Below, piece after piece: positions 1-64,000 of a DNA stretch of 64,000 nt. The position numbers and the translations under genes were made by a program. Position 1 is the stretch's first letter; every line of letters starts with the position of its first letter. Location of the stretch: contig CAVSXG010000002.1 of assembly GCA_963731865.1 (NCBI GenBank), positions 1,898,692 to 1,962,691 on the forward strand. The letters run 5' to 3'. The stretch is from an uncultured Chloroflexia bacterium (GTDB lineage Bacteria; Chloroflexota; Limnocylindria; Limnocylindrales; CSP1-4). Below the pieces are notes generated by a model. The model was not told where the DNA came from. It made no database searches and saw nothing but the letters and a program-made list of their open reading frames with translations.

Positions 1-205
1 CCTTGATCCCGCTCGCCTCGAGCACGCGATCGTCAGGTGTCGGTGCGTCTTCGAGCATCATCCCGTAGCGGAACCCTGAGCAACCGCCGGAATAGACGTA
101 GACACGCAGCCCGATCTGTGGATTCGTCTCCTCTTTCGTCAGCTCCTGGAGCTTGACGACCGCGGCGTCGGTGAGGGAGACGACCGTCGGCTGCTGGTCG
201 ATCAT
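1..205 (-). CDS. Fe-S cluster insertion/assembly protein, HesB/IscA/ErpA family. Partial: the C-terminus lies beyond the window start.
   Basis: Not in the ORF track because there is no stop in the window. Reverse translation from the ATG at 203-205 gives MIDQQPTVVSLTDAAVVKLQELTKEETNPQIGLRVYVYSGGCSGFRYGMMLEDAPTPDDRVLEASGIK, with the family's GGCSGF core. GGAGGA lies about 9 nt upstream. Confidence 0.8.
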   Translation of the reverse strand, partial: MIDQQPTVVSLTDAAVVKLQELTKEETNPQIGLRVYVYSGGCSGFRYGMMLEDAPTPDDRVLEASGIK

Positions 206-684
206 CAGGCCTGATCCTCCGGAACGATGCTTTGCTGGGTCGGTACCGGTCCGCCGGTTGGCCCCATCGTACGCAAGGCAACGGGTTTCGACAAGCACCC
301 GCGCCGAAAACCGGTGCGCGGGCTCGCGCCCGGAAGAGGGTGGGGTTCGCGGCGGAGACCGTGGGTCACGTGCTGTGACATAGGCTTGGTGGGTGCGCGT
401 CCCCTCCGAGCCGAAGCGCGATTGCGTCGAAGCCGGCCGACGAGGCGTGCCGCATGGCGACTAGTGCGTCGCTGACTTCCCGAACGGGCGGCCCCGGGGG
501 ATAGGAACCAACAATCCGGACGAGCCGTTCATTTGCCTCGCCGAGAACAGCGCGAACCGAGCCAAGCTGATTGATGAGGCCGGTCGCGGTCCGATCCTCG
601 GCGAACACATCGCCGTCAGCCAGGCTACCGTCGCCCGTACCGTCGTGGCGCTCGCGGCTGCCGTTACCACCGCTGAAATCCCTC

Positions 685-1446
685 CTAGGCAGGCATTAGC
701 GTGGTTGACCTTTTCCGGCGCGCCTCCCTGGACGCGTGTACCGCCTGTTCGAGACGCTCCGCCGCGTAGTCGGAGGACGGCATGTGCGCGATCTCGTCGG
801 CAATGCCACGGGCTGCTTCGCGGAAGGCCGGCTCCTCGAGGAGTCGCCGGGTTCCCTGGCGGATAACCAATGGGTCCGGCGGTGTGAATGGTGGAGGCCC
901 GGCCTGCGGTGGCCCTGGAAGCTCCGCTTGGAGCACGCCCAGCCCGGCTCCGGCCGTGATGCACCGCTCCGTGTTGTAGGGCTGATCCGCGCCCATCGGG
1001 AGCAGGAATAGCGGCAGTCCCGCGGCGAGCGCGGCCGATACGGTTCCGTACCCGCCATGGCTCACGACGACACTCGCGCGCTCGAGGATCCTCGCTTGGG
1101 GCAGAAAGCCGCCTACTCGAATATTGCCGGCGACCTCGCCGAGGGCGTCACGCGGGATTCCATGGCCGAGCGCGATGACCACGTCGAACGGCTGGTCCGC
1201 CAGGGCATCGGCGATCAATCGGAAGAGCGGCACGTTTCCGTTGAAGACGGTGCCCAGGGTCACGTAGACGAGGGGGCGCCCGCCCAGATCGTCGAACCAT
1301 TCGGGCAGCTCGCCACCGACGTCAATGCCCTCGGGCTGGATGTTGATCTCATTCACCGGGGCGACGTAGCCGGGCATTTCGAGGCTGGGCGGGGTTCGAT
1401 CGATTTTGAGGATCTCGAAGTCGTCGGAAGTCACCCGTTCATGCAC
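685..1446 (-). pseudogene. GT1-family (MGT/UDP-glycosyltransferase-like) glycosyltransferase with the C-terminal donor-binding domain only; N-terminally truncated.
   Basis: The 253-aa ORF contains VYVTLGTVFNG ... SHGGYGTVSAALAAGLPLFLLPMGADQPYN, the GT1 nucleotide-sugar motif. Only about 225 bp separate it from the next gene upstream, so there is no room for the roughly 150-200 aa acceptor domain. Confidence 0.6.
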
Positions 1447-1672
1447 AGCGCATTAGCAGGTTCGCCACGGCGCGACGAACGGCGATCTGGGCCGTTGCCT
1501 CCACGCACCATTTGCGACGGCGCTGATATGGACCGGCGGATTACCCGATTGATACGGTCCGCGGCAACTGGAGCGGTATGTAGAAGTGACTCTTGCAAGA
1601 GAGTCGCCGGGCTCATACGGCTCCAGTTTCCATGTCTGGGCCCGCATTGACGGGTCGACGGATGGCCGTTCC

Positions 1673-1924
1673 CTAGTCGTTGCAGGTGTTCGGGAAACCC
1701 TCGTCTGGGAACTCGCCGGCCAAGATCAGCTGAACCTCCTCGCCCACACCTCGGATGTCCTGGGCCACCGAGGCAACGAGCTGACCGTAGTCCCGGCCCA
1801 ACTGGGCAGCCCCGCTGATCGTAGACCCGAGACACGCCTGGCCGGCTGGTTGGGCACCGAGCACCGGACCGGCTAGGGCAATGGAAAGGGCGATCCCAGC
1901 CACCAAACCGACACGCTTCTTCAT
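1673..1924 (-). CDS. Small secreted protein, family unknown.
   Basis: 83-aa ORF with a signal-peptide-like N-terminus (MKKRVGLVAGIALSIALAGPVLGA). GAGGAGAA RBS upstream. Confidence 0.5.
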   Translation of the reverse strand: MKKRVGLVAGIALSIALAGPVLGAQPAGQACLGSTISGAAQLGRDYGQLVASVAQDIRGVGEEVQLILAGEFPDEGFPNTCND

Positions 1925-2158
1925 CGCGCGTTCTCCTCGCCCCAGCGATGCGGATCAGGAAGATAGGCCGTTTGCGGCGCCGGGAGAAGAGGGTGAACGG
2001 GAGAGACGATCACGGGGCAATCGGCTCCGTCGCCCACCGACGCATCCAAGCTTCCATCGCACCCGAAGCGAACGCTGTCGCTGACTCAGTGCGCTTGCCG
2101 TGAGCGCGAGGCTTGGCGGTTTGACCAGCGGTGAGTCGGGCATCGAGCGTCCGGTCGC

Positions 2159-2596
2159 CTAACGGAGGCGGCGCCACCCGGCCAGGACCAAGGTGGCCCG
2201 AATTGGCGCGACAACGAGCAGGAACGGCAGCACAAAGACCGCACCGAGACCAAGTGAGACTGGTGCCATCGCCAACGCGAGCCGTGCTCCGCGACGGCGA
2301 CCCTGCCGGAGCCAGATGGCCGTGAGCACATCGAGCAGAGACACCCCGACGAGCGTCACGGCCAGCCCCCAGCCAAGCGACGTCAGCTGATCTGTGCCGA
2401 TCTGCTCGTACGGACCACCCATCAGACGCCAGCCAAAGGGCGTCATCGGTAACTCCCCACGGCGCGCTGCGTATGCGAGTACAAGCGGCACGGAGATCGC
2501 GAACCCAAGGCCGGGCACCGCATAGAGGACCGAAGCGGCCGTCACACTCGTGGAGGGTCGAAGGGGATTGATCACTAGGTCGTTATCGAGCGTCAT
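2159..2596 (-). CDS. Small integral membrane protein, family unknown.
   Basis: Hydrophobic ORF with about 4 TM-like segments. I moved the start to the ATG at 2596 (MTLDNDLV...), which overlaps the stop of the upstream SRPBCC gene. Confidence 0.5.
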   Translation of the reverse strand: MTLDNDLVINPLRPSTSVTAASVLYAVPGLGFAISVPLVLAYAARRGELPMTPFGWRLMGGPYEQIGTDQLTSLGWGLAVTLVGVSLLDVLTAIWLRQGRRRGARLALAMAPVSLGLGAVFVLPFLLVVAPIRATLVLAGWRRLR

Positions 2597-3059
2597 CGGC
2601 CATGGCGATCTGTAGCTGCACAACAACGCGACTCTCCAGCAGGTTCTTTAGCGTGACGAGGTTGGACCTGACCTCTCGGCGCAGGCTCCTGGCGATGAGT
2701 GGCTCCGCGAGTCGTACAAAGCCCTTGGCGTCCATTTCGATCCTTGAGGTCAGCCTGGTGCGCCCGGCGCTGGACTCGAAGCGGTACGTGGCCTCGAAGG
2801 ACGCGGGTCCCGAGGTGCTCCGGAACGAGATCTGCTTGCCGACCTCGTAGGCGAAATACTCGTTGCTCGCTTCCATCCTCCGTCCCATGAATGTCCGGAC
2901 GATCGTGTGCTTTGTGCCGACGCCGATAGGACCGTCCGTCAGTCGCTTGACCTCGAGCAGCCCGGCTTGCCAGCCCGGCGCATTCGTCTGATCTGCCACG
3001 TAGGCGAACACTTCCTCTACCGGACGATCGATGACGATGGTCTCTTCGGTGTTGATCAT
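2583..3059 (-). CDS. SRPBCC (START/polyketide-cyclase-like) family protein.
   Basis: MINTEETIVIDRPVEEVFAYVADQTNAPGWQAG... is a typical SRPBCC N-terminus and length. GAGGAG lies 9 nt before the ATG at 3059. The longer ORF starting at 3098 uses TTG. Confidence 0.75.
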   Translation of the reverse strand: MINTEETIVIDRPVEEVFAYVADQTNAPGWQAGLLEVKRLTDGPIGVGTKHTIVRTFMGRRMEASNEYFAYEVGKQISFRSTSGPASFEATYRFESSAGRTRLTSRIEMDAKGFVRLAEPLIARSLRREVRSNLVTLKNLLESRVVVQLQIAMADDAR

Positions 3060-3098
3060 CTCAAACGCTCCTCGAACTCTCGCGCGCATCTGACTCAA

Positions 3099-3121
3099 TC
3101 ACTAGTGACTCTCACTAGTGA
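3099..3121. promoter_or_regulatory. Two copies of the perfect 10-bp palindrome TCACTAGTGA (3099-3108 and 3112-3121) in a divergent intergenic region. Candidate TetR operator.
   Basis: Read directly as TCACTAGTGActcTCACTAGTGA. It sits between the divergent SRPBCC gene (-) and the TetR gene (+, ATG 3149). Confidence 0.5.
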
Positions 3122-3148
3122 CGTACTATGGCATAGTGGGAAGCGCAA

Positions 3149-3802
3149 ATGACCGTTGTCAAGGCTCTCGGTTCGACCAAGCCAACCCGACGTGACCGTG
3201 CGCGGGCGACCCGGCTACGGATCACCAGAGCGGCCTACCACCTCTTCTGCGAGCGCGGATACACCGCGACCACGATGGCGGAGATCGCCGAGTCAGCCGG
3301 CGTCGCGGTACAGACGGTGTACTTCGCGTTCCATACCAAGAGCGAGCTGCTCAGTCGCACCTACGACTTCGCGGTAATGGGCGAGGGCGAGCCGCTCGCT
3401 CCGGAGCAGCAGCCCTGGTTCCGGGCAATGCAAGAGGAGCCCGACGTCGTGTCCGCGCTCCGGCACGTGGCCACCGGCGTCGGTGAGATTACGCGACGGG
3501 TAACTCCGCTCTACGTGGTCGCACGGGCTGGTGCCGAGGGAGACGCTGAAACGGCTCGAGTGATGGCCTTCCATGAGGACTGGCGCGCCCAGGGCTATCG
3601 GCAGATGCTCGACTTGTTGCGCGAGAAGGCGCCGCTGCGGAGAGATCTCACCCCCGAGCGCGCGACGCAACTCCTATTGCTCTATGTCGGAATGGATGTC
3701 TACAACGTCCTCGTCAGCGTCTATGGATGGACGCACGATGAGTGGGTGGATTGGACGGTCACCACCCTGGCCGAGCAACTGTTCGACCTTGACGCCACAT
3801 AA
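3149..3802 (+). CDS. TetR/AcrR family transcriptional regulator.
   Basis: N-terminal HTH RARATRLRITRAAYHLFCERGYTATTMAEIAESAGVAVQTVYFAFHTKSELL. 217 aa. Confidence 0.85.
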   Translation: MTVVKALGSTKPTRRDRARATRLRITRAAYHLFCERGYTATTMAEIAESAGVAVQTVYFAFHTKSELLSRTYDFAVMGEGEPLAPEQQPWFRAMQEEPDVVSALRHVATGVGEITRRVTPLYVVARAGAEGDAETARVMAFHEDWRAQGYRQMLDLLREKAPLRRDLTPERATQLLLLYVGMDVYNVLVSVYGWTHDEWVDWTVTTLAEQLFDLDAT

Positions 3803-3995
3803 GCCGCGGCAAGCGCCGCCAGACACAATCAAGTTGGCCCTCCGAGCCGGTCTCATTGTCTCGTCGGTTACATAAGCAATGGCCATTCGGTCTCGTATGT
3901 CGTTGTGCATCGGCCGGAGGCAGAGCCCACGCCGACGCCATGAGCTCGGGGCCGTTTATGCGATTCCGCCGGTGACAGTGGGATGCTTAGCGCAC

Positions 3996-4028
3996 CGGCG
4001 GTCCCGCCGGGCTAAGTCGGGGCCGCCG
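3996..4028. terminator. GC-rich hairpin between convergent genes. Possible bidirectional terminator.
   Basis: CGGCGGTCCCG (3996-4006), an 11-nt loop, then CGGGGCCGCCG (4018-4028). This gives an 11-bp stem with one G-U pair and no U-tract. Confidence 0.3.
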
Positions 4029-4235
4029 TCCCGCCAAGCACTCAAGCCAACGAAATCAACCGGCCCCGTCTCGGTCCTCCCACCCAGCGGGGCCATCCCA
4101 TGTCCGGGCCGGTATCTTCAACCGTCTTCGCGATCTCGGGCTTCGTCCACGGCCAGGAGTCACCCCTACTGCTCGTCCTCCCTTACACCAGCGGAATCCG
4201 GGCGAGCGCCGCCGCTTCCTCTCCGGGGCCTCGGG

Positions 4236-4523
4236 TCAGGGCGTGAAGACGAGCGTGTCGATCACCGATTGGGCGACGTCGTACCAGTCAGCCGAACGTG
4301 TGATCGAAGTCGGAAGACGGCAGGCCTGTGCAGGTCCCTGGTGGCACGACTGCCGTAACGATAGTGATGTCGTCGGTGGTGCCCTCGACGAAGCCGGCCA
4401 TGGAGCCGCCCGGTGGGAGCGCCCGCCGCCGGCGCACGCACCGATGACTCCGATGCTGACTGCGCATAGGAGCAGCCTTAGACGTGGAGACGTGTTCACT
4501 GTGACTCTCCTCGGCGAGGCCAC
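4236..4523 (-). CDS. Putative small lipoprotein. The internal reading frame is probably disturbed by indels.
   Basis: N-terminus ...RLRLLLCAVSIGVIGACAGGG is lipobox-like. The middle of the ORF reads better in another frame (MAGFVEGTTDDITIVTAVVPPGTCTGLPSSDFDHTFG) before returning to ...SADWYDVAQSVIDTLVFTP*. Confidence 0.35.
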   Translation of the reverse strand: MASPRRVTVNTSPRLRLLLCAVSIGVIGACAGGGRSHRAAPWPASSRAPPTTSLSLRQSCHQGPAQACRLPTSITRSADWYDVAQSVIDTLVFTP

Positions 4524-4726
4524 CGCTGCGCGGGCGTTAGGTACGACTTAGCGCGGGTCGACCGCGAGGCTTCGCGTTCATACCAGCTGCGGTCCTTGAC
4601 CTTCTTCCAGCGCGAATCCCAATGGTCAAACCAGGCCGGCAGAAGATACAGACCGCTGGTGATCGCAACAATGGGACCGGCGCCGAGGGCCGGTGCGATT
4701 GTGTCAGGCGGGTTGGTATCTGCGGC

Positions 4727-4905
4727 TCAAGCCGCCGGCTCGGCCTCCGGGGTTGTCTCTGTCAGCCGTCGCATTTCCTCGCGGAGCGCCGCCGCCTCGA
4801 CTGGAGTAGCTCCGCCTCGGGCGTCCCGTCTTGGGCTTCCTCAAGTTGCCGCTCGACGTCGCGCCAACGCGCGAGAACGCCTGCCGTCTGCATGTAGTTG
4901 GCCAT
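4727..4905 (-). pseudogene. Small coiled-coil protein, paralog of the 7871..8074 gene; frameshifted copy.
   Basis: ATG at 4905 after a GAGGGAG RBS gives MANYMQTAGVLARWRDVERQLEEAQDGTPEAELLQ. A 1-nt frame slip near 4805 follows. The other frame continues EAAALREEMRRLTETTPEAEPAA* and matches the intact + strand paralog. Confidence 0.45.
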
Positions 4906-5000
4906 CTTCGTCTCCCTCGAAACAAATGGCTCAATACAACGACAATTCGTTCCCCACTGTGGCGTTGCCGACGCCTATGTATCAAAACTCGCGGAGCCCG

Positions 5001-5252
5001 TCAACGATCCGGTTCGACCTCTTCCGTGCTCACGCCTTGGCGACGCTCTATCCGATCGCCCGCGGCCTGTTCGTCGTGGGCCACCCTGAAGATCTCAGTG
5101 CTAACGTCGGCCACGGCGTCAGCCGCGTCATGGAACGCCGGTGTCGAGACCTCGAGATGGCGCTTGCGCTTCTCCAGGTCCTTCAACAGGTTCATCTTTT
5201 CGAGCAGGTCGTCCGAGTCATTTCGCACGCGCCGCAGTTCTCGCTCAGCCAT
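5001..5252 (-). CDS. Small helical protein (83 aa), paralog of the 7578..7781 gene.
   Basis: MAERELRRVRNDSDDLLEKMNLLKDLEKRKRHLEVSTPAFHDAADAVADVSTEIFRVAHDEQAAGDRIERRQGVSTEEVEPDR. The C-terminal roughly 55 aa are clearly homologous to the + strand copy. Confidence 0.55.
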   Translation of the reverse strand: MAERELRRVRNDSDDLLEKMNLLKDLEKRKRHLEVSTPAFHDAADAVADVSTEIFRVAHDEQAAGDRIERRQGVSTEEVEPDR

Positions 5253-5451
5253 GTCGCGCTCCTTCGAGGGCCTGACCCCGGGCCGGCAATGGTGCGGCAG
5301 ATTGAGAGCGCCGAAGCTTGCAGCTTTTGTACCGCGATTGCATTCACCTTGAAGCCTGACTACCTGCGGGACGTGCTCCGCGTTGGGCCGCCATCGTCGA
5401 GGCGGTCGCATGGCCATGCCCTTGAACGGCCACGGCCGATGGCCGTGGCGG

Positions 5452-5661
5452 TTATCGGTCCAGACCGGCTTCGCGTATAGGGTCGTCATCGGCGGTCGGG
5501 CCTTCGCGGTGGCCGCTCGGCTCGGGCGCGCTCGTCGGCCCGACCTGGGTCGCGTGCCCGGCGACGCGCTCGTCGCCCGACTGGACGCCCCCGGGGATCG
5601 ACTCCTCCTCGAGCTCTGGTTTGTTGCCGATGTAGGCCCCTGGGTCAAGCGGCTCGGTCAT
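5452..5661 (-). CDS. Small acidic protein (69 aa), unknown function.
   Basis: MTEPLDPGAYIGNKPELEEESIPGG... The start ATG 5661-5659 forms an ATGA overlap with the (frame-corrected) stop of the upstream helical-bundle gene. Confidence 0.4.
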   Translation of the reverse strand: MTEPLDPGAYIGNKPELEEESIPGGVQSGDERVAGHATQVGPTSAPEPSGHREGPTADDDPIREAGLDR

Positions 5662-6156
5662 GCGGCCATCGCGATCTTCGCCGCGTAGGCCGCGAGCTCG
5701 TCCGCGAGCGACCTTGCAGCTGGCCTTCTGTGCCTTTTGGAACTCGGTCGCCGCGGTGCGCAGCTCCTTGTCTTTGGTCGCTCGTGCGATCTCGAGCATC
5801 CCGCCGGCCGAGTCCATCTGCTTGCGCTTGATGTTCAGCAGCACCGCGTGTGCCTCGTAGAAGTCACTGTCGGCGCCCTCGTTGGTGGCTGTCTCGAGCG
5901 TCTCTTCCATCAGCTCCTTGAGCCCGCTGGCAACATCCTCGATCTTGCCGGTAGCGCCATGCGGCTTGCCGAGCGCCTTGAGCTGGGTCAGGAACACCTT
6001 GTCCTGGGTGAGGGCCGTTTTGATCGCAGTCTTGGCGGATGCTTGAGGATGCCTGGTGGACAGCGTGGTCTCGGCGTCGACGATGCTCTGCTGCACCGCG
6101 ATGGCCTCGTCGTACTCGTGGGTGATGAACGCTTCACCAGTCTTGGCTTCGCCCAT
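5658..6156 (-). CDS. All-helical (ferritin-like or four-helix-bundle-like) hypothetical protein. One frameshift near 5720 as sequenced.
   Basis: GGGGGAGG RBS, then MGEAKTGEAFITHEYDEAIAVQQSIVDAE...EFQKAQKA. The plausible C-terminus AARSLADELAAYAAKIAMAA* is in the +1 frame and ends at 5658. The family call is tentative. Confidence 0.5.
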
Positions 6157-6496
6157 GGTGATGACCTCCCCCGTCATGCGGGATATGAAAATGGAGGGAC
6201 CCAGGCCGTGCTGTCGTGGCTCCTCGGGCCGGGGTCCCAGGTCGGGCGGTGGCCCAAGGACCGATCCGCTCGCCGGAGTCGGATGGTGCAGCCACGCCAT
6301 CATGGTCGGCGTTTCAGCGCCTGCAGGGACGTCACAGGGGCGTGACAGTGACGTCGTCCCTCACGCACGTGACGCTTCCGAGCACTTCCGCGGACGAGCC
6401 GTCACACGCTTGCAAGTCACCCGACCGAATGCGCAGTCGGCTTGGATGGACCTCGGCCATACGGTCCATCCGCCAAGCCCGCTTGAGGATCGCCCG

Positions 6497-7453
6497 ATGC
6501 CAACGACCGAGATCTCTGACTGGGGAGACGCTGTCTTCCTGGCCTTATCAAACGCCTTGAATACGTTCCTTGCGGCCATTCCGCAGGTGATCGGCGCTGT
6601 CCTGATCATCATCATCGGTTGGATCATCGCGGGCGTGTTGGCCCGCCTGACCACCGAGCTGCTTCGACGCGCGGGTGCGGATCGCCTGTTCGCGGAGCAC
6701 GGCGGCGAGGTCTACGGCGCGCAGAGCAAACGGGTCAAACCAAGCCTGGTCCTGGGTGAGCTCGTCAAGTGGCTCATTCGCATCGTCTTCCTGGTCGCCG
6801 CCGCAAACGTGCTCGGGATGACCCAGGTCAGCGAGTTGCTGAACCAGATCCTTCTCTGGATCCCGAACCTGATCGTTGCCGCGGTGATCCTCCTACTCGC
6901 GCCCTTGCTCGGGCGGTTCGTCCGAGGGGCCATCGAGGTCGGCGCCGGTGAGATGGGGTTCACCAATGCGCCGCTGCTCGGGCGCATGGCAGAGATTGCG
7001 ATCACCGCGTTCGCCGTGATCATCGCGATCAACCAGATTGGGATCGCGGCCACCTTGGTCAACACCCTGTTCATCGGGTTGGTCGGTGCAATGGCCTTGG
7101 CGTTCGGCCTCGCGTTCGGGTTGGGAGGTCGCGACGTGGCGGCACAAATCACCCAGGACTGGTACGCCTCCTCAAAAGCCACCGTGGCACGCGTCCGGGG
7201 GGAGACGAGGAAAGTACACGTCCCGGTGCAGATCCGAATGCCACCTGAGCCAGTCTGGGCAATCACGGATTCCGAGACATACGAAAGGATCCGCGGCATG
7301 ACTGACGACATGCCCCTGAAGCCGGGATGGAATGGCGAGCCTGGGGCACCAAAAGATCCACCGCCTGAGAACGTGGTTGCGGATGAAGAGGGCAACCCAA
7401 GGTGGACCGATGGTCCCTATGGACCGGAATGGCTAACCGAGACTGAGTCGTGA
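6497..7453 (+). CDS. Membrane protein with 'conserved TM helix' type repeats (MscS-associated-like).
   Basis: Start refined to the ATG at 6497 (MPTTEISDWGDAVFLALSNALNTFLAAIPQVIGAVLIIIIGWIIAGVLARL...). Repeated helix-plus-amphipathic units are followed by a Pro/Glu-rich tail. The upstream 147 codons of the ORF-track entry are antisense to the neighbouring gene. Confidence 0.6.
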   Translation: MPTTEISDWGDAVFLALSNALNTFLAAIPQVIGAVLIIIIGWIIAGVLARLTTELLRRAGADRLFAEHGGEVYGAQSKRVKPSLVLGELVKWLIRIVFLVAAANVLGMTQVSELLNQILLWIPNLIVAAVILLLAPLLGRFVRGAIEVGAGEMGFTNAPLLGRMAEIAITAFAVIIAINQIGIAATLVNTLFIGLVGAMALAFGLAFGLGGRDVAAQITQDWYASSKATVARVRGETRKVHVPVQIRMPPEPVWAITDSETYERIRGMTDDMPLKPGWNGEPGAPKDPPPENVVADEEGNPRWTDGPYGPEWLTETES

Positions 7454-7577
7454 TGGGCGGCGTCCGTTAGGAGCAGGCGTCACCGATCGCAGCCGCCAGA
7501 CGCTCGGCCGTCTCCGGAGAATGCTCCGCGATCTGCACGATCACGTCCTTTGGAAGGTTGAGCAGAACGTCGCACGA

Positions 7578-7781
7578 ATGCGGCTGGCCCTGGTCGGGAA
7601 ACGCCGCGGCCGGCGCAAGCGCCACCTGGAGGTGTCAACGCCTGAGTTCCATGAGGCGACCGACGGGGTGGCCGAGGTAAGCAGTGACATCTTCAGACTT
7701 GCCCGCGACGAGCAGGCCGCCGGCGACCGGATCGAGCGCCGGCAACGAGTGACCACTGAAGATGTCGAAGCGGACCGTTGA
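7578..7781 (+). CDS. Small helical protein, paralog of 5001..5252. The N-terminus diverges and the start is uncertain.
   Basis: ...RKRHLEVSTPEFHEATDGVAEVSSDIFRLARDEQAAGDRIERRQRVTTEDVEADR aligns with the minus-strand copy. Homology begins at about 7608. Confidence 0.45.
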   Translation: MRLALVGKRRGRRKRHLEVSTPEFHEATDGVAEVSSDIFRLARDEQAAGDRIERRQRVTTEDVEADR

Positions 7782-7870
7782 CGAGTTCCGCGGGTCTTGC
7801 TATATAGGCGCGGCAACGCCAACGAAGGGGGACGAAACGTCAGTTTGTGGCCATTTGGTTCGAGGGAAGC

Positions 7871-8074
7871 ATGATGGCGAACTACATGCAGACGGCAGAC
7901 GTTCTGGCGCGTTGGCGAGACGTCGAGCGGCGGTTGGCGGACGTTCAAGACGGGACGCCTGAGGCGGAGGAACTCCAGGCTGAAGCGCTCACGCTTCGCG
8001 AGGAGATGCGACGGCTGACGGAGTCAAGCCCTGTGGTAGCGCCGGCTACGAGCGCCAGTCAAGCCCGCGCCTGA
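7871..8074 (+). CDS. Small coiled-coil protein, intact paralog of 4727..4905.
   Basis: GAGGGAAG RBS, then MMANYMQTADVLARWRDVERRLADVQDGTPEAEELQAEALTLREEMRRLTESSPVVAPATSASQARA. Confidence 0.55.
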   Translation: MMANYMQTADVLARWRDVERRLADVQDGTPEAEELQAEALTLREEMRRLTESSPVVAPATSASQARA

Positions 8075-8197
8075 CGCACCCAGCCGGCCCAGGATCCGCG
8101 CGTTCGCTCCATCGTGACAGCGAGACGAACGACGACCGGGGTCGTCGCCCACTTGGCGTTTCCGTGCCTCTCGTTGTTTCGCTTTGTGCGAAATCCC

Positions 8198-8410
8198 TCA
8201 GGCGCGTCCAAGCTCCTCGGCTAGCTCGCGTTCCGCGGCCGCTTTGTGGGCGATCCTCCGCACGAGCTCCTGGATCTCAATCGAGAGCCTATCGACCTCC
8301 GGGTCTGCAGGATCGAGGGCCAGCTTCCGGTCCTCTAGATGCGCCAGCTGTTGCGCGTCGTCCTGGATTGCTTCCGAGGTCGCCCGTAGGTCGCTCTCTG
8401 CATCCGGCAT
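8198..8410 (-). CDS. Small coiled-coil protein (70 aa), unknown function.
   Basis: MPDAESDLRATSEAIQDDAQQLAHLEDRKLALDPADPEVDRLSIEIQELVRRIAHKAAAERELAEELGRA. GAGGTAG RBS; 12 nt after the upstream gene. Confidence 0.45.
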   Translation of the reverse strand: MPDAESDLRATSEAIQDDAQQLAHLEDRKLALDPADPEVDRLSIEIQELVRRIAHKAAAERELAEELGRA

Positions 8411-8422
8411 GTCCTGGCTACC

Positions 8423-8638
8423 TCAGCTACCGGCGTTCGTCCAATGCCCATCCCGGTAGACATACCAGACTGTCGTTGGCTCACCAGTCAGGTCGCGGGA
8501 ATGGACGACGGCCTGAGGATAACGCACGCGTAGCCGCTCCCCGAACACCGTCAGGTCCATGCCTTCTTCGAGCTGCTGCTCAGCGAAGGCCGCGAACACG
8601 CGATCGGTAATCGGGTTTGTGACGAGGGTTGGTCGCAT
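8423..8638 (-). CDS. Small hypothetical protein (71 aa).
   Basis: The ORF has non-repetitive composition (…VWYVYRDGHWTNAGS) and GGAG upstream. It forms a two-gene unit with 8198..8410. Confidence 0.4.
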   Translation of the reverse strand: MRPTLVTNPITDRVFAAFAEQQLEEGMDLTVFGERLRVRYPQAVVHSRDLTGEPTTVWYVYRDGHWTNAGS

Positions 8639-8837
8639 CGTTCCGGCTCCGGCGCGCTGGATGATCTCATCCTCGCGACCGTGGCCTCGCCCCGAACGAA
8701 GCGGAACAGTCGATGCCCTTACAGGTGGCGTACACCATCGACGCCCGTTCGATGGCCTGACGGAGGCCGCTATTTCATGGCGTAGATCGACCCTAGTAGT
8801 CGTTCCGCGTTGTACGTGTCGGTCGACGATCGTGTGA

Positions 8838-8880
8838 CATGAGTGTCACCGCGAGCGTGCCATGCTCGTGAACCTCTCAC
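8838..8880 (+). repeat. Copy 1 of a dispersed 43-bp imperfect-palindrome intergenic element.
   Basis: CATGAGTGTCACCGCGAGCGTGCCATGCTCGTGAACCTCTCAC. 38 of 43 positions are identical to the copy at 45320-45362. Confidence 0.7.
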
Positions 8881-8923
8881 AGCGCAACTGTGCGCGGCGA
8901 GCTTCGACGGGCCGACGGACCCG

Positions 8924-9823
8924 TTAGCCCGTGGGCATGCTTGCGGAGAGCGACCGCAGGATCGCCCGCGCAGTCGCTTCCGGGTGCGTCCGCTGGGGCG
9001 AGTGCGGAGCGTTCGCGATCGTGATGACCCGATCGGGTCCGAGCAGCTCGCGAAACTCGGCCGCTGCCGCATCAGGGACGAGCCCGCCGGCCGAGGGTTC
9101 TCCGCGAATCAGCCAGACGGAAATGGCCCGCGCCAACGGGTGCCGCAAGGCCGCCAGCCCGGCGTCCCATGGGCCGTTCTCGACAAGCATGGCGCGGACC
9201 GCGTCGACGTTGTACTGCGTCAGGCCACGCGCTTTGGCCAAAACGTCGCCGTCCGACCAGGAAGGATTGACCGCCCTGATCGCATTCGCGGCGTTCTCCA
9301 CGGAGTCGTAATGCCGCTCGGTCGGCTCCAGCGTCAAGGCTGCAAGTTCATCGAGCGCGAGCCACGGCGGGTCGAGGAGAAGGAGCGGTGCTGGTCGGAT
9401 ACCGACCTGCGGCAGGTGCGCGGTGACCATCCCACCCCACGAGTGACCGACCACAGCCAGCATCGGGTGCGCCAGGTCCGCGTGCGCGATGAAACCGGCC
9501 AGCTCCCCCGCGGTCTCGATGAGTCGGTGACGGCCGCTCCACGCGGCAGCCGGGCCGTGTCCGGGCATGTCGACTGCCACGGCCAGCCGTCCGGCTGCGC
9601 CGAGCCCCGGTCCGACGCGCCACCAGGCATCCGCATTCGAGGTGATCCCATGGACGAGAAGCAGCGGCGGGTCGGCCGGCTTGCCCCAGGACAGGAAGCG
9701 CCAGCGCTGGCCACCCGCGTCGATGGCGCCCTCCTCGCCTGGCGCTGGTGACGCAAGCGCGTTGGCCACCTGCACGGGGAGGTCTTGGGCCGTCGTCGCG
9801 GCGAGCCCTTCGGTGGGCCGCAT
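8924..9823 (-). CDS. Alpha/beta-fold hydrolase.
   Basis: PPLLLVHGITSNADAWWRVGP... and the nucleophile elbow VVGHSWGGMV. 299 aa. Confidence 0.85.
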   Translation of the reverse strand: MRPTEGLAATTAQDLPVQVANALASPAPGEEGAIDAGGQRWRFLSWGKPADPPLLLVHGITSNADAWWRVGPGLGAAGRLAVAVDMPGHGPAAAWSGRHRLIETAGELAGFIAHADLAHPMLAVVGHSWGGMVTAHLPQVGIRPAPLLLLDPPWLALDELAALTLEPTERHYDSVENAANAIRAVNPSWSDGDVLAKARGLTQYNVDAVRAMLVENGPWDAGLAALRHPLARAISVWLIRGEPSAGGLVPDAAAAEFRELLGPDRVITIANAPHSPQRTHPEATARAILRSLSASMPTG

Positions 9824-9889
9824 AAGCTGACTCTAGCGCGAACGCGCGTCCGGCCGCCAGGCGAGACGACCAGCTTGAAGGAGGAAAGC

Positions 9890-10276
9890 ATGCCGCGGCG
9901 TCGCATCAGCTCAGGCTCTCCGTACGAAGCGTCAGTCGGCTGCAGTCGAGCGGTCGTAGTCGGGGATCGGATTGTGACATCGGGCACGGCGCCGATCTGG
10001 CCAGACGGGAGCTGCGACCCGGACGTCACCGTTCAGACGCGACGTTGCCTCGAGATCATCCTCGCCGCACTGGCCCAAGGCGGCGCCACTGCCGGAGATG
10101 TCATCCGAACACGCATGTACCTGGCTGACGCGAGGGACGCCGACGCGGTCTCGCGCGTCCACGGTGAGGTCTTCGGATCAATCCGGCCGGCCACGACGAT
10201 GGTCGTTGTGGCTGCGCTGGTCGATCCGCGCTGGCGGCTGGAGATCGAGGCTGAGGCGATCGTCGGCTCCGCCTGA
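9890..10276 (+). CDS. RidA/YjgF-family (Rid) protein.
   Basis: GAAGGAGGA RBS, then MPRRRISSGSPYEASVGCSRAVVVGDRIVTSGTAP...TRMYLADARDADAVSRVHGEVFGSIRPATTMVVVAALVDPRWRLEIEAEA. Confidence 0.8.
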   Translation: MPRRRISSGSPYEASVGCSRAVVVGDRIVTSGTAPIWPDGSCDPDVTVQTRRCLEIILAALAQGGATAGDVIRTRMYLADARDADAVSRVHGEVFGSIRPATTMVVVAALVDPRWRLEIEAEAIVGSA

Positions 10277-10330
10277 TCTCGGCGAGCCGATGATGTTGGT
10301 GGATCCTGGGCTGATGACCACGTCACGGAA

Positions 10331-10375
10331 CATGCCCACCGCGCATCTTTGGCGACATGCTCGTGAACCCCTGAC
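10331..10375 (+). repeat. Copy 3 (more diverged) of the dispersed palindromic intergenic element.
   Basis: CATGCCCACCGCGCATCTTTGGCGACATGCTCGTGAACCCCTGAC. It shares CATG..CACCGCG..G(A/C)CATGCTCGTGAACC(C/T)CT(G/C)AC with copies 1 and 2. Confidence 0.5.
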
Positions 10376-10520
10376 CGATCACGTCATGTGAGCGACTCAT
10401 CACCATGTCGGCCGAAGAACACGAGGATGTCGCGCCAGGGATCCTGTGGTCTACGCCTGCGAACTGCGGCGACCTATCGAAACCCTGCTACCCCCGGCGC
10501 GGTCCGTCATCACGCCCCGC

Positions 10521-10877
10521 TCAGGGGATGGCAAGCACGTTGGTCACGCGGGCGATGCGCCCGTCGGGGGCGAACTCGATGACATCGGTCCCGGCCAATG
10601 ACTCCGGCGGGTCGCCGCCTTCCTGGGACCAGGGGATCGCAAGACGACCAGCGAGCAATCTCGGGGGGCTGGTCTCCCAGACTCGGAAGCCGGGCAGGGC
10701 CTCGTGGGTCGCCGCGATCAGTTCGGCGAATGCGGTACGCCCGACGACGCCATCCGGCACCTCGTCGTCAGCGTAGACGCCGTCCTGCGCCCAGCACTCC
10801 TCGAGGAGGGCCATGGCGTGCTTCGGATCGTTCCAGGCTCGCGAATACAGCTCGTAGACGTCTTCGGGTCGAAGCAT
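10521..10877 (-). CDS. NTF2-like (SnoaL-type) superfamily protein.
   Basis: 118 aa. MLRPEDVYELYSRAWNDPKHAMALLEECWAQDGVYADD... is a typical SnoaL-like N-terminus. Confidence 0.55.
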   Translation of the reverse strand: MLRPEDVYELYSRAWNDPKHAMALLEECWAQDGVYADDEVPDGVVGRTAFAELIAATHEALPGFRVWETSPPRLLAGRLAIPWSQEGGDPPESLAGTDVIEFAPDGRIARVTNVLAIP

Positions 10878-10880
10878 CGG

Positions 10881-11258
10881 TCAGCCTCCGGGATGTGCGT
10901 AGAACGTCTTGTGGACGATGCGCCAAGCGTCGTCGATCCGGACCATGGACAGGTCGTCGCTGTACCACACGCCGGCGAACTGGCCGCCGAGCCTGACCAG
11001 GGCGGTGTCGCCTTCGAACGAGAGGCCATCGATGCGCCATTCGTGCGGTCCTGCTTGCGCGACCAGCTTCTTGCATTCGGCGACAAATTCGTCGAGGGTC
11101 GACCAGGACAACTCGCCCTGCTCGTTGCCGACGATGCAGGCGCGCGGATGGAACGCGCGGGTGAGCTTCGCCTCGTCGCCCTCCATCATCCCGTCGTAGT
11201 AGGTGCGGACGGTCTCGGTCACCGCCGCGATGTCCGCCTCGTTTGTCCGCGTGCTCAT
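10881..11258 (-). CDS. NTF2-like (lumazine-binding/DUF4440-like) superfamily protein.
   Basis: Start refined to MSTRTNEADIAAVTETVRTYYDGMMEGDEAKLTRAFHP...WRIVHKTFYAHPGG. Confidence 0.6.
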   Translation of the reverse strand: MSTRTNEADIAAVTETVRTYYDGMMEGDEAKLTRAFHPRACIVGNEQGELSWSTLDEFVAECKKLVAQAGPHEWRIDGLSFEGDTALVRLGGQFAGVWYSDDLSMVRIDDAWRIVHKTFYAHPGG

Positions 11259-11474
11259 CCACCGCTCCCTTCTCCGCCAAAGGCGGACAACCACCTGACT
11301 TGCCAGGGCTCAATGTTTAGATCGAAATGGGTCGCCACGCGTCTTCCAGCCAAAGTCAGTTCGCGCTCCTAGCTACCGCACACGATCCAGGCGGCCCGGG
11401 TGGCGATCCCCCTTGAAGCGGCCGCCGGCACTCCCTATCGTCCGCCAAATCGTCGTCGCTCGTGGGAGGTTGGC

Positions 11475-11994
11475 ATGGATTGGCAGAACGCGATCTTCGC
11501 GCCAGGGTGGGTTTGGTCGATGCTCAGCCTGGTCCTGGTGGTCGGCACCCTGGTCGGGTTGTACCGCCAGCTCCTGGCGCAGCACACCCAGATGCAGGAG
11601 GACACGAAGCTCCTCCGCAGCCAGGCGCATTACAACGCGTTGACGCTCTCGCAGCGGGCTCGGGAGTTGCTCATCGAGAACGAGGGCTTCGCGCGGGTCA
11701 TCAACGTTGGCTATCGCGACACCCGAAGCGTTGAGCGACGTCGATTGGGCCAGGTGCAGCAGCTACATGTTCCTGCAGATCAAGCGTGGGAGTACCTCTA
11801 CTACCAGCATCGCGATGGTTCGATCCCGACCGAGTACTGGGTCGGCGCCGAGGACTACTACAGGAACATGGTCGCCAGCAGACCGGGGTACGCCCGCTTC
11901 TGGTCGGGCAACAAGTCATCGTTCGACGAACCCTTCCGCTCCTACGCGGCTCCTGGCGTTCACCAAGGAGCCTGCGCCGACACCGGACCGCTAG
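11475..11994 (+). CDS. N-terminally membrane-anchored hypothetical protein. The 3' end is uncertain.
   Basis: GGGAGG RBS, then MDWQNAIFAPGWVWSMLSLVLVVGTLVGLYRQLL... As sequenced, the frame stays open to 12440 through an R/P/G-rich tail and overlaps the well-supported next gene by about 270 nt. A frame slip near 11945 would end it at 11994 (...LLAFTKEPAPTPDR*). Confidence 0.4.
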
Positions 11995-12171
11995 GGGCGG
12001 ACCCTAAGACCGACCGGGCAGCGTCACGCGGATCCACTGGTTGGTGGGACACCCGCTGTCCCGGCGCCGGCCCAAGCGAACGCGGCGACCACCAGCCCGC
12101 CAGCCTGACACCGCCCTCCGCTCCGGCCCGTTGGGATCCCGGCATACGATCGGTCGATGGGAATGGTCTGA

Positions 12172-12615
12172 ATGACCTCGCAGATGAGCAGCTCGATCAC
12201 GATCGCCCGACCGATCGAGGATGTATTCGCCGTCTTGACCAACGTCGAGAACACCGAGAAGTGGTGGCCGTCGACGGTCAAGGAGTGGTGGACCTCGGAG
12301 CCGCCCCACGGACTTGGGTCCACGCGCCATGCCGTCTCCAGGATCGGCCTGTTTCGTTCAGGGAACGATGCCGTGGTCACCGTCTACGAGCCGCCGCGAC
12401 GGGGCGTCATGAAGGGCACCTCGAAGAACGCACCGTTTGAGGCGACACTTAACTTCCTGACGGTCGAGGGAGGAACGAAGGTTGATGTCGTGATCGCGTT
12501 GTTCCTGCGTGGCCCGGCGAGGCTGGTCGGACCGCTGTTCATGCGCTGGTACCGCGGAAACTGGGAACGCGGCATGCTGAAGCTCAAGCTGATGATGGAG
12601 TCGGGCGAGTTGTAG
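12172..12615 (+). CDS. SRPBCC family protein.
   Basis: MTSQMSSSITIARPIEDVFAVLTNVENTEKWWPSTV... 147 aa. Confidence 0.8.
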   Translation: MTSQMSSSITIARPIEDVFAVLTNVENTEKWWPSTVKEWWTSEPPHGLGSTRHAVSRIGLFRSGNDAVVTVYEPPRRGVMKGTSKNAPFEATLNFLTVEGGTKVDVVIALFLRGPARLVGPLFMRWYRGNWERGMLKLKLMMESGEL

Positions 12616-12796
12616 GTGTCGGCTAGGGATGATCCTCAAGGCGGCGCAACCCTGAATCGATCGCCCTTAGCTGCTCAATGGCACCACAGGTTCTCGCGAC
12701 AGAAGCTTTTGGGTAGGGATCAACTGGCGCATACTCCACCCTTCGGCAGCCTCCGCCCAAGTCACGCCGATCGGCTGTCGTAGAGGGAATGGCCCA

Positions 12797-15533
12797 ATGA
12801 GGCGACGGCTCCACGGGCTGATGGCAGCCCTGGTGCTGCTGACCGGAGTGGTCCAACCGGCGACCGGAATGGTCCAGCCGGTGTCCGCGGCGCCACCCGC
12901 GCCGAAGATCACGATCTGTCACTACGACTCCGTGACCGGCACGTACAGCCGGATAACCATCAGTACGACGTCGGAGTCGATGCACCAGGCGCACGGCGAC
13001 GCCCGCCCAGGTCAGCCTGTCCCGCGCCAGCCCGGGTACGTATTCAGCGCCAGCTGTGTGCCCACGCTCCAAGACACGGACAACGACGGCATTCCCGATG
13101 CCAGCGACAACTGCCCGCTCGTAGCCAACAGCAACCAGCTCAACACGGACGGCGACGCCCAGGGCAACGCCTGCGATTCCGACGACGACAACGACACGGT
13201 CGCCGACGGCTCGGACAACTGCCCGCTCGTGGCCAACACCAGCCAGACCAACACCGACGGCGACGCCCAGGGCGACGCGTGCGACACCGACGACGACAAC
13301 GACACGGTCGCCGACGGCTCGGACAACTGCCCGACGTCGCCAACACCAGCCAGGCCAACCGCGATGGCGATGCCTGGGCGATGCCTGCGACAGCGACGAC
13401 GACAACGACGGCAAGGCCGACGGCACCGACAGCTGCCCGATCGGCGACACCGGCTGGACCTCCAACGCCAGCACCGACCGAGACGGCGATGGCTGTCGCG
13501 ACGCGAGCGAGGACACCGACGACGACGGTGACGGCAAGGCCGACGGCAGCGACGCCTGTCCGCCGGCGACATCGGCTGGACCTCCAACGCCAGCACCGAC
13601 CGCGACAGCGACGGCTGCCGCGACTCGACCGAGGACACCGACGACGACAATGACGGCAAGGACCGATGGCAGCGACGCCTGCCCGGCCGGCGACCTCGGC
13701 TGGACCTCCAACGGCATCACCGATCGCGATGGCGACGGCTGTCGCGATGCCGGCGAGGACGCCGACGACGACGGTGACGGCAAGGCCGATGGCAGCGACA
13801 GCCTGTCCGGCCGGGGATCTCGGCTGGACCTCCAACGGCTCGACCGACATTGACGGCGACGGCTGTCGCGATGCCGGCGAGGACACCGACGACGACAACG
13901 ACACGGTCGCCGACGGCTCGGACAACTGCCCGCTCGTGGCCAACACCAGCCAGACCAACACCGACGGCGACGCCCAGGGCGACGCGTGCGACACCGACGA
14001 CGACAACGACACGGTCGCCGACGGCTCGGACAACTGCCCGACGGTCGCCAACACCAGCCAGGCCAACCGCGATGGCGATGCCTTTGGCGATGCCTGCGAC
14101 AGCGACGACGACAACGACGGCAAGGCCGACGGCACTGACAGCTGCCCGATCGGCGACACCGGCTGGACCTCCAACGCCAGCACCGACCGAGACGGCGATG
14201 GCTGTCGCGACTCGACCGAGGACACCGACGACGACGGTGATGGCAAGGCCGATGGCAGCGACGCCTGTCCCGCCGGCGACATCGGTTGGACCTCCAACGC
14301 CAGCACCGATCGCGACAACGACGGCTGCCGCGACTCGACCGAGGACGCCGACGACGACGGTGATGGCAAGACCGATGGCAGCGACGCCTGTCCCGCCGGC
14401 GAGCTGGGCTGGACCTCCAACGGCGTCACCGATCGCGATGGCGATGGCTGTCGCGATGCCGGCGAGGACACCGACGACGACAGTGACGGCAAGGCCGATG
14501 GCAGCGACAGCCTGTCCGGCCGGGGATCTCGGCTGGACCTCCAACGGCTCGACCGACATTGATGGCGACGGCTGTCGCGATGCCGGCGAGGACACCGACG
14601 ACGACAACGACACGGTCGCCGACGGCTCGGACAACTGCCCGCTCGTGGCCAACACCAGCCAGACCAACACCGACGGCGACGCCCAGGGCGACGCGTGCGA
14701 CACCGACGACGACAACGACACGGTCGCCGACGGCTCGGACAACTGCCCGACGGTCGCCAACATCCAGCCAGGCCAACCGCGATGGCGATGCCTTTGGCGA
14801 TGCCTGCGACAGCGACGACGACAACGACGGCAAGGCCGACGGCACTGACAGCTGCCCGATCGGCGACACCGGCTGGACCTCCAACGCCAGCACCGACCGA
14901 GACGGCGATGGCTGTCGCGACTCGACCGAGGACACCGACGACGACGGTGATGGCAAGGCCGATGGCAGCGACGCCTGTCCCGCCGGCGACATCGGTTGGA
15001 CCTCCAACGCCAGCACCGATCGCGACAACGACGGCTGCCGCGACTCGACCGAGGACGCCGACGACGACGGTGATGGCAAGACCGATGGCAGCGACGGCTG
15101 TCCCGCCGGCGAGCTGGGCTGGACCTCCAACGGCGTCACCGATCGCGATGGCGATGGCTGTCGCGATGCCGGCGAGGACACCGACGACGACGGTGACGGC
15201 AAGACCGATGGCAGCGACAGCTGTCCGGCCGGGGATCTCGGCTGGACCTCCAACGGCTCGACCGACATCGATGGCGACGGCTGTCGCGATGCCGGCGAGG
15301 ACACCGACGACGACAACGACACGGTCGCCGACGGCTCGGACAACTGCCCGCTCGTGGCCAACACCAGCCAGACGGACCTTGACGAAGATGGGATCGGTGA
15401 TGCCTGCGATCCGTCTGTTGCAGCGGCCGGATCTTTGGGCTTAGTGCTGGCTTACACCCGCGCGGATCCAATCCAGGTAAATAATCACGACCTTCTGGGT
15501 CGACTCAATAGAGCAATCGGAATAGCCGCGTAG
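12797..15533 (+). pseudogene. Secreted, Cys/Asp-rich thrombospondin type-3 (TSP3) calcium-binding-repeat protein of about 910 codons. It is split into at least 4 ORFs by at least 7 single-base indels as sequenced.
   Basis: Signal peptide MRRRLHGLMAALVLLTGVVQPATG. It is followed by dozens of DxDxDGxxDxxDNCP.xxNxxQxDxDGD units (e.g. DTDNDGIPDASDNCPLVANSNQLNTDGDAQGNACDSDDDNDTVADGSDNCP). The correct frame hops at about 13335, 13375, 13560, 13657, 13800, 14510 and 14762. Confidence 0.8.
13184..15372 (+). repeat. Tandem macro-repeat with a canonical unit of 708 bp (236 codons), about 3.1 copies, inside the TSP3-repeat gene.
   Basis: The landmark CCAACGGCT recurs at 13832, 14541 and 15250. Spacing is 709 because each interval carries one extra base. 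Copies 13891-14599 and 14600-15308 differ at only a handful of positions. The first copy (13184-13890) is more diverged. Confidence 0.9.
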
Positions 15534-15761
15534 GCGGATCCGCGCCGAAAGCCGCACTGCGATGGCGCTAGCGGGACGGGCTGGCCAGGTCGTACACTCG
15601 GGTCGGCGTTTCCCACGCCCGACTTCCAGACCGGATCCCCACGCGACCCGGCGATGCGGAGGTAAAGGGGATCCGGATCCTCGGGACGACCGGTCTGATC
15701 ATCCGATCGGCTGGCGCTGTGTAGCGTGGGAGCGCGCGCCGGCCGTGACGGAGATCGACCG

Positions 15762-17101
15762 ATGACCACCCGCAAGGGATTCAAGCGGCTCGTCCGCGCT
15801 CGCGCCGAGAAGACCGGCGAACGCTATGCCACCGCTCGCCGCGTCCTCCTCGGAGAAACCGGACCGAGCAGTCCTCCATCGTCCGACGACCGGCGGACCG
15901 GCCGGCCGGGCATCCACCCCGATACGGCCTCGATGGCCACTGTGCTGGCGGCCCGGGGCGTCGTTTCGCCGAGCACCGATCGGCCAATCAGCGAGGCGCT
16001 CCTGCTCGTCGCCGGTGGCGGGCTCGGAGCCGGCTACATTCTCTGGGAGTTCGAGTCCCGGAATCGCCCGGTCCTGACCCTCGGCTTCCGGAACCAGTGG
16101 CAGTACCCGGCGATCCCGGGCTGGTTCGGCAAGACCACCGAACGGCTGGGCGTGCCCGCCGTCCTCCACGAGACGAGCGGAGCCAAGGCAGCCCGCGAAG
16201 CGCTCGAAGCGACTCTCGGCGATGGCAGCCCGGTGATCGCGACCGTCGACCAGCAGACGATGGGCCTTTGGGGCCTGCCGCCCGAGCTGTCGGGCTACGC
16301 CGGTTATCCGGTCGTCGTCACCGGCAGGACCGACGACGGCGCGTACCTGGTTGACGATCGCGGCACATTGCCGTTTGTCGTCCCGGCCGACGTGATGGCC
16401 GCGGCTCGGGGCCGCGTCGGCTCGTATCGCAATCGGCTCATCGAGCTTCGACCGACCCCTGGACCGCTCCCGGCCGACCGACTCCGCGATGCCCTGCTGG
16501 CGGGCCTTGCCGACCAGGTCGACCACCTGTCGTCTGGCTCCGATTCGTTCTCCCTTCCAGCCTGGCGAAAGTGGAGCCGGCTCATGACCGACCGCCGGAA
16601 CGCCAAAGGATGGCCACGGGTCTTCGCCGCCGGTCGCGGCCTGTTCGACGCGCTCATCTCGATGGTCGAGCTGGTCGACGACGGCGTTGGTGCGTGGGGC
16701 GGTCACCTCCGCGACCTGTATGCCGACGGCCTCGAGGAGGCCGCCGCCATCCTCGACCGGCCGGCCCTCCGGGAGGCGGCTGGATCGTGGCGCGCCAGCG
16801 CGGACCTGTGGCAGGAGCTCGCCGACGCGGCCGTCCCGACTGCGGTCGATGGCGCCGCCGACGCGGTCGAGCTGGCCGAGGAGCTGCACGACGCCGTGAT
16901 GCGCGGCGAGCCCGGCAGAGCCCAGGCGCGCAGCGGCGGCCGCCGGCCTGTGGGAGATCCGCGATCGGTATGCCGACGAGTGGCCCTTGGCCGAGGACGA
17001 GACCGACGCCCTGCATGGCCGATCTCGGACGGCGTCTCGCGGCAATCCATGCCGCCGAGCAGATGGCCCTCGGCGCGACGCGCCGGGCGATCGGGGGCTA
17101 G
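15762..17101 (+). pseudogene. BtrH-N-like/DUF4872-like protein (tentative family). The C-terminal region is frameshifted twice as sequenced.
   Basis: MTTRKGFKRLVRARAEKTGERYATARRVL... then a roughly 330-aa globular region. After about 16925 the sensible frame changes (…LWEIRDRYADEWPLAEDETDAL) and changes again at about 17010 (MADLGRRLAAIHAAEQMALGATRRAIGG*, stop at 17101). Confidence 0.45.
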
Positions 17102-17138
17102 GAGGTCGTCGATCCCCTCCCGCTCGGCGTGTGGCTCG

Positions 17139-18104
17139 TCAGGCCTCGGGCTGCGATAGCCACCGTTCGTACCTGGACTCGAAGAGGGATGGCACGCCAC
17201 CGGTCGCGACGAAGACGATCGCCTTGGCCTGCAGTTCGGACTGCGGCAGCGCGACCAGTCCAGCCATCGCCTTGCCCGAATACACGGGATCGAGAAGCAG
17301 CCCTTCGGTACGGGCGGCAAGCCGCGTCGCGTCGAGACACGCGCTGGTCATTGCCCCATATCCGTCCCCGATCTGATCACCGACAAGCCGGGGCTCGCCG
17401 GAGGGTCGGGGGAGGTGGAGGAGTTCTGCCACCGCAATCGTCAGGGTTCGGATGGCACTCGCCGGGTCGGCCAATGCGCCAACGTCGATGCCGAGGACCC
17501 GATCATGACCGAGGCGTGCGGCCAGACCGGCTTGGGTCCCACCTGAACCCGTTGCCGTGATCACGAGCACATCGTCGTGACCGAGATCGGCGGTGATCTC
17601 CTCGGCCGCGATGGCATAGGCGCTTGCTCCCAACGGCGACGAGCCGCCGACGGGAATGACGTACGGCCTTCGCCCCTCGGCGCGGAGCTCGGCTGCGATG
17701 CGTTCGAGGACCGCGTTGAGGTCGTCCAGCGCAAGCGGTCCAACGAAGCGACGCTCCGCGCCGAACAGGAGGTCAAGTAGTTGGTTCGCCTCTGTCTCCG
17801 AAACCGGATCGCTGTTGAACGCCAGGACGCAACCAATGCCCACCTTGGCGGCAGCCGCCGCGGTCGTTCGAGCGTGATTGCTCTGGAGGCCTCCGGCGGT
17901 GACCAGGACGTCGCATCTGGTCGCGAGGGCATCGGCGACAAGGTGCTCCAGCTTCCGAGTCTTGTTTCCCCCGGTGGCAAGCCCGGTGCAGTCATCTCGC
18001 TTGACCCAGAGTCGGCCGGTCCCGAGCCCAATTGCCGCGCCGAGCCTGTCCGCTTGTTCCAACGGCGTCGGCAGGTGGGCGAGTCCTGGACTAGCGCTTG
18101 TCAA
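17139..18104 (-). CDS. PLP-dependent D-cysteine desulfhydrase / ACC deaminase family enzyme.
   Basis: ...DDCTGLATGGNKTRKLEHLVADALATRCDVLVTAGGLQSNHARTTAAAAAKVG... 321 aa. Confidence 0.85.
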   Translation of the reverse strand: MTSASPGLAHLPTPLEQADRLGAAIGLGTGRLWVKRDDCTGLATGGNKTRKLEHLVADALATRCDVLVTAGGLQSNHARTTAAAAAKVGIGCVLAFNSDPVSETEANQLLDLLFGAERRFVGPLALDDLNAVLERIAAELRAEGRRPYVIPVGGSSPLGASAYAIAAEEITADLGHDDVLVITATGSGGTQAGLAARLGHDRVLGIDVGALADPASAIRTLTIAVAELLHLPRPSGEPRLVGDQIGDGYGAMTSACLDATRLAARTEGLLLDPVYSGKAMAGLVALPQSELQAKAIVFVATGGVPSLFESRYERWLSQPEA

Positions 18105-18763
18105 TTCGATGGCCCGGACGTTGGCTGGATCAGCAACCCTCGCAGCGCTCCGAGTGGATCGGGGATCTCGCCACCGTGCCCGAAGAGCACCCGATCGAAC
18201 TCGAGGCCTGCGATCCGTCGAAGGCTCTCTTCGGCTACACCCGGGTCAGCCGTAAACGGGGCGGGCCCTCGAGACAGGGAGCTCCCCACGGAGCCGATGA
18301 TGTCGCCCGCAAACAGGATCGATCCCTCGTCGAGTACAAAGCTGCAGTGACCGGGCGTGTGACCGGGCGTGTGGAGAACGCGGAGTTCCCGAACTGATCC
18401 GCCGTCCACGAGGCCTTGTAGCTCCCCGTCGAACGGGATTGCGGCCCGATCATCGGCACCAGCCCAGACCCTGGCGTGACTCGCACTCGCAACAACCTCG
18501 GCTAGCCCGCCCACGTGATCGGGGTGGCGGTGGGTCAGCACGACATCACTGATGTCGTCCCATCTGGCGCCAACTCGCGCGAGCCCGGCACCAATGGCGC
18601 CGTGGCTCCCGACGGTCCCGACATCGATCAGGACAACTCCGCTGGCGTGGGTGACCAGGAAGCATCGGACGTCAAAGTCGAGCGGTGCTGGCCCCGCGAC
18701 GCCAGCAGGAAGGTGCACGTCAATCACGATTGGTTCGACGTCGTCGTCATGGGCTGCCAGCAT
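18101..18763 (-). CDS. MBL-fold metallo-hydrolase.
   Basis: LTHRHPDHVGG (HxHxDH) and HTPGHTPGH motifs. 4-nt overlap with the downstream gene. Confidence 0.85.
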   Translation of the reverse strand: MLAAHDDDVEPIVIDVHLPAGVAGPAPLDFDVRCFLVTHASGVVLIDVGTVGSHGAIGAGLARVGARWDDISDVVLTHRHPDHVGGLAEVVASASHARVWAGADDRAAIPFDGELQGLVDGGSVRELRVLHTPGHTPGHCSFVLDEGSILFAGDIIGSVGSSLSRGPAPFTADPGVAEESLRRIAGLEFDRVLFGHGGEIPDPLGALRGLLIQPTSGPSN

Positions 18764-18806
18764 ATCGCCAGCTGATCGTCAATCGCCCTAGGTGCAGCCG
18801 GACGTC

Positions 18807-18990
18807 CTAGGCGATTTCGCGGCGGACCTTGAGCACCAGCCCCTCGGGGGCGTGGGCCCGCCGTTCGACAGTACCGACGCGCATCCCGGGCTCGTAGACG
18901 GCGCTCCGGCCCTTGCCCGCGGCCTTCGCGACGTACATCGCCGCGTCGGCATTCGTCAGCAGCTCGTCCACCGACCGGTTCGGTCGCCTC
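18807..18990 (-). pseudogene. 3'-terminal remnant of a GGDEF (diguanylate cyclase) domain gene.
   Basis: The minus-strand frame reads ...VDELLTNADAAMYVAKAAGKGRSAVYEPGMRVGTVERRAHAPEGLVLKVRREIA* (stop 18809-18807). ADxAMYxAKxxGKxR is the C-terminal GGDEF-domain signature. No intact upstream domain or start is present. Confidence 0.45.
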
Positions 18991-19081
18991 GTGGTATTCG
19001 GGCGGACTCAGAATGGCGGCGATCGCCGGCGTCGCCAATAACCCCTTCGTACCAATCGAGGTCGGGCCGGCGGGTCAGCGC

Positions 19082-19363
19082 TCAGACGTGCCGATGCCGG
19101 TCCGATTCGTCGTGGGCCGCCGGAGCGTCATCGTCGCGCGGCGGTTGTTCCCAGCCCATGCTCGCTGCATCGGCCTGCGGCACCGAGAGGTGGATGACCT
19201 CCCCCTCGACATTCGCGACCGCCGTCGCGGGGACGTAGATGTCGCTCGCCAGTCCGCCGGTGGCGGTGAGGATGTAGTTCTGGCTCACCTCCCGCACCTC
19301 GCCGATGCGGTGGCCATCATTGCCGACGACGGTCCAGCCGGGCTTGATGTCTGCCATTCGCAT
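19082..19363 (-). CDS. PRC-barrel-like (DUF2171-like) small protein.
   Basis: MRMADIKPGWTVVGNDGHRIGEVREVSQNYILTATGGLASDIYVPATAVANVEGEVIHLSV... AGGAGGAGG RBS. Confidence 0.55.
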   Translation of the reverse strand: MRMADIKPGWTVVGNDGHRIGEVREVSQNYILTATGGLASDIYVPATAVANVEGEVIHLSVPQADAASMGWEQPPRDDDAPAAHDESDRHRHV

Positions 19364-19441
19364 CGCGACGCGGGCCTCCTCCTACTGAGCGTTCCACCTG
19401 AGCGCTCACGGACATCCTAGGCGCCACCCGCGAGTCGCGGC

Positions 19442-22239
19442 TCACCAGGCTGCGAGCATCCAGATCCCTGGATCGGGATCGGCTGGGTTGCCACCGACCT
19501 CTGCGAAGGCCTCGACCGCTCGGCGCTGGTGCGGCCGCGCCGCTTCATCGAGCCCCGCCGAGTGGAGCAGGTCCGCGATGTGATTCTCGACGGCGGCTTC
19601 GAGATGGCGGTCCCCCACGCGTTGGCACGCCAACACGGCATTTTCCCCGTGCGAGAGCATCGCTTCGATCTGTCCGAGGGCGGATTCCGACATCGCCAAT
19701 CCAATCTCGGCAGCGATCCCCGCGGTTGGATCCGGATCATCCAGTGCTGCGACGCGTGCGAGCCGGAGGGCGGTGCGAGCGGCGACTGGGTCATTCCGAT
19801 CGAGTGCAGTCAAGCCGAGCATCCGATTGGCCGAACCAGCCGTGGCGGGATCCGCCCCCTCCGTCGCCAGGGCCAAGGCGCTCGATGCGGCCTCCTGGGC
19901 GGACTCGCTGTCGCCGACCCGGCGCTTGACGATCGATCGAGTCACCAGCATCTGGGCCTGCAACCGCGCATCGTCGACAACGGCAAATCCAGCGTCGAGG
20001 TGACGATCCGCGGCGACAAGGTCGCCGCGCCGCACGTGCACTCGGGCCAGGGCAAGTTCAAGCCCCGCCTGTCGACCCGGAACGGCAAACGCCGCCGCAG
20101 TCTCCAGCGAAGCGATCGCACCGGCGTAGTCGCCGACGCGTGTCTTCAGGCCGCCGATTGCCTCGTGGAGCCCGGCAACGTCTTGGTGGCCGAGACCCGC
20201 CGCGGCTTCATACAGGTCGATCGCTTCTGCGTTGGCATAGACGGCGGCTGCACGATTGGCCGCATCCCGATACGCCTCGGCGGCCTCGGCGTCTCGCCCG
20301 GCATCGCGCTCGTGCTGGGCGATCTGAACGAACCGACCAAGGTCATCCCGTCCTGATCCCGCAAGGTCAAGACGAAAGGCCTCCGCGATCCGACGATGCA
20401 GGAGGCGACGCCGCGCCACGCTCAAGGACTCCTCGGACAGGTCGCGGAGCGCGGCGTGGGCGAAGTCGTACCGCGGCTCCCGGCGACCCGGTGTCGACAG
20501 CTCTCGAATCAGGCCCCGCCGCAGGAGCTCATCGAGAGCCGCGACGGTCTCATCGTCTGATCGTCCGCTGGCGTGCCGGACGGTCGGTAGGTCGAACGAA
20601 CGCCCGATGAGCGCAGCCGCGGCCAGGACCTGCCGTGCTGCGCCATCCACGGAACCGAGTCGCTGGCGCACAACCGCTCGGACACCGTTTGGCATTTCGC
20701 CCGGAACAGCTCCTCCGGCAAGCGCCTCGACGACGTAGAGCGGCAAACCCTCGGAGGCACGCATCAATTCGTCGATCAGGCCTGGCGCCGGCCGCTCATC
20801 GCCGGTCGCGGCTGCGGCAAGCTCGGCGACGGCGGCGCGGTCGAACCGTTCGAGCGTCAGGGTCGAGGTCGCCGGCAGACCCTCGATCATCTCCGAGAAC
20901 CCGAGGTGGTCGGCGTCGAGGTCCTCGCGCCGCCACGTCAGGATCACGAGCACCGGTCGACCGGCAAGGCGGCGGAGCAGGTACGACAGGGCCTCGAGCG
21001 AGGCAGCATCCGCCCATTGGGCGTCATCGAGCCAGAGCGTCCCGGGCTGCGAGCCGGCCAGCAGCGCGGTCAGAGAGTCCGCGATGGCAGCGACCAGGCG
21101 GGCGTGCGCGGTCGGGCTCTCGCTCGGCGACGCGCGTCGTCCCGGGCCTTCGAACTCGGGCAGCAGCTGGCCGATCTCAGTCAACAGGAGGGGTGTCAGA
21201 AGCCGCCGACGCTCAGGATCGGCCAGGCCGGCACGCAGGAGTTCGACGACGACGCCGTATGCGATTGCGCGTTCCGCCTCATACGCCTGGGCGGCGATGA
21301 CGGTGCCGCCGGCGCCTGCGTGTCAAGTGCGACGGCCTCGGCGAGGCGGGTCTTTCCGATCCCCGCTTCTCCGGCGAGGACCACGACGCGACCATCCCTG
21401 GCTGCGCTCGCTCGTGCGCTCGCGATGAGATCCACTTCCGCGCGGCGCCCGACCATCGGCAGGCGCGCCGGGCTCTCGCGCCGCGGGAACCAAAGGTGGT
21501 GGCGGCGCGGGCGGCGCGGCGTCGCGGATGGCCTCGTATCGAGCCGTGGTCTCCGCGAGCGGCGCTACGCCGAGCTCGCGATCGAGCGTGGCGACGCAAT
21601 TGCGGTATTGGCGGAGGGCGCCCGCACGGTCGCCGGTGGCCGCGAGCACCTCCATCAGGCGCACATGGGCGCCTTCATCAAGCGGATCGAGGTCAACCCG
21701 CCGGGCTGCCGCCTCCCGTGCTCCGACGAGATCTCCAGCGGCCTCCGCAGCGAGCGCTCAGCTGATCCAGCACCGACGCGACCGCACGCTCAACCGCCAT
21801 CGCCTTTGCCCGCTCGCCAGTCGTCGAAGTCCGGGCTGTCACGGAGGCCGAACCCTGCGAGGAACGGGCCTCGGGCAAGCGCGGCCGCGGCGGCGAGATC
21901 GGGGAGGTGCCTCGCATGCACCGCGTTCTCGAGCTGGTCCAGGTCGACACGAACCATCGCCGGATCGAGTCCGACGTTCGCTCGGTCGACGATCAGGGCC
22001 TCGTTGCCAACGGCCGAGCGAAGCGTCGACAACGTGCGCCGGAGCGCACCTCGAGCGGACATGTCATCCGCCTCGGGCCAGAGCAATGCGGCCAACTCTG
22101 TCCGGGCGTACGCCCGTCGCTCCGTGGCAAGGAGCAGCAGGATGGCAAGCGCCTTTCGCGTGTCGACCTGGATCGGGGCGCCATGGACGAGGACCACCGG
22201 CGGACCGAGCAGGCTGATGTCGAGTGTTGGCGCGACCAC
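19442..22239 (-). pseudogene. SARP/AfsR-type regulator (winged-helix DNA-binding domain + BTAD + P-loop NTPase + TPR). It is broken into at least 5 frames as sequenced.
   Basis: N-terminus (21790-22239): ...DTRKALAILLLLATERRAYARTELAALLWPE...RGALRRTLSTLRSAV. BTAD: ...RLMEVLAATGDRAGALRQYRNCVATLDRELGVAPLAETTARYEAI. P-loop: VVLAGEAGIGKTRLAE. The 580-aa C-terminal ORF (19442-21184) has LWLDDAQWADAASLEAL plus TPR-like helices. Frame changes occur near 21800, 21755, 21450, 21300 and 21190. Confidence 0.8.
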
Positions 22240-22322
22240 GGTGTAACGGTACGCCCTGCGGTATGACGTTCCGTAACGATTCGAGGACGGTCGTCCCGCA
22301 TTCTCGACATATGGAGGTCACG

Positions 22323-23540
22323 ATGCCAACGCTCCGCTGGTTCGTCGTGCTCCCGTGGGCGCTGGCGATCGGATTGTTTGCGTGCCTTCTCGCCGCTGCC
22401 GTTGTCGCCGGGCAAACGCCTGATTTCGGAGGCGGGGAGGCCATCGAGCTCGTGGCCTTCTTCGGCATCATCGGGTTGTGGGGCGTGGCGAACGCGACGA
22501 TGGGCGCGCTCATCGTCCTGCGACGCCCGGGCAATCCGATTGGACGACTCCTGCTCGTGGGCGGTCCACTGGTCATCAGCGTTTTCCTGGGTTTCGCGCT
22601 GAGCGGGCTCCGAACGCTGATCGGCGGGTCCGAGGATCTGCTTGGCGGCCTGGCGGGTTGGTGGGCCTCGATCGCGTTCTTCCCCGCGCTCCTCATCGCG
22701 TGGCCGCTCATCGCGATCCTGTTTCCTGACGGCCGCCTGCCCTCGCCTCGATGGCGGCTGCCCGTGATCTCGATCGTCGTCGGAGAAGGCATCGTCTCCG
22801 GGGTCAGCGCCCTCAGGCAAGGTCCAGTTTCGCCAGGTCTGCCCGACAACCCCTTCGGCGTCCTCAGCCTTTCGGATGCCGTTAGCTCGGTGGTTGGCGT
22901 CGGCGGGACCGTGCTGTTCCTCGCGTCCCTCGTCGTTGCGTTCGCCGCGATCGCGGTTCGATGGCGCCAGGGGGATGTGCTGACGCGAGCCCAGCTCAAA
23001 TGGTTGCTCGGGGCGATCGCACTCGGGGTCGTCCTCTTTCCGCTCGGCTTTGGCGGAGACGTGTTCAACGCTCTCGACCTGTTGGGGGTGGGCAGCGCGA
23101 GCCTCATACCGATCGCGATCGCCATCGCGGTGCTGCGATACCGACTCTTCGAGATCGATCGGATCATCAGCCGGACCCTGACGTACGGCGTGCTGACCGT
23201 CGTGCTCGTCGGCACCTACCTGGTTGGCTTCGCGCTCGTGCAGGCATTCCTCGCGCCGTTCACGACCGGCGGCGGGCCAGTCGCTGTCGCCGCCTCGACA
23301 CTGGTCGTATTCGCCCTGTTCCAGCCCCTCCGTCGGTGGTTACGCGTGTTGATGGATCGGCGCTTCAACCGATCCCGCTTTGACGCTCAGCGAACCGTCG
23401 AGGGCTTTGCGGCGAATCTTCGAGACGAGTTCGATGCCGACCGCGTCGGCGACGAATTGGGCGCGATTGTTGAGCGCACGCTGGCTCCGACCTCCATCGA
23501 TGTCTGGCTCCGACCGTCCGTACGGATCGCCGGTCGATGA
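22323..23540 (+). CDS. Paralog 1 of 7: polytopic membrane protein with a conserved cytoplasmic C-terminal module ('kinase-less sensor-like').
   Basis: GGAGG RBS and ATG at 22323; 405 aa. Motifs: GALIVLRRPGNPIGRL, FPDGRLPSPRW, DNPFG, RAQLKWL, IAVLRYRLFEIDRIISRTLTYG, FQPLRRWLRVLMDRRFNRSRFDAQRT, VWLR. Confidence 0.85.
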   Translation: MPTLRWFVVLPWALAIGLFACLLAAAVVAGQTPDFGGGEAIELVAFFGIIGLWGVANATMGALIVLRRPGNPIGRLLLVGGPLVISVFLGFALSGLRTLIGGSEDLLGGLAGWWASIAFFPALLIAWPLIAILFPDGRLPSPRWRLPVISIVVGEGIVSGVSALRQGPVSPGLPDNPFGVLSLSDAVSSVVGVGGTVLFLASLVVAFAAIAVRWRQGDVLTRAQLKWLLGAIALGVVLFPLGFGGDVFNALDLLGVGSASLIPIAIAIAVLRYRLFEIDRIISRTLTYGVLTVVLVGTYLVGFALVQAFLAPFTTGGGPVAVAASTLVVFALFQPLRRWLRVLMDRRFNRSRFDAQRTVEGFAANLRDEFDADRVGDELGAIVERTLAPTSIDVWLRPSVRIAGR

Positions 23541-24718
23541 AGCGCGCGCTCGGCCTTGGCGTACGGCTTGCGATCGTTGGCCTCGTTATCGGCGCGATCA
23601 CTCTCTCGGCAACCAGCCCGCTTGGACCAGTGGGACTCGTCGCCTTGCCATATCTGGGCGTGGGCGCGCTTTTGGTCGCCCGCCGACCGGAGACATCTAT
23701 TGGCTGGATTCTCGTCGGCGTGGGCGCTTGCTACACGCTGTTGTCGATGCCAGTTACGGCTGATGCCCGGCAGTTCGCCGAGGGGACAGTCGATACGCCG
23801 GTCCTCCTTTTCGCGATCGTGCATGCGGGTCTCGGAACGACCTCGTTCTTCCTGTTCGCGGTTCTGATGATCGTGTTCCCGTCTGGCCGATTGCCTGCGG
23901 GACGGTGGGGTCGACTCGCTCGGGCAGCGTTGGGAACGGGTCTCATCTTCGCCGCGTCGGCCTACGTGATGCCCGAGATAAGCGTTGGCTATCCGGTGAG
24001 CGCCTGGGTTCCCAACCCGATTGCCCTGCTCCCAGAGGTTGCCATCTGGCAGGTGCTTACGCCGAGCACCGCGATCATTCCGGTCATGATCCTCATGGCG
24101 GCCGGCGCGATTTCCCTGTTCGTCCGAGCCAGACACGCGGCCGGCGTTGAGCGCCAACAGCTCCGTTGGATTGCAGCGTCGTTTGTGCTCGTCATCTCGG
24201 CCGTCCTGAGCGGCTTCGTCATCGGGATCATCCTTGTGCCGAGCGCGGGAGAAAGCGGCCTTGCGTGGATCCCGGTGATCTTCGCCTTCCCGCTGCCGCC
24301 CATAGCGATCGGGATCGCGGTGCTTCGCTATCGCCTGTACGACATCGACCGGATCATCAGCCGGACGATCGCGTACGCCTCTGTAAGCGGGATGCTCCTA
24401 GTCGTCTACGCCGGCCTGATCCTTGTGCTACAGGGTCCGCTGGGCACGATCACCGGTGGCGAGACAGTTGCGGTGGCCGCGTCAACGCTGGTCGCGGCGG
24501 CACTCTTCCAACCCATGCGCCGTCGAACCCAGGCCGCGGTGGACCATCGCTTCAACCGGGCTCGGTATGACGCGGAGCGGACGATCGACGCACTTGCGGC
24601 GGTCCTTCGCGATGAGATGGATTTACCCGTCGTCCGGGGGGCTGTCATCGACGCCGTCGAGCGCACCGTCGAGCCGACGGCAGCCAGCCTGTGGCTCCGT
24701 GCGGAGCAGGCGCGATGA
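23537..24718 (+). CDS. Paralog 2 of 7, same family.
   Basis: ATGA overlap with paralog 1; 393 aa. Motifs: RQQLRWI, IAVLRYRLYDIDRIISRTIAYA, FQPMRRRTQAAVDHRFNRARYDAERT, LWLR. Confidence 0.85.
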   Translation: MKRALGLGVRLAIVGLVIGAITLSATSPLGPVGLVALPYLGVGALLVARRPETSIGWILVGVGACYTLLSMPVTADARQFAEGTVDTPVLLFAIVHAGLGTTSFFLFAVLMIVFPSGRLPAGRWGRLARAALGTGLIFAASAYVMPEISVGYPVSAWVPNPIALLPEVAIWQVLTPSTAIIPVMILMAAGAISLFVRARHAAGVERQQLRWIAASFVLVISAVLSGFVIGIILVPSAGESGLAWIPVIFAFPLPPIAIGIAVLRYRLYDIDRIISRTIAYASVSGMLLVVYAGLILVLQGPLGTITGGETVAVAASTLVAAALFQPMRRRTQAAVDHRFNRARYDAERTIDALAAVLRDEMDLPVVRGAVIDAVERTVEPTAASLWLRAEQAR

Positions 24719-25935
24719 TGCGGCGCCTGGCCCGGCCATTCGCGATCTCGGCGGTCGCCGTTGCGGTCATTGGCGCAATCGGCGGGCTAACCATCCGGGC
24801 CATCGATCCCGTGCCGGTCATCCCCGACACGCTTGGGTTCACGGATGCTGCGCAAGTGGCCTTCGCGTTTCTGGGCGTCACTTTTGCCGCCGTTGGAGCG
24901 TTGCTCGTGGTGCGCCGGCCCGAGAACGCGGTTGGCTGGCTGATGATGTTGATCGGCTGTTCGAACGCGCTCGCGGGGCTGACAGCAGCCGTCACGTTCT
25001 CCGCGGTAGCCGATGGGCCATCGGGCGCGGCTGCCGCCGGGGTTGCTGGCTGGTTGACCGGCCTCTTCACGATGACCGGCACGCTCGTGTTCGGGCTTGG
25101 CTTCATCTTTCCAACGGGTCACGGGCACACACCTGCCTGGGATCGATTCATCCGGGTCGGCGCGGTCGCTTTGCTCATCGTGCTAGTCGTGTTCTTCCTC
25201 ATCAGACCCGGTCCCCTCCAGGTATTCGCGACAATCGAGAACCCATTCGGGATCGGGCCGGACATGCGACCGATCTTTGGACCGCAGATCTCGGCGGTTC
25301 TGGCGGCCTCGGGTCTCGTTATCCTCCCGTTCCTCGCGCTCTCGATCGTGACGCGCTACCGGATGTCGGTTCGAGCGGGTCGCCAGCAGCTGAAGTGGTT
25401 CATCCTCGCGCTCGCCGTGGCGCTCGCGGGTGTCGCGGTGGCCCTGGTCGGCACGCTCGCGAGTGGCGGTCCGCGGGAGGCCGGCCTCGTGGTGTTCGGG
25501 TTCGCCGGGGCCCTCATCCCGGTCGCGATCGGCATCGCGATCCTTCGCCACAACCTGTATGACATCGATCGGATCATCAGCCGCACGATCAGTTATGCGG
25601 CTCTCACCGCCGTGCTTGCCGCTGTGTTCGGATTGGTGACGCTATCGCTCGGCGTCGTACTCGGCACGCTTGGGCAGGGCCAGGGCATCGCCGTGGCTGG
25701 GTCGACGCTCCTGGTCGCCGCACTGTTCGGTCCGCTTCGACGGCGCGCCCAGTCGGTCGTTGATCGGCGGTTCGACCGATCCCACTACGACGCTTCGCGG
25801 ATCGTCCAGGCACTGACCACGCGATTGCGCGACGACGTCGATCTCGAGCGCATCGAAGGCGACGTGCTCAGCGTCGTGCAGCGCGCGTTCCGCCCCACGA
25901 TTGTGGGCGTTTGGCTGCGGAGACCATTGCGATGA
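24715..25935 (+). CDS. Paralog 3 of 7, same family.
   Basis: Start refined to the ATG at 24715 (ATGA overlap); 406 aa. Motifs: ENPFGIGPD, RQQLKWF, IAILRHNLYDIDRIISRTISYA, VDRRFDRSHYDASR, VWLR. Confidence 0.85.
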   Translation: MMRRLARPFAISAVAVAVIGAIGGLTIRAIDPVPVIPDTLGFTDAAQVAFAFLGVTFAAVGALLVVRRPENAVGWLMMLIGCSNALAGLTAAVTFSAVADGPSGAAAAGVAGWLTGLFTMTGTLVFGLGFIFPTGHGHTPAWDRFIRVGAVALLIVLVVFFLIRPGPLQVFATIENPFGIGPDMRPIFGPQISAVLAASGLVILPFLALSIVTRYRMSVRAGRQQLKWFILALAVALAGVAVALVGTLASGGPREAGLVVFGFAGALIPVAIGIAILRHNLYDIDRIISRTISYAALTAVLAAVFGLVTLSLGVVLGTLGQGQGIAVAGSTLLVAALFGPLRRRAQSVVDRRFDRSHYDASRIVQALTTRLRDDVDLERIEGDVLSVVQRAFRPTIVGVWLRRPLR

Positions 25936-27143
25936 CCGCCGCTCGCGCCTTCGCGGCGGCGGGCCTTGGTGTGGCGATCGTCGGGGCGGTCGGCACCGTC
26001 CTCGTCCGATACGGGTCACCGACCCCGTTGATCTCGTCGATGTTCGGGTTTGGTGGCGCTGCGATGTTCGGCTACCTGATTGGGGGCCTGGCCTGGTCGT
26101 CGATGGGGGCCCTGCTCGTGATTCGTCGGCGCGGGAACGCCGTGGGTTGGCTGATGGTGCTCGTAGGCGTGGGGTTCGCCCTGTCGCAGCTCTCCATTTC
26201 GCTGGCCTCCATGTTCGCCGCCGACGGCACCGCTGAAGGCCAGCGCCTCGCCCAGGTCGCCGCCTGGGCAACGGTCCTGCTGCAACTTGTCGGAGTTTTC
26301 CAGATCGGGATTGGGTTCCTGTTTCCTGGCGGGCGGGCCCAGAGCCGCGGATGGGCACGGTTCATTCGCATCGTCTGGGCGTTCGCGATCGTGTTCACCG
26401 TGGTCAGCCTGACCCAGCCGGGTCCCCTGCAACTGGTTCCCGCCCTTCAAAACCCATTTGGTTTTGGGCCCGACTTTCGTGGAGATCGGGCGATCGCGCC
26501 GATTTTCATCGTCCTGGGGCTGGTCATTCTCGTGGGCCTCGGAGCCTCAATGGCCCAGCGGTATCGGTCGGCAGGCCTCGTCGAGCGCCTCCAGTTGAAA
26601 TGGTTCGTCACGGCGCTGGGCCTGACATCGGTCGGGCTCGCCATCACGGTCTCGGAGGTGATCTTTCCGGCTCGGTTTGCCGCGGGGACCGGCCTCACGG
26701 TCTTCGTCTATGCGGGAGCGGTGGTCCCGGTCGCGATCGCCATCGCGATCCTGCGCCACCACCTCTTCGATATCGAACGGATCATCAGCCGCACGATCGG
26801 CTATGCGGTAGTCACCGCGGTGCTGGCGGTCGTGTTCGGGCTGGCAGTCCTGTCGTTTGGCGTCGTCCTCGGCTCCCTCGGGGAGGGCGAGACGATCGCT
26901 GTGGCTGGTTCGACCCTGCTGGTCGCGGCACTGTTCGGTCCGCTTAGGCGACGGGCTCAGGCGCTCGTCGACCGCCGCTTCGACCGATCGAGCTTTGACG
27001 CATCCCTGACCGTCCAGGCGATGACGGATCGGTTACGCGACGACGTGGACATCGACCGGGTGGAGGCCGATGTGCTTGGCGTGGTGGATCGGACGTTCCA
27101 TCCGACACGGGCTGGCGTATGGCTTCGGGGGCCGTCGCGATGA
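25932..27143 (+). CDS. Paralog 4 of 7, same family.
   Basis: Start refined to the ATG at 25932 (ATGA overlap); 403 aa. Motifs: QNPFGFGPDF, RLQLKWF, IAILRHHLFDIERIISRTIGYA, VDRRFDRSSFDASL, VWLR. Confidence 0.85.
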   Translation: MTAARAFAAAGLGVAIVGAVGTVLVRYGSPTPLISSMFGFGGAAMFGYLIGGLAWSSMGALLVIRRRGNAVGWLMVLVGVGFALSQLSISLASMFAADGTAEGQRLAQVAAWATVLLQLVGVFQIGIGFLFPGGRAQSRGWARFIRIVWAFAIVFTVVSLTQPGPLQLVPALQNPFGFGPDFRGDRAIAPIFIVLGLVILVGLGASMAQRYRSAGLVERLQLKWFVTALGLTSVGLAITVSEVIFPARFAAGTGLTVFVYAGAVVPVAIAIAILRHHLFDIERIISRTIGYAVVTAVLAVVFGLAVLSFGVVLGSLGEGETIAVAGSTLLVAALFGPLRRRAQALVDRRFDRSSFDASLTVQAMTDRLRDDVDIDRVEADVLGVVDRTFHPTRAGVWLRGPSR

Positions 27144-28351
27144 GCGGCCGGCGCGCGTTCGCCCTGGGGGGCCTCGCCCTCGCGCTTGTCGGGGCCGTGG
27201 GCGCGATCCTGGTTCGCCTCGCGACGCAGGCGCCATTCCTACCGATCACCTTTGGGTTCGGTCCGGTCGCGATGGTCGCGTTCATCATCATGGGGCTCAG
27301 CTGGGCGTCGATCGGGGCCTTCCTGGTCATCCGACGTCCCCAGAACGTGGTCGGGTTGTTCATGGTGTTGGCGGGGGCAGGGTACGCGCTGTCAATGCTT
27401 GGCCTCGCTCTGACGTTCGCATTCGCTGCCGATGGGACCGCGGATCGGCGCCAACTGGCCGAGCTCGCGGGCTGGGCGACTGTCCTGTGCACGAACATCG
27501 GTGCCGCCGTGTTTTTCATCGGCTTCATCTTCCCGACGGGTCGGGCGCAATCGCCGCGCTGGGCAACGCTCTTCCGGCTCTCGTGGCCATTGATGCTCGT
27601 GATCGCGGCAGGGATTACCTTCCAGCCCGGTCCGTTGCACCTCTTCCCCACCCTGCAGAACCCGTTTGGTTTGGGCCCCGACTTCCGCGCCGGGCAGCCG
27701 GTCTCCCCGCTCGTCTGGATCCTGTCGGTCTTCCTTGGGCCGCTGCTGACCTTTTCGGTGGCGACCCGATACCGGATGGCCGGCCGCACCGAGCGGCAAC
27801 AGCTCAAATGGTTCGGTCTGGCGCTGATCATTGCGGTCTTCGGCGTCGGGTTCTCCGCGTACGGCGCGGCCTGGACGACAGGGACGCCGGCCGAAGTCGG
27901 CCTGGCGGTCTACGGGTTCGCCGCAGCGGGCGTTCCGGTCGCCATCGCGATCGCGATCCTGCGCCACCACCTCTACGACATCGATCGGATCTTCAGTCGA
28001 ACGATCGCCTACGGGCTCGTGAGCGCCATCCTGGCGACCGTCTTCGGCGGAATGATCGTGGTCTCGTCGGCGGCGCTCGCGTCGTTCGCCCAGGGCGAGA
28101 CCATCGCGGTCGCGGCGTCCACGCTCGCCGCCTTTGCCGTCTTCCAACCCGTGCTTCGCCGGGTCCGCCGCCAGGTTGACCGGCGCTTCAACCGGGCTCG
28201 GTATGACGCCGAGCAGACGGTCGCAACGTTCTCCGATCGGCTGCGCCACGAGATCGATCTCGCCCACCTGAGCAGCGATCTTGACGCGACCATCCGCGAA
28301 GCGATCGCGCCGCAGTCGGTCCGAATCTGGCTCCGGGCAAGCCGACGATGA
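27140..28351 (+). CDS. Paralog 5 of 7, same family.
   Basis: Start refined to the ATG at 27140 (ATGA overlap); 403 aa. Motifs: QNPFGLGPDF, RQQLKWF, IAILRHHLYDIDRIFSRTIAYG, VDRRFNRARYDAEQT, IWLR. Confidence 0.85.
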   Translation: MSGRRAFALGGLALALVGAVGAILVRLATQAPFLPITFGFGPVAMVAFIIMGLSWASIGAFLVIRRPQNVVGLFMVLAGAGYALSMLGLALTFAFAADGTADRRQLAELAGWATVLCTNIGAAVFFIGFIFPTGRAQSPRWATLFRLSWPLMLVIAAGITFQPGPLHLFPTLQNPFGLGPDFRAGQPVSPLVWILSVFLGPLLTFSVATRYRMAGRTERQQLKWFGLALIIAVFGVGFSAYGAAWTTGTPAEVGLAVYGFAAAGVPVAIAIAILRHHLYDIDRIFSRTIAYGLVSAILATVFGGMIVVSSAALASFAQGETIAVAASTLAAFAVFQPVLRRVRRQVDRRFNRARYDAEQTVATFSDRLRHEIDLAHLSSDLDATIREAIAPQSVRIWLRASRR

Positions 28352-29619
28352 CGCGAACGGCCCCGCTGCGTCGTCGGACGAAACGATCCGTCGCGATGAT
28401 CGTGGCGTCGATCACGGTGACGGCGGCAATCTCGCTGGCAATGGACGCCGTGCTCATCCGTTTTGCGGCCGACGTGCCCTTCGCGATCCTCGCCGGCGCC
28501 GTCCTGTTCACCGGCACCGGGATCATGCAATCGGTGGTTGGTGGCATCATCGAATGGGGCAGGCCCGGGCACGGGATCGGCCGCCTCATGTTGCTTGGGG
28601 GCCCGCTCTACGCGATCGCGGCCTCGGGCTGGACAACGGCCGACAGGCTCCGACCGTTCATTGAACCTGCCCTCTATCAATGGTTCAGCTGGGGCGTGGC
28701 CGTCCTGATCTCGTATCCAGCCGTGGCAATTCTCGCGTGCTGGATTCCACTCTTGTTCCCGACCGGGAAGCTGCCGAGTCCGAGGTGGCGGGTTCCTGCC
28801 GCCTTCCTCCTGACGCTGACGGGTGTCGGCGTGGTAGCGGCGGCCTTCCGCCCGGGACCGCCACTGGGAGCACCGGATGCCGAACTGGTAAACCCTATCG
28901 GGATCGAGGGTTGGCCCGAATTCCTTCAGCCGTTGGTCGATGCGGTCCCGTTCGCGGTGCTGGCGACGCTCGTCCTGGCCGTGGTGGCCTTGGTCACCCG
29001 TTACCGTCGAGGCGATCGGATCGAGCGGCTCCAGATCCGATGGTTCGTCGCCGCCGTCCTCATCGTGCCGATCTCGCTCGTCGGAGTCCTCATCGAGCTT
29101 GCCCTCCGCGCCGCGGGGATGTTCGGCGGCGCGACTGGCCCTGGATCCGGCCCAAACGCGCTCGTCTCCGTCCTCGTGTCGTACGCGGGCATCTTCGCGA
29201 TGCCGATTGCGATCGGGATCGCGGTGACGCGTCATCGGCTTTACGAGATCGACCGGCTCATCAGCCGCACGATCGGGTGGGCGTTGGTGTCGGGCGTGCT
29301 CGTCCTGGTGTTCGCCGGAACCGTATTGGGACTCCAGGCGCTCCTCGACCGCGTGACCCAGGGTGAGACCCTGGCTGTGGCCGCGTCCACCCTCGTCGCG
29401 TTTGCCCTGTTCCAGCCCCTTCGCCGGCGCGTCCAGACGGCGGTCGATCGCCGCTTCGACCGCGCGCGATACGACGGCGAACGGACCGCGGTCGCATTCG
29501 CGGAGCGCCTGCGGGAACAGGTCGACCTCGCGGGGCTGGAGGCCGACCTTGCCCTGACCGTCGAGGCCGCGCTGCGCCCGAGCTCGACTGGTCTGTGGAT
29601 CCGCGGAGCTGCCCGATGA
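28348..29619 (+). CDS. Paralog 6 of 7, same family.
   Basis: ATGA overlap; 423 aa. Motifs: VNPIGIEG, RLQIRWF, IAVTRHRLYEIDRLISRTIGWA, VDRRFDRARYDGERT, LWIR. Confidence 0.85.
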   Translation: MTRTAPLRRRTKRSVAMIVASITVTAAISLAMDAVLIRFAADVPFAILAGAVLFTGTGIMQSVVGGIIEWGRPGHGIGRLMLLGGPLYAIAASGWTTADRLRPFIEPALYQWFSWGVAVLISYPAVAILACWIPLLFPTGKLPSPRWRVPAAFLLTLTGVGVVAAAFRPGPPLGAPDAELVNPIGIEGWPEFLQPLVDAVPFAVLATLVLAVVALVTRYRRGDRIERLQIRWFVAAVLIVPISLVGVLIELALRAAGMFGGATGPGSGPNALVSVLVSYAGIFAMPIAIGIAVTRHRLYEIDRLISRTIGWALVSGVLVLVFAGTVLGLQALLDRVTQGETLAVAASTLVAFALFQPLRRRVQTAVDRRFDRARYDGERTAVAFAERLREQVDLAGLEADLALTVEAALRPSSTGLWIRGAAR

Positions 29620-30851
29620 ATGCCGCGCGGTTGGTGGCCGCTGTGGTGGTGGTCCTGACGGTGGCCATGAACGCTGGGACGGCTTGGGTCTTGTTCGGCA
29701 CGGAGTTCCTCAGCCGCTACGCCCAACCGGGCCTGACCGAGTCCTACGTCGTGTTCGTGTACGCCGCGGTCGCCGGGTTCGCGGCGGTCTCGACAAGCTA
29801 CGTCCTGGTGGGCTTGTTGCTCTCCGGACGGCGGGGCGCAGGCCGGATCGCTACCGTATTGCTGGCCGGCGGTGCCCTGCTCGCGGCGACGCCGTTCGGC
29901 TACAGCGTCGGTGGCGAGTTCGCCGCACGGGCTCCAGCAAACGCGCTCGCGAATGCCCTGTTCCTCATCGGTCCCGTTGCCTTCGGGACCGCGTTCTCAC
30001 TGATCCTCCCCGGCCTCGCCCTCGTGTTCCCGACAGGCGCGCTTCCGTCGCGTCGCTGGCGTTTGCCCGTAGGGCTTGTTGCCGCCGCGCTTGGCGTCGG
30101 GACGGCCATCGTACTGGCGAAGCCGGGACCGATCACGGGAGCGGCTGGTACCCACAACCCGTTCGGGATCGATGGCCTGCCGGTGGGCCTCGTCGATGCG
30201 GCTCCGGCATTGCTCTCGGGCGCGATCGTCGGGTTCACGATCCTCGGCGTGGCAGCCGTCCTCACTCGCTATCGGCATGGGGATGTGACCCTGCGGCAAC
30301 AACTCAAGTGGTTTGTCGCAGCGGCATTGCTCGTCGCTGTACCGCTGCCCCTTTCGGTCATCCCAGGTGAGAGCGGGCCATTCTGGGGGGCGCTCGCCTG
30401 CGTGGGGCTCCTCCTCGTGCCGGTCTCTGTCGGCATCGCGGTGACGCGGCACCGGCTCTACGAGATCGATCGGTTCGTCAGCCGCGGCCTGTCGTGGGCC
30501 GTCCTCAGTGGCCTGTTGCTCGCCGTGTACGGCGGCGCAGTCATCCTGCTGCAGGGCGTGCTCAATGGCGTAACGCAAGGCGAGACGCTGGCCGTCGCCG
30601 GTTCGACCCTCCTCGCCGCGGCCTTGTTCCAGCCGCTCCGTCGGCGCATCCAGGCCGGGGTCGACCACCGCTTCAACCGGGCCCGATACGACGCCGAGCG
30701 AACCGCGAACGACTTCGCGGAGCGCCTTCGGGACGAAGTCGATCTCGTCTCGCTCAGCGAAGGTATCGGCACTGTCGTGGACACCGCACTTCGCCCGACC
30801 TCGGTCGGCGTCTGGATCCGAAAACCGGTGCCCACCACCCCAGCCAACTAA
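29616..30851 (+). CDS. Paralog 7 of 7, same family.
   Basis: Start refined to the ATG at 29616 (ATGA overlap); 411 aa. Motifs: HNPFGIDG, RQQLKWF, IAVTRHRLYEIDRFVSRGLSWA, VDHRFNRARYDAERT, VWIR. Confidence 0.85.
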   Translation: MNAARLVAAVVVVLTVAMNAGTAWVLFGTEFLSRYAQPGLTESYVVFVYAAVAGFAAVSTSYVLVGLLLSGRRGAGRIATVLLAGGALLAATPFGYSVGGEFAARAPANALANALFLIGPVAFGTAFSLILPGLALVFPTGALPSRRWRLPVGLVAAALGVGTAIVLAKPGPITGAAGTHNPFGIDGLPVGLVDAAPALLSGAIVGFTILGVAAVLTRYRHGDVTLRQQLKWFVAAALLVAVPLPLSVIPGESGPFWGALACVGLLLVPVSVGIAVTRHRLYEIDRFVSRGLSWAVLSGLLLAVYGGAVILLQGVLNGVTQGETLAVAGSTLLAAALFQPLRRRIQAGVDHRFNRARYDAERTANDFAERLRDEVDLVSLSEGIGTVVDTALRPTSVGVWIRKPVPTTPAN

Positions 30852-30925
30852 CACCGTAACGATTTCCGGACACCCCACGACCATCGTGGGGTCCTGACAA
30901 CGAAGTGACCAGGAGGACGATGACA

Positions 30926-31324
30926 ATGACCAGGCAGGGGTTCATGGGCCTGGCCGCCGGTGTATCTGTCGTCACGGGCTTGGCCACTCTGCTCGCGCCG
31001 GCTCAGATTGCCTCGGTTTTCGGCGTGGCGCTCAACGACGCAGGCATCGCGCAGACACGCCTCCTCGGTGCGGCATATATCGGCTACGCGGTAATCGTCT
31101 GGTTCGGCAAGGACGTTCAGGACCACGCCGCCCGCCGTGCGATCGCGCTGGGGAACGTCGTGAGCTACGCGCTCTCGGCGGTCGTGACCGTGGTCGCACT
31201 GGGCCTCGGACTCGCCGGAATGCAGTCATGGTCACTCGTGGTTCTGGAAGTTGTCTTCACGGCGGCATGGGGGTACCTCGCCTTCATCGATCGGGCCGAA
31301 GGCGTCGTGGTGAACACCAGATGA
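30926..31324 (+). CDS. Small 4-TM membrane protein, family unknown.
   Basis: AGGAGG lies 9 nt before the ATG at 30926. MTRQGFMGLAAGVSVVTGLATLLAP...; 132 aa. Its stop forms an ATGA overlap with an ATG at 31321. Confidence 0.6.
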   Translation: MTRQGFMGLAAGVSVVTGLATLLAPAQIASVFGVALNDAGIAQTRLLGAAYIGYAVIVWFGKDVQDHAARRAIALGNVVSYALSAVVTVVALGLGLAGMQSWSLVVLEVVFTAAWGYLAFIDRAEGVVVNTR

Positions 31325-31360
31325 CCGCATTGACCCGTCCGATCCGCCGGCTGTTCGGTC

Positions 31361-32947
31361 GTGGCGACCCTGCAGCGGAGACTCTCGAGCCCTCCGACGG
31401 ATCCCGAGGTGGCGGTCCCTGCCGCCGCGGTCGAACCCACCAGCACGATCGCAATCGACATCGCGGAGGACGATGCGCTCCTCCCGTACCTCCAGTCTGC
31501 AGCTGGTCCGGTGGATCTCGCCCGACTCGAGCTCGACTCATCGGCCGTCACGGCCCTGCGCGAGGCGGGCGTCGCGCTCGTCGTCCCGCTCGTCTCCCAG
31601 GGCGAGCTGATCGGCACGCTGAACCTCGGCCCGCGGCTTTCGGAGCAGGAGTACTCCACCGACGATCGCCGCCTCCTGACGACCCTCGCCGCCCAGGCCG
31701 CACCGGCCATCCGCGTCGCGCAGCTGGTCCGTGAGCAGGCCCATGAAGCCGCCGAGCGCGAGCGCCTCAACCAGGAGATGCGCGTCGCGACCCTCATCCA
31801 GCAGCAGTTCCTGCCTCGAGAGCTGCCGAACCTGCCGCAATGGCAGATCGCCGCCTATTACGGCCCGGCTCGAGCGGTCGGTGGCGACTTCTACGACTTC
31901 ATCGAGATGTCCGACGGTCGCATCGGGATCGCCGTCGGCGACGTCACGGACAAGGGCGTACCCGCGGCCCTAGTCATGGCCCGAACCCATTCAATCCTCC
32001 GGGCTGAAGCCAGCCGGAGCGATTCACCCGGCGAGATCCTCGCCCGTGCGAACGCGCTCCTCGAGCCAGAGATGCCGGCGCGGATGTTCGTGACCTGCCT
32101 CTTCGCGATCCTGGAGCCCAGCACGGGCCGGATCGTGATGGCCAATGCCGGGCACAACCTGCCCTACATCCGCACGGACGATGGGGTCGTCGAGCTGCGG
32201 GCCACTGGGATGCCGCTGGGCCTCATGCCCGGCATCCGATACGAAGAGGTCGAGGGCGTGATTGCCCCGGGCAGCAACGTCCTGCTCTACTCGGACGGAC
32301 TCGTGGAGGCGCACGACCCGAACCAGGAGATGTACGGCTTCCCGCGCCTGCGCGAGGCGATGACGATCGACGACGCCGGCAGCGAGCTCCTCGACCGCTT
32401 GCTCGAAACCCTTGACGTGTTCACCGGTCCCGATTGGGAGCAGGAAGACGACATCACCCTCGTGACGCTGCGGCGTGCATCCGGGGTGTCGGGCCACGAC
32501 GGTGAGGTCGCGAACGTCAGGTCGGCGTTCTCGATCCCGGGCGAGGAGGGGAACGAACGACTCGCCATGGACCGGGTAGCCGCAACCGTCGCCGACCTCG
32601 GACTGTCCCCTGCCCGCCTCGAGCGTCTGAAGACCGCCGTCAGCGAGGCAACCATGAACGCCATCGAGTACGGCAGCCAGGGTCGCGCGGACGTCCCGGT
32701 CGAAATCGAGGTCGAGGCAACGCTCGAGAACGTCATCGTCCGCGTCACCGATCGCGCCCTGTCGGGCGTGGTGCCGGACGACGCCGAGACGCCCGATATC
32801 GAGCTCAAGCTGGCCGGCGAACAGAAGCCGCGCGGCTGGGGGCTCTTCCTCATCAAGAGCATGGTGGATTCGATGGACGTGACCAGCGACGGGTCGACCC
32901 AGACGGTGACCCTGACGATGGCGCGCGAGGAGCGAACCGATGGATGA
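31361..32947 (+). CDS. Fusion protein: GAF-like N-terminal domain, PP2C/SpoIIE-type phosphatase, and a RsbW/SpoIIAB-like HATPase (anti-sigma-type Ser kinase) domain.
   Basis: GAF-like region: VPLVSQGELIGTLNLGPRLSEQEYSTDDRRLLTTLAAQAAPAIRVA. PP2C region: ...YYGPARAVGGDFYDFIEMSDGRIGIAVGDVTDKGVPAALVMA...LLYSDGLVEAHD. HATPase region: ...LKTAVSEATMNAIEYGSQG...RGWGLFLIKSMVDSMDV. The true start may be the ATG at 31321 (MTALTRPIRRLFGRGDPAAETLE...), joined by a frame slip near 31395. Confidence 0.85.
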   Translation: MATLQRRLSSPPTDPEVAVPAAAVEPTSTIAIDIAEDDALLPYLQSAAGPVDLARLELDSSAVTALREAGVALVVPLVSQGELIGTLNLGPRLSEQEYSTDDRRLLTTLAAQAAPAIRVAQLVREQAHEAAERERLNQEMRVATLIQQQFLPRELPNLPQWQIAAYYGPARAVGGDFYDFIEMSDGRIGIAVGDVTDKGVPAALVMARTHSILRAEASRSDSPGEILARANALLEPEMPARMFVTCLFAILEPSTGRIVMANAGHNLPYIRTDDGVVELRATGMPLGLMPGIRYEEVEGVIAPGSNVLLYSDGLVEAHDPNQEMYGFPRLREAMTIDDAGSELLDRLLETLDVFTGPDWEQEDDITLVTLRRASGVSGHDGEVANVRSAFSIPGEEGNERLAMDRVAATVADLGLSPARLERLKTAVSEATMNAIEYGSQGRADVPVEIEVEATLENVIVRVTDRALSGVVPDDAETPDIELKLAGEQKPRGWGLFLIKSMVDSMDVTSDGSTQTVTLTMAREERTDG

Positions 32948-33272
32948 ACGACCTTTTGGCGCGGAGATCAGTGAGGTTCCAGAAGAGATCCGCGTGCGTC
33001 TGAGCGGCGACCTCAACGGCCGCGCCGACGAGATGCTCGCGGACACCTATCGCCGCGTGGTCGAGCTGGGTCCCCGGCGTGTCAGCCTCGACTTCGGGCG
33101 CGTCGGCTACATCAACAGCACCGGGATCGCGCTTGTCGTGCGGCTCCTGGCCGAGGCGCGCCGCGATGGACGTGCCGTCCGGGCGCTCGGCCTCACCGAG
33201 CACTACCGGGAGATCTTCCGGATCACCCGCCTGTCTGACTTCATGGAAATCGTCGAAGGAGACGCCGCATGA
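32940..33272 (+). CDS. STAS-domain anti-sigma-factor antagonist (RsbV/SpoIIAA-like), copy 1.
   Basis: 110 aa. ...VSLDFGRVGYINSTGIALVVRLL...LTEHYREIFRITRLSDFMEI. A Ser/Thr sits at the phospho-acceptor position (INSTG). 8-nt overlap with the upstream gene. Confidence 0.85.
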   Translation: MDERPFGAEISEVPEEIRVRLSGDLNGRADEMLADTYRRVVELGPRRVSLDFGRVGYINSTGIALVVRLLAEARRDGRAVRALGLTEHYREIFRITRLSDFMEIVEGDAA

Positions 33273-33616
33273 ACGCGACCGTCATCGATCTCGATCGGTC
33301 AGGATCCGCGGCGATCCTGCGCATCGCCGGCGACGTCACGTCGGCAAGCGAACCTGACCTGATGGCCGGCTACGCCCAGGCCGCCGAGGGTGGCGCCGGT
33401 GTCGTCGTCCTCGATTTTGCCGGACTCGAGTACATGAACAGTGGTGGCATCGGGCTGCTCGTCACCCTGCTCGTCCGGGCCCAGCGCACCGGCACGCGCC
33501 TGCTGGCCACGGGCCTGTCCGAGCATTACCGCCAGATCCTCTCCATCACCCGGCTCGACGAGGCGATCGAGATCCACGAAGACGAAACCGCAGCCCTTGC
33601 CGCTGCAAGCGCCTGA
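33269..33616 (+). CDS. STAS-domain anti-sigma-factor antagonist, copy 2.
   Basis: 115 aa. ...VVLDFAGLEYMNSGGIGLLVTLL...LSEHYRQILSITRLDEAIEI. ATGA overlap with copy 1. Confidence 0.85.
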   Translation: MNATVIDLDRSGSAAILRIAGDVTSASEPDLMAGYAQAAEGGAGVVVLDFAGLEYMNSGGIGLLVTLLVRAQRTGTRLLATGLSEHYRQILSITRLDEAIEIHEDETAALAAASA

Positions 33617-33643
33617 TGCCGCCGCACCGGGCAGGAGGATGAG

Positions 33644-34393
33644 ATGACGAACCAGGTAGCCGAGAAGCGCCCCGCCGACACAGGCCGAGACTCCGGAAAT
33701 TGGGCGCCGTCGGTCGACCGGCTGTCGGCGGCCGGCGTGGAAGGTGCGAAGGTCGACTCGGTCACTGGCAAACGAGTGGCAGGCCCGCTGCAGGGGTTTG
33801 GTCAGCTTTGGCAGCGGACATACAACGTCCAACTTACAAATACCGCCGTCACGCCTCAGCAGCTCATCGCGGCATGGAAAGACGGGTTCTCCACGTTCTG
33901 GCCAAAGAACGCGACGTTCTACGCCCCCCTGGCCGGCATTGCGCCCGGTGAAGTTGCGCTCTTCGACGTGGCGCCGATGCCAGGGTCGCCGGTCAAGCTC
34001 TCAACGGGCGTCATGGTCCTGTATGCGGATGATGAGTCGTTCACATTCATGACCCCCGAAGGCCACACCCTGTCGGCGTGGATCACGTTCTCGGCCTACC
34101 GCGAGGGTGACGTCACCGTCGCCCAGGCGCAGGCGCTGGAGCGAGCGTCCGACCCGCTCGACGAGATGATCTACATCCTCACCAGCAAGCTCATGGATCG
34201 GTTCTGGGGCGAGACTCTCACGAACCTGGCCCGCCACGTTGGCGTCGCGGAACCGGCCATCGAGACGCGCGTCGTGTGCGTCGACAAACGCCGTCAATGG
34301 CGCTATGTGCGCAACCTGCGCAACAGCGCATCGATCCGCACGGTCCGTCGAACCCTCGGTGCGCCGGTCCGACTGCTCACTGGCCGCCGCTAG
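33644..34393 (+). CDS. Conserved-looking hypothetical protein (249 aa). The possibly DUF1990-like assignment is weak.
   Basis: Non-repetitive composition. It starts 27 nt after the STAS gene and is the last gene of the same-strand cluster. ...FTFMTPEGHTLSAWITFSAYREGD... vaguely recalls DUF1990. Confidence 0.55.
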   Translation: MTNQVAEKRPADTGRDSGNWAPSVDRLSAAGVEGAKVDSVTGKRVAGPLQGFGQLWQRTYNVQLTNTAVTPQQLIAAWKDGFSTFWPKNATFYAPLAGIAPGEVALFDVAPMPGSPVKLSTGVMVLYADDESFTFMTPEGHTLSAWITFSAYREGDVTVAQAQALERASDPLDEMIYILTSKLMDRFWGETLTNLARHVGVAEPAIETRVVCVDKRRQWRYVRNLRNSASIRTVRRTLGAPVRLLTGRR

Positions 34394-34426
34394 CGGATCT
34401 GGCCCGGACGGCGGGCGTTCCGACCG

Positions 34427-35422
34427 CTACGCGCTGCGGTGCTCCTCGGCTAGCGCTTCGAGCTCGACCGGGTTCAACGCCTCCGGCGACGCCTCGGCCA
34501 CGCGGGCGCGGGTCGTCGCACGGAGCGTCGCGGTTCGGGTGCCACCCTCAAGGACGGCGCGCTCGCCAACCACGGCACCCGGTCCGATCTCGGCAACGTG
34601 TTCGCCATCGCGCTCGACGACGAACACGCCGTCGAGGATCAGGAAGATCTGGGTCGCCTGTTCGCCCTGGGTCGTCAGTGCGTCGCCCGCCTCGAGCGTC
34701 CTGATCGCCGGCTTGGTGCCAACGCCCATGATCCCCGCGGACAGCCGGCGCTCCAGCGCCGACTCGACGGCACTCACGATCGCGGGTGAATCGGAGGCGC
34801 CCCACGGCGTCTCGTCGCCAAACAATTCGTTGAACCACTTCTTGAAGTCAATAACGCCGGACTTCTGGACAAGCATTCCGTCGTTGTCGTAGATCCAATG
34901 GCGGGGGAACGGACTGGCTCCGACAAGCGCCGACGTGGATGAGCCGTCGACGTTGATCGTCAGTTCCAGGGTCGTCCACGCGATCGACGGCCAGAACTGG
35001 CCGTACGGCTTGCGGGCGACCGGCCGCGGTGTCGGGATGCCCATGCGACCGCCAACGGTTTGCACGAAGCGGGCGGACGTCGGCCCCACTTCAGGCTCAC
35101 GCTTGATGTCGGGCAGGTGCACGGCGGGGAATCGAATCGCCGCCGGTCCAATCCGAACCGTGGTGGCGCCAATGTGCCCACCACCCAGGTAGCCCGTCCC
35201 CACGATCTGCCCGTCCTCCACGTCGACGTACGCGCGAAGCTCGTTGGCCTCCCGGAAACGGTCCGTCTTGCGGAGCCCTTCGAGATCCTCGAGCCGATCG
35301 GGCGGTGGCTGGTCGTAGTGCGTGACACCGAGTTCGAACGGGATCCTGGACACGCCTTCGATGGCCTCGGACGGGATCCAGGAAATGGCCGTGACGGTTG
35401 CCTCGTGCCGTGTGCGCACCAT
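34427..35422 (-). CDS. Protein with an unrecognised roughly 230-aa N-terminal domain and a C-terminal cyclic-nucleotide-binding (CAP_ED) domain.
   Basis: Start refined to MVRTRHEATVTAISWIPSEA (GGAG upstream). C-terminus: ...LEAGDALTTQGEQATQIFLILDGVFVVERDGEHVAEIGPGAVVGERAVLEGGTRTATLRATTRARV. Confidence 0.75.
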   Translation of the reverse strand: MVRTRHEATVTAISWIPSEAIEGVSRIPFELGVTHYDQPPPDRLEDLEGLRKTDRFREANELRAYVDVEDGQIVGTGYLGGGHIGATTVRIGPAAIRFPAVHLPDIKREPEVGPTSARFVQTVGGRMGIPTPRPVARKPYGQFWPSIAWTTLELTINVDGSSTSALVGASPFPRHWIYDNDGMLVQKSGVIDFKKWFNELFGDETPWGASDSPAIVSAVESALERRLSAGIMGVGTKPAIRTLEAGDALTTQGEQATQIFLILDGVFVVERDGEHVAEIGPGAVVGERAVLEGGTRTATLRATTRARVAEASPEALNPVELEALAEEHRSA

Positions 35423-35492
35423 CGTCAACTCCGATCGAGGGTTCTGCAGCTGGTTGGGGACGCTCCTTCGAGCGGGCGTCAATGATGCCGGG

Positions 35493-36732
35493 CTAGGCGT
35501 CGATCCGTTCGATCACCGTAGCGATGCCCTGTCCCACCCCGATGCACATCGTCGCGAGGCCGTAGCGACCGCCCGTCCGGCGCAGCTCGTGGGCGAGCAT
35601 CGTGATCAGGCGACCGCCGCTCATGCCCAGCGGGTGACCGAGCGCGATCGCGCCGCCGTTAACGTTGACCTTTTCGGGGTCCAGGCCAAGCTCGTTGATG
35701 CACACGATCGACTGCGACGCGAATGCCTCGTTGAGCTCGACGAGGTCGAGGTCGCCGACGGTGATCCCGGCGCGTTCGAGCGCCTTTCGCGTGGCCGGCA
35801 CGGGGCCGATCGCCCATGACCGCCGGGTCGACACCCGCCACAGCCGTGGAAACGACGCGGGCCATGGGTCGCAGCCCGAGGTCGCGTGCGCGGGTTGCCT
35901 CGACGAGCAGGACCGCCGACGCGCCGTCGTTGATCCCCGACGCGTTGCCCGCAGTGACGGTCCCGTTGTCCCGGAAGGCCGGCCGCAACCGGCCGAGCGC
36001 CTCTGCTGATGCGTCCGCGCGGGGGTGCTCATCGCGGGTGACGACGATCGGGTCGCCTTTCCGCTGCGGGACCTGGATCGGCACGATCTGGTCATCGAAC
36101 CGGCCGGCCTCGATCGCCGCCACCGCTTTCTGCTGGGAGGCGAGGGCGAAGGCGTCCTGCAGGTCGCGACCAACCTCCCACCGCTCCGCGACGTTCTCGG
36201 CCGTCTCGCCCATCGAATACGGGTAGTGGAGCTCGGCGAGCTTTGGGTTGAGGAACCGCCAACCGAGCGTCGTGTCCTCCAGCTCGCGCGGCCCGCGATC
36301 CCACGCCGCCGCGGGCTTGGCCATGACGTATGGCGCCCGGGTCATCGATTCGACGCCGCCGCCGATGAACACGTCCCCATCGCCCACGGCGATCGCGTGC
36401 GCCGCCGAGTTGATCGCCTGCAGCCCGCTGCCACACAGCCGATTGAGCGTGAGCCCTCCGACCTCGACCGGCAGCCCGGCCAGCAGCACTGCCATCCGGG
36501 CCACGTTCCGATTGTCCTCGCCCGCCTGGTTGGCGCAGCCGAGCATCACGTCCTCGATCAGACCAGCGTCGATCCCGGACCGGTCGACGACGGCGCGGAT
36601 CGCGGCGGCCGCGAGATCGTCGGGTCGGACGGACGCGAGGGCGCCGCCATATCGGCCGATCGGCGTCCGGACCGCTTCGATGATCCAGGCATCACGGAGC
36701 GGCCCGGTTCGCGTCTCGAGTCACGACGTCAT
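35493..36732 (-). pseudogene. Acetyl-CoA acetyltransferase / 3-ketoacyl-CoA thiolase (PaaJ-like position). It has an in-frame TGA at codon 4 and a frameshift near 35815 as sequenced.
   Basis: MTS*LETRTGPLRDAWIIEAVRTPIGRYGGAL... NRLCGSGLQAINSAA (active-site Cys) ... [21 protein letters not shown]...[12 protein letters not shown]. The start ATG at 36732 forms an ATGA overlap with the upstream dehydrogenase stop. Confidence 0.85.
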
Positions 36733-37820
36733 CGTACGCGGCCTCGGCGTTCCGGGTGGCCGGCGCCCAGGCGAAGCGCGAGCTCGATGTCAGTCGGCGA
36801 CGCGACCCCGTCGGCGACCGCCGCACGAGCCTCGGCATCCACAGCGGTCAGGATCCGGGTGCGGATGGTGTCGGCATCGAGCCGCCCAGGCCCGATCGCG
36901 CTGGCCGGTTCCGTGACGCCCTGTCGCCGACCATCCACGTATCGATAGAACCCGATCCCGGTCTTGCGACCGAGTCGACCCTCCGCAACCATCTCCTCCT
37001 GGATCGGTGACGGTCGCAGGCGATCCGGTCGCCCAAGCGGCTCCCACACCCCAAGGGCTGTTGCGAGGTTGACATCGAGTCCGACCAGGTCCATGAGCTC
37101 GAACGGCCCCATGGGGAACCCTGCGGCGCGCATCGCTTCGTCGATGGCCTCGACCGTCGCCTGTCCGGCCTCCAGGATCCGGAGCGCCTCGATGGTGAAT
37201 GGCCGGTTCACGCGGTTCACGATGAACCCGGGCGTATCGGCGCATCGAACCGCGGTCTTGCCCCAGGCTTCCATCAGTTCGATGGCGCGATCGACGATCG
37301 CGGGCGCAACCGTACGTGGCGTCACGACCTCCACGAGCGGCATGACCGGGGCCGGGTTGAAGAAGTGCAACCCGAGGACCCGCTCACGATGACGGGTCCG
37401 TTCGGCGATCGCAGCGACCGAAATCGCGCTGGTATTGGTGGCGAGCATGACGCCTGGCGGCGCTGCGGCGTCCAGCGCGCCAAAGATCGTTTGCTTCAGC
37501 TCGAGATCCTCCAACGCTGCCTCGATCACGACCTCCGCCTCCGCGCCGATGGCGTCGAGGCTGTGCGCATCGCGCAAGCCCGCCAACCGCCCGGAGACCC
37601 AGTCCTCGATGCTGTCCGCGTCCAGATCGAGACGAACGGCGCGTCGCCGGAGGCCATCGCGGACGCGCGCGCGACCCCGCTCGATGGCGGCTTCATCGAT
37701 GTCATGGAGGACGACCTCGTGGCCGGCCTCGAGCGCGAGCTGGGCGATCCCGGCGCCCATGGTCCCGGCTCCGACCACGCCGACGATCGCGCGCGCGGCG
37801 GCGCCGGATGGCTGGCGCAC
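36729..37820 (-). CDS. paaH: 3-hydroxyacyl-CoA dehydrogenase (PaaH-like).
   Basis: GTG at 37820, 2 nt after the paaD stop. VGVVGAGTMGAGIAQLALEAGHEVVLHDI (Rossmann), LHFFNPAPVMPLVEVV, GFIVNRV. The symbol is given from sequence plus paa-cluster context. Confidence 0.75.
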   Translation of the reverse strand: MRQPSGAAARAIVGVVGAGTMGAGIAQLALEAGHEVVLHDIDEAAIERGRARVRDGLRRRAVRLDLDADSIEDWVSGRLAGLRDAHSLDAIGAEAEVVIEAALEDLELKQTIFGALDAAAPPGVMLATNTSAISVAAIAERTRHRERVLGLHFFNPAPVMPLVEVVTPRTVAPAIVDRAIELMEAWGKTAVRCADTPGFIVNRVNRPFTIEALRILEAGQATVEAIDEAMRAAGFPMGPFELMDLVGLDVNLATALGVWEPLGRPDRLRPSPIQEEMVAEGRLGRKTGIGFYRYVDGRRQGVTEPASAIGPGRLDADTIRTRILTAVDAEARAAVADGVASPTDIELALRLGAGHPERRGRVR

Positions 37821-37822
37821 GA

Positions 37823-38403
37823 TCAGATCGACTTGAAGTGCTCGAACGGCTGGCGGCAGGCCGTGCAGTGGTAGATCGCCCGGCATTGGGTCGGGCCGAA
37901 CAGGTTTTCGAGGACCGTCCGCCGTGAGCCGCAGTGCGGGCAGGGCACGACCGCGGAGAGTTGCAGCAGGACCGGCTCGTCTGGCCGGGCGGCGCCGGGC
38001 GGCGCGAACCCCGCCTCGTGCAGCTTGCGGCGGCCCTCGCCGGTGATCCGATCCGACGTCCAGGGCACCCGGTACCCAAACTTGACGTCGACCGGCCGGC
38101 CGAAAGCGCCGCAGGCGATCTTCGACGGCGCGCGCGGATCAGGTCGAGCGCCGGGACAGCCGACAAACGTGGGCAGGAGCTCCACGCGGATCCCGGTCGC
38201 GTCGACCTCGACCCGTTCGACCATCCCGAGATCCATCACCGACACCATCGGGAGCTCCGGGTCGGGCACGTCCGCGAGCGCAGCGCGAACGGCGGCCGCG
38301 TCGAGCGCCGCGTCGACGACGGACTCGCCGGGCCGGCCAGACCGGGCGGCTGGATCCCCGCCCGGCTACGCGCGATCGAGGTGTGCACCGCGGCCTCGCT
38401 CAC
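37823..38403 (-). pseudogene. paaD: Phenylacetate-CoA oxygenase subunit PaaD (also named PaaJ). Several indels as sequenced.
   Basis: GTGA overlap with the paaC stop. ...VPDPELPMVSVMDLGMVERVEV...LPTFVGCP(ALDLIRA in the alternate frame)...VPWTSDRITGEGRRKLHEAGFAPP...CPHCGS...CTACRQPFEHFKSI. Confidence 0.7.
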
Positions 38404-39170
38404 CACGTCGCTCCCGGGTTCGGCGCTGCGGACCGTGTTGAACTCCGCCCACAGCCAGCGGAATGCCTCGCCGTGGTCGAGCCGGCCCCGCGCCGGGTCG
38501 CGCGCCGATGGCGGCATCGGCAGATCGAGCCCCGCCAGGGTGGGCTCGATCGACAGCCCGCCAGCGCCGTTCGAGCTCGGCCATCGGCGCCAGGAGGATC
38601 CCGGCGTCGATCAGGTCCGCCTCGTCGGGGAGCGGCGCGAACACGGTCGCGGCGTCCGGTCCGAAGCGTCGTGAGCGCGGCAACCAGGCGCGACCGGGCG
38701 ATTCGTCGCCGCCACGGGCCAGCCGATCGAGCCAGATGCCGGCATGCATCCGGTGGTAGCGCTCCTCGCGGACGAGCTTCGCCGACGAGCTCGGCCAGCG
38801 GGGCCCAGCTGCCACCGACCAGGGCATCCAGGCGCACGCCGTCGGCCGTGTCGTACAGGAAGCGGCGGGCGATCGTCATCGCCCAGTCACCACGCCCGTG
38901 GTCGAGCAGCCGGCAATGCCGGTAGGCCGCGGGCTCGCGGTCGTAGGCGAGCGCATCCGGGTCGGTGTCGGTTAGCTCGCCGAGGAGGCCGTACAGCGCG
39001 GCGGCGTGGCCGAGCTCGTCCTGGGCGAGCGAGCTCATCGCGACGTCCTCCTCGAGGAGCGGCGCGATCCCGGTCCACTCCGAATCGCTGAACCCGATGA
39101 CGAACTCGTCATCGGCCATCGACCGGAGCAGCTCGCCCAGGGCGACGGCGGGCAGTGCTGCGACGCTCAT
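38400..39170 (-). pseudogene. paaC: Phenylacetate-CoA oxygenase subunit PaaC (also named PaaI). Frameshifted at least twice as sequenced.
   Basis: MSVAALPAVALGELLRSMADDEFVIGFSDSEWTGIAPLLEEDVAMSSLAQDELGHAAALYGLL... continues in other frames (...KLVREERYHRMHAGIWLDRLARGGDES...) and ends ...PGATW* at 38400. Confidence 0.7.
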
Positions 39171-39489
39171 CGCGAACGCGCCTTTGGCTTCGCCTGGCCT
39201 GATACCTCGCGAGCCGCGGCGAGCTTGTCGCGCATGACGTAGCCGCCAGGTTTCTTGAACGACCGATCGAGCGGCGGCTGCAGAAGGTCTGCGTCGGCGA
39301 GATCGACGATGTCGGCGATCGACGGACGATCCACAGGCGGACGCTCTCCTGGCGGCGTCCGAACAGCTCGCGCGCATAGTGCATGGCAAGGTCGGCGTCG
39401 GGTGCCATGACGCTGCCGCCGTGCTGCATCGGGCCGCCTTCCTTCTCCTGCCGGAAGACCTCCCATGGTTCGAGGGTCGGCGCGGTCAT
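39167..39489 (-). pseudogene. paaB: Phenylacetate-CoA oxygenase subunit PaaB. One frameshift near 39340.
   Basis: MTAPTLEPWEVFRQEKEGGPMQHGGSVMAPDADLAMHYARELFGRRQESVRLWIV | DRPSIADIVDLADADLLQPPLDRSFKKPGGY... ATGA overlap with paaC. Confidence 0.75.
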
Positions 39490-39495
39490 CGCGGC

Positions 39496-40483
39496 TCAGG
39501 CCGCCCTGGGCGCGGCCAGGATCGTGTCGCGAACCCAGCTGGTCTCGGCGCGGGCCAGCCGTCGGAACTCGAGGCGCGCCTCCGACATCGGCCCGTGGTT
39601 GGTGACGACGCGGCGCAGCTCATCCCAGTCGGGCTCGCCGTACCGCCACGTGCCGGTGGTCTCGTCGAGCAACAGCTCCGGGTCCGGGATGACCAGTCCG
39701 AGCTCGCGGATCCGCGGCACGTAGATCGTCAGGAACTCCTGGCGAAGCTCCTCGGACGTCTTGGCCTTGATCCGCCAGTGGAGGTCGCGGTCCTTCTCGC
39801 GCGGCGAGCGCGGGCCGTGCATCTGCATCAGCGGCCCCCACCACCGCTCGAGCGCGTCCTGGATCGCGGCGCGTTGGGCCGTCGAGCCGGTGGCCATGGT
39901 CACGACGACGTCGCGGCCGTGCATGATGTGGACCGATTCCTCCCAGCAGATCTTGCGCATCGTTCGCGCGTATGGCGCGTAGCTGCTGTCGCGGAGGGCC
40001 TGCTGCGGCGACGATCGCCGCGGCGTCGACGAGCCACGCGATCATCCCGACGTCTGCCCAGCCAACCGTCGGGTAGTGAAAGACGTTGTGGAACTTGGTC
40101 TTGCCCGCGAGCAGGTCGTCGAACATCGCCTCGCGTGATTTGCCGAGATCCTCCGCCACGCGGTAGAGCAGCTGCGCGTGCCCCACCTCGTCCTGGACCT
40201 TGGCCGTAAGGGCGAGCTTTCGGCGCAGGGTCGGCGCGCGCATCAGCCATTCACGTTCGGGGAGCACGCCCATCAGCTCGCTGTTGGCGTGCATCTCGAC
40301 GAATCGGAGGACGGCCGTGCGGTACTCGTCCGGCATCCAGTCGGTCGCTTCGACCTTGCCGCCGGCGGTGACGTGCGCCTCGAACAGGGCGAACCGCTCG
40401 TCGTGCGGGAGGTCGGCGTTGAACGCCGGGCGGCTGCGCTCGAGTGGCCCGAGGATCGGCTCGAGCGCGAGCGGATCGGTCAT
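39496..40483 (-). pseudogene. paaA: Phenylacetate-CoA oxygenase catalytic subunit PaaA. One frameshift near 39990.
   Basis: ...FVEMHANSELMGVLPEREWLMRAPTLRRKLALTAKVQDEVGHAQLLYRVAEDLG...FHYPTVGWADVGMIAWLVDAAAIV | ...MRKICWEESVHIMHGRD... These are the di-iron ligand regions of the PaaA family. Confidence 0.85.
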
Positions 40484-41084
40484 GACGGCCCTCTCGGTGC
40501 CTGCACGGCACGAAGCGCCAGGTCCGCGAATGCGTCAGCGATGGCCCGGGACGAGAGTCGGCCGTCCGGCTTGTACCAGCCAACGAGGCCGTTGAGCGCG
40601 GTCAGCAGGAAGGCGGCCGTGGCTGTCGGGTCAACCGGGTGGAAGCGTCCCGTTCATGACCCCGTCGGCGATGACTGTCCGAAAGCGGGCCTCGTAGGCA
40701 TCGCGTCGGGCCGCGATCTCGTCGCGTCGGCTCCCCTGGAGCGCCCGCCACTCGTGGACGAACACGCTCGCCCGCTCGATGTCGTCCGTCACCACGCCGA
40801 CGTGGGCCGCGACAAGCGCAATGAGGTAGACGCCGCAGCCAGAATGTCGCACCACCTGGATCGGCCGTCTCGATCGCCTCGGCGGCCGCCTCGAAGCGGT
40901 CCGCGGTCGTCTCGACGATGGACCAGAGGACATCCTGCTTGGAGGTCACGTGCGCGTACAGGCTGGCCCCCTGGATATCGACCGCGCGCGCAATATCGCG
41001 GACACTCGTCCCCGAATATCCATGCGCGTGAAAGAGGGCGCTGGCGGCGTCCTCGATCGCCTGCCGGCGGGTCGTCTCGACCAC
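40480..41084 (-). pseudogene. paaR: TetR-family regulator at the head of the paa operon (PaaR-like). At least 2 frameshifts as sequenced.
   Basis: GTG at 41084 after GGGAGGA. VETTRRQAIEDAASALFHAHGYSGTSVRDIARAVDIQGASLYAHVTSKQDVLW (TetR HTH). Later parts lie in other frames. The stop forms an ATGA overlap with the paaA start (40483). The symbol is given by position and family. Confidence 0.65.
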
Positions 41085-41103
41085 GTCGAGGCATCCTCCC
41101 TAA

Positions 41104-41117
41104 CTAACGATCGTTAG
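41104..41117. promoter_or_regulatory. Perfect 14-bp palindrome CTAACGATCGTTAG, 20 bp upstream of paaR. Candidate PaaR operator.
   Basis: Read directly; the extended near-palindrome is CCTAACTAACGATCGTTAGGTTGG. It fits the CNAACGNNCGTTNG pattern that I recall for Thermus PaaR. That recollection needs verification. Confidence 0.5.
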
Positions 41118-41178
41118 GTTGGCAGGGTACGGTCCGACCGGAAACGCGTCAAGCGCGACCGGCACGATCGTTGTGGTT

Positions 41179-41223
41179 GTGAGGGGTTCATCGGGATGTC
41201 AGTCCAGGAACACGAGGTGGCAC
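41179..41223 (-). repeat. Copy 4 (diverged, opposite orientation) of the dispersed palindromic element.
   Basis: GTGAGGGGTTCATCGGGATGTCA...CACGAGGTGGCAC. The first 23 nt match the reverse complement of copy 2 (GTGAGGGGTTCATGAGCATGTCA) at 19-20 positions. Confidence 0.4.
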
Positions 41224-41393
41224 CCTACGGACACGTCATGTCATTGGCCGTTTGGCGCTGATCGCGACGTGTTCCTCGATGTCGACGTAGCAGCTGCCCG
41301 CCGTCCGCAATTCGTTGGCGGACTTGCTGCCCGCCCCTGGGTGACCACGCGTATCACTGTACGCAGCCTCCGGTGACTATTAGGCTGCGCGGC

Positions 41394-44210
41394 ATGAGCG
41401 CGCCGTTTGTCGGCCGTCAACGCGAGCGCTCCGAGATTTCCGCGCTCGTTCGGCGATCGAGCCTCGATCGAGCGCCCGTTGCTGCCCTCGTCACGGGCGA
41501 GCCAGGCAGCGGGAAAACGCGGCTACTCACCGAGATCCTTGCCGCGCCGCGAACAGCGGGACTCGTTCGCGTCGTCGGCTTCGAACCCAACCAGGCTGTC
41601 CCGCTGGCTGCCGTCGGCGAGGTCATCCGCCTGCTGTCGACCGTCCCCGTCCACGGACCAGAGCCTCGAACGACTGGTGTTCGGTGGCCGCGATCACACG
41701 GCTCGCGCACCCCTCCGGATCTTCGAGGCGGCGCATCGGGCACTCTCCTCTTACGGACCACTCGTGATCGGCATCGACGACCTCCAGTGGGTCGACGATC
41801 AATCACTTGGGCTGATCCACTACCTCCTACGGGCGGCGGGCCCGGCGCACCAGCCCCTGGCCGTGCTCGCCGTCAGTCGCCCGTCACGCGCGGCGACGGG
41901 TTTCCACGCCACGCTCGAGGGCGGCCTCCCGACGGAGCGGCGGATGTTCGTGGACCTTGGTCCGCTGCCCCTCGAGGACGGCCTTTCGCTGGCCCGCGCC
42001 ATCGACGGCACCTTGAGTGAGGCTGCAGCCGCGGCGCTTTGGCGCCGTGCTCGTGGCTCGCCATTCTGGCTCGACGCGCTGGCAAGGAGCGGCGGCGACG
42101 TCGAGCCGTCGGAGCTCATCGCGGAGCGGTTCCGGGCCTTGAGCAGCGATTCTGGCGCCTTGCTCGCCGCCCTAGCCGTAGGGGCGCGCCCATACCTCGT
42201 CGACGAACTCGCCGAGCTGCTCGGATGGGAAGTCGGCCACGTCCGCCAAGCGTCCGCCGAACTCGTCGCTCGGGGGCTCGGTCTTGAGGTCAGCGGCACG
42301 ATCCGGCTCGCCCACGACCTGATCCGCGAGGCTGCAACCGCCAGCCTGCCGGTCAGCGCTCGGCGGCGACTACACGGGCGCGTGGCGGATCGGATCGAGG
42401 CGACGGCCGGGGACGACGTGAAGCTGCTGCGCGAGGCCCTCGACCATCGAGTGGCCGCCGGCCAGCCAACGGCCGAGCTCGCAGTGCGCCTGATCTCGTC
42501 GCCTGGGCGACGCCTGCTCAACGGCGATGACCTTCGACTTCTCGCAGCGATCAGCGACCGGCTTCGAGCCTGGCGCCGCGGCGCGAATCCGGATCGATCG
42601 CGGGCTCGCCGAGCTCGGTGCCGTCATCGGCGAAGTGGAGCTCGCGCTCGAACGCTGGACCCGCGTCAGCGAGCAGACGACCGACGTCTCGGAACGGCGC
42701 CACGCGGAGACTGAAGCGGCCCTGGTCGCGTACCGCTTCGGTCGGCGCGCCGAGGCCCACGAACACCTCGATCGGGCCCGCGACATGCCGGCGTCGAGTC
42801 TCGAGGCGACCGTGCGGCTCGACGCCCTGCAGGCCGATGTCGAGCTGTGGCTCGACCACGAGACGGCGGCGGGCAGTCGGTCTGCCGAGCGCGCGATCGC
42901 CGCAGCCGAGGAGATGGCTTTGATGAGCGGCGGGCTCGAACGGCTTTCGCCTGGAGCGCGTCGCGCGTATCTGGCGGCCGTCGAGGTCGCGATCGATGGC
43001 GCGATGCAGGAGGATCGCGACGGCGAAATCGTCGGCCGGGCCGAGCAATGCGTGCGCGTCGTCCACCGGCCTCGATGACGAGTCGCACATCGCCGCTCAG
43101 ATCCGATCCGCGATGGCACTGCGGACAGTGGCACGCCCTCGAGAAGGCGAGGCGCAAAGTCGACAGGCGTGGGACGCCTCGAAGCGCCTGGTCCTGCCGA
43201 TCCTCACGGTCGAAGCGGGCCGCGGCCTTGCGCGCGTCCTGCGCGACCTGGGCCGACTCGCCGAAGCCCATGCGGTGGCAATCGAGACGAGGGAGCTCGA
43301 GGCGCGGCTCGCCGTCGCACCCAAGCACTGGGGGAGCGCTGCCTCCCTCCGACACATCATCGAGCTCTCGTCCGAGGACGCGGCAGCCGCACTGCGCGAG
43401 CTTCGCCGCGATGCCGCGGCCGAACCGGACCCGCACTACCGCCAGGACCTCCACCTCGCGATCGCCGTCTGGCAGGCGCGCGTCGCCGGCGCGAAGGCCG
43501 CTCGCGAGGTCGAGGCCGAGCTCGGCGCCGCGCATGCCGATGCCGAGCTCGCCCGCTGTCCGCGCCACAGTCTCGGCCTGGCGCTCGCAACCGCCGAGCT
43601 CCTCGCTCGGATCGGGCGCGTCGACGACGCGCGGCGAGCGCTGGCCGATTGGGACAGCCGACCAAGCGCCGGCAGCGTGGGCCGCGACCTGTGGCGGATG
43701 CGCACGGCCGCAGCGATCGAGGCAGCGGCTGGCGACGACGCGGCAGCGGCCGCGATCCTGGAGACCTATGGGCAGGCGCTCGAACGCGCCGGCTTGAACC
43801 TGGAGCTCCTCTGGACTCGGATCGACCTTGGCCGGTGTCTCGCGAGGCTCGACCGCGATCGCGGGGTCGCAGCGTTCACTTCCGCCGCCGAGCTGGCCGA
43901 TGCCTGCGGGGCGGTGAGCGAAGGCCGCCTCGTCGCGCAAGCCCTTCGCGGGCTCGGCGTTCGCGCCTGGCGCCGTGGGGCTGCAACTATTGGAGGCGGA
44001 CTTGCCGGCCTGAGCAAGCGGGAGCTCGAGATCTCGCGGCGCGTGGCCGACGGCGCGAGCAACCGCGAGATCGGCGAGGCGCTCGTCGTCTCCCCGAAGA
44101 CGATCGAGCGCCACGTCACGAACATCCTTGCGAAGGTCGGGCTGCGCAATCGGACCGAGTTGGCTTCGCTGGTCCGATCCGCTTCGGTACGGGATTCGCC
44201 CGATGAATGA
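41394..44210 (+). pseudogene. LAL-type (large ATP-binding LuxR family, MalT-like) transcriptional regulator. At least 3 frameshifts as sequenced.
   Basis: MSAPFVGRQRERSEISALV...VTGEPGSGKTRLLTE (Walker A) ... IDDLQWVDDQSLGLIHYLLR ... TPR-like helices ... C-terminal LuxR HTH LSKRELEISRRVADGASNREIGEALVVSPKTIERHVTNILAKVGLRNRTELA. Frame changes occur near 41650, 42520 and 43070. Confidence 0.8.
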
Positions 44211-44279
44211 GGGTCCCACCCTCGCCTAGCCTCGGCCCAGATCCCATGAAGGGTCGTCCAGCAGCGAGGAGGGTGCCCA

Positions 44280-44555
44280 GTGGCCGTCGCGATGCTTGTC
44301 GCCGGTCTTCAGACCGCCGAACCGGTCGTCGGTCCGGAGGCCGCCGAGCGTCTCGCACGGTTAGGGGTTACCCGCATCTCACTGCTGTCAGACCGACTCG
44401 GAGTGGGGGTCGTGTTGGAGGGCTGGGCATTCGACCCGGTCGACATCGATGAGGCTGTTCGGGCCATGTTTCCGGACGGCGGAGCCGGCGTACGGGTCCT
44501 CCACGAGATCGAGCACGTGGCGGTGGCCGTGGCGTTGGGCGAAGGGAGAACGTGA
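44280..44555 (+). CDS. Small hypothetical protein (91 aa).
   Basis: GAGGAGGG RBS 6 nt before the GTG at 44280. Its stop overlaps the next start (TGATG). Confidence 0.4.
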   Translation: MAVAMLVAGLQTAEPVVGPEAAERLARLGVTRISLLSDRLGVGVVLEGWAFDPVDIDEAVRAMFPDGGAGVRVLHEIEHVAVAVALGEGRT

Positions 44556-44926
44556 TGGAACAGCGAACGATTGGACGGCTCGGCCGCACGCTTATCGGCC
44601 TGACGGCCGTGGCCGCCTTCACGCTTGCCGCGGTCGCACCCGTGGCCGCGCATCAGCACTACTCGGAGAATGGCCAGGCGGGCGACGGACAGGTCCTCGC
44701 CGATGGCCAGAACCATCCGCGGTTCATCGCGAACGGCGACGGGACATTCTCGTCGTGCGTCAGTTACGGACCGATTCCGGGCAACACCATCGGATCCGCC
44801 TGGTACGGCATCGAGACCGCCCACCACGGGGCCGACTCAGGCGATCCCGGCAAGGGCGACGGCTGCTACATGGCAGACGGCAGCCCGGCCCTCGGCCAGG
44901 ACGATCAGAACCCCGCGATCAGGTAA
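44555..44926 (+). CDS. Small secreted protein, unknown family.
   Basis: MEQRTIGRLGRTLIGLTAVAAFTLAAVAPVAAHQHY... is a signal peptide. The mature part is Gly/Asp-rich with 2 Cys. Confidence 0.55.
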   Translation: MEQRTIGRLGRTLIGLTAVAAFTLAAVAPVAAHQHYSENGQAGDGQVLADGQNHPRFIANGDGTFSSCVSYGPIPGNTIGSAWYGIETAHHGADSGDPGKGDGCYMADGSPALGQDDQNPAIR

Positions 44927-44934
44927 CCGACGGA

Positions 44935-44966
44935 CGCCGGGACGAGCCGCAAGTATCGTCCCGGCG
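44935..44966 (+). terminator. Perfect 11-bp GC-rich hairpin 8 nt after the stop codon. Candidate intrinsic terminator without a U-tract.
   Basis: CGCCGGGACGA (44935-44945), a 10-nt loop, then TCGTCCCGGCG (44956-44966). Confidence 0.45.
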
Positions 44967-45150
44967 CAGCGGTCCTCGGTTACTCGTACATCCCGATTGG
45001 TCCAGACGCGGATGCGCCTTCGGTTGACCGGGTCGGGGCACCCTGACGAAACTCGACGGACGAGGTTGTACAGGGGCATGTACGCCCGCATCCACCATAC
45101 GTCGCGCGGATAGGTGACTCCCACTAGGCGACGAATGACCCTCAACACCG

Positions 45151-45275
45151 CCGCCGTGACGTAAGACGGTGGAGGTGCACATCGCCAACATCTTCTCCAA
45201 GCTCGAGCCGCCGCCGGCCTCCGACGATCGCCGTCGCGTGCCCGCGGTGTTCGCGCATCAACGAGGGCCGGGCTA
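45151..45275 (+). pseudogene. 3' remnant of a LuxR/NarL-type HTH gene.
   Basis: The frame reads RKTVEVHIANIFSKLEPPPASDDRRRVPAVFAHQRGPG*. TV.VH..NI..KL is the LuxR recognition-helix signature. An in-frame stop lies immediately upstream, and there is no receiver domain or start. Confidence 0.35.
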
Positions 45276-45319
45276 GGCTCCGGACCGGCGACCGCGGGCA
45301 GTTAGCTGGCGACGGGTGC

Positions 45320-45362
45320 CATGAGTGTCACGGCAAGCGTGACATGCTCATGAACCCCTCAC
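45320..45362 (+). repeat. Copy 2 of the dispersed 43-bp imperfect-palindrome element.
   Basis: CATGAGTGTCACGGCAAGCGTGACATGCTCATGAACCCCTCAC. Arms CATGAG-TGTCAC and GTGACA-(TG)-CTCATG can pair. It abuts the stop of the minus-strand gene at 45370. Confidence 0.7.
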
Positions 45363-45369
45363 ATGGTTG

Positions 45370-46173
45370 TCACTCCCCGGTAAACCGCGGTGGCCGCTTC
45401 TCGAGGAACGCTGCGAGCCCCTCGGCATGGTCAGCCGTCGCGCCAGCGATCCCCTGCCGGATCGCCTCGTCTTCGAGCGCTTCGTCGAGGTCGATCGACC
45501 AGCTCCGCTGCAGCGCGCGCTTCGTATGGGCCAGTGTGCCTGGCGCGAACCCGGCAAGCCGGGTAGCTGCTGCGCGAGCCGCGTCCGCGAGTCCGTCCGC
45601 GTGCACCACCCGGACAACAACTCCGAAACGCTCGGCGTCGACTGCCGAAAGTGGATCGCCGAGGAGCGCGAGCTCAGCGGCTTTCGCCGGCCCAACGAGG
45701 CGTGGCAGCAGCCATGTGGCGCCGCTGTCGGGCACGAGCCCGATCCGGCCAAAGGCAAGCACGAATGTCGCACCTTCGGCCGCGAACCGGATATCGCAAG
45801 CGAACGCAAGCGAGGCGCCAGCCCCCGCCGCGACCCCGTTGATCGCGCCGACGATTGGCTGGTCCAGCGAGCGCATGGCGCGAATGATCGGGTTGTAGCG
45901 CTCCCGGACCTCGACGGCCAGTGGCGCAGCGTCGGGTTCGAGTCGCTCCTTGAGGTCCTGGCCGGCACAGAACGCCCGGCCGGCGCCCGTCAGGACGACG
46001 GCGCGCACCGCCGGATCCCGAGCGATCGAGCGAAACGCCGCGAGGAGCTCCCCTTTCATCGCCACCGTCAACGCGTTGAGTGCGTCGGGTCGGTCCAGCG
46101 TGATCGTGGCGATCGAGTCGTCGATCTCGAGGCGGATCGAGGTGAAGGTCGGGGTCGCCCGATCCCCGGCCAT
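45370..46173 (-). CDS. Enoyl-CoA hydratase/isomerase (crotonase fold), PaaG-like.
   Basis: ...ITLDRPDALNALT...VVLTGAGRAFCAGQDLKE...YNPIIRAMRSLDQPIVGAINGVAAGAGASLAFACDIR...FGRIGLVPDSGATWLLPRLVG. 267 aa, intact. Confidence 0.85.
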   Translation of the reverse strand: MAGDRATPTFTSIRLEIDDSIATITLDRPDALNALTVAMKGELLAAFRSIARDPAVRAVVLTGAGRAFCAGQDLKERLEPDAAPLAVEVRERYNPIIRAMRSLDQPIVGAINGVAAGAGASLAFACDIRFAAEGATFVLAFGRIGLVPDSGATWLLPRLVGPAKAAELALLGDPLSAVDAERFGVVVRVVHADGLADAARAAATRLAGFAPGTLAHTKRALQRSWSIDLDEALEDEAIRQGIAGATADHAEGLAAFLEKRPPRFTGE

Positions 46174-46973
46174 CAGAGCGCGGTGTCTGGCCCGACGAAT
46201 TCGACGAGACGACCGTCGACGAGTTCGAACACCCGGCGGTCAACCGGCTCGTCCGCGCCACCGGACTGCTCGATGACGAAGTCGGCGAACAGCGCAGCGA
46301 ATTCCTCGTCCCCCGGGCTCAGTGAGCCGGCCGTCAGCAGGTGCCGTTCCGGGATCCCGACGAGGATGCGGCCAGACCCGGCGAGTTCGGTCGCCAGTCG
46401 CTGGATCGTCTCGGGCAAGAGGATGCGCGCGGCGTCCCAGCCCTCACCGGTCTGCGAGCTGACCAACCGTCGCGCTCCCGACTCCTCCACGACCCAGGCC
46501 GCGCCGTTCGACCACGTCGCCAGGTTCCCGATGGCCGCGTCCTGGACGTCCGACGGCTCGACGCCCCACGACAGGAGGTGGTCGCCATTGACCACGATGT
46601 CGTAGCCCCCGGCATCCATCGTGTACACGACGGGGAGACCCGCCACCCCCTGATCCAGGAGCGGCTGGGCGTGGCTCTGGCCGCTGTGGCCCGCCAGGGC
46701 GTCGCGGTTGAACGACTCCACGGCCAGGCCCTGCGTGCCGACCGGTCGGAACGCCGGGAAAACGAGCGCTCGCGCGGTCTCCCAGTCGTGCTCGGGTGAC
46801 TCGGCGATCGAGACCGACGATTCCGGGGGCGGCACGTGGCCGCTCACGGGCGCAGTGGCGTCAATCGGCGCCAGGTAGTCGGGCGGCGTGTCGCGGATCG
46901 TCGACGGTGGGGCTTCACCGAGGTCGCGTTCGAGGTCACGACCGATGTCACTGCCGCCCTGTTCCATCTCCAT
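46173..46973 (-). CDS. Hypothetical protein (266 aa) embedded in the crotonase operon.
   Basis: GAAGGAG RBS, then MEMEQGGSDIGRDLERDLGE... Its stop shares one base with the downstream start (TGATG at 46173). The ORF-track entry extends to 48047, but that N-terminal part overlaps the next gene in another frame. Confidence 0.6.
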   Translation of the reverse strand: MEMEQGGSDIGRDLERDLGEAPPSTIRDTPPDYLAPIDATAPVSGHVPPPESSVSIAESPEHDWETARALVFPAFRPVGTQGLAVESFNRDALAGHSGQSHAQPLLDQGVAGLPVVYTMDAGGYDIVVNGDHLLSWGVEPSDVQDAAIGNLATWSNGAAWVVEESGARRLVSSQTGEGWDAARILLPETIQRLATELAGSGRILVGIPERHLLTAGSLSPGDEEFAALFADFVIEQSGGADEPVDRRVFELVDGRLVEFVGPDTAL

Positions 46974-46999
46974 GCCTGCTCCTTCTCGATCCCGCGGGG

Positions 47000-47866
47000 T
47001 CATTGACCCGACCAGGTCGGCGGGCGTTTCTCTGTGAATGCGGCCATGCCTTCGGACTGGTCCGCAGTGTCGAACAACGCGAAGAACGCGTCCCGCTCGC
47101 CGGCCAGTCCGTCGCGAAGTGACTGCTCCTGCGATGCCAGGACGGCGGCCTTGGCCGCCCGAATGGCGATTGGTGGCATTGCCGCGATCCGGGCCGCGAG
47201 CTCGAGTGCAACATCGACCGTTGCCTCGGCTGGGACGACCCGGGTGACGAGGCCAAGCGCTTCGGCTTGCGCGGCGCCGATCGATTCCCCGGTCAGGATC
47301 ATGGCCATGGCCCGCGCCTTGCCGATAGCGCGGGTCAGCCGTTGCGTACCCCCTGCGCCCGGCATGACGCCAAGGCGGATCTCGGGCTGGCCAAACGTCG
47401 CGTCTTCCGCGGCCACGATCATGTCGCAGGTCATTGCCAGCTCGCAGCCGCCGCCGAGCGCCACCCCGCGAACGGCTGCGATCGTCGGCAGGCCGATCGC
47501 CGCCAGGCGGTCCCAGACCTCGAACCGGCGTTCCGCGCCGAGCGAAGCCGAGCTCTGTGCGGCGAGCTCGCGGATGTCGGCTCCGGCGGCGAACGCCCGG
47601 GATCCGGCGCCCGTGATCACGATGGCGCGACAGGTGGGATCGCGATCCAGTGCCTCGAGGGCGTCGGCGAGCTCGTCGAGGAGGTCGAAGCTCAGGGCGT
47701 TGAGCGCGCCGGGTCGATCGATCGTGACGAGCGCCACGCCGGCCAACGGCGCAGCCGAACCCGTGGAGGCACGGGGCGGCGCCGGGAAGGCGACTCGGAT
47801 GTCCATCGCCTCGCGCCGGGGCTGATCGCCGGGGCGGGGTTCGCGCGGCGGGGCGGCCATCGTCAC
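47000..47866 (-). CDS. Enoyl-CoA hydratase (crotonase).
   Basis: ...VTIDRPGALNALS...IVITGAGSRAFAAGADIRE...LPTIAAVRGVALGGGCELAMTCDMIVAAEDATFGQPEIRLGVMPGAGGTQRL. GTGA overlap with the upstream EthD stop. Confidence 0.85.
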   Translation of the reverse strand: MTMAAPPREPRPGDQPRREAMDIRVAFPAPPRASTGSAAPLAGVALVTIDRPGALNALSFDLLDELADALEALDRDPTCRAIVITGAGSRAFAAGADIRELAAQSSASLGAERRFEVWDRLAAIGLPTIAAVRGVALGGGCELAMTCDMIVAAEDATFGQPEIRLGVMPGAGGTQRLTRAIGKARAMAMILTGESIGAAQAEALGLVTRVVPAEATVDVALELAARIAAMPPIAIRAAKAAVLASQEQSLRDGLAGERDAFFALFDTADQSEGMAAFTEKRPPTWSGQ

Positions 47867-48240
47867 GTAGGTCCCTCGGTGGTGTTCCCGACAGTATCCA
47901 TGGGCGGGGAAGCCGCGGCGTCAAGTTCCGGCGCGTCCTCGACGACCAGGAATGTCGCGAGCCCAGGTGCGATCTCGCGAAGGTTGCGCCCCGCTGCGCG
48001 CATCGGGTCCGAGGCGAGCCCGGCGTCGAGACTCGCGCGATCGTCAAACCGCATCGAGGTCACCAGGACCAGGTCCGTCTCGCCGCCGAGCGCCTCGACG
48101 ACACGCTGAACGTGTGTTTCGCGGAGACCCGGCGTGGCTGCCACCAGGGGCAGGTGCTCGGTGGCGTAACGGTGTTCGAAGGTCTCCTGGGCGGCCGGCC
48201 CGCCTTCGGGTCGTCGGTAGAGGACGAGCAGCGTGGTCAT
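47863..48240 (-). CDS. EthD-family protein.
   Basis: Start refined to MTTLLVLYRRPEGGPAAQETFEHRYATEHLPLVAATPGLRE... About 125 aa. ATGA overlap with the upstream hydrolase stop. Confidence 0.7.
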   Translation of the reverse strand: MTTLLVLYRRPEGGPAAQETFEHRYATEHLPLVAATPGLRETHVQRVVEALGGETDLVLVTSMRFDDRASLDAGLASDPMRAAGRNLREIAPGLATFLVVEDAPELDAAASPPMDTVGNTTEGPT

Positions 48241-49037
48241 CGGGACACCTCCGGCTGTCGTTCGGTCCGCTCGCGGGCGACCGACTCGGTTGAACGATAG
48301 AAGCCGCCGAGCGCCTCGTTGACGAGGGCCGGGCGTTCGGACAGCACCTCGTGCCCGCAGTCCGGCACGACGAGCAGGCGACCATCCTGGACCTGGCGCG
48401 CGAGACGCCAAGCCTGGCCGACGGGTGTCATCGGGTCGCGATCACCGCAGATGACGAGCGTCGGGGCCGTGATGCCATGGAGCTCTCTCGCGCTGAGCAG
48501 CGGCTGGACGGCGACGTCCGCCGCGATGGCGGGCAGCAGCCGGCGCCACGTGCCGAGGCCCTGTTCGTCATCCTGTCGGCGGGCGACCTGCGCTGCCCAG
48601 GCGGGCTCGTCGCGTTCGATCCGTTCGGGATCCAGCAGGCGCCTGGCCACGCTTGCCCGGGGTTCGCGCTCGGGGGTGATCGAGGCCACGACCAGGGTGC
48701 GGAGCCGATCGGGGTGGCGCGCCGCGAAGCCGAGCGCGGTCATCGCGCCCATCGAGAACCCGGCGAGGTGGAGCGTGTCCAGTCCGAGCGCATCGACGAA
48801 TGCCTCGAGATCGTCCGCGAGCCACTCGGCCCGGAACCCGTCAGCCGGGTCCCAGCGAGTGGCGCCATGGCCACGGGCATCGGGGAGATGGAGCCGGAAC
48901 GCGGAGGCGAGCGACGGGATCTCGGCGGCGTAATCGACCCGGGCAGACGAGCTCGCGCCGTGGAGCAGGACGAGCGGCGGGCCTGCCCCGAGCTGCTCGT
49001 ACCCGATCTCGAGGCCGTTGCCCAGGATCGTTGGCAT
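48237..49037 (-). CDS. Alpha/beta-fold hydrolase.
   Basis: PPLVLLHGASSS..., nucleophile elbow LAGFSMGAM, C-terminal ...VVPDCGHEV. 266 aa. Confidence 0.85.
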   Translation of the reverse strand: MPTILGNGLEIGYEQLGAGPPLVLLHGASSSARVDYAAEIPSLASAFRLHLPDARGHGATRWDPADGFRAEWLADDLEAFVDALGLDTLHLAGFSMGAMTALGFAARHPDRLRTLVVASITPEREPRASVARRLLDPERIERDEPAWAAQVARRQDDEQGLGTWRRLLPAIAADVAVQPLLSARELHGITAPTLVICGDRDPMTPVGQAWRLARQVQDGRLLVVPDCGHEVLSERPALVNEALGGFYRSTESVARERTERQPEVSR

Positions 49038-49105
49038 GGATCCGATCCTACCGCGGCTGACCTCCCGGCCCCGGCGCCGGGATGCCGGGCAACTACAATC
49101 GGCGC

Positions 49106-50518
49106 ATGACCGACGCCTCCAGGCCCGCGACCCGGATCGAACGCGATTCGATGGGCGAGATGGAGGTTCCCGCCGACGCGCTGTACGGTGCCTCGACGCA
49201 GCGCGCGGTCCTGAATTTCCCGATCTCCGGGCAACGGTTCCCGAGGCGGTTCATCCGGGCCCTCGCCCTGATCAAGAGTGCCGCAGCCGAGACGAATGGC
49301 GCCCTCGGCCTGATCGATCCCGCCGTGGCCGGCGCGATCAGCGCAGCGGCCACGGAGGTCGCCGACGGTGGTCGGGACGACCAGTTCCCGATCGACATCT
49401 TTCAGACAGGCTCGGGCACGTCGACCAACACGAACATGAACGAGGTCGTGGCGCACCTGGCGGCGACCCGGCTCGGAGGCGGCCGCAAGGTCCACCCAAA
49501 CGACGACGTCAACCGCTGCCAGAGCTCCAACGACGTCATCCCGACCGCGCTCCAGCTGTCGGCCGCCATGGCCATCGAGGAGGACCTCATCCCGGCGCTC
49601 GAGCGACTGCACACGGCGCTCGTGGCCAAGGAACGCGAGCTCTGGCCCGTGGTCAAGACGGGGCGGACGCACCTCCAGGACGCCACCCCGATCCGGCTCG
49701 GACAGGAGTTCCGCGGCTACGCCGGACAAGTCGAGGAGTCGCTCAGGCGGGCGCGTGCGGCCCAGGCCGAGCTGCTCGTCGTGCCGCTCGGTGGGACTGC
49801 GGTGGGGACCGGGATCAACGCCCATCCCGAGTACGCGTTGCGGACCTGCGCGAGGCTCTCGACGCTGACGGGCCTGGCCGTGCGCGAGTCGACCAACCAT
49901 TTCCATGCCCAGGCCACGCTCGACGTGGCGATCGCCGCGCACGGTGCCATCCGGACGATCGCCCTGAGCCTCTGGAAGATCGCCTCGGATGTCCGGTCTG
50001 ATGGGCATGGGACCCCGTGCGGGCTGGCCGAGCTGGCACTGCCGGAGACGCAGCCGGGCTCCAGCATCATGCCCGGCAAGGTGAACCCGGTCATCGTCGA
50101 GAGCCTCACCATGGTCGTGGCCCGCGTCGTCGGGAATGACGCGACGATCGCGTTTGGCCAGACGGGCAGCCTGCTCGAGCTCAACGTGATGTTGCCCGTG
50201 ACGGCGGCCGCGATGCTCGAGTCGATCTCGTTGCTGGGTGCGGCGGCCACCAACTTCAGCGCCCGCTGCATCGAAGGCGTGACCGCCACAGACCGCGGGC
50301 CGCAGCTCGTCGAGCAGGGGTTGATGCTTGCGACGGCCCTGACGCCACTCATCGGCTATGACGACGCGGCCAAGCTCGCCAAGGACGCGCTCAAGTCTGG
50401 TCGGACGATCCGCGAGCTCGCGCTCGAGCGCGGCCTCGATCCGGGTGAGCTGGACCGGTTGCTCGACCCGGCGGCCATGACCGAACCGGGCGTCGAGACC
50501 GGCGGGTCCGGAGGCTAA
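49106..50518 (+). CDS. fumC: Class II fumarate hydratase.
   Basis: MTDASRPATRIERDSMGEMEVPADALYGASTQRA...; TGSGTSTNMN; GSSIMPGKVNP signature. A 7-codon patch (about 49997-50018) looks like a compensated double indel. Confidence 0.9.
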   Translation: MTDASRPATRIERDSMGEMEVPADALYGASTQRAVLNFPISGQRFPRRFIRALALIKSAAAETNGALGLIDPAVAGAISAAATEVADGGRDDQFPIDIFQTGSGTSTNTNMNEVVAHLAATRLGGGRKVHPNDDVNRCQSSNDVIPTALQLSAAMAIEEDLIPALERLHTALVAKERELWPVVKTGRTHLQDATPIRLGQEFRGYAGQVEESLRRARAAQAELLVVPLGGTAVGTGINAHPEYALRTCARLSTLTGLAVRESTNHFHAQATLDVAIAAHGAIRTIALSLWKIASDVRSDGHGTPCGLAELALPETQPGSSIMPGKVNPVIVESLTMVVARVVGNDATIAFGQTGSLLELNVMLPVTAAAMLESISLLGAAATNFSARCIEGVTATDRGPQLVEQGLMLATALTPLIGYDDAAKLAKDALKSGRTIRELALERGLDPGELDRLLDPAAMTEPGVETGGSGG

Positions 50519-51208
50519 CCCGGCCCCGGCCGTAGGCCGCCGTCGGCGGCAGACTCGATTCGAGCCCCCCGATCAAGCCAGAGGGCGATTCCGACCCCGG
50601 TCCAGGCCGCACCGAACGCCGGCCACGTCAGCGTCGACGGAACAAGCAAGGCGATCGGGCCTGCGAGCAGGAGCAGTCCGATCGGCTCGATGCGGTCGCG
50701 CACCAGGACAAATCCGGTGGCGATCGTGCCAACGATTGCGATGGACTGCGCCGCCCCGAGCGCCGGTCCGCTGACCCAACCCGCCAGGGTGCCAAGAAGC
50801 AGTGCGATCCAGGTCAGGTGCCCGACGACAAGCATGGCGCCAGCGACCCATACCGATCGGATTCTCCCTTCCTCGGCACGAAGGAGGCAGGCAAGCCCGG
50901 CCACCAGGAAAGCACGCGGCAGCAGCGACCGCGAGGGGCACGACATCGAGGAGATAGCCCGGCCAGTCGGCCGGCACGGGCTGCACGAGCACGCCGACGG
51001 ACAGGACCGTCCACAGGCCGCCGCCGAGCAACGCCGCCCCGATCGGAACGAGCGAGGGACTCGCCGGGTGGAGCCACGCATCGAGCGCGCCACGGACAAG
51101 GTCGACCCGATCGCGAGCCCGGAGCGGGCGCTCCTCGAGCAGCGACGCCATCTCGTCGCCGTATCGCGCCCGCCAGGCGGGTGGATAGAGCTTGAGCAAT
51201 GCGCTCAT
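50515..51208 (-). pseudogene. Membrane protein of the kind that follows PadR regulators. One frameshift near 50900 as sequenced.
   Basis: MSALLKLYPPAWRARYGDEMASLLEERPLRARDRVDLVRGALDAWL... then TM segments. The C-terminal half is in the frame of ORF 50515..51099. ATGA overlap with the Rieske stop. Confidence 0.5.
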
Positions 51209-51873
51209 GTGCATCCGTTCGCGACGCGCGGCGGGATCAGCCCCGGCTGCCCCAACGCAACGGGCAGCGGGCCTAGCGTGATCGTCGCCGTGTCGATGGT
51301 CAAGACGCCGTCGCCTCCGACCTCGATCGACATGCGGTCCATGCCGCGTGGCGCCGGTCCAAAGAGCGTCCCCGCCGGCTTGATCCCGAGTCGGTCGTAC
51401 CGCGACTGGTGGCACGGACAACGGAAATAGAAGTCTTCGAGGCATGGGTTCGGGCGGCATCCGAGGTGCGGGCAGACCTGCGACAGGGCACGAACATTCA
51501 ACGCCGTCCCTTCACCGGTCAGGTCGGCACCGGGCTGCCAGCCACCGCGCCCGGGTTCGACGAGCATCACGAACGCCCGAGCATCCGCCACGTAGGCGGG
51601 AAAGCCATCTAGGATCGGCAACCCCGGGTTCGCGGCGATCAACTCGGGCAACGTGCCGACCCGAACGCGCGGGCTCACGCCACTCACGGCGGACCAGGCG
51701 AAGGCGATGGTCCCGCCGATCGCCTCCAGCATCGTGAGACCGACACCGGCAGCGAGCGCGCGCCGCAGGAGCGCGCGGCGCGACAGCCCCTCGACCTGGG
51801 CCGCTCGCCTGGCGCGCAGGCTCGGTCCGGTCAGCGCCGCGATTGGCACGTGAGGCTTGGCGTCGTTGGTCAT
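51205..51873 (-). CDS. Rieske [2Fe-2S] domain protein with a Tat-type signal.
   Basis: SRRALLRRALAAGVGLTML (twin-Arg) and CPHLGC...CPCHQS Rieske ligands. 222 aa. Confidence 0.8.
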   Translation of the reverse strand: MTNDAKPHVPIAALTGPSLRARRAAQVEGLSRRALLRRALAAGVGLTMLEAIGGTIAFAWSAVSGVSPRVRVGTLPELIAANPGLPILDGFPAYVADARAFVMLVEPGRGGWQPGADLTGEGTALNVRALSQVCPHLGCRPNPCLEDFYFRCPCHQSRYDRLGIKPAGTLFGPAPRGMDRMSIEVGGDGVLTIDTATITLGPLPVALGQPGLIPPRVANGCT

Positions 51874-51887
51874 GGTCGGCTGGCCGG

Positions 51888-52262
51888 CTACGTGCCACGC
51901 CGAGGCGCGACGGGTTTGGTCGCATCGCCGAGGCGCCGCAGACCGGTCCGCGCAAACCCCTCGATGCCGTCGAGCTGTGCCCGAAGCGTGGCGGTGCCGA
52001 GACCGGTCAGCTGGTACGGGCGGCGCCGGTCCTCCGGCTCCAGGGCCTCGATCAGGCCCCGACGCTCGAGCCGCGCCAGCGCGCCATAGAGCGTGCCCGG
52101 TCCGAGGGGCACACCGGACATCTCCTCGACGTCGGTCATGATCGCGTAGCCGTGCCGCGGACCGTCGCTGAGCGATACCAGGATGTACAGGGATGGCTCA
52201 GCGAACCGACCTAGGTCGGACGTTCTCCCGTCGGACGGGTCCCGGCGCATGCCATCTCCCAT
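51888..52262 (-). CDS. PadR-family transcriptional regulator.
   Basis: ...SLYILVSLSDGPRHGYAIMTDVEEMSGVPLGPGTLYGALARLERRGLIEALE... The start is uncertain: candidates are GTG 52274, ATG 52262 and ATG 52250. Confidence 0.85.
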   Translation of the reverse strand: MGDGMRRDPSDGRTSDLGRFAEPSLYILVSLSDGPRHGYAIMTDVEEMSGVPLGPGTLYGALARLERRGLIEALEPEDRRRPYQLTGLGTATLRAQLDGIEGFARTGLRRLGDATKPVAPRRGT

Positions 52263-52271
52263 GTAGCGTGT

Positions 52272-52285
52272 CACGATATATCGTG
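52272..52285. promoter_or_regulatory. AT-rich perfect 14-bp palindrome CACGATATATCGTG, followed by a related half-site (CATCGATATATAGTCGTG). Candidate PadR operator/promoter.
   Basis: Read directly. It is the most AT-rich spot of the region and lies between padR (-) and the divergent gene at 52344 (+). A TACAAT -10-like box sits at 52330-52335. Confidence 0.45.
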
Positions 52286-52343
52286 CATCGATATATAGTC
52301 GTGTCCTCGCGCCGTGTCAAGGGGCTAGGTACAATCCGGCGCG

Positions 52344-53126
52344 ATGACCCAGACCGCCCGCTGGCACCGTGCGCTCGTGCCCGCCGTCTCGGCAGACGAG
52401 CGGCGGCTTCCGGTCGTCGCCGCATTGCCGGCGACGTTGCCGACGCCGTGGGAGCTGTTCGAGTTCATGCGCGACGCAGAACTCCGGTTCGGGACGCTAC
52501 GGATGCGCATCGTGGAACGCGCCCAGACAGCCCGCGGCGAAGAAACGACCCGGATCGATGTGGTGATCCGGCACACCGGTCAGTCGAAGGTGACGACGAC
52601 GCGCGAGGGTGCCGCCGCGAAGGCCGACTACGAGATCTGGATCTCCGACGGCGACCTGGTTCGCACCTATGCCTCCGCGCACAAGCTGGGCACGCAGCGG
52701 CCCATCCGCAACCGTCCGCGGGGGCTCCACGACCGCGACTTTCCCGGACGCTCCCAGGTCTATGAGCCGCTCACCGGCCTGCCCATGGAAACGCTACCGG
52801 AGACGTTCGTCCACCCCGCCGGGTTCTGCCAGAACGTCCTGGGGACCGGGCGGTGCTGGGTAACGGGATCCGCGCTCGTGAGCGGGCGGGAAGCCGTGCT
52901 CCTCGAGTGCGATCACCCGCGAACTACCGAATCGGTCGCGGATCGACCCGACTATCACCTCTCGATCGCTGTGGACCGCGAGACCGGCGTCATCCTTCGC
53001 TTCACCGAATCGATCGGCGGGATCGAGACCCGCCACGCGGACGTCGTCGACTTCGCGCCGGACGCACCGCTTCCACCGACCGCGCTCCAGTTCGTCTTTC
53101 CCACCGGGACAACGATGCTCTACTGA
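52344..53126 (+). CDS. Hypothetical protein (260 aa), family not recognised.
   Basis: Clean ORF with globular composition. The TACAAT box 8 nt upstream of the ATG suggests a leaderless or very short-leader mRNA. Confidence 0.6.
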   Translation: MTQTARWHRALVPAVSADERRLPVVAALPATLPTPWELFEFMRDAELRFGTLRMRIVERAQTARGEETTRIDVVIRHTGQSKVTTTREGAAAKADYEIWISDGDLVRTYASAHKLGTQRPIRNRPRGLHDRDFPGRSQVYEPLTGLPMETLPETFVHPAGFCQNVLGTGRCWVTGSALVSGREAVLLECDHPRTTESVADRPDYHLSIAVDRETGVILRFTESIGGIETRHADVVDFAPDAPLPPTALQFVFPTGTTMLY

Positions 53127-53189
53127 ACGCGATGAAGCCCGGCGAACGGCTCGCCGGGCTCCGTTTCGCGAGGACGGGTTGACGCGCGA

Positions 53190-54719
53190 TCAGCCCGCTA
53201 GCTCGAGATCTCGTTCGATAGCGGCCAGCTCTTCGGCCGAGCCTTGGACCTTGGGCCCCTTGAACCAGTTCCTGGCCGAGAGCAGCCACCAGCCGCCGGC
53301 AAACAGGATCACCGCGCCAACGGCGACCGGGGCGTAGTTGAACGTGTCGGTCCGGACCGGCGCGACTTGCGGGAGCATGAACAGGATCGCGATGAACACC
53401 ACCCAGATCGTGGCGACGATCCCGATCGGTCGGCTCCAGCGGCCCAGGTTCCACGGCCCTGCCTGGAAGGAATCGCCCGCGCGCAAGCGCAGGAAGACGG
53501 GCGTGATGTACGCGATGTACAGGCCGATCACCGCAATAGACGTCACGGCGGCATACGCCACGGCGTTGAACAGATAGGGCAGGCCGAGGATGAACGCGCC
53601 GACGGCCGCCAGCCAGATCGAGTTCGTCGGGGTGCGGGTCTTGGGGTTGATCCGGTGCCAGAACGAGCTGCCCGGGATCGCGCCGTCACGTGAGAACGCA
53701 TAGATCATCCGGGAGTTGGCGGTCACGGACGACATGCCGCAGTAGAACTGGGCCCCGATGACTGCGAGAAGGATGAACAGTCCGCCCGTCTGCCCGAGGG
53801 CATCGATCCAGATCTGGGCTGGCGGGACCAGTGCGCCGAGCGCCCGGTCGTATCCGCCGTTCGGGTCGATCCCGTAGTTCATGGCGACGAGCAGGATGAA
53901 CCCGGCGATGACCGAGATGACGACCGAGTACACGATTCCTCGTGGCGCGGACTTCGAGGCGTCGTGCGTCTCCTCTGACATATGGGCGGACGCGTCATAG
54001 CCCGTGAGGGTGTATTGCGCGTTGAGCAGGCCGATGAGCGCAACGTACAGGACGGGCAAGACAGCAACTGCCGGGTCGACGCTCGTTCGGTTGACGAAGC
54101 TGGTGAACACCGTCCCGAGGTCCGTGTGGTGCGGCGAAATGAAGAACATCGCGATGAAGATGATCCCCACCGTGATCACGTGCCACCAAACTGAGACGTC
54201 GTTGAGCAATGCCACCAAGCGGATGCCAAATGTGTTCAAGAGGGCATGGAGGAAGAGCACGACGCCGAAAATGGCGATCGTGTACGGCGGATCGGTGGGC
54301 ACACCAAAAGCGATGTTCAAGAACGCGTTGACAAAGAACGCAAGCCCGAAGTCGATCCCGGCGGTAACCGCGACCTGCCCGAGCAGGTTGAACCAGCCCG
54401 TGAACCACGACCATGCCGGGGCGTTGTTCTTGGCCAGCTTGGCCGACCAGTAGTAGAGCCCGCCGGCCGTTGGGTAGCTCGAGGCGACCTCGGCCATGCC
54501 GAGGGCGACGAGGGTCACGAAGAAGCCGACGACAAGCCAGCCCCAGACCATTTCCGCCGGACCGCCGGTCTTCATGCCGAAGGCGAAGAGCGTGAGGCAC
54601 CCCGACAGGATCGAGATGATCGTGAAGGAAACCGCAAAGTTGGAGAAGGTCTTCATCCCTCTCCGCAGCTCCTGGGCATAGCCGAGTTGGTGCAGCTGTT
54701 CGGTGTCGCTGGATGCCAC
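53190..54719 (-). CDS. Amino acid/polyamine permease (APC superfamily).
   Basis: 509 aa with about 12 TM segments. N-terminal LGYAQELRRGMKTFSNFAVSFTIISILSG... is typical of APC transporters. Confidence 0.9.
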   Translation of the reverse strand: MASSDTEQLHQLGYAQELRRGMKTFSNFAVSFTIISILSGCLTLFAFGMKTGGPAEMVWGWLVVGFFVTLVALGMAEVASSYPTAGGLYYWSAKLAKNNAPAWSWFTGWFNLLGQVAVTAGIDFGLAFFVNAFLNIAFGVPTDPPYTIAIFGVVLFLHALLNTFGIRLVALLNDVSVWWHVITVGIIFIAMFFISPHHTDLGTVFTSFVNRTSVDPAVAVLPVLYVALIGLLNAQYTLTGYDASAHMSEETHDASKSAPRGIVYSVVISVIAGFILLVAMNYGIDPNGGYDRALGALVPPAQIWIDALGQTGGLFILLAVIGAQFYCGMSSVTANSRMIYAFSRDGAIPGSSFWHRINPKTRTPTNSIWLAAVGAFILGLPYLFNAVAYAAVTSIAVIGLYIAYITPVFLRLRAGDSFQAGPWNLGRWSRPIGIVATIWVVFIAILFMLPQVAPVRTDTFNYAPVAVGAVILFAGGWWLLSARNWFKGPKVQGSAEELAAIERDLELAG

Positions 54720-54915
54720 GTCGCTCCTCCATGGATCGCTTCGACCACAATGCCGTGCCGCGCGGACCAGGGGACGCGGAGAACTCGGATCGCGCGACCC
54801 CTCGTGGTCGCGGCGGATCCGCCCTTCCGTTGAGCTCCCTCGCGCGCAACGATAGGTGCCGTCGAGGCAGTGTCAAGATGGATGTCGTCAGGGGAGACGC
54901 AGGAGGGCGGGAACG

Positions 54916-55674
54916 ATGGGCGATCGACTCGCGGGCAAGGTGACGATCGTCACCGGTGCCGGCTCGGGGATCGGCCGTGCCACGGCGATCCGGTTCGCGG
55001 AGGAGGGCGCGCGGGTCACCTGTGTCGACGTGAACGCCGACGCCGTGCGCTCGGTGGCCGAGGAGATCGGCGAAACCGCCGTGGCGGTTGCCGCGGACGT
55101 GTCGATCGCGTCCGCCGTGCAGGCGTATACGGACGCGACGGTGGAGCGTTGGGGCGGTCTCCACGCCGTGTTCAATAACGCGGGCGTCAATCTCCCCGGC
55201 GTATTCCACGAAGCCACCGACGAGGTCATCGACCGAACTTTCAACGTCAACGTCAAGGGCTGCATCTACGGCTGCCGGTATGCCATCCCGCATATGCTCC
55301 GCGCGGGCGGCGGGTCGCTCATCAACACGAGCTCTGTCAATGGGCTGGTGGCCGAACCGTTCCTGGCGATCTACGCCACCTCAAAGGGCGCCATCGTGAT
55401 GCTCTCCAAGGGCATCGCCCTCGACTACGCGAAGCAGGGCATCCGGTGCAACGCGATCGCGCCTGGCTGGGTGGACACACCCGTCAACTACGCGCACGCC
55501 GAGATGCTCGGCGGCCTGGACAAGGTGTACGCGGAGATCGATTCGTTCCAGCCGATCGGACGCCCGGGCGAGCCACGCGAGATCGCCAACGTCGCCCTCT
55601 TCCTCGCCTCGGACGAGTCCTCCTTCGTGACGGGATCGGTCGTCGTCGCGGACGGTGGGATGACCGCGAAATAG
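54916..55674 (+). CDS. SDR-family oxidoreductase.
   Basis: MGDRLAGKVTIVTGAGSGIGRAT (TGxxxGxG), NNAG, and the YATSKGA catalytic Tyr-x3-Lys. Confidence 0.9.
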   Translation: MGDRLAGKVTIVTGAGSGIGRATAIRFAEEGARVTCVDVNADAVRSVAEEIGETAVAVAADVSIASAVQAYTDATVERWGGLHAVFNNAGVNLPGVFHEATDEVIDRTFNVNVKGCIYGCRYAIPHMLRAGGGSLINTSSVNGLVAEPFLAIYATSKGAIVMLSKGIALDYAKQGIRCNAIAPGWVDTPVNYAHAEMLGGLDKVYAEIDSFQPIGRPGEPREIANVALFLASDESSFVTGSVVVADGGMTAK

Positions 55675-55758
55675 CTTCACGCGCGCAAACGGGCGGCCGT
55701 ACGATGCGCCGATCCGCGGAGCCTGGCTCCGCGAAGCCCAGAGGAGCGGAGAGCAGCG

Positions 55759-57159
55759 ATGGCTGACCACGACCAGGCGCACCCCGCGAAGCATCCTCGT
55801 CACGAGGAGCTGGAGGCGATGGTCCGCGACGGCCGGATCGACACGCTCATCGTTGCGATCACCGACATGCAGGGCCGGCTCATGGGCAAACGCGTCCAGG
55901 GGGAGGCGTTCCTGAACGGGGTCGTCGGCCATGGCGCGCACTTCTGTACGTACCTCCTCGGCACGGACATGGAGATGAATACGCCCGAAGGCTTCACGCT
56001 CATGAACTGGGAAACCGGGTATGGCGACTGGATCGCCGATCCCGTATGGGACACGCTGCGCGTCCTTCCCTGGCTCGAGAAGACGGCGCTCGTCCTTGGC
56101 GACGCCACGGACGAGGAAACGCACGCCGAGATCCCGATTGCTCCACGGACCATCCTCAAGCGCCAGGTGGAACGCGCCGCGGCGGCCGGCTACGCCGTGA
56201 AGGCGGGGTCGGAATTCGAGTACTACGTGCTCAAGGAGTCATGGGAGGAGTCCAATCGCCGCGGTTGGGCGATCCCCGAGCGCTTCGGGTACTACAACGA
56301 GGACTACCACCTCCTCCAGGCCACCAAGGCCGAGCCGTTGCATCGGCTGCTGCGCAACCAGATGACCGAGGCCCGGATCCCGATCGAGTTCAGCAAGGGC
56401 GAGGCGGCCCCCGGCCAGCACGAGGTCAACATCCGCTACGACCACGTCCTCGAGTCGGCGGACCGCAGCGTCATCTTCAAGCACGGCGCGAAGGAGATCG
56501 CCTATCTCAACGGCTGGGGAATCACCTTCATGGCCAAGCCCGACGCCACGTGGACCGGCTCGTCCGGCCATCTCCATATGAGCCTCTGGGATGACGCCGG
56601 CGAACGCTCGCTGACGCACGACCCCGCGGCGGGCAACCCGTACGGCATGAGCAAGGTGTTCAGCCACTTCGTGGCGGGGATGATGCGGCTGTCCCGCGAG
56701 CTCGCGATCTTCATCGCGCCGAACATCAACTCGTACAAGCGATATGCATCGCTTTCGTGGGCTCCCGTCAACGTCGTGTGGGGTCGTGACAACCGGACCA
56801 CCGGCTTCCGCGTTGTCGGCCACGGGGATGCGCTGCATGTCGAGGACCGGTTCCCCGGCGGCGACATGAACGCCTATCTGACGTATGCGGCGATGATCGG
56901 CGCCGGCCTGTACGGCATCGAGCACGAGCTCGAACTGGAGCCCGAGTTCAAGGGCAACGGCTACGTCGCGACGGGCCATCCCCGGATGCCGCGCGCGCTC
57001 TATGAAGCGATCTGGGAGCTGGAGCGAAGCGAGGCCGCGGCCGTGATCTTTGGCCAGGACGTCGTCGACCATTACCTCAACGCGGCGCGTTACGAGCAGC
57101 AGGTCTACGACTCGGTGGTGCATGCATGGGAGCGCGAGCGCTACCTGGAGCGGAGCTGA
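55759..57159 (+). CDS. Glutamine synthetase family protein (GlnA-like gamma-glutamyl ligase; gamma-glutamylpolyamine-synthetase-like context).
   Basis: 466 aa. ...GSEFEYYVL..., ...FSKGEAAPGQHEVNIRY..., ...TFMAKP...GSSGHLHMSLW..., ...NSYKRY... are GS catalytic-domain motifs. Neighbours are an APC permease and an SDR. Confidence 0.85.
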   Translation: MADHDQAHPAKHPRHEELEAMVRDGRIDTLIVAITDMQGRLMGKRVQGEAFLNGVVGHGAHFCTYLLGTDMEMNTPEGFTLMNWETGYGDWIADPVWDTLRVLPWLEKTALVLGDATDEETHAEIPIAPRTILKRQVERAAAAGYAVKAGSEFEYYVLKESWEESNRRGWAIPERFGYYNEDYHLLQATKAEPLHRLLRNQMTEARIPIEFSKGEAAPGQHEVNIRYDHVLESADRSVIFKHGAKEIAYLNGWGITFMAKPDATWTGSSGHLHMSLWDDAGERSLTHDPAAGNPYGMSKVFSHFVAGMMRLSRELAIFIAPNINSYKRYASLSWAPVNVVWGRDNRTTGFRVVGHGDALHVEDRFPGGDMNAYLTYAAMIGAGLYGIEHELELEPEFKGNGYVATGHPRMPRALYEAIWELERSEAAAVIFGQDVVDHYLNAARYEQQVYDSVVHAWERERYLERS

Positions 57160-57290
57160 CGACAGGGCCCGTTTGGGGCGCGACCTCGCCTCAGGGGGCT
57201 GGCAACGCGGGACTTGCGATAGCGGGGTAGAGTCACTCCGATCCCGCCGCCGGCGTTCCACTCGCCGAGGATCACCTGGGGGACCCGGTC

Positions 57291-59820
57291 ATGGACGCAC
57301 GTCGCCGAGCAGCCCTCCTCGTCGCGCTGCTCACCGCCGGCGCCGCGCTGTTGCCGTTGCCGGCCGTTGCGAGGGAGCCGGATGGCCAGCTCCGGGCCGG
57401 GCTGACCGCGATCGCCGAGCGGGTCTCGCCGATTGGCGAGACGATCGAAACGCGACAGCGGAACGGTGGCCAGGACATCGCCGTCTCGGTTGCCCTCGCG
57501 AGCGTTCCGGACGATCAGATCCGCGACCTGCTCCGTGACGCCGGCCTGTCGATCCGGGGCACATTGGACCTCACGATCGAGGGCTACGTGTCCCCGACTC
57601 GTCTCGGGGAGCTGGCCCGGGTGGATGGGGTCAGGTCCATCTCGCCGATCAGGCACGCCCGCCAAACGGTCTTCGTCGGGCCGGCGCCCGCCTTGCACGG
57701 CGCTACGGCCTGGCAGCAGCTCGGGTACCGCGGCAACGGGATCAAGATCGGGGTCCTCGACGGCGGGTTCGAGGGCTTCGCCGGGCTGCTGGGTTCCGAG
57801 TTGCCGGCCACGGTCCAGGCCCGCTGCTACGCGCAGATCGGGGTCGCATCGACGGCGATCGCGGATTGCGTGGAGCCGGGGAGCAACCACGGGACCGCCG
57901 TCGCCGAGGCGATCATGGACATGGCGCCTGGCGCATCCCTGTATGTCTCCAACGCCTCCTCCCCCGCCGACCTAGCGGCGACGGTGACCTGGATGACCAA
58001 CGCTGGGGTCCGGATCATCAACTTCTCCCAGGCATCGTCCATCCTCCTGGAGGGCATGGGCGACGGCCTGAGTCCTTACAGCGTCCTGACTTACTCGCTC
58101 GTGGATCGAGCCGTGGCCGGTGGTGCGTTGTTCGTGGCGGCAGCCGGCAATTCGGGTGAGATCAGCTGGATGGGTCCGCCAACCGATGCCGACGCGGACG
58201 GCTGGGTCGATTTCGCGGCGGGCGATGAATCCAACTACCTCGATCTCGCAGCCGGCCAGCCGATTGCGGCCGCTCTCCGCTGGGCGAGCGCCGGGACCGA
58301 CTACGACCTCTCGATCTGGCAGGGCGACACCCTCCTTGCCGAGTCGGCGGACGCGCAGTCGAGCACCGGCGATCCCTTCGAGATCCTCGATTTCACGGCT
58401 CCGGCGGCCGGGCGCTACGAGGTCAGCGTGTTGCGTGCCGAGGGACCCGCCGCACCGACGATCCGTCTCCTGCTGTGGTCGAACGCGCACACGCAACTGT
58501 CGTACCGGACCACGGCCGGATCGCTCGCGGCCCCGGCGGATTCCCGGAACGCCGGCATGGTCACGGTGGGCGCGGTCGATTACCGGACCCCCTCGGTCGT
58601 GGAGACGTTCAGCTCCCGGGGACCAACCCTCGACGGTCGGGTCAAGCCCGACCTCGTCGCCGGCGACTGCGCTCCGACGGTGATCCTCCCCGTGTTCTGC
58701 GGTACGAGTGAGGCTGCGCCGTTCGTCAGTGGTGCGGCCGCCCTGATCCTCGAAGCCCACCCCGAGCTCGGTCCGACCCAGCTGGCCACCTATCTGCGGA
58801 CGCATACGACGCCGATCGGATCCCCGGTCCCGAACAACGAAACCGGGTATGGCCTCCTGGGGCTCGGGCCGCTCCCCGGTGGCGTTCCAACGTCGCTCTC
58901 GTTCCTGGCGCCGGCCGCCTCGGGCTCGGCGGGTGCGCCGCTCCTCGGCCAGCCCGCCGTCGGGATCCTTGACGCCGCCGGTCAGCTCGTGACGCGGGGG
59001 CCGGGATCGATCCTCCCGGTCACGCTGAGCCTCGCCGTCAGCCCAGGTGGCGGCACCATGACCTGTCCGGCCGGGCTGACCGCCGTTGCGGTTGGCGGGA
59101 TCGCGCGGTTCACCGGCTGCACCATCGACCTGCCCGGATCCGGCTACGCCGTTCGGGCCGATTCCACGGGACTCATCGGGGCGAGTGGCGCGCCGTTCAA
59201 CGTGGGCGTCGCGGGCACGCCGCCAACCCTGTCGCTCGCGGCATCGGCAGCGACATTGACGTACGGGACGGCCCTCGGCCTGACCGGGACCGCGACGCTC
59301 CCCGGCGGGGCGAACGCTCCGATCGAGGTCGTGCGCGTGGCGGGCGGGGTCGACGTGGAGCCTCGTCCAGCCACGACGGACGCGGCGGGTGGCGCCACGT
59401 GGTCGTTCAAGCCGATCGTGACCTCCGACTACCGCCTGCGGACGATCGCGCCGGGAACGGGCGTCGTTGAAGTGAGTGCCCCGATCCGGATCAAGGTGAC
59501 CGCGAAGGCGCTGCAGACATCGTCCGTCCCGAGCGGCCGGACGATGAGCCGGACGACGAGCATCGTGGTCACGACGACGATCCGCCCGATCGGTGTCCTC
59601 GTGGCAAGGGGCCGGGCGCGGATCGATCTGTTCCAGCGGACGAGCGCCGGCTGGACCCGTCGCAAGACGATCTTCGCCAACGCCGACACCACCGGGCGGG
59701 CAAAGGCAACGATCCGGCTGCCCTCGACAGGTTCGTGGTGGATCCGTGCGCGAGCCGAGGCAACGACGACCAACGGCGCCTCGGTCTGGACCGCGGGAGT
59801 CCAGGTACACGGTCAGGTAG
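57291..59820 (+). CDS. Secreted subtilisin-like (S8) serine peptidase with a long beta-rich C-terminal extension. The 3' end is probably frameshifted.
   Basis: Signal peptide MDARRRAALLVALLTAGAALLPLPAVA. Asp: IKIGVLDGGF. His: NHGTAVAEAI. Ser: GTSEAAPFVSGAAAL. As sequenced the frame runs on to 60206, antisense through the ankyrin gene. A slip near 59810 would end it at the TAG at 59818-59820. Confidence 0.8.
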
Positions 59821-60480
59821 CGGCGACCTCGCGGAGGCGACGGGCCACGTCCGGGTGGGCCGCCTCGTCGGCGAGATCCGCGGCGGTCTTGCCGTCGTCC
59901 GAGATGGTCGCCGGATCGGCTCCGGCCGACAGGAACAGCTCGACCATCTCCGGGTCGCCGTTCTGGGCGGCCTCGTGGAGCGGCGTGAACCCGCCCGCCT
60001 GGCGGGCATCGACCGTCCGCTCCGGCCGCGAGCAGCAGGCGGCAGATCTCGACCTTGCGACCGGCGGCCGCGCTGTGCAGCGGCTGGACCCGCATCTCGT
60101 TCGCGGCGACCACGTCGACAGGCGCGCCGGCATCGATCAGGGTCCGGGCCGCTTCGGGCTTGGCGAAGAAGGCCGCGAAATGGAGCGCGGTATAGCCGTC
60201 GGCTGACAGCGATCGGACCGAGGCCGCGTCGTCGTCGAGTCGGTCACGCAGCCGATCGAGGTAGCCGAGGGCCGCCGCCTCGTGGACGTCGAGATCCGGG
60301 TCTGCCGCAAGCAGGGCGTCGGTGACCGCCCGATTCGATCGATACCGCGAGTGCATGAGGGCGGACACGCCGTCGGTGTCGCGCGCCGACGCGAGTTCTG
60401 GTGCCTCGGCGACGATCGCCGCGACGCGCTCGGCCTCGCCCGGCCTTGACGGCGGCGACGAGCTCTTCGGCTGTCGACAT
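59813..60480 (-). pseudogene. Ankyrin-repeat protein. At least 2 frameshifts as sequenced.
   Basis: GGAGG RBS, then MSTAEELVAAVKAG | EAERVAAIVAEAPELASARDTDGVSALMHS...DGYTALHFAAFFAKPEAARTLIDAGAPVDVVA...QPLHSAAAGRKVEICRLLLAAGAD | VDARQAGGFTPLHEAAQNGDPEMVELFLSAGADPA. Confidence 0.7.
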
Positions 60481-60604
60481 CGCACTACCTCCGTCGATCG
60501 ATCGTGGCGGCAAGTATCCCCGACCGGCCTCCGATCCGGGCGCGCGCGAGCACTCGGCTCGGACGGTACTCTGACCGCGTGACGCGGACGACGAGAGGAG
60601 AGCG

Positions 60605-61374
60605 ATGCGACTCGAGGGCAAGGTCACGATCATCACCGGCGGCGGCAGCGGGATGGGCCGCGTGGCCGCGCAGCTGTTCGCCGGCCAGGGCGCCAAGAGT
60701 CGTCGTCGCCGAGTACAGCGAGGCCGCGGGCGCTGAAACGGTCGAGCTCGTGCGCGGTGCGGGCGGCGAGGCGACCTTCGTGCGGACGGACGTCTCGACC
60801 GAGGCCGATGCAAAGGCATGGTCGACCATGCCGTCGCCACCTACGGGCGACTCGACTGCCTCTACAACAACGCCGGGCGTGATGCCAGAGGCGGACCACT
60901 CCGTGGTCGACACCGACGTCGCGACCTGGGACGCGGTGATGGCGGTCAACGTCCGCGGCGTCTTTCTGGGCTGCAAGTACGCGATCCCGGCGATGATCGA
61001 GGGCGGCGGCGGCTCGATCATCAACATCGCGAGCTTCGTGGCGATCCTCGGCTGCAGCGTGCCCCAGGACGCGTATACGGCCTCGAAGGGCGCGGTCCTG
61101 TCGCTGACCCGCAGCCTCGCCGTGCAGTTCGGGCCAAACGGCATCCGGACGAATGCGATCTGTCCCGGCCCGGTCGAGACTCCGCTTACTGATGGACTGG
61201 CTGCTCAAGGACGAGGCGGCGAAGAAGCTGCGCCTGGCCCGCAACCCGACCGGCCGGTTCGGGAAGCCTGAGGAGATCGTGCAGATGGCGATCTATCTCG
61301 CCTCCGACGAGTCACGCTGGACCAACGGCGCGTCGCTCGTCGTCGACGGCGGCATCACCGTCAACTACTTCTGA
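60605..61374 (+). pseudogene. SDR-family oxidoreductase. About 4 indels as sequenced.
   Basis: MRLEGKVTIITGGGSGMGRVAAQLFAGQGAK | VVVAEYSE... | MVDHAVATYGRLDCLYNNAG | VMPEADHS...YTASKGAV...ICPGPVETPL | LMDWLL...ASDESRWTNGASLVVDGGITVNYF*. Indels lie near 60697, 60815, 60885 and 61187. Confidence 0.8.
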
Positions 61375-61389
61375 GGAACGAGACCCGAC

Positions 61390-62216
61390 ATGACGGAAGG
61401 ACTGCCCGAGGCGGCGACAGCGGCGGATCGCGATCGGCATCGACGTGGGCGGCAGCGGGATCAAGGCCGCCGTCGTCGACATTGACGCGGGACGGTTCAT
61501 CTCCGAGCGGCTGCGCGTGGCGACGCCCGATCCCGGCGACGCCCGATGCCGTCATCGCCTCGATCGGCCGGCTCGTCCGGCGTCTGGCAAAGGCGAGCGG
61601 CCTGGGATCCGCCACGCCGGTCGGGGTCGGGCTGCCCGGGGTGACCCTGGACAACACGCTCAAGTCTGCCGCCAACATCGATGCGGGCTGGATCGACTTC
61701 CCGGTCGTCGAGCGGCTGCGCAAGGCGACCGGTCGACCGGTCAGCATCGTCAACGACGCCGACGCGGCGGGGATCGCCGAGATGCGGTTTGGGGTCGGGA
61801 GGGAGCAGGCGGGCGTGGTCATCTTCCTGACCCTCGGGACCGGCGTCGGTTCGGGCGTGTTCGTCGACGGGATCCTCGTCCCGAACACCGAGTTCGGCCA
61901 GATGGAGATCCGCGGTCGAGCCGCCGAGCGCCGATCGGCGGCGGCGGCCCGCGTCCGTCGCGGCCTGTCGTGGAAGGCCTGGAGCCAGGACCTCGACGAG
62001 CACCTCGCATCGGATCGACGAGCTCATGTGGCCGAACCTGATGATCCTCGGCGGCGGCGTCAGCAAGAACGCCGACCGGTTCATCCCCCGCCTCACCGTC
62101 CGCTGTCCCGGTCGTGCCCGCGCAGCTTGCGCAACGACGCCGGGATCATCGGCGCCGCGATCGTGGCGGTCGAGCGGTGCGACGGAGGTCGAACCAGCCC
62201 GCGTCGGCCGACCTGA
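61390..62216 (+). pseudogene. ppgK: ROK-family glucokinase, polyphosphate-glucokinase-like. Several frameshifts as sequenced.
   Basis: [13 protein letters not shown] | [35 protein letters not shown] | ...VGVGLPGVT...[14 protein letters not shown]...[10 protein letters not shown]...EFGQMEI... | [18 protein letters not shown]... The symbol is tentative. Confidence 0.7.
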
Positions 62217-62286
62217 TCGCCTCGTTGCCGGCTCCGACCGATCGCAGCGCATCGCGAGGGTCGGTGACCGGATGCGCGCCCTGATA

Positions 62287-64000
62287 ATGGGCGCGCCGAT
62301 GTACGACCTGCCGACCATTCGACATTGTCCTGACCGAACAGCTCGAGTTCATCCTCGGGCTCGGCGGCGCGGTCGCTGCAGCCCTCCTCGGCGGCGCGAT
62401 CGCCATCCGCCTGCGCCAGCCGGCGATCGTCGGGCTACCTGCTCGCGGGCGTCCTGATCGGCCCGTTCACGCCGGGTTTCGTCGGCGATGTCGAGCAGAT
62501 CGCGGCCCTGGCCGACGTCGGTGTCGTGCTGCTGCTGTTCGCCCTGGGCGTCGAGTTCTCGATTCGGGAGCTCCGCGCCGTTGGACGAGTGGCGCTGCCC
62601 GGCGGGATCGCCCAGATCGCGCTGATCGTCGCCGCCGGGATGGCGCTGATGGTGGGCCTTGGCTCCGGCTGGGGCGGCGCCTTCGTCGTCGGCGCCTGCC
62701 TGTCGATCTCGTCGACCCTCGTCGTGCTCAAGTCGCTGATCGACAGCGGCGAGATCGACAGCCTCCACGGCCGCGCGGCGATCGGCTGGTCGATCGTCCA
62801 GGACATCGCGACGATCGTGTTCATCGTCGCCCTCCCGTCGCTGACCGGCGGCGACGCCCTGCTCCCGCTGGCGTTCGCCCTGCTCAAGGCGGCGATCTTC
62901 CTGGCGCTGGCCTACGTCCTGGGGACGCGGCTGCTGCCCTGGCTGTTCGGCTACGTCGCGCGCTCGGGATCGAGCGAGCTGTTCCTGCTCGTCGGTCTTC
63001 GCCACCGCGCTGCTGACGGCGTTCGTGTCGAGCGCGATCTTCGGCCTGTCGCTCGCGCTCGGGGCGTTCGTCGCCGGGGTCGTCGTCTCCGAGTCGGACC
63101 TGTCGCACCAGGCGGCGGCCGAGGTCACGCCGTTCCGGGACCTGTTCGCCGTCCTGTTCTTCGTCTCGGTGGGCATGCTGGTGGACCCGACGGCCCTCGT
63201 GGCGGACGCTCCCGCTGATCGGCGCTGCTCGTCGCGATCGCCGTGGTCGGCAAGGGCGGCGCTGATCGCGTTGCTCGGGCCGCGCGGCCGGGTTGCCGAT
63301 CCGCTCGGCGCTCCTGCTCGGCGCCGCGCTCGCGCAGGTCGGGGAGTTCAGCTTCATCCTGGCCGAGGACGCCCTGGACCTCGGGATCCTCGACGCGCGG
63401 CCGTACAACCTGATCCTGGGGACGGCCGTCGTGTCCATCCTCCTGACCTCGGGCGTCCGCGAGGTCGCCCGGCGATTGGCGATGCGATCGGAACGGCGTG
63501 CCGACCGGGCGAGCGAGGCCTCGGCACAGGTCGGATGCTTCGGCCGACGAGCCGACGGGGATCGAGGCCCAAGCGGGCGGCCCAGTCGCGCGTGCCCCGG
63601 CCCGGATGGGTGCCGGCGCCCGGTGGCGAACGGAGCGGGCGATCGACTGAGGACGACGAGGCCCGACGCCCGACGGTCGTCGTCCTGGGCGCCGGGCGCG
63701 TCGGCCAGGTCGTGGCCCAGGCCGTGCGGCACCCGCGGGTTCCGCTGCGTCGATCGTCGATCGCGACGCACGCAGCTCGGCGGCCGTCGAGCGGCTCGGC
63801 ACGGTGAACGTGTTCGGCGACGCCGCCAACCCGGAGATCCTCAAGCGGCTGGGGCTCGACCGGGCGCGGATCCTGATCATCGCGATCGGCGATCCGTTGA
63901 CCGCCCGGCTGGCCTCGGAACGCGCGCTGCGGATCAACCCGCGGCTGTCGATCGCGTCACGCGCGCGCGGGCGGCGCGAGGTCGAGGCCTGCGCGGGATC
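62287..64000 (+). pseudogene. Kef-type (CPA2) cation:proton antiporter with a C-terminal TrkA-N/RCK domain. Multiple frameshifts; the 3' end lies beyond the window.
   Basis: ...QPAIVG(Y)LLAGVLIGPFTPGFVGDVEQIAALADVGVVLLLFALGVEFS... ISSTLVVLKSL... LGAFVAGVVVSES... then ...VVVLGAGRVGQVVAQAV...VFGDAANPEILKRLGLDRARILIIAIGD. Frame changes occur near 62330, 62440, 63000, 63215 and later. Confidence 0.8.

Follow-up and report, generated by a model that had tools for sequence, protein, structure and literature searches.

A thrombospondin type-3 repeat protein gene of an uncultured Chloroflexota soil bacterium whose frameshifts are most likely consensus errors

Introduction

A gene encoding a thrombospondin type-3 (TSP3) repeat protein, found at positions 12797..15533 of the window (the whole stretch of 64,000 nucleotides that was analysed), raises the question of whether its broken reading frame is a property of the organism's DNA or of the assembly. 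The sequence-only reading of this locus drew attention to an extra C present in two near-identical repeat copies and named two explanations for it: either the lesion is real and was copied with the repeat, or repeat-collapsed polishing propagated it. Our analysis favors an artefact, the type of explanation to which the second option belongs, and consensus error, rather than a biological feature, is the most likely source of the frameshifts.

Results

The gene lies on the plus strand and is distributed over three frames as assembled. Its read-through product is 912 aa long, with 24.7% Asp, 42 Cys residues, and a computed pI of ~4, in agreement with the secreted, extremely acidic, Cys-rich TSP3 protein of ~900 aa that had been proposed. 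A Shine-Dalgarno-like GAGGGA can be read directly at 12784..12789, 7 nt 5′ of the ATG, and a scan for a promoter and terminator at the gene returned nothing above chance. The first 31 codons (12797..12889) specify a predicted Sec-type signal peptide, identified by eye from MRRR, a hydrophobic core, and VSA/A, and contain a 21-nt tandem duplication (12841..12881; TGVVQPA / TGMVQPV; period 21, 2.0 copies, 90% matches). A Cys-containing N-terminal module follows (12890..13072; KITICHYD...ITIS...H...HGD), for which no close orthologue was found, and the protein ends in a 42-aa tail (15405..15533) that is AT-rich, has atypical codons, and shows at most a weak TSP_3 edge in Pfam. Pfam found no sorting signal in the C-terminal 50 aa; a PEP-CTERM-like reading of DPSVAAAGSLGLVLAYTRA was dropped because it had no Pfam support and the codon usage of the tail is non-coding-like. 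Long minus-strand open reading frames over the repeats (e.g., 13140-14492) are antisense shadows of the GAC-rich repeats and not genes. With high probability, the locus is a single gene that is intact in vivo and whose product, ~910 aa long, is an extremely acidic protein of TSP3 repeats exported by the Sec route.

Between module and tail lie about 20 TSP3 repeats, eight of the classical 36-aa type and 12 of a 41-aa type, CPxGDxGWTSN..D.DGDGC. The stitched translation exhibits the Asp-rich DxDxDGxxDxxD motifs and two Cys per repeat, the motif Asp and Cys positions are invariant in the alignment, and the TSP3 reading frame has zero in-frame stops. TSP_3 is the only Pfam domain in the read-through protein (212.1 bits, cut-off 25, in 11 stretches); the OmpA domain PF00691 is absent. 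Ten matches were obtained when the genome was searched in six frames with the PF02412 profile. Using phmmer, we detected thrombospondin-2 (E 8e-35) and COMP (E 5e-34), and the best NCBIfam match was NF047638 (MtsC) at 279.7 bits, under its curated cut-off of 350. An AlphaFold2 model of the intact copy B unit (13804-14509) had a pLDDT of 85.7 and almost no secondary structure. Foldseek matched this model (E 6.6e-11, probability 1.0) with thrombospondins, COMP, and the TSP3 segment of Capnocytophaga OmpA (5wtl, E 3.8e-5) only; the global TM-scores were low (0.15-0.25), in keeping with a flexible wire. By profile, motif, and fold likeness, the protein belongs to the TSP type-3 repeat family, PF02412. 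By analogy with structurally solved repeats of this family, each repeat would wrap Ca2+ via its Asp-rich DxDxDGxxDxxD motifs and be locked by an intra-repeat disulfide, and the repeats together would form a long, rigid, Ca2+-dependent extracellular rod; the protein probably acts as a species-specific surface or matrix/adhesion protein.

Alignment confirmed that a unit of 708 nt, or 236 codons (2 × 36 aa + 4 × 41 aa), is repeated ~3.1 times, as three copies and a partial fourth. Copy A (13079..13785) is homologous to copies B and C from ~13190 onward; copy B (13786..14494) includes one intact 235-codon unit (codons 13804-14509); copy C (14495..15203) is 99.4% identical to B; and the partial copy D (15204..~15411) comprises one 41-aa and one 36-aa repeat. 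The proposal that two copies are near-identical through recent duplication also held, since just 3 substitutions, together with 1 indel in 709 nt, separate B from C, and to judge from the sequence the 236-codon macro-unit has been duplicated in tandem very recently. Changes between B and C are too few for judging constraint. The homologous part of copy A differs from B by ~10 synonymous and ~10 non-synonymous changes, giving a dN/dS of ~0.3 by hand count, and no A-versus-B change falls on a D/C/G/W motif position.

The near-identity of B and C, together with the lesion that they have in common, would also fit a mis-assembled repeat in which the true number of macro-units differs, for example because B and C are two consensus renderings of one copy or because copies have been collapsed, the shared C then coming from the same reads. 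The few differences between B and C are comparable to the assembly's own error level, and tandem 709-nt units are hard on consensus polishing. However, 2.2 kb of tandem repeat is normally spanned by long reads, so that copy number is usually right, and there was no positive evidence of a wrong copy number here. A wrong copy number is very unlikely, and as an artefact it overlaps with consensus error.

The reading frame had been described as broken at least seven times, and alignment of the copies yields exactly seven frame changes, all of them gains or losses of one base when compared with the sister copies. Four lie in copy A: one G fewer at ~13335..13336 (s1; GG to G, GACGGTCG in B and C and GACGTCG here; frame 0 to 2), net one base fewer at ~13374..13378 (s2; TTTGG to TGGG, GCCTTTGGC in B and C and GCCTGGGC here; frame 2 to 1), one C fewer at ~13560..13561 (s3; CC versus CCC in B and C; frame 1 to 0), and an extra G at 13660..13661 (s4; GG versus G in B and C; frame 0 to 1). 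An extra C at 13802..13803 (s5; CC versus C in A and D, GACAGCCTGTCC; frame 1 to 2) recurs at the homologous position of copy C, 14511..14512 (s6; frame 2 to 0), and an extra T at 14763 (s7; CAACATCCAGCC versus CAACACCAGCC in A and B) takes frame 0 to 1. All seven lie in runs of 1-3 bases, as do indels of the same kind genome-wide.

Contingency loci are built on long homopolymers or short tandem repeats. Because surface repeat proteins are classic phase-variable loci, and the indels fall in short C/G runs, we considered functional frame changes, whether by programmed ribosomal frameshifting or by phase variation of a surface protein through repeat slippage. The runs are merely 1-3 bases long, however; seven separate sites are affected in both directions, no slippery heptamer is common to them, and rpoC and paaA carry the same kind of hop, leaving a functional origin extremely unlikely.

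The shared extra C was examined at the base level. The form with the extra C, GCGACAGCCTGTCC, is found at 13795 and 14504, and the form without it, GCGACAGCTGTCC, is present only at 15214, in copy D. Occurrence of the lesion in two copies (13802, 14511) and its absence from the third were therefore as had been reported, but the flanks common to both lesions measure 28 nt on the left and 51 nt on the right, so that the stated minimum of 40 nt holds on the right side only. The G/A change that is the third copy's nearest difference had been placed ~14 nt upstream and lies 17 nt upstream. The extra C is missing from copy D, even though the sequence there is identical around the site from −16 to +50 or beyond.

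The weight of any such lesion depends on the general state of the assembly, which comprises 7 contigs (3.76 Mb) and is 78.7% 'complete'. Few-contig congeners are mostly lower in completeness (59-87% for most, with three at 91-95%), and 10 many-contig congeners (110-540 contigs) divide into four at 91-93% and six at 65-82%. Frame hops were counted with a home-made, tiled detector based on codon usage; an untiled version counted shadow frames (coverage 1.5×). The genome contained 1,115 detected hops (29.6/100 kb), compared with 0.9/100 kb in a 170-contig short-read congener (G006; 115 kb scanned) and 7.5/100 kb in one of 4 contigs (G024; 160 kb scanned). These control stretches are small, and the detector caught only two of the seven known sites in the TSP3 gene. 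The hops are patchy (variance 18.6 versus mean 4.5 per 20-kb bin), and the indel density of the gene, 7 in 2.7 kb or ~3× a roughly estimated genome average, is inside this patchiness. Extra-base hops account for 870 of the 1,115 (78%). Mutation in bacteria has a deletion bias, of which this insertion excess is the reverse, and it counts toward an error-rich assembly; in the TSP3 gene, by comparison, missing bases make up three of the seven indels.

Two genes exemplify the damage. TIGR02386 matches rpoC, an essential single-copy gene, as pieces in three frames in this genome, whereas in congeners G006, G010, and G024 it matches one open frame of 1,533-1,541 aa. At position 40006 of the window, one base is absent from independent short-read contigs of related soil populations, and the detector placed a hop at exactly that site; the variant without the base encodes a 328-aa protein matched by PF05138 (PaaA_PaaC) over positions 4-263 of 263 in one stretch. 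The k-mers around 605 tightly placed hops gave weak enrichment signals (CCGGGC, 43 seen versus 15.9 expected), and neither enrichment of long homopolymers nor a strong motif marked the hops genome-wide. This enrichment analysis gave no support to the GACAGCCTGTCC context as a systematic error hotspot.

In an assembly where rpoC and over 1,000 further sites are broken, any single 1-base indel is far likelier to be an error. The sequence-only reading had argued that random read error would not be expected to produce the same indel twice, but this argument is weak in an assembly full of single-base frame hops, 1,115 by our count, with rpoC in three frames and the base at 40006 contradicted. Judging from the general state of the genome, we consider it probable that all seven indels are consensus errors of a long-read-type metagenome assembly without short-read correction. 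The extra C in B and C would then have arisen either as the same context-dependent miscall in two stretches identical over 28 + 51 nt or through shared reads used in polishing two 99.4%-identical copies. That copy D has the same local sequence but no extra C counts against a purely context-determined miscall, which would be expected in D too. The above-average indel density of the gene, its three missing bases, and the lack of a strong motif at the hops likewise weigh against consensus error at these sites.

Orthologues and raw-read evidence were sought in public data. In nine soil/rhizosphere runs, the gene was matched only by short Logan unitigs that derive from TSP3 repeats in a variety of organisms; no unitig from these runs spans any of the seven indel sites, and the unique flanks are essentially without depth. 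The comparison with orthologues that had been suggested found none, either in 24 congeners searched with the N-terminal 179 aa or in scans of metagenome and genome contigs, which yielded nothing beyond matches of 33-51% to a module of 35-55 aa, among them a distant relative of the N-terminal module (L037, 51% over 35 aa). A match in one congener (G011) proved to be a different TSP3 protein, itself apparently frameshifted. Residues 1-92 alone gave no match, and a 282-aa query straddling the shared extra C retrieved nothing near-identical (best 84% over 29%).

The absence of orthologues from the 24 congeners and elsewhere is what would be expected of a dispensable accessory gene, a kind often lost, and bears on the possibility that the locus is a real, recently inactivated pseudogene in which the DNA itself carries some of the indels or every one of them. 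The extra C would have arisen once in the common ancestor of B and C and been copied by tandem duplication or gene conversion, which economically explains its presence in both copies with 28 + 51 nt of flank and its absence from D; the 3 substitutions between B and C would make the duplication very recent, and the C-terminal tail has atypical codons. A decaying pseudogene would nevertheless be expected to show nonsense codons, loss of motifs, and a dN/dS near 1. Here, seven independent frameshifts coexist with zero nonsense codons, all Asp/Cys/Gly/Trp motif positions are intact, and dN/dS is ~0.3. Moreover, frame breaks in this assembly also affect rpoC and over 1,000 further sites, and short reads directly contradict one hop elsewhere in the window (40006). 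We therefore regard a pseudogene as unlikely. The narrower proposition that the extra C common to B and C is truly in the DNA, a frameshift knockout followed by duplication or gene conversion of the dead 709-nt unit, is a little less likely still; if true, the locus would capture tandem-repeat turnover in progress, with no selection acting on the product.

Discussion

A broken reading frame in this assembly is not evidence of gene loss, and a lesion common to two repeat copies is not evidence that the lesion is real. For annotators of this genome and of few-contig congeners with low 'completeness', frameshifts are best treated as errors unless reads show otherwise. The main value of the gene is this caution, and it raises no new question. 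Nanopore-only (meta)genome assemblies are known for frameshifting indel errors, with stress on long homopolymers (Sereika et al. 2022, PMC9262707). The present assembly resembles them in that many single-base indels fragment its gene calls, marker-based completeness is low despite high contiguity, and short reads correct it at one site or more; it differs from the errors described there in that its hops, 78% of them insertions, fall in runs of 1-3 bases.

The protein itself is an ordinary member of a known family. The stand-alone TSP3 architecture had been considered unusual in bacteria, a view that does not survive comparison: in a search for TSP3 proteins, matches numbered more than 6,000 among the 8,000 candidates (500-1,600 aa) that were scored, and PF02412 was the sole Pfam domain in at least 24 of the 120 matches listed. 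TSP3-dominated proteins therefore number in the thousands, including 41-aa GW-type arrays, and NCBIfam models MtsC, a TSP3-only surface protein of myxobacteria. That such repeat proteins function in Ca2+-dependent adhesion or as matrix proteins is plausible by analogy.

In thrombospondin-1/-2 and COMP (PDB 1ux6, 1yo8, 2rhp, 3fby; PF02412), the 36-aa repeats match those described here residue for residue (DxDxDGxxDxxDNCPxxxNxxQxDxDxDGxGDACD), and their crystal structures show a 'wire' without secondary structure, as in our model. Unlike them, the array is bacterial and stand-alone, without EGF domains, a lectin-like C-terminal globe, or a coiled coil, and 12 of its 20 repeats are the 41-aa variant with an inserted GW(T/S)SN turn, whose Ca2+ binding is predicted from sequence. 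Among bacterial OmpA-like proteins, TSP3 repeats are represented by Capnocytophaga gingivalis OmpA (PDB 5wtl; Dai et al. 2017, Cell Calcium 66:78, as cited in PMC12045341). In this protein and in Myxococcus TraB, as predicted here, the motif is a bacterial TSP3 motif that binds Ca2+ and contains a disulfide within the repeat, but in OmpA-like proteins a few repeats link the β-barrel and the OmpA domain, whereas here repeats make up ~90% of the mature protein. Closer in layout is MtsC, a MYXO-CTERM protein of Myxococcus xanthus cell-cell cohesion (NF047638), which is likewise secreted and consists essentially of TSP3 repeats, although our protein comes from a different phylum and has no MYXO-CTERM sorting signal. 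Metagenomic 41-aa GW-type arrays (e.g., P0002, P0005, P0023, P0065), with relatives annotated as Candidatus Poseidoniales archaeon, contain the same repeat, CPxGxxGWxSNxxTDxDxDGCxDxxEDxDDDNDG, in long tandem series behind a signal peptide, and align with 69-84% of the query at 44-50% identity. Those proteins possess a large N-terminal β-propeller-like region and, at the C terminus, a transmembrane anchor and cytoplasmic tail, in contrast to the 60-aa N-terminal module, lack of a recognisable anchor, and near-identical 236-aa macro-units described here. Prokaryotic TSP3-repeat surface proteins are very numerous, and the gene encodes one more lineage-specific example.

A TSP3 Macro-Repeat Gene Broken at Seven Single-Base Sites

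The thrombospondin type-3 (TSP3) repeat protein gene at window positions 12797–15533 (plus strand) is without a single open reading frame (ORF), being covered by overlapping plus-strand ORFs at 12797–13531, 13666–14562, and 14559–15533 in three frames. In three-frame translation, the Asp-rich repeat sequence is continuous over the gene only via seven frame hops (inferred reading-frame changes within one gene), and copy-to-copy alignment showed that at every hop the sequence is one base longer or shorter than in the sister copies of a tandem macro-repeat: A (13079–13785), B (13786–14494), C (14495–15203), and partial copy D, which starts at 15204. Copy A contains s1 (about 13335), where the G count is down by one; s2 (about 13374), where TTTGG reads TGGG with a net loss of one base; s3 (about 13560), with CC in place of CCC; and s4 (13660/61), an extra G. 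Copy B has an extra C at s5 (13802/03), and copy C has the identical extra C at s6 (14511/12) and an extra T at s7 (14763).

Copies B and C differ by three substitutions and one indel in 709 nt, and around the extra C their flanks are identical over 28 nt on its left and 51 nt on its right. The extra-C form, GCGACAGCCTGTCC, is present at 13795 and 14504, and the form without the extra C only at 15214, in copy D, whose nearest upstream difference lies 17 nt from the site. The sequence-only reading described the broken repeat gene correctly overall, with the shared flank lengths and the distance to the nearest copy-D difference corrected here.

Frame Breaks Are Frequent throughout the Assembly

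In nine public soil and rhizosphere runs containing related populations, no unitig spanned any of the seven sites; their only coverage of the gene came from short unitigs, derived from the TSP3 repeats of assorted organisms. No near-identical protein was found in the protein collection. Sites s1–s7 are consequently judged from the condition of the assembly and from evidence within the gene.

The genome (G000) comprises 3.76 Mb in seven contigs, with a marker-gene completeness of only 78.7%. Completeness is mostly lower in the few-contig assemblies of the same genus (G001–G024; 59–87% for most and 91–95% for three), and among the many-contig assemblies (110–540 contigs), four of ten reach 91–93% and six are at 65–82%, a pattern that would be consistent with marker genes broken by frameshifts. 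Hops were counted using codon log-odds trained on long ORFs of G000, with maximal-scoring segments found in each stop-to-stop frame and tiled; a hop was called where same-strand segments in different frames abut and no stop closes the first frame for more than 45 nt. The detector, which is conservative (it found two of the seven known TSP3-gene sites), called 1,115 hops in G000, or 29.6 per 100 kb, compared with 0.9 per 100 kb over 115 kb of a 170-contig congener and 7.5 per 100 kb over 160 kb of a 4-contig congener. The completeness scores of the few-contig and many-contig assemblies hint that frameshift-rich long-read metagenome-assembled genomes are common in the genus.

Hops are patchily distributed in G000 (mean 4.5 and variance 18.6 per 20-kb bin), and 78% of them involve extra bases (870 versus 245). 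Real bacterial mutation is marked by a deletion bias, and this excess is its opposite. Genome-wide, hops showed no enrichment of long homopolymers and only a weak enrichment of CCGGGC in their sequence context. In the window they cluster at 35800–42500, where the minus strand has seven (35812 to 40848) and the plus strand two (near 41652 and 42499), and at 61100–64000, where a further seven fall on the plus strand (61175 to 63988); none was detected in the seven-paralogue array at 22.3–30.9 kb. A 346-aa ORF at 11400–12440 begins as a real-looking N-terminal membrane-protein part and continues as Arg/Pro-rich out-of-frame sequence that overlaps an SRPBCC gene (12172–12615); it may be another frame problem.

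The rpoC gene is one open frame of 1,533–1,541 aa in three congeners (G006, G010, and G024), whereas in G000 (G000:C1:178857-183029, outside the window) TIGR02386 matches it in five pieces in three frames, requiring at least three frame changes. Because a split rpoC is incompatible with the life of the cell, the assembly must contain errors of the same kind. At window position 40006, where the detector had placed a hop, one base is absent from short-read contigs of soil run X7, and without it the minus strand encodes a single 328-aa protein matching PF05138 (PaaA_PaaC) over positions 4–263 of 263. Similar length differences are found at 39314 (two bases shorter) and 43060 (one base shorter); the shorter contigs at all three positions come from related soil populations in runs X7 and X2.

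The Seven Indels Are Most Probably Not Biological

The repeat frame of the TSP3 gene contains no stop codons, and all Asp, Cys, Gly, and Trp motif positions are intact. Where copies A and B are homologous, about 10 synonymous and about 10 nonsynonymous changes separate them, all at variable positions, giving a dN/dS of about 0.3 (hand count; synonymous to nonsynonymous sites roughly 1:3.6). Together, these observations indicate that the repeats diverged under purifying selection, and seven frameshifts without further damage would be an odd manner of gene death. Functional frameshifting or phase variation is scarcely credible, given seven sites in both directions, without long tracts or slippery sites.

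The extra C common to B and C is the one point that still speaks for a real lesion. A purely context-determined miscall would be expected in copy D as well, whose sequence matches from −16 to at least +50, yet it is absent there; no motif marking this context as an error hotspot was found in the genome-wide hop contexts. That at least this C is real, inserted before the B/C duplication, is nonetheless unlikely, since in this assembly an error is a far likelier source of any one 1-base indel than a mutation. The extra C could be a stochastic, context-favored consensus error in two of three identical contexts, or it could stem from polishing or consensus of the 99.4%-identical copies B and C with shared reads, or even from a wrong copy number; outright misassembly of the repeat, also an artifact, is improbable. 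The set of seven indels as a whole is most likely artifactual, and the "frameshifts," shared C included, most probably lack biological meaning. A frame break in this assembly needs confirmation at the read level before it is interpreted biologically.

The Encoded Protein Is Predicted to Be a Calcium-Binding Rod

Joining the in-frame pieces, each junction marked by X, gave a read-through product of 912 aa with 24.7% Asp, 42 Cys, and a computed pI of about 4. By eye, it starts with a signal peptide (MRRR-hydrophobic-VSA|A), whose coding region contains a 21-nt tandem duplication (12841–12881) that doubles a heptapeptide (TGVVQPA/TGMVQPV). A 60-aa Cys-containing module, KITICHYD...ITIS...HGD (12890–13072), follows; no Pfam model matches it, and it has only distant relatives. 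It recurs, for example, at the N terminus of an unrelated low-GC secreted Cys-rich metagenome protein (L037:294-1172), at 51% over 35 aa. Next come about 20 repeats, either of a classical 36-aa type, DDDNDTVADGSDNCPLVANTSQTNTDGDAQGDACDT, or of a 41-aa type, DDDGDGKADGSDACPAGDIGWTSNASTDRDGDGCRDSTEDT, the macro-unit being 2 × 36 + 4 × 41 = 236 codons. The C-terminal 42-aa tail (15405–15533) is encoded by rare, AT-rich codons, in contrast to the remaining codons, and matched no sorting signal; the true C terminus may lie elsewhere, or the tail may reflect reading on into noncoding DNA.

Pfam TSP_3 matched the read-through product in 11 stretches (212 bits), and phmmer against PDB sequences returned only thrombospondin-1/-2 and COMP (E down to 8e-35). 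The intact unit at 13804–14509, modeled with AlphaFold2 from a 20-sequence alignment, had a mean pLDDT of 85.7 (93–96 over the 41-aa repeats) and almost no secondary structure, and Foldseek against the PDB matched it to thrombospondins, COMP, and the Capnocytophaga OmpA TSP3 segment (5wtl) and to nothing else. In the bacterial OmpA TSP3 repeat structure, Ca2+ binding depends on a disulfide (Dai et al. 2017, as cited in PMC12045341). The protein would most likely form a long extracellular rod, loaded with Ca2+ and locked by disulfides, with a role in adhesion or matrix.

Relation to Known TSP3 Proteins

The TSP3 gene is real. It belongs to the prokaryotic TSP3-repeat family as an ordinary, lineage-specific member whose macro-unit was recently amplified. 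No ortholog was found in 24 same-genus genomes, and the near-identity among macro-units is specific to this gene. One congener encodes a different TSP3 protein (L010; G011:C2, about 97 kb) in which an N-terminal domain precedes about six classical repeats and a C-terminal part resembling PKD; it too is apparently split between overlapping frames.

A stand-alone bacterial TSP3 architecture had been regarded as unusual from the sequence, a view contradicted by three lines of comparison. When the read-through sequence was searched against 5.8 billion proteins, 6,396 of the 8,000 scored candidates of 500–1,600 aa matched it. Among the 120 matches listed, PF02412 is the sole Pfam domain in at least 24, and several are annotated "thrombospondin type 3 repeat-containing protein," from Planctomycetes, Acidobacteriota, Myxococcota, Chloroflexota, and archaea. 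Other proteins also carry the 41-aa GW-type repeat: P0002, P0005, P0023, and P0065 contain long arrays of it, and their relatives are annotated as Poseidoniales archaea. Finally, MtsC of Myxococcus is a TSP3-only surface protein with its own NCBIfam equivalog model, which is the top NCBIfam match of the protein described here, yet at 279.7 bits against a cut-off of 350.

Follow-up and report, generated by a model that had tools for sequence, protein, structure and literature searches.

The RsbR paralogs of the Bacillus stressosome combine a variable N-terminal sensing part with a conserved C-terminal part, and act upstream of the RsbU/RsbW/RsbV switch. In SpoIIE, also of Bacillus, an N-terminal region with 10 transmembrane (TM) helices is followed by a regulatory region and then by a PP2C domain that acts on a STAS protein. 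The input domain of PrsK, the XrtA/PEP-CTERM histidine kinase, is itself uncharacterised, and the stimulus has been called 'obscure' (PMC1569441). Promoters controlled by SARP regulators follow a rule in which direct repeats are 11 bp apart and 8 bp separate the 3' repeat from the −10 element (PMC10936776).

We analysed one strand of a 64,000-nt stretch of DNA (the window) from an uncultured Chloroflexia bacterium (GCA_963731865.1 CAVSXG010000002.1:1898692-1962691), in which an earlier note had described seven tandem, coupled paralogs of a polytopic membrane protein. This observation was confirmed. Hereafter, the paralog family of the array is designated F, the adjoining GAF-PP2C-HATPase protein P, and the DUF1990-type protein C. 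The features of the locus are as follows.

19442-22239, minus strand: A', large divergent SARP/AfsR-like regulator (wHTH-BTAD, AAA_16 NOD, TPR; Pfam BTAD, AAA_16, TPR_12), present in this assembly as three ORFs (22239-21790, 21664-21323 and 21184-19442, all minus strand)
22243-22289, plus strand: candidate promoter/operator region of the array, with SARP-box-like CGTAACGATTCGAGGACG at 22272-22289 and an extra GTAACG at 22243
22323-23540, plus strand: F copy 1, 405 aa, GGAGG 7 nt 5' of the ATG
23537-24718, plus strand: F copy 2, 393 aa, ATGA overlap with copy 1, 83% identical to its ortholog in the close relative L081
24715-25935, plus strand: F copy 3, 406 aa, ATGA overlap, L081 ortholog 86% identical
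25932-27143, plus strand: F copy 4, 403 aa, ATGA overlap, copy used for the AF2 model
27140-28351, plus strand: F copy 5, 403 aa, ATGA overlap, L081 ortholog 88% identical
28348-29619, plus strand: F copy 6, 423 aa, ATGA overlap, missing in L081
29616-30851, plus strand: F copy 7, 411 aa, ATGA overlap, only a 31-aa tail remnant kept in L081
30855-30872, plus strand: second SARP-box-like motif CGTAACGATTTCCGGACA, immediately 3' of the copy 7 stop
30905-31324, plus strand: small membrane protein, 139 aa, weak DUF8292 match, stop overlapping the true ATG of P (ATGA)
31321-32947, plus strand: P, with basic N-terminal peptide, Pro/Ala-rich linker, partial GAF, SpoIIE-type PP2C and HATPase_c_2 (RsbW-like)
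32940-33272, plus strand: STAS protein 1, 110 aa, Pfam STAS/STAS_2, serine motif INSTG
33269-33616, plus strand: STAS protein 2, 115 aa, Pfam STAS, serine motif MNSGG, ATGA overlap with STAS protein 1
33644-34393, plus strand: C, DUF1990-type, 249 aa, last conserved cassette member in the window

All seven F genes lie on the same strand and encode proteins of 393–423 aa. The 4-nt ATGA stop/start overlap was found at 6/6 junctions, each of which reads CGATGA, and PGAP selected overlap starts of the same kind in cultured relatives. The duplication of the unit together with its junction, as had been proposed, is not needed to account for these overlaps, because NTGA overlaps are a family-wide rule (138 of 150 F–F junctions, that is, copy junctions in other genomes); tandem arrays are likewise the norm for the F family. 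The pairwise identity between the window paralogs was 36–53% over the full length, 43–74% over the last 125 aa and 31–49% over the N-terminal part, so that the estimate that neighbours share roughly half of their residues was accurate for copies 3–5 and slightly generous for the others. The columns of the reported motifs were invariant or nearly so, both in the N-terminal part (GALLV.RRP.N.VGW, FP(T/D/S)GR.P..RW, NPFG and R(Y/W)R....R.QL(K/R)W) and in the C-terminal part (IA(I/V)LR..L(Y/F)(D/E)I(D/E)R..SRT..Y, AVA(A/G)STL...ALF.P.RRR.Q..VD(R/H)RF(N/D)R..(Y/F)DA..T, LR....D(L/I) and W(L/I)R). At the DNA level, the recurring core ATCGAYCGGATCATCAGCCG occurs exactly seven times at a spacing of 1190–1268 nt, against a chance expectation of 0.08.

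The earlier note had also contrasted an intact array with broken regulator genes. This is true of the window sequence, in which the SARP gene contains at least one frameshift and one in-frame stop and the phosphatase gene one frameshift; the latter is located in the linker of P, and the long ORF restarts at GTG 31361. However, the contrast has no biological meaning and is attributable to assembly noise, because the gene calls in a second assembly, from a 97.3% identical strain with 130 gap openings relative to the window, are fragmented within both the array and the phosphatase gene. Using the intact 954-aa A' ortholog of L079 as a tblastn query, residues 5–954 were covered in two frames of the window. 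The intact ortholog of L021 also shows BTAD, AAA_16 and TPR, in keeping with a SARP regulator, a type that combines an OmpR-type DNA-binding region with BTAD.

To define the extent of the family, we searched 1.84 billion representatives with a profile of the F C-terminal module and retrieved 26,172 clusters at 50% identity, including 6,027 at E<=1e-30. The best matches were proteins of ~400 aa with the module at the C-terminal end. Members of F are named 'hypothetical protein' in RefSeq, a Pfam search of the F copies returned no domain, no transporter or catalytic signature was detected, and neither Pfam nor NCBIfam has a model for the family. By these searches, F is a very large family that is so far without annotation. 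Foldseek and PDB sequence searches with F gave nothing significant. The GAF, HisKA and HATPase_c domains of a kinase core were absent by Pfam, and no kinase-fused close relative of F was seen. Furthermore, the F C-terminus lies 0–20 aa past WLR, both in 80 loci and among the best 150 representatives; since the members end right after this motif, they are not 3'-truncated histidine kinases, a possibility raised beforehand as one that would undermine the sensor interpretation. The only curated model matched by F proteins was TIGR02916 (PrsK), whose membrane half (profile positions 2–349 of 679) was matched weakly and collinearly by 27 of 76 members. The best E value was 1.8e-9, and the best window copy scored 22.6 bits (E 3.4e-5), not reaching the curated cut-off of 300 bits. 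In addition, one relative has a weak precomputed match to HisKA_7TM. The likeness to the sensor part of histidine kinases proposed in the earlier note is thus measurable but weak; this recurrent signal suggests that F is a distant relative of the PrsK membrane 'specificity' domain, without any kinase.

The AF2 model of F copy 4 (pLDDT 76) contains 10 TM helices and two cytoplasmic tail helices, and both termini are predicted to be cytoplasmic. The conserved Arg-rich motifs map to predicted cytoplasmic loops, and in one relative the first outside loop contains a PDZ domain. Natural tandem F–F fusions in a single chain also occur, an arrangement that is possible only if the number of TM helices is even; the AF2 model of such a fusion (pLDDT 52) was of insufficient quality to reveal a dimer. 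Comparison along the chain separated two parts with different histories. The identity of TM1-8 was 0.20–0.42 between paralogs versus 0.57–0.77 among orthologs, and that of the outside NPFG loop was 0.33 versus 0.81, whereas the segment from TM9 to the tail showed similar values in both comparisons (0.46–0.64 and 0.51–0.62, respectively). Similarly, 191 of 206 copies had the nearest neighbour of their N-domain outside their own genome, while 86 of 204 had the nearest neighbour of their tail among the members of their own array. Judged by sequence identity, TM1-8 is paralog-specific and kept among orthologs, and TM9-10 with the tail is common to all copies. The dN/dS of F was 0.16–0.19, indicating purifying selection, and the orthologs are 83–88% identical compared with 35–52% for the paralogs, in agreement with the view of an old, maintained array. 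Paralog order is partly kept down to 53–69% identity. L081 lacks copy 6, copy 7 and the small membrane gene, apart from the 31-aa remnant of the copy 7 tail. Relative to the 97%-identical strain, most mismatches and indels of the window fall within copies 6–7.

Upstream of the array, CGTAACGATTCGAGGACG contains the hexamers GTAACG and AGGACG at a distance of 11 nt, followed after 8 nt by the −10-like CATTCT. The second motif, CGTAACGATTTCCGGACA, lies 33 nt 5' of the start of the small membrane gene, or 50 nt when counted from the first base of the motif. Related loci totalling about 1.3 Mb contain 88 occurrences of CGTAACG-N6-GRACR, all on the F strand, including 41 before F genes and 35 before P. 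The general box is GTAACG-N5-CGGACG, and the hexamer 8 nt later has A and T at positions 2 and 6, respectively. This motif of the F cassette fits the published SARP promoter rule, which makes it a candidate SARP box. One long transcript, for which the earlier note suggested a test, is not the sole expectation, because a second promoter-like motif follows copy 7, ahead of the phosphatase operon.

The cassette has the order divergent SARP, a variable number of F genes, P, two STAS proteins and the DUF1990 protein, and was found in Chloroflexota and Actinomycetota, including Kribbella and Nocardioides. P and STAS genes were present at 39 of 51 arrays versus 3 of 26 single F copies, and a divergent SARP gene was located upstream of 25 of 35 arrays (those with enough upstream flank) versus 3 of 21 single copies. 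The conserved neighbours comprised SARP, PP2C, STAS, DUF1990 and an FAD oxidoreductase; the conserved neighbour clusters included neither a sigma factor nor another output. Homologs of C form a cluster found in 36 loci, DUF1990 being detected on the L015 homolog, and homologs of the small membrane protein are present in L079, L080 and L024. The survey of neighbourhoods suggested by the earlier note was therefore positive, F arrays and SpoIIE/STAS genes being found together in two phyla. Gene neighbourhood and the common promoter motif together suggest an F–P association. F can function without an adjacent P, because some single-copy F genes have no P gene nearby. In P, the SpoIIE domain (Pfam E 9.7e-50) has readable catalytic Asp motifs (GGDFYD, GDVTDKG, YSDG and EDDIT) and is fused to an RsbW/SpoIIAB-like HATPase_c_2 domain (E 2.8e-19); the dN/dS was 0.076. 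An alignment of 33 orthologs revealed a conserved basic N-terminal peptide, MTALTRPIRRLFGR, which, with the flexible linker, fits a putative membrane-proximal tether. In chimeras of the F tail and P, the Pfam GAF match became no longer, so that completion of the partial GAF of P by the F tail was not supported.

Taking these results together, we propose, with a probability of roughly one in two, that the F array is a set of multiplexed kinase-less sensors forming the input layer for a partner-switching phosphatase/kinase module. A SARP/AfsR-like activator would drive two promoters bearing the same direct-repeat box, one for the array and the other for the operon encoding the PP2C/RsbW-like fusion, two phosphorylatable STAS proteins and the DUF1990 protein. 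The 4-nt overlaps would keep the F copies in fixed proportion, and the copies may act as hetero-oligomers. The paralog-specific TM1-8, with the conserved outside NPFG loop, would be the sensing part, through which different paralogs pick up signals in or across the membrane; TM9-TM10 and the two-helix cytoplasmic tail would provide the common output surface. We infer that the signal passes from this shared module to the membrane-proximal P, which would then determine how far the STAS proteins are phosphorylated, and thereby the downstream output. A more tentative extension, which we consider doubtful, is that F represents a new signal-input class, in which kinase-less 10-TM sensors, made in fixed proportion from translationally coupled arrays and assembled into mixed membrane complexes, jointly control a tethered PP2C/anti-sigma-kinase protein.

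It is unlikely that F is instead the regulated output (channel, transporter or membrane remodelling), with the SARP controlling its expression and the STAS or RsbW-like domain switching its activity. STAS domains act on SLC26/SulP transporter activity, a precedent for STAS coupling to transporters, and F is polytopic with 10 predicted TM helices; however, no transporter or channel family in Pfam or NCBIfam passed for F, and hhalign of TM1-5 against TM6-10 detected no internal repeat (probability 2%). The conserved cytoplasmic tail could serve as a binding surface for a switch protein, but the invariant residues map to cytoplasmic loops rather than the membrane core, and the sole sequence resemblance detected is to the sensor domain of a kinase. 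The common motif would place the F genes and the P operon in one regulon, and no sigma factor target was found in the cassette, both in favour of such an output; nevertheless, seven diverged effector copies are harder to explain than seven sensors.

Much less probable is a conflict or immunity locus of phage receptors, decoys or toxin immunity proteins, guarded by a STAND-like NTPase regulator and undergoing fast copy turnover. The strong diversification of N-domains between paralogs is countered by their conservation among orthologs (identity 0.6–0.8, dN/dS 0.16–0.19), which is not a diversifying pattern, and the variable copy number and the changes concentrated in copies 6–7 by the partly kept paralog order. 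The adjoining regulator does have a STAND-like NOD/AAA_16-TPR architecture, but none of F, P, C, the two STAS proteins and the small membrane protein matched a PADLOC defence model, the cassette was found to encode neither toxin nor effector, and the array had no plasmid match. About equally improbable, decayed or truncated histidine kinases without a function of their own, or helper subunits of kinases encoded elsewhere, would accord with the weak PrsK and HisKA_7TM matches and with single F copies outside the cassette, but the kinase-less form is the norm in the 6,027 clusters, F is under purifying selection, no kinase remnant lies 3' of any copy in 80 loci, and no histidine kinase was among the conserved neighbour clusters.

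Returning to the sensor-array interpretation, the weak match of F to PrsK spans all of the polytopic part and stops where the cytoplasmic region begins. F differs in lacking GAF, HisKA and HATPase_c, in scoring far under the cut-off and in forming tandem arrays; its lineages are Chloroflexota and Actinomycetota, and its partners PP2C, STAS and SARP rather than PrsR and sigma-54. The regulator shares with AfsR-type SARPs the BTAD, NOD (AAA_16) and TPR composition, and the candidate boxes, recognized here from sequence, share with the afs-box the repeat and −10 spacing; the putative targets, however, are not an antibiotic cluster but genes for signalling and membrane proteins, the box sequence (GTAACG/CGGACG) is different, and the system extends to Chloroflexota. 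F and P further resemble SpoIIE split into two chains, a polytopic 10-TM part and a SpoIIE-family PP2C, although no sequence similarity of F to the SpoIIE membrane part was detected, the polypeptides are separate with many alternative F copies, and P has an additional RsbW-like domain. As for the stressosome, the cassette contains the PP2C, HATPase_c_2 kinase and STAS serines of an RsbU/RsbW/RsbV-type module, but its target sigma factor is absent, RsbS and RsbT have no equivalents, kinase and phosphatase are fused in P, and F is a 10-TM protein with no STAS domain. Nevertheless, F and RsbR alike are sets of paralogs in which a variable N-terminal part precedes a conserved C-terminal one, encoded beside a PP2C, an anti-sigma-type kinase and STAS proteins, and the logic of many inputs leading to one switch would be the same. 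If F is indeed a new signal-input class as outlined above, it would be a membrane-embedded counterpart of the stressosome, comprising tens of thousands of clusters in soil Chloroflexota and Actinomycetota.

Seven consecutive ORFs in the window encode paralogous membrane proteins of approximately 400 aa (the F family, copies 1–7), located between a divergent gene for a large SARP/AfsR-like regulator and the gene for a GAF-PP2C-HATPase protein (hereafter P), in the following arrangement.

19442–22239, minus strand: SARP/AfsR-like regulator gene
22272–22289 (region 22243–22289), plus strand: SARP-box-like motif before copy 1
22323–30851, plus strand: seven F ORFs of 405, 393, 406, 403, 403, 423 and 411 aa
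30855–30872, plus strand: SARP-box-like motif between copy 7 and the P operon
30905–31324, plus strand: small membrane protein of 139 aa, with a weak DUF8292 match, ATGA-coupled to P
31321, plus strand: true ATG of P, which overlaps the stop codon of the preceding 139-aa gene; a frameshift follows in the linker

At all six junctions of the array, the sequence CGATGA was found, in which the TGA stop and the next ATG overlap by 4 nt, and a GGAGG sequence lies 7 nt 5′ of the copy 1 ATG. The seven copies could be aligned over their whole length, 50 columns being invariant, and their pairwise identity was 36–53% overall, 31–49% over the first ~280 aa and 43–74% over the last 125 aa. The DNA core ATCGAYCGGATCATCAGCCG occurred seven times at a spacing of 1190–1268 nt, against a chance expectation of 0.08. 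The ORFs, junctions, alignment and core count thus bear out the earlier note, which had described seven tandem ATGA-coupled paralogs with a recurring DNA core.

The same note had set an intact array against disrupted regulator genes. The SARP gene indeed carries at least one frameshift and one in-frame stop (21184–21790), and P carries one frameshift (31321–31400), so that the description is true of this sequence; the contrast itself is meaningless, because in a second assembly from a 97.3% identical strain (L082), with 130 gap openings relative to the window, the gene calls are fragmented at other places, including the array and P. Noise from long-read assembly is the best explanation for the disruptions of SARP and P. 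Further indel errors across the window are suggested by numerous short ORF fragments at 1–19000 and 38000–48000, which lie on the same strand and have a GC3 pattern like that of coding sequence.

The F family was detected at 536 or more places in species-representative genomes. We retained 78 loci, mostly from Chloroflexota (Limnocylindria and relatives) and Actinomycetota, the latter represented by Rubrobacter, Thermoleophilia, Acidimicrobiia, Kribbella and Nocardioides. Two to eight tandem F copies were present at 51 loci, compared with a single copy at 26, and NTGA overlaps were found at 138 of the 150 adjacent F–F junctions (93 ATGA, 42 GTGA and 3 TTGA). Tandem arrays are the rule for this family.

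Clustering of the neighbouring genes identified a conserved cassette consisting of a divergent SARP (BTAD-AAA_16-TPR, ~950 aa), a variable number of F genes, P (partial GAF, SpoIIE PP2C and HATPase_c_2, ~550 aa), two STAS proteins and a DUF1990 protein, all of which were found in the window. An FAD-dependent oxidoreductase (amine-oxidase/CrtD-like, ~477 aa) is often part of the cassette, following the DUF1990 gene in 30 related loci (for example, L081 7195–8682), but is not in the window, where a convergent gene for a cNMP-binding protein comes next instead (stretch from 34394 onward). P/STAS genes accompanied 39 of the 51 array loci but only 3 of the 26 single-copy loci; similarly, SARP was located upstream of 25/35 arrays versus 3/21 single copies. 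The full cassette is also present in cultured strains of Kribbella and Nocardioides. The 139-aa protein is hydrophobic, with approximately four membrane segments predicted by eye; its homologs were observed inside or after the arrays of three related loci (L079, L080 and L024) and are missing from most cassettes. Three features of the N-terminal region are common to P in the window (31321–31700) and its orthologs from 33 loci: a conserved basic peptide (MTxLTRPxRRLxGR), a linker that is variable and rich in Pro/Ala, and a half-GAF that is very conserved across phyla. This GAF-like domain is matched by GAF profiles only over their C-terminal part, and the half-GAF was not found outside P orthologs. 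The idea of a split GAF, in which the F tail completes the N-terminal helix and strand of the partial GAF of P, was dropped; chimeric sequences built from the half-GAF of P and any of four F tails gave no longer or stronger Pfam GAF match.

A common promoter motif, CGTAACG-N6-G[AG]AC[AG], was identified, consisting of two hexamers 11 nt apart and a −10-like hexamer 8 nt further on. It occurred 88 times in ~1.3 Mb of loci (the window plus 86 sites in the related loci L002–L081), every time on the strand carrying the F genes: 41 before F genes, single copies included, 35 before P and 12 before other cassette genes. Before P, the motif begins ~40 nt ahead of the start codon, suggesting very short leaders. 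Its layout agrees with the published rule for SARP promoters (PMC10936776). Since the motif is common to the F genes and the P operon and fits this rule, the two appear to form a single regulon under the divergent SARP regulator, served by two or more promoters. A regulon of this kind could also be read with the F proteins as its regulated output, an account that is less well supported than a role of F as sensors.

We compared the array with two related loci. L081 (86% DNA identity) retains orthologs of copies 2–5 at 83–88% aa identity; it is without window 28357–31318 (copies 6 and 7 plus the gene for the small membrane protein), and a 31-aa remnant of the copy 7 tail is present instead (L081 4035–4157). 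The more distant L079 contains eight F copies, all with 4-nt overlaps, among which orthologs of copies 2, 4, 5, 6 and 7 are kept in order at 53–69% identity. The dN/dS values against L081 were 0.16–0.19 for F, 0.076 for P, which is still under strong purifying selection despite its frameshift, and ~0.07 for the STAS proteins. These comparisons indicate that the array is old and under purifying selection, with copies still being gained and lost. Relative to the 97% strain L082, most mismatches and indels fell within 28461–30641, while copies 3–5 were almost identical; the segment of copies 6–7 may be a turnover hot spot, or the assembly may have been collapsed from mixed strains. An array with gain and loss of copies might be taken for a conflict or immunity locus, a reading that is again less well supported; tblastn of plasmids and PADLOC gave no match.

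Pfam detected no noteworthy match on the seven copies. The only recurring NCBIfam match was to the N-terminal membrane half of TIGR02916 (PrsK histidine kinase; profile positions 2–349 of 679), with a best E-value of 3.4e-5 in the window and matches at E≤0.01 in 27 of 76 family members (best 1.8e-9), every F score being far under the cut-off of 300 bits. The input domain of PrsK is likewise uncharacterised (PMC1569441). A weak precomputed match to HisKA_7TM was noted in one relative. In the AF2 model of copy 4 (76-sequence alignment, pLDDT 76, pTM 0.65), ten TM helices precede two short helices in the cytoplasm, after which comes a conserved coil that ends in WLR. A Foldseek search of the PDB with this model gave nothing significant; its matches, to bundles of GPCRs, were weak (best E 0.03, TM-score ~0.3); a profile search of PDB sequences gave no match, and an internal repeat test was negative. 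An N-in, C-in topology with 10 TM helices is predicted, because the Arg-rich conserved motifs (RRPxN, FPTGRxPxxRW, RYRxxxxxRxQLKW, LRxRLYDIDRxxSRT and RRRxQxxVDRRFxR) are all on predicted cytoplasmic loops, while NPFG is the only conserved motif in an outside loop. Natural tandem F–F fusions in one chain, and a PDZ insertion in the first outside loop of one relative, agree with this topology. Some lineages encode chains of ~920–960 aa made up of two complete F modules (P0122, P0123, P0125 and P0164), and P0122 also harbours the PDZ domain; these chains are hints of F–F pairing and extracytoplasmic sensing. An AF2 model of P0164, examined for a dimer interface, was unusable (pLDDT 52, pTM 0.41, 5-sequence alignment).

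The match to half of a kinase raises decayed kinases as a further, less well supported explanation, and truncation can be ruled out, because every F copy in 80 related loci ends 0–20 aa past WLR and no kinase-fused form was seen. Full and C-module profiles (the C-module being the conserved C-terminal part) detected no kinase-fused or P-fused relative among the ORFs of these loci. With copy 4 as the query, over 3,800 clusters at 90% identity were retrieved, and the best 120 were all ~400 aa, without a Pfam domain, and unnamed or ‘hypothetical’. Against 1.84 billion representatives, the C-module profile detected 26,172 proteins (clusters at 50% identity) with E≤1e-3, 6,027 of them reaching E≤1e-30; the best matches terminate with the module, and long proteins among the top representatives were F–F fusions or frameshift artefacts, with no F–kinase or F–PP2C fusion. 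The kinase-less form is thus the family. In RefSeq, members from Kribbella and Nocardioides are called ‘hypothetical protein’, and the overlap start codons are those adopted by PGAP. Literature searches yielded no account of either the F family or the cassette.

The two parts of F differ in their evolution. Identity in TM1–8 was 0.20–0.42 among the seven paralogs and 0.57–0.77 among 69 copy 4 orthologs, and in the NPFG outside loop it was 0.33 and 0.81, respectively; in TM9, TM10 and the tail it was 0.46–0.64 among paralogs and 0.51–0.62 among orthologs. Over all loci, 191 of 206 copies had the nearest relative of their N-domain in a different genome, and 86 of 204 had that of their tail within their own array. 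Recent gene conversion as the cause of C-module similarity in the window is unsupported, because synonymous divergence in the C-module (0.42–0.64) nearly matches that in the N-domain (~0.6). In the arrays of Kribbella (L062) and Nocardioides (L033), paralog tails are ~85–90% identical versus ~35–40% for N-domains, with somewhat reduced synonymous differences (0.32–0.41 versus 0.5–0.6); old gene conversion or co-evolution with a common partner could account for this. Overall, this is how the proteins would be expected to evolve if diversified recognition parts were attached to an output part that all copies share.

On the reading with the best support, F proteins are PrsK-like membrane sensors that lack a kinase. 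Their coupled genes would allow the F proteins to be made in fixed proportion, and the C-terminal module that they share would communicate with P, the co-regulated PP2C/RsbW-like protein, and with the STAS proteins that partner it; sensing, F–P contact and the direction of the signal are what we infer here. To our knowledge, reception of membrane or extracellular signals by partner-switching phosphatases is known for only a few systems. By conserved gene order and a common promoter motif, a huge annotation-free family is tied to a partner switch and an AfsR-like activator in two phyla, Chloroflexota and Actinomycetota, which are dominant in soil. If the proposed role holds, it would provide a new input domain for bacterial signalling, a reason for the upkeep of translationally coupled paralog arrays and a function for thousands of ‘hypothetical proteins’. 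The idea is directly testable, because cultured Kribbella and Nocardioides hold the full cassette. Among known systems, the closest functional analogy to the F array would be the RsbR paralogs upstream of the sigma-B partner switch.
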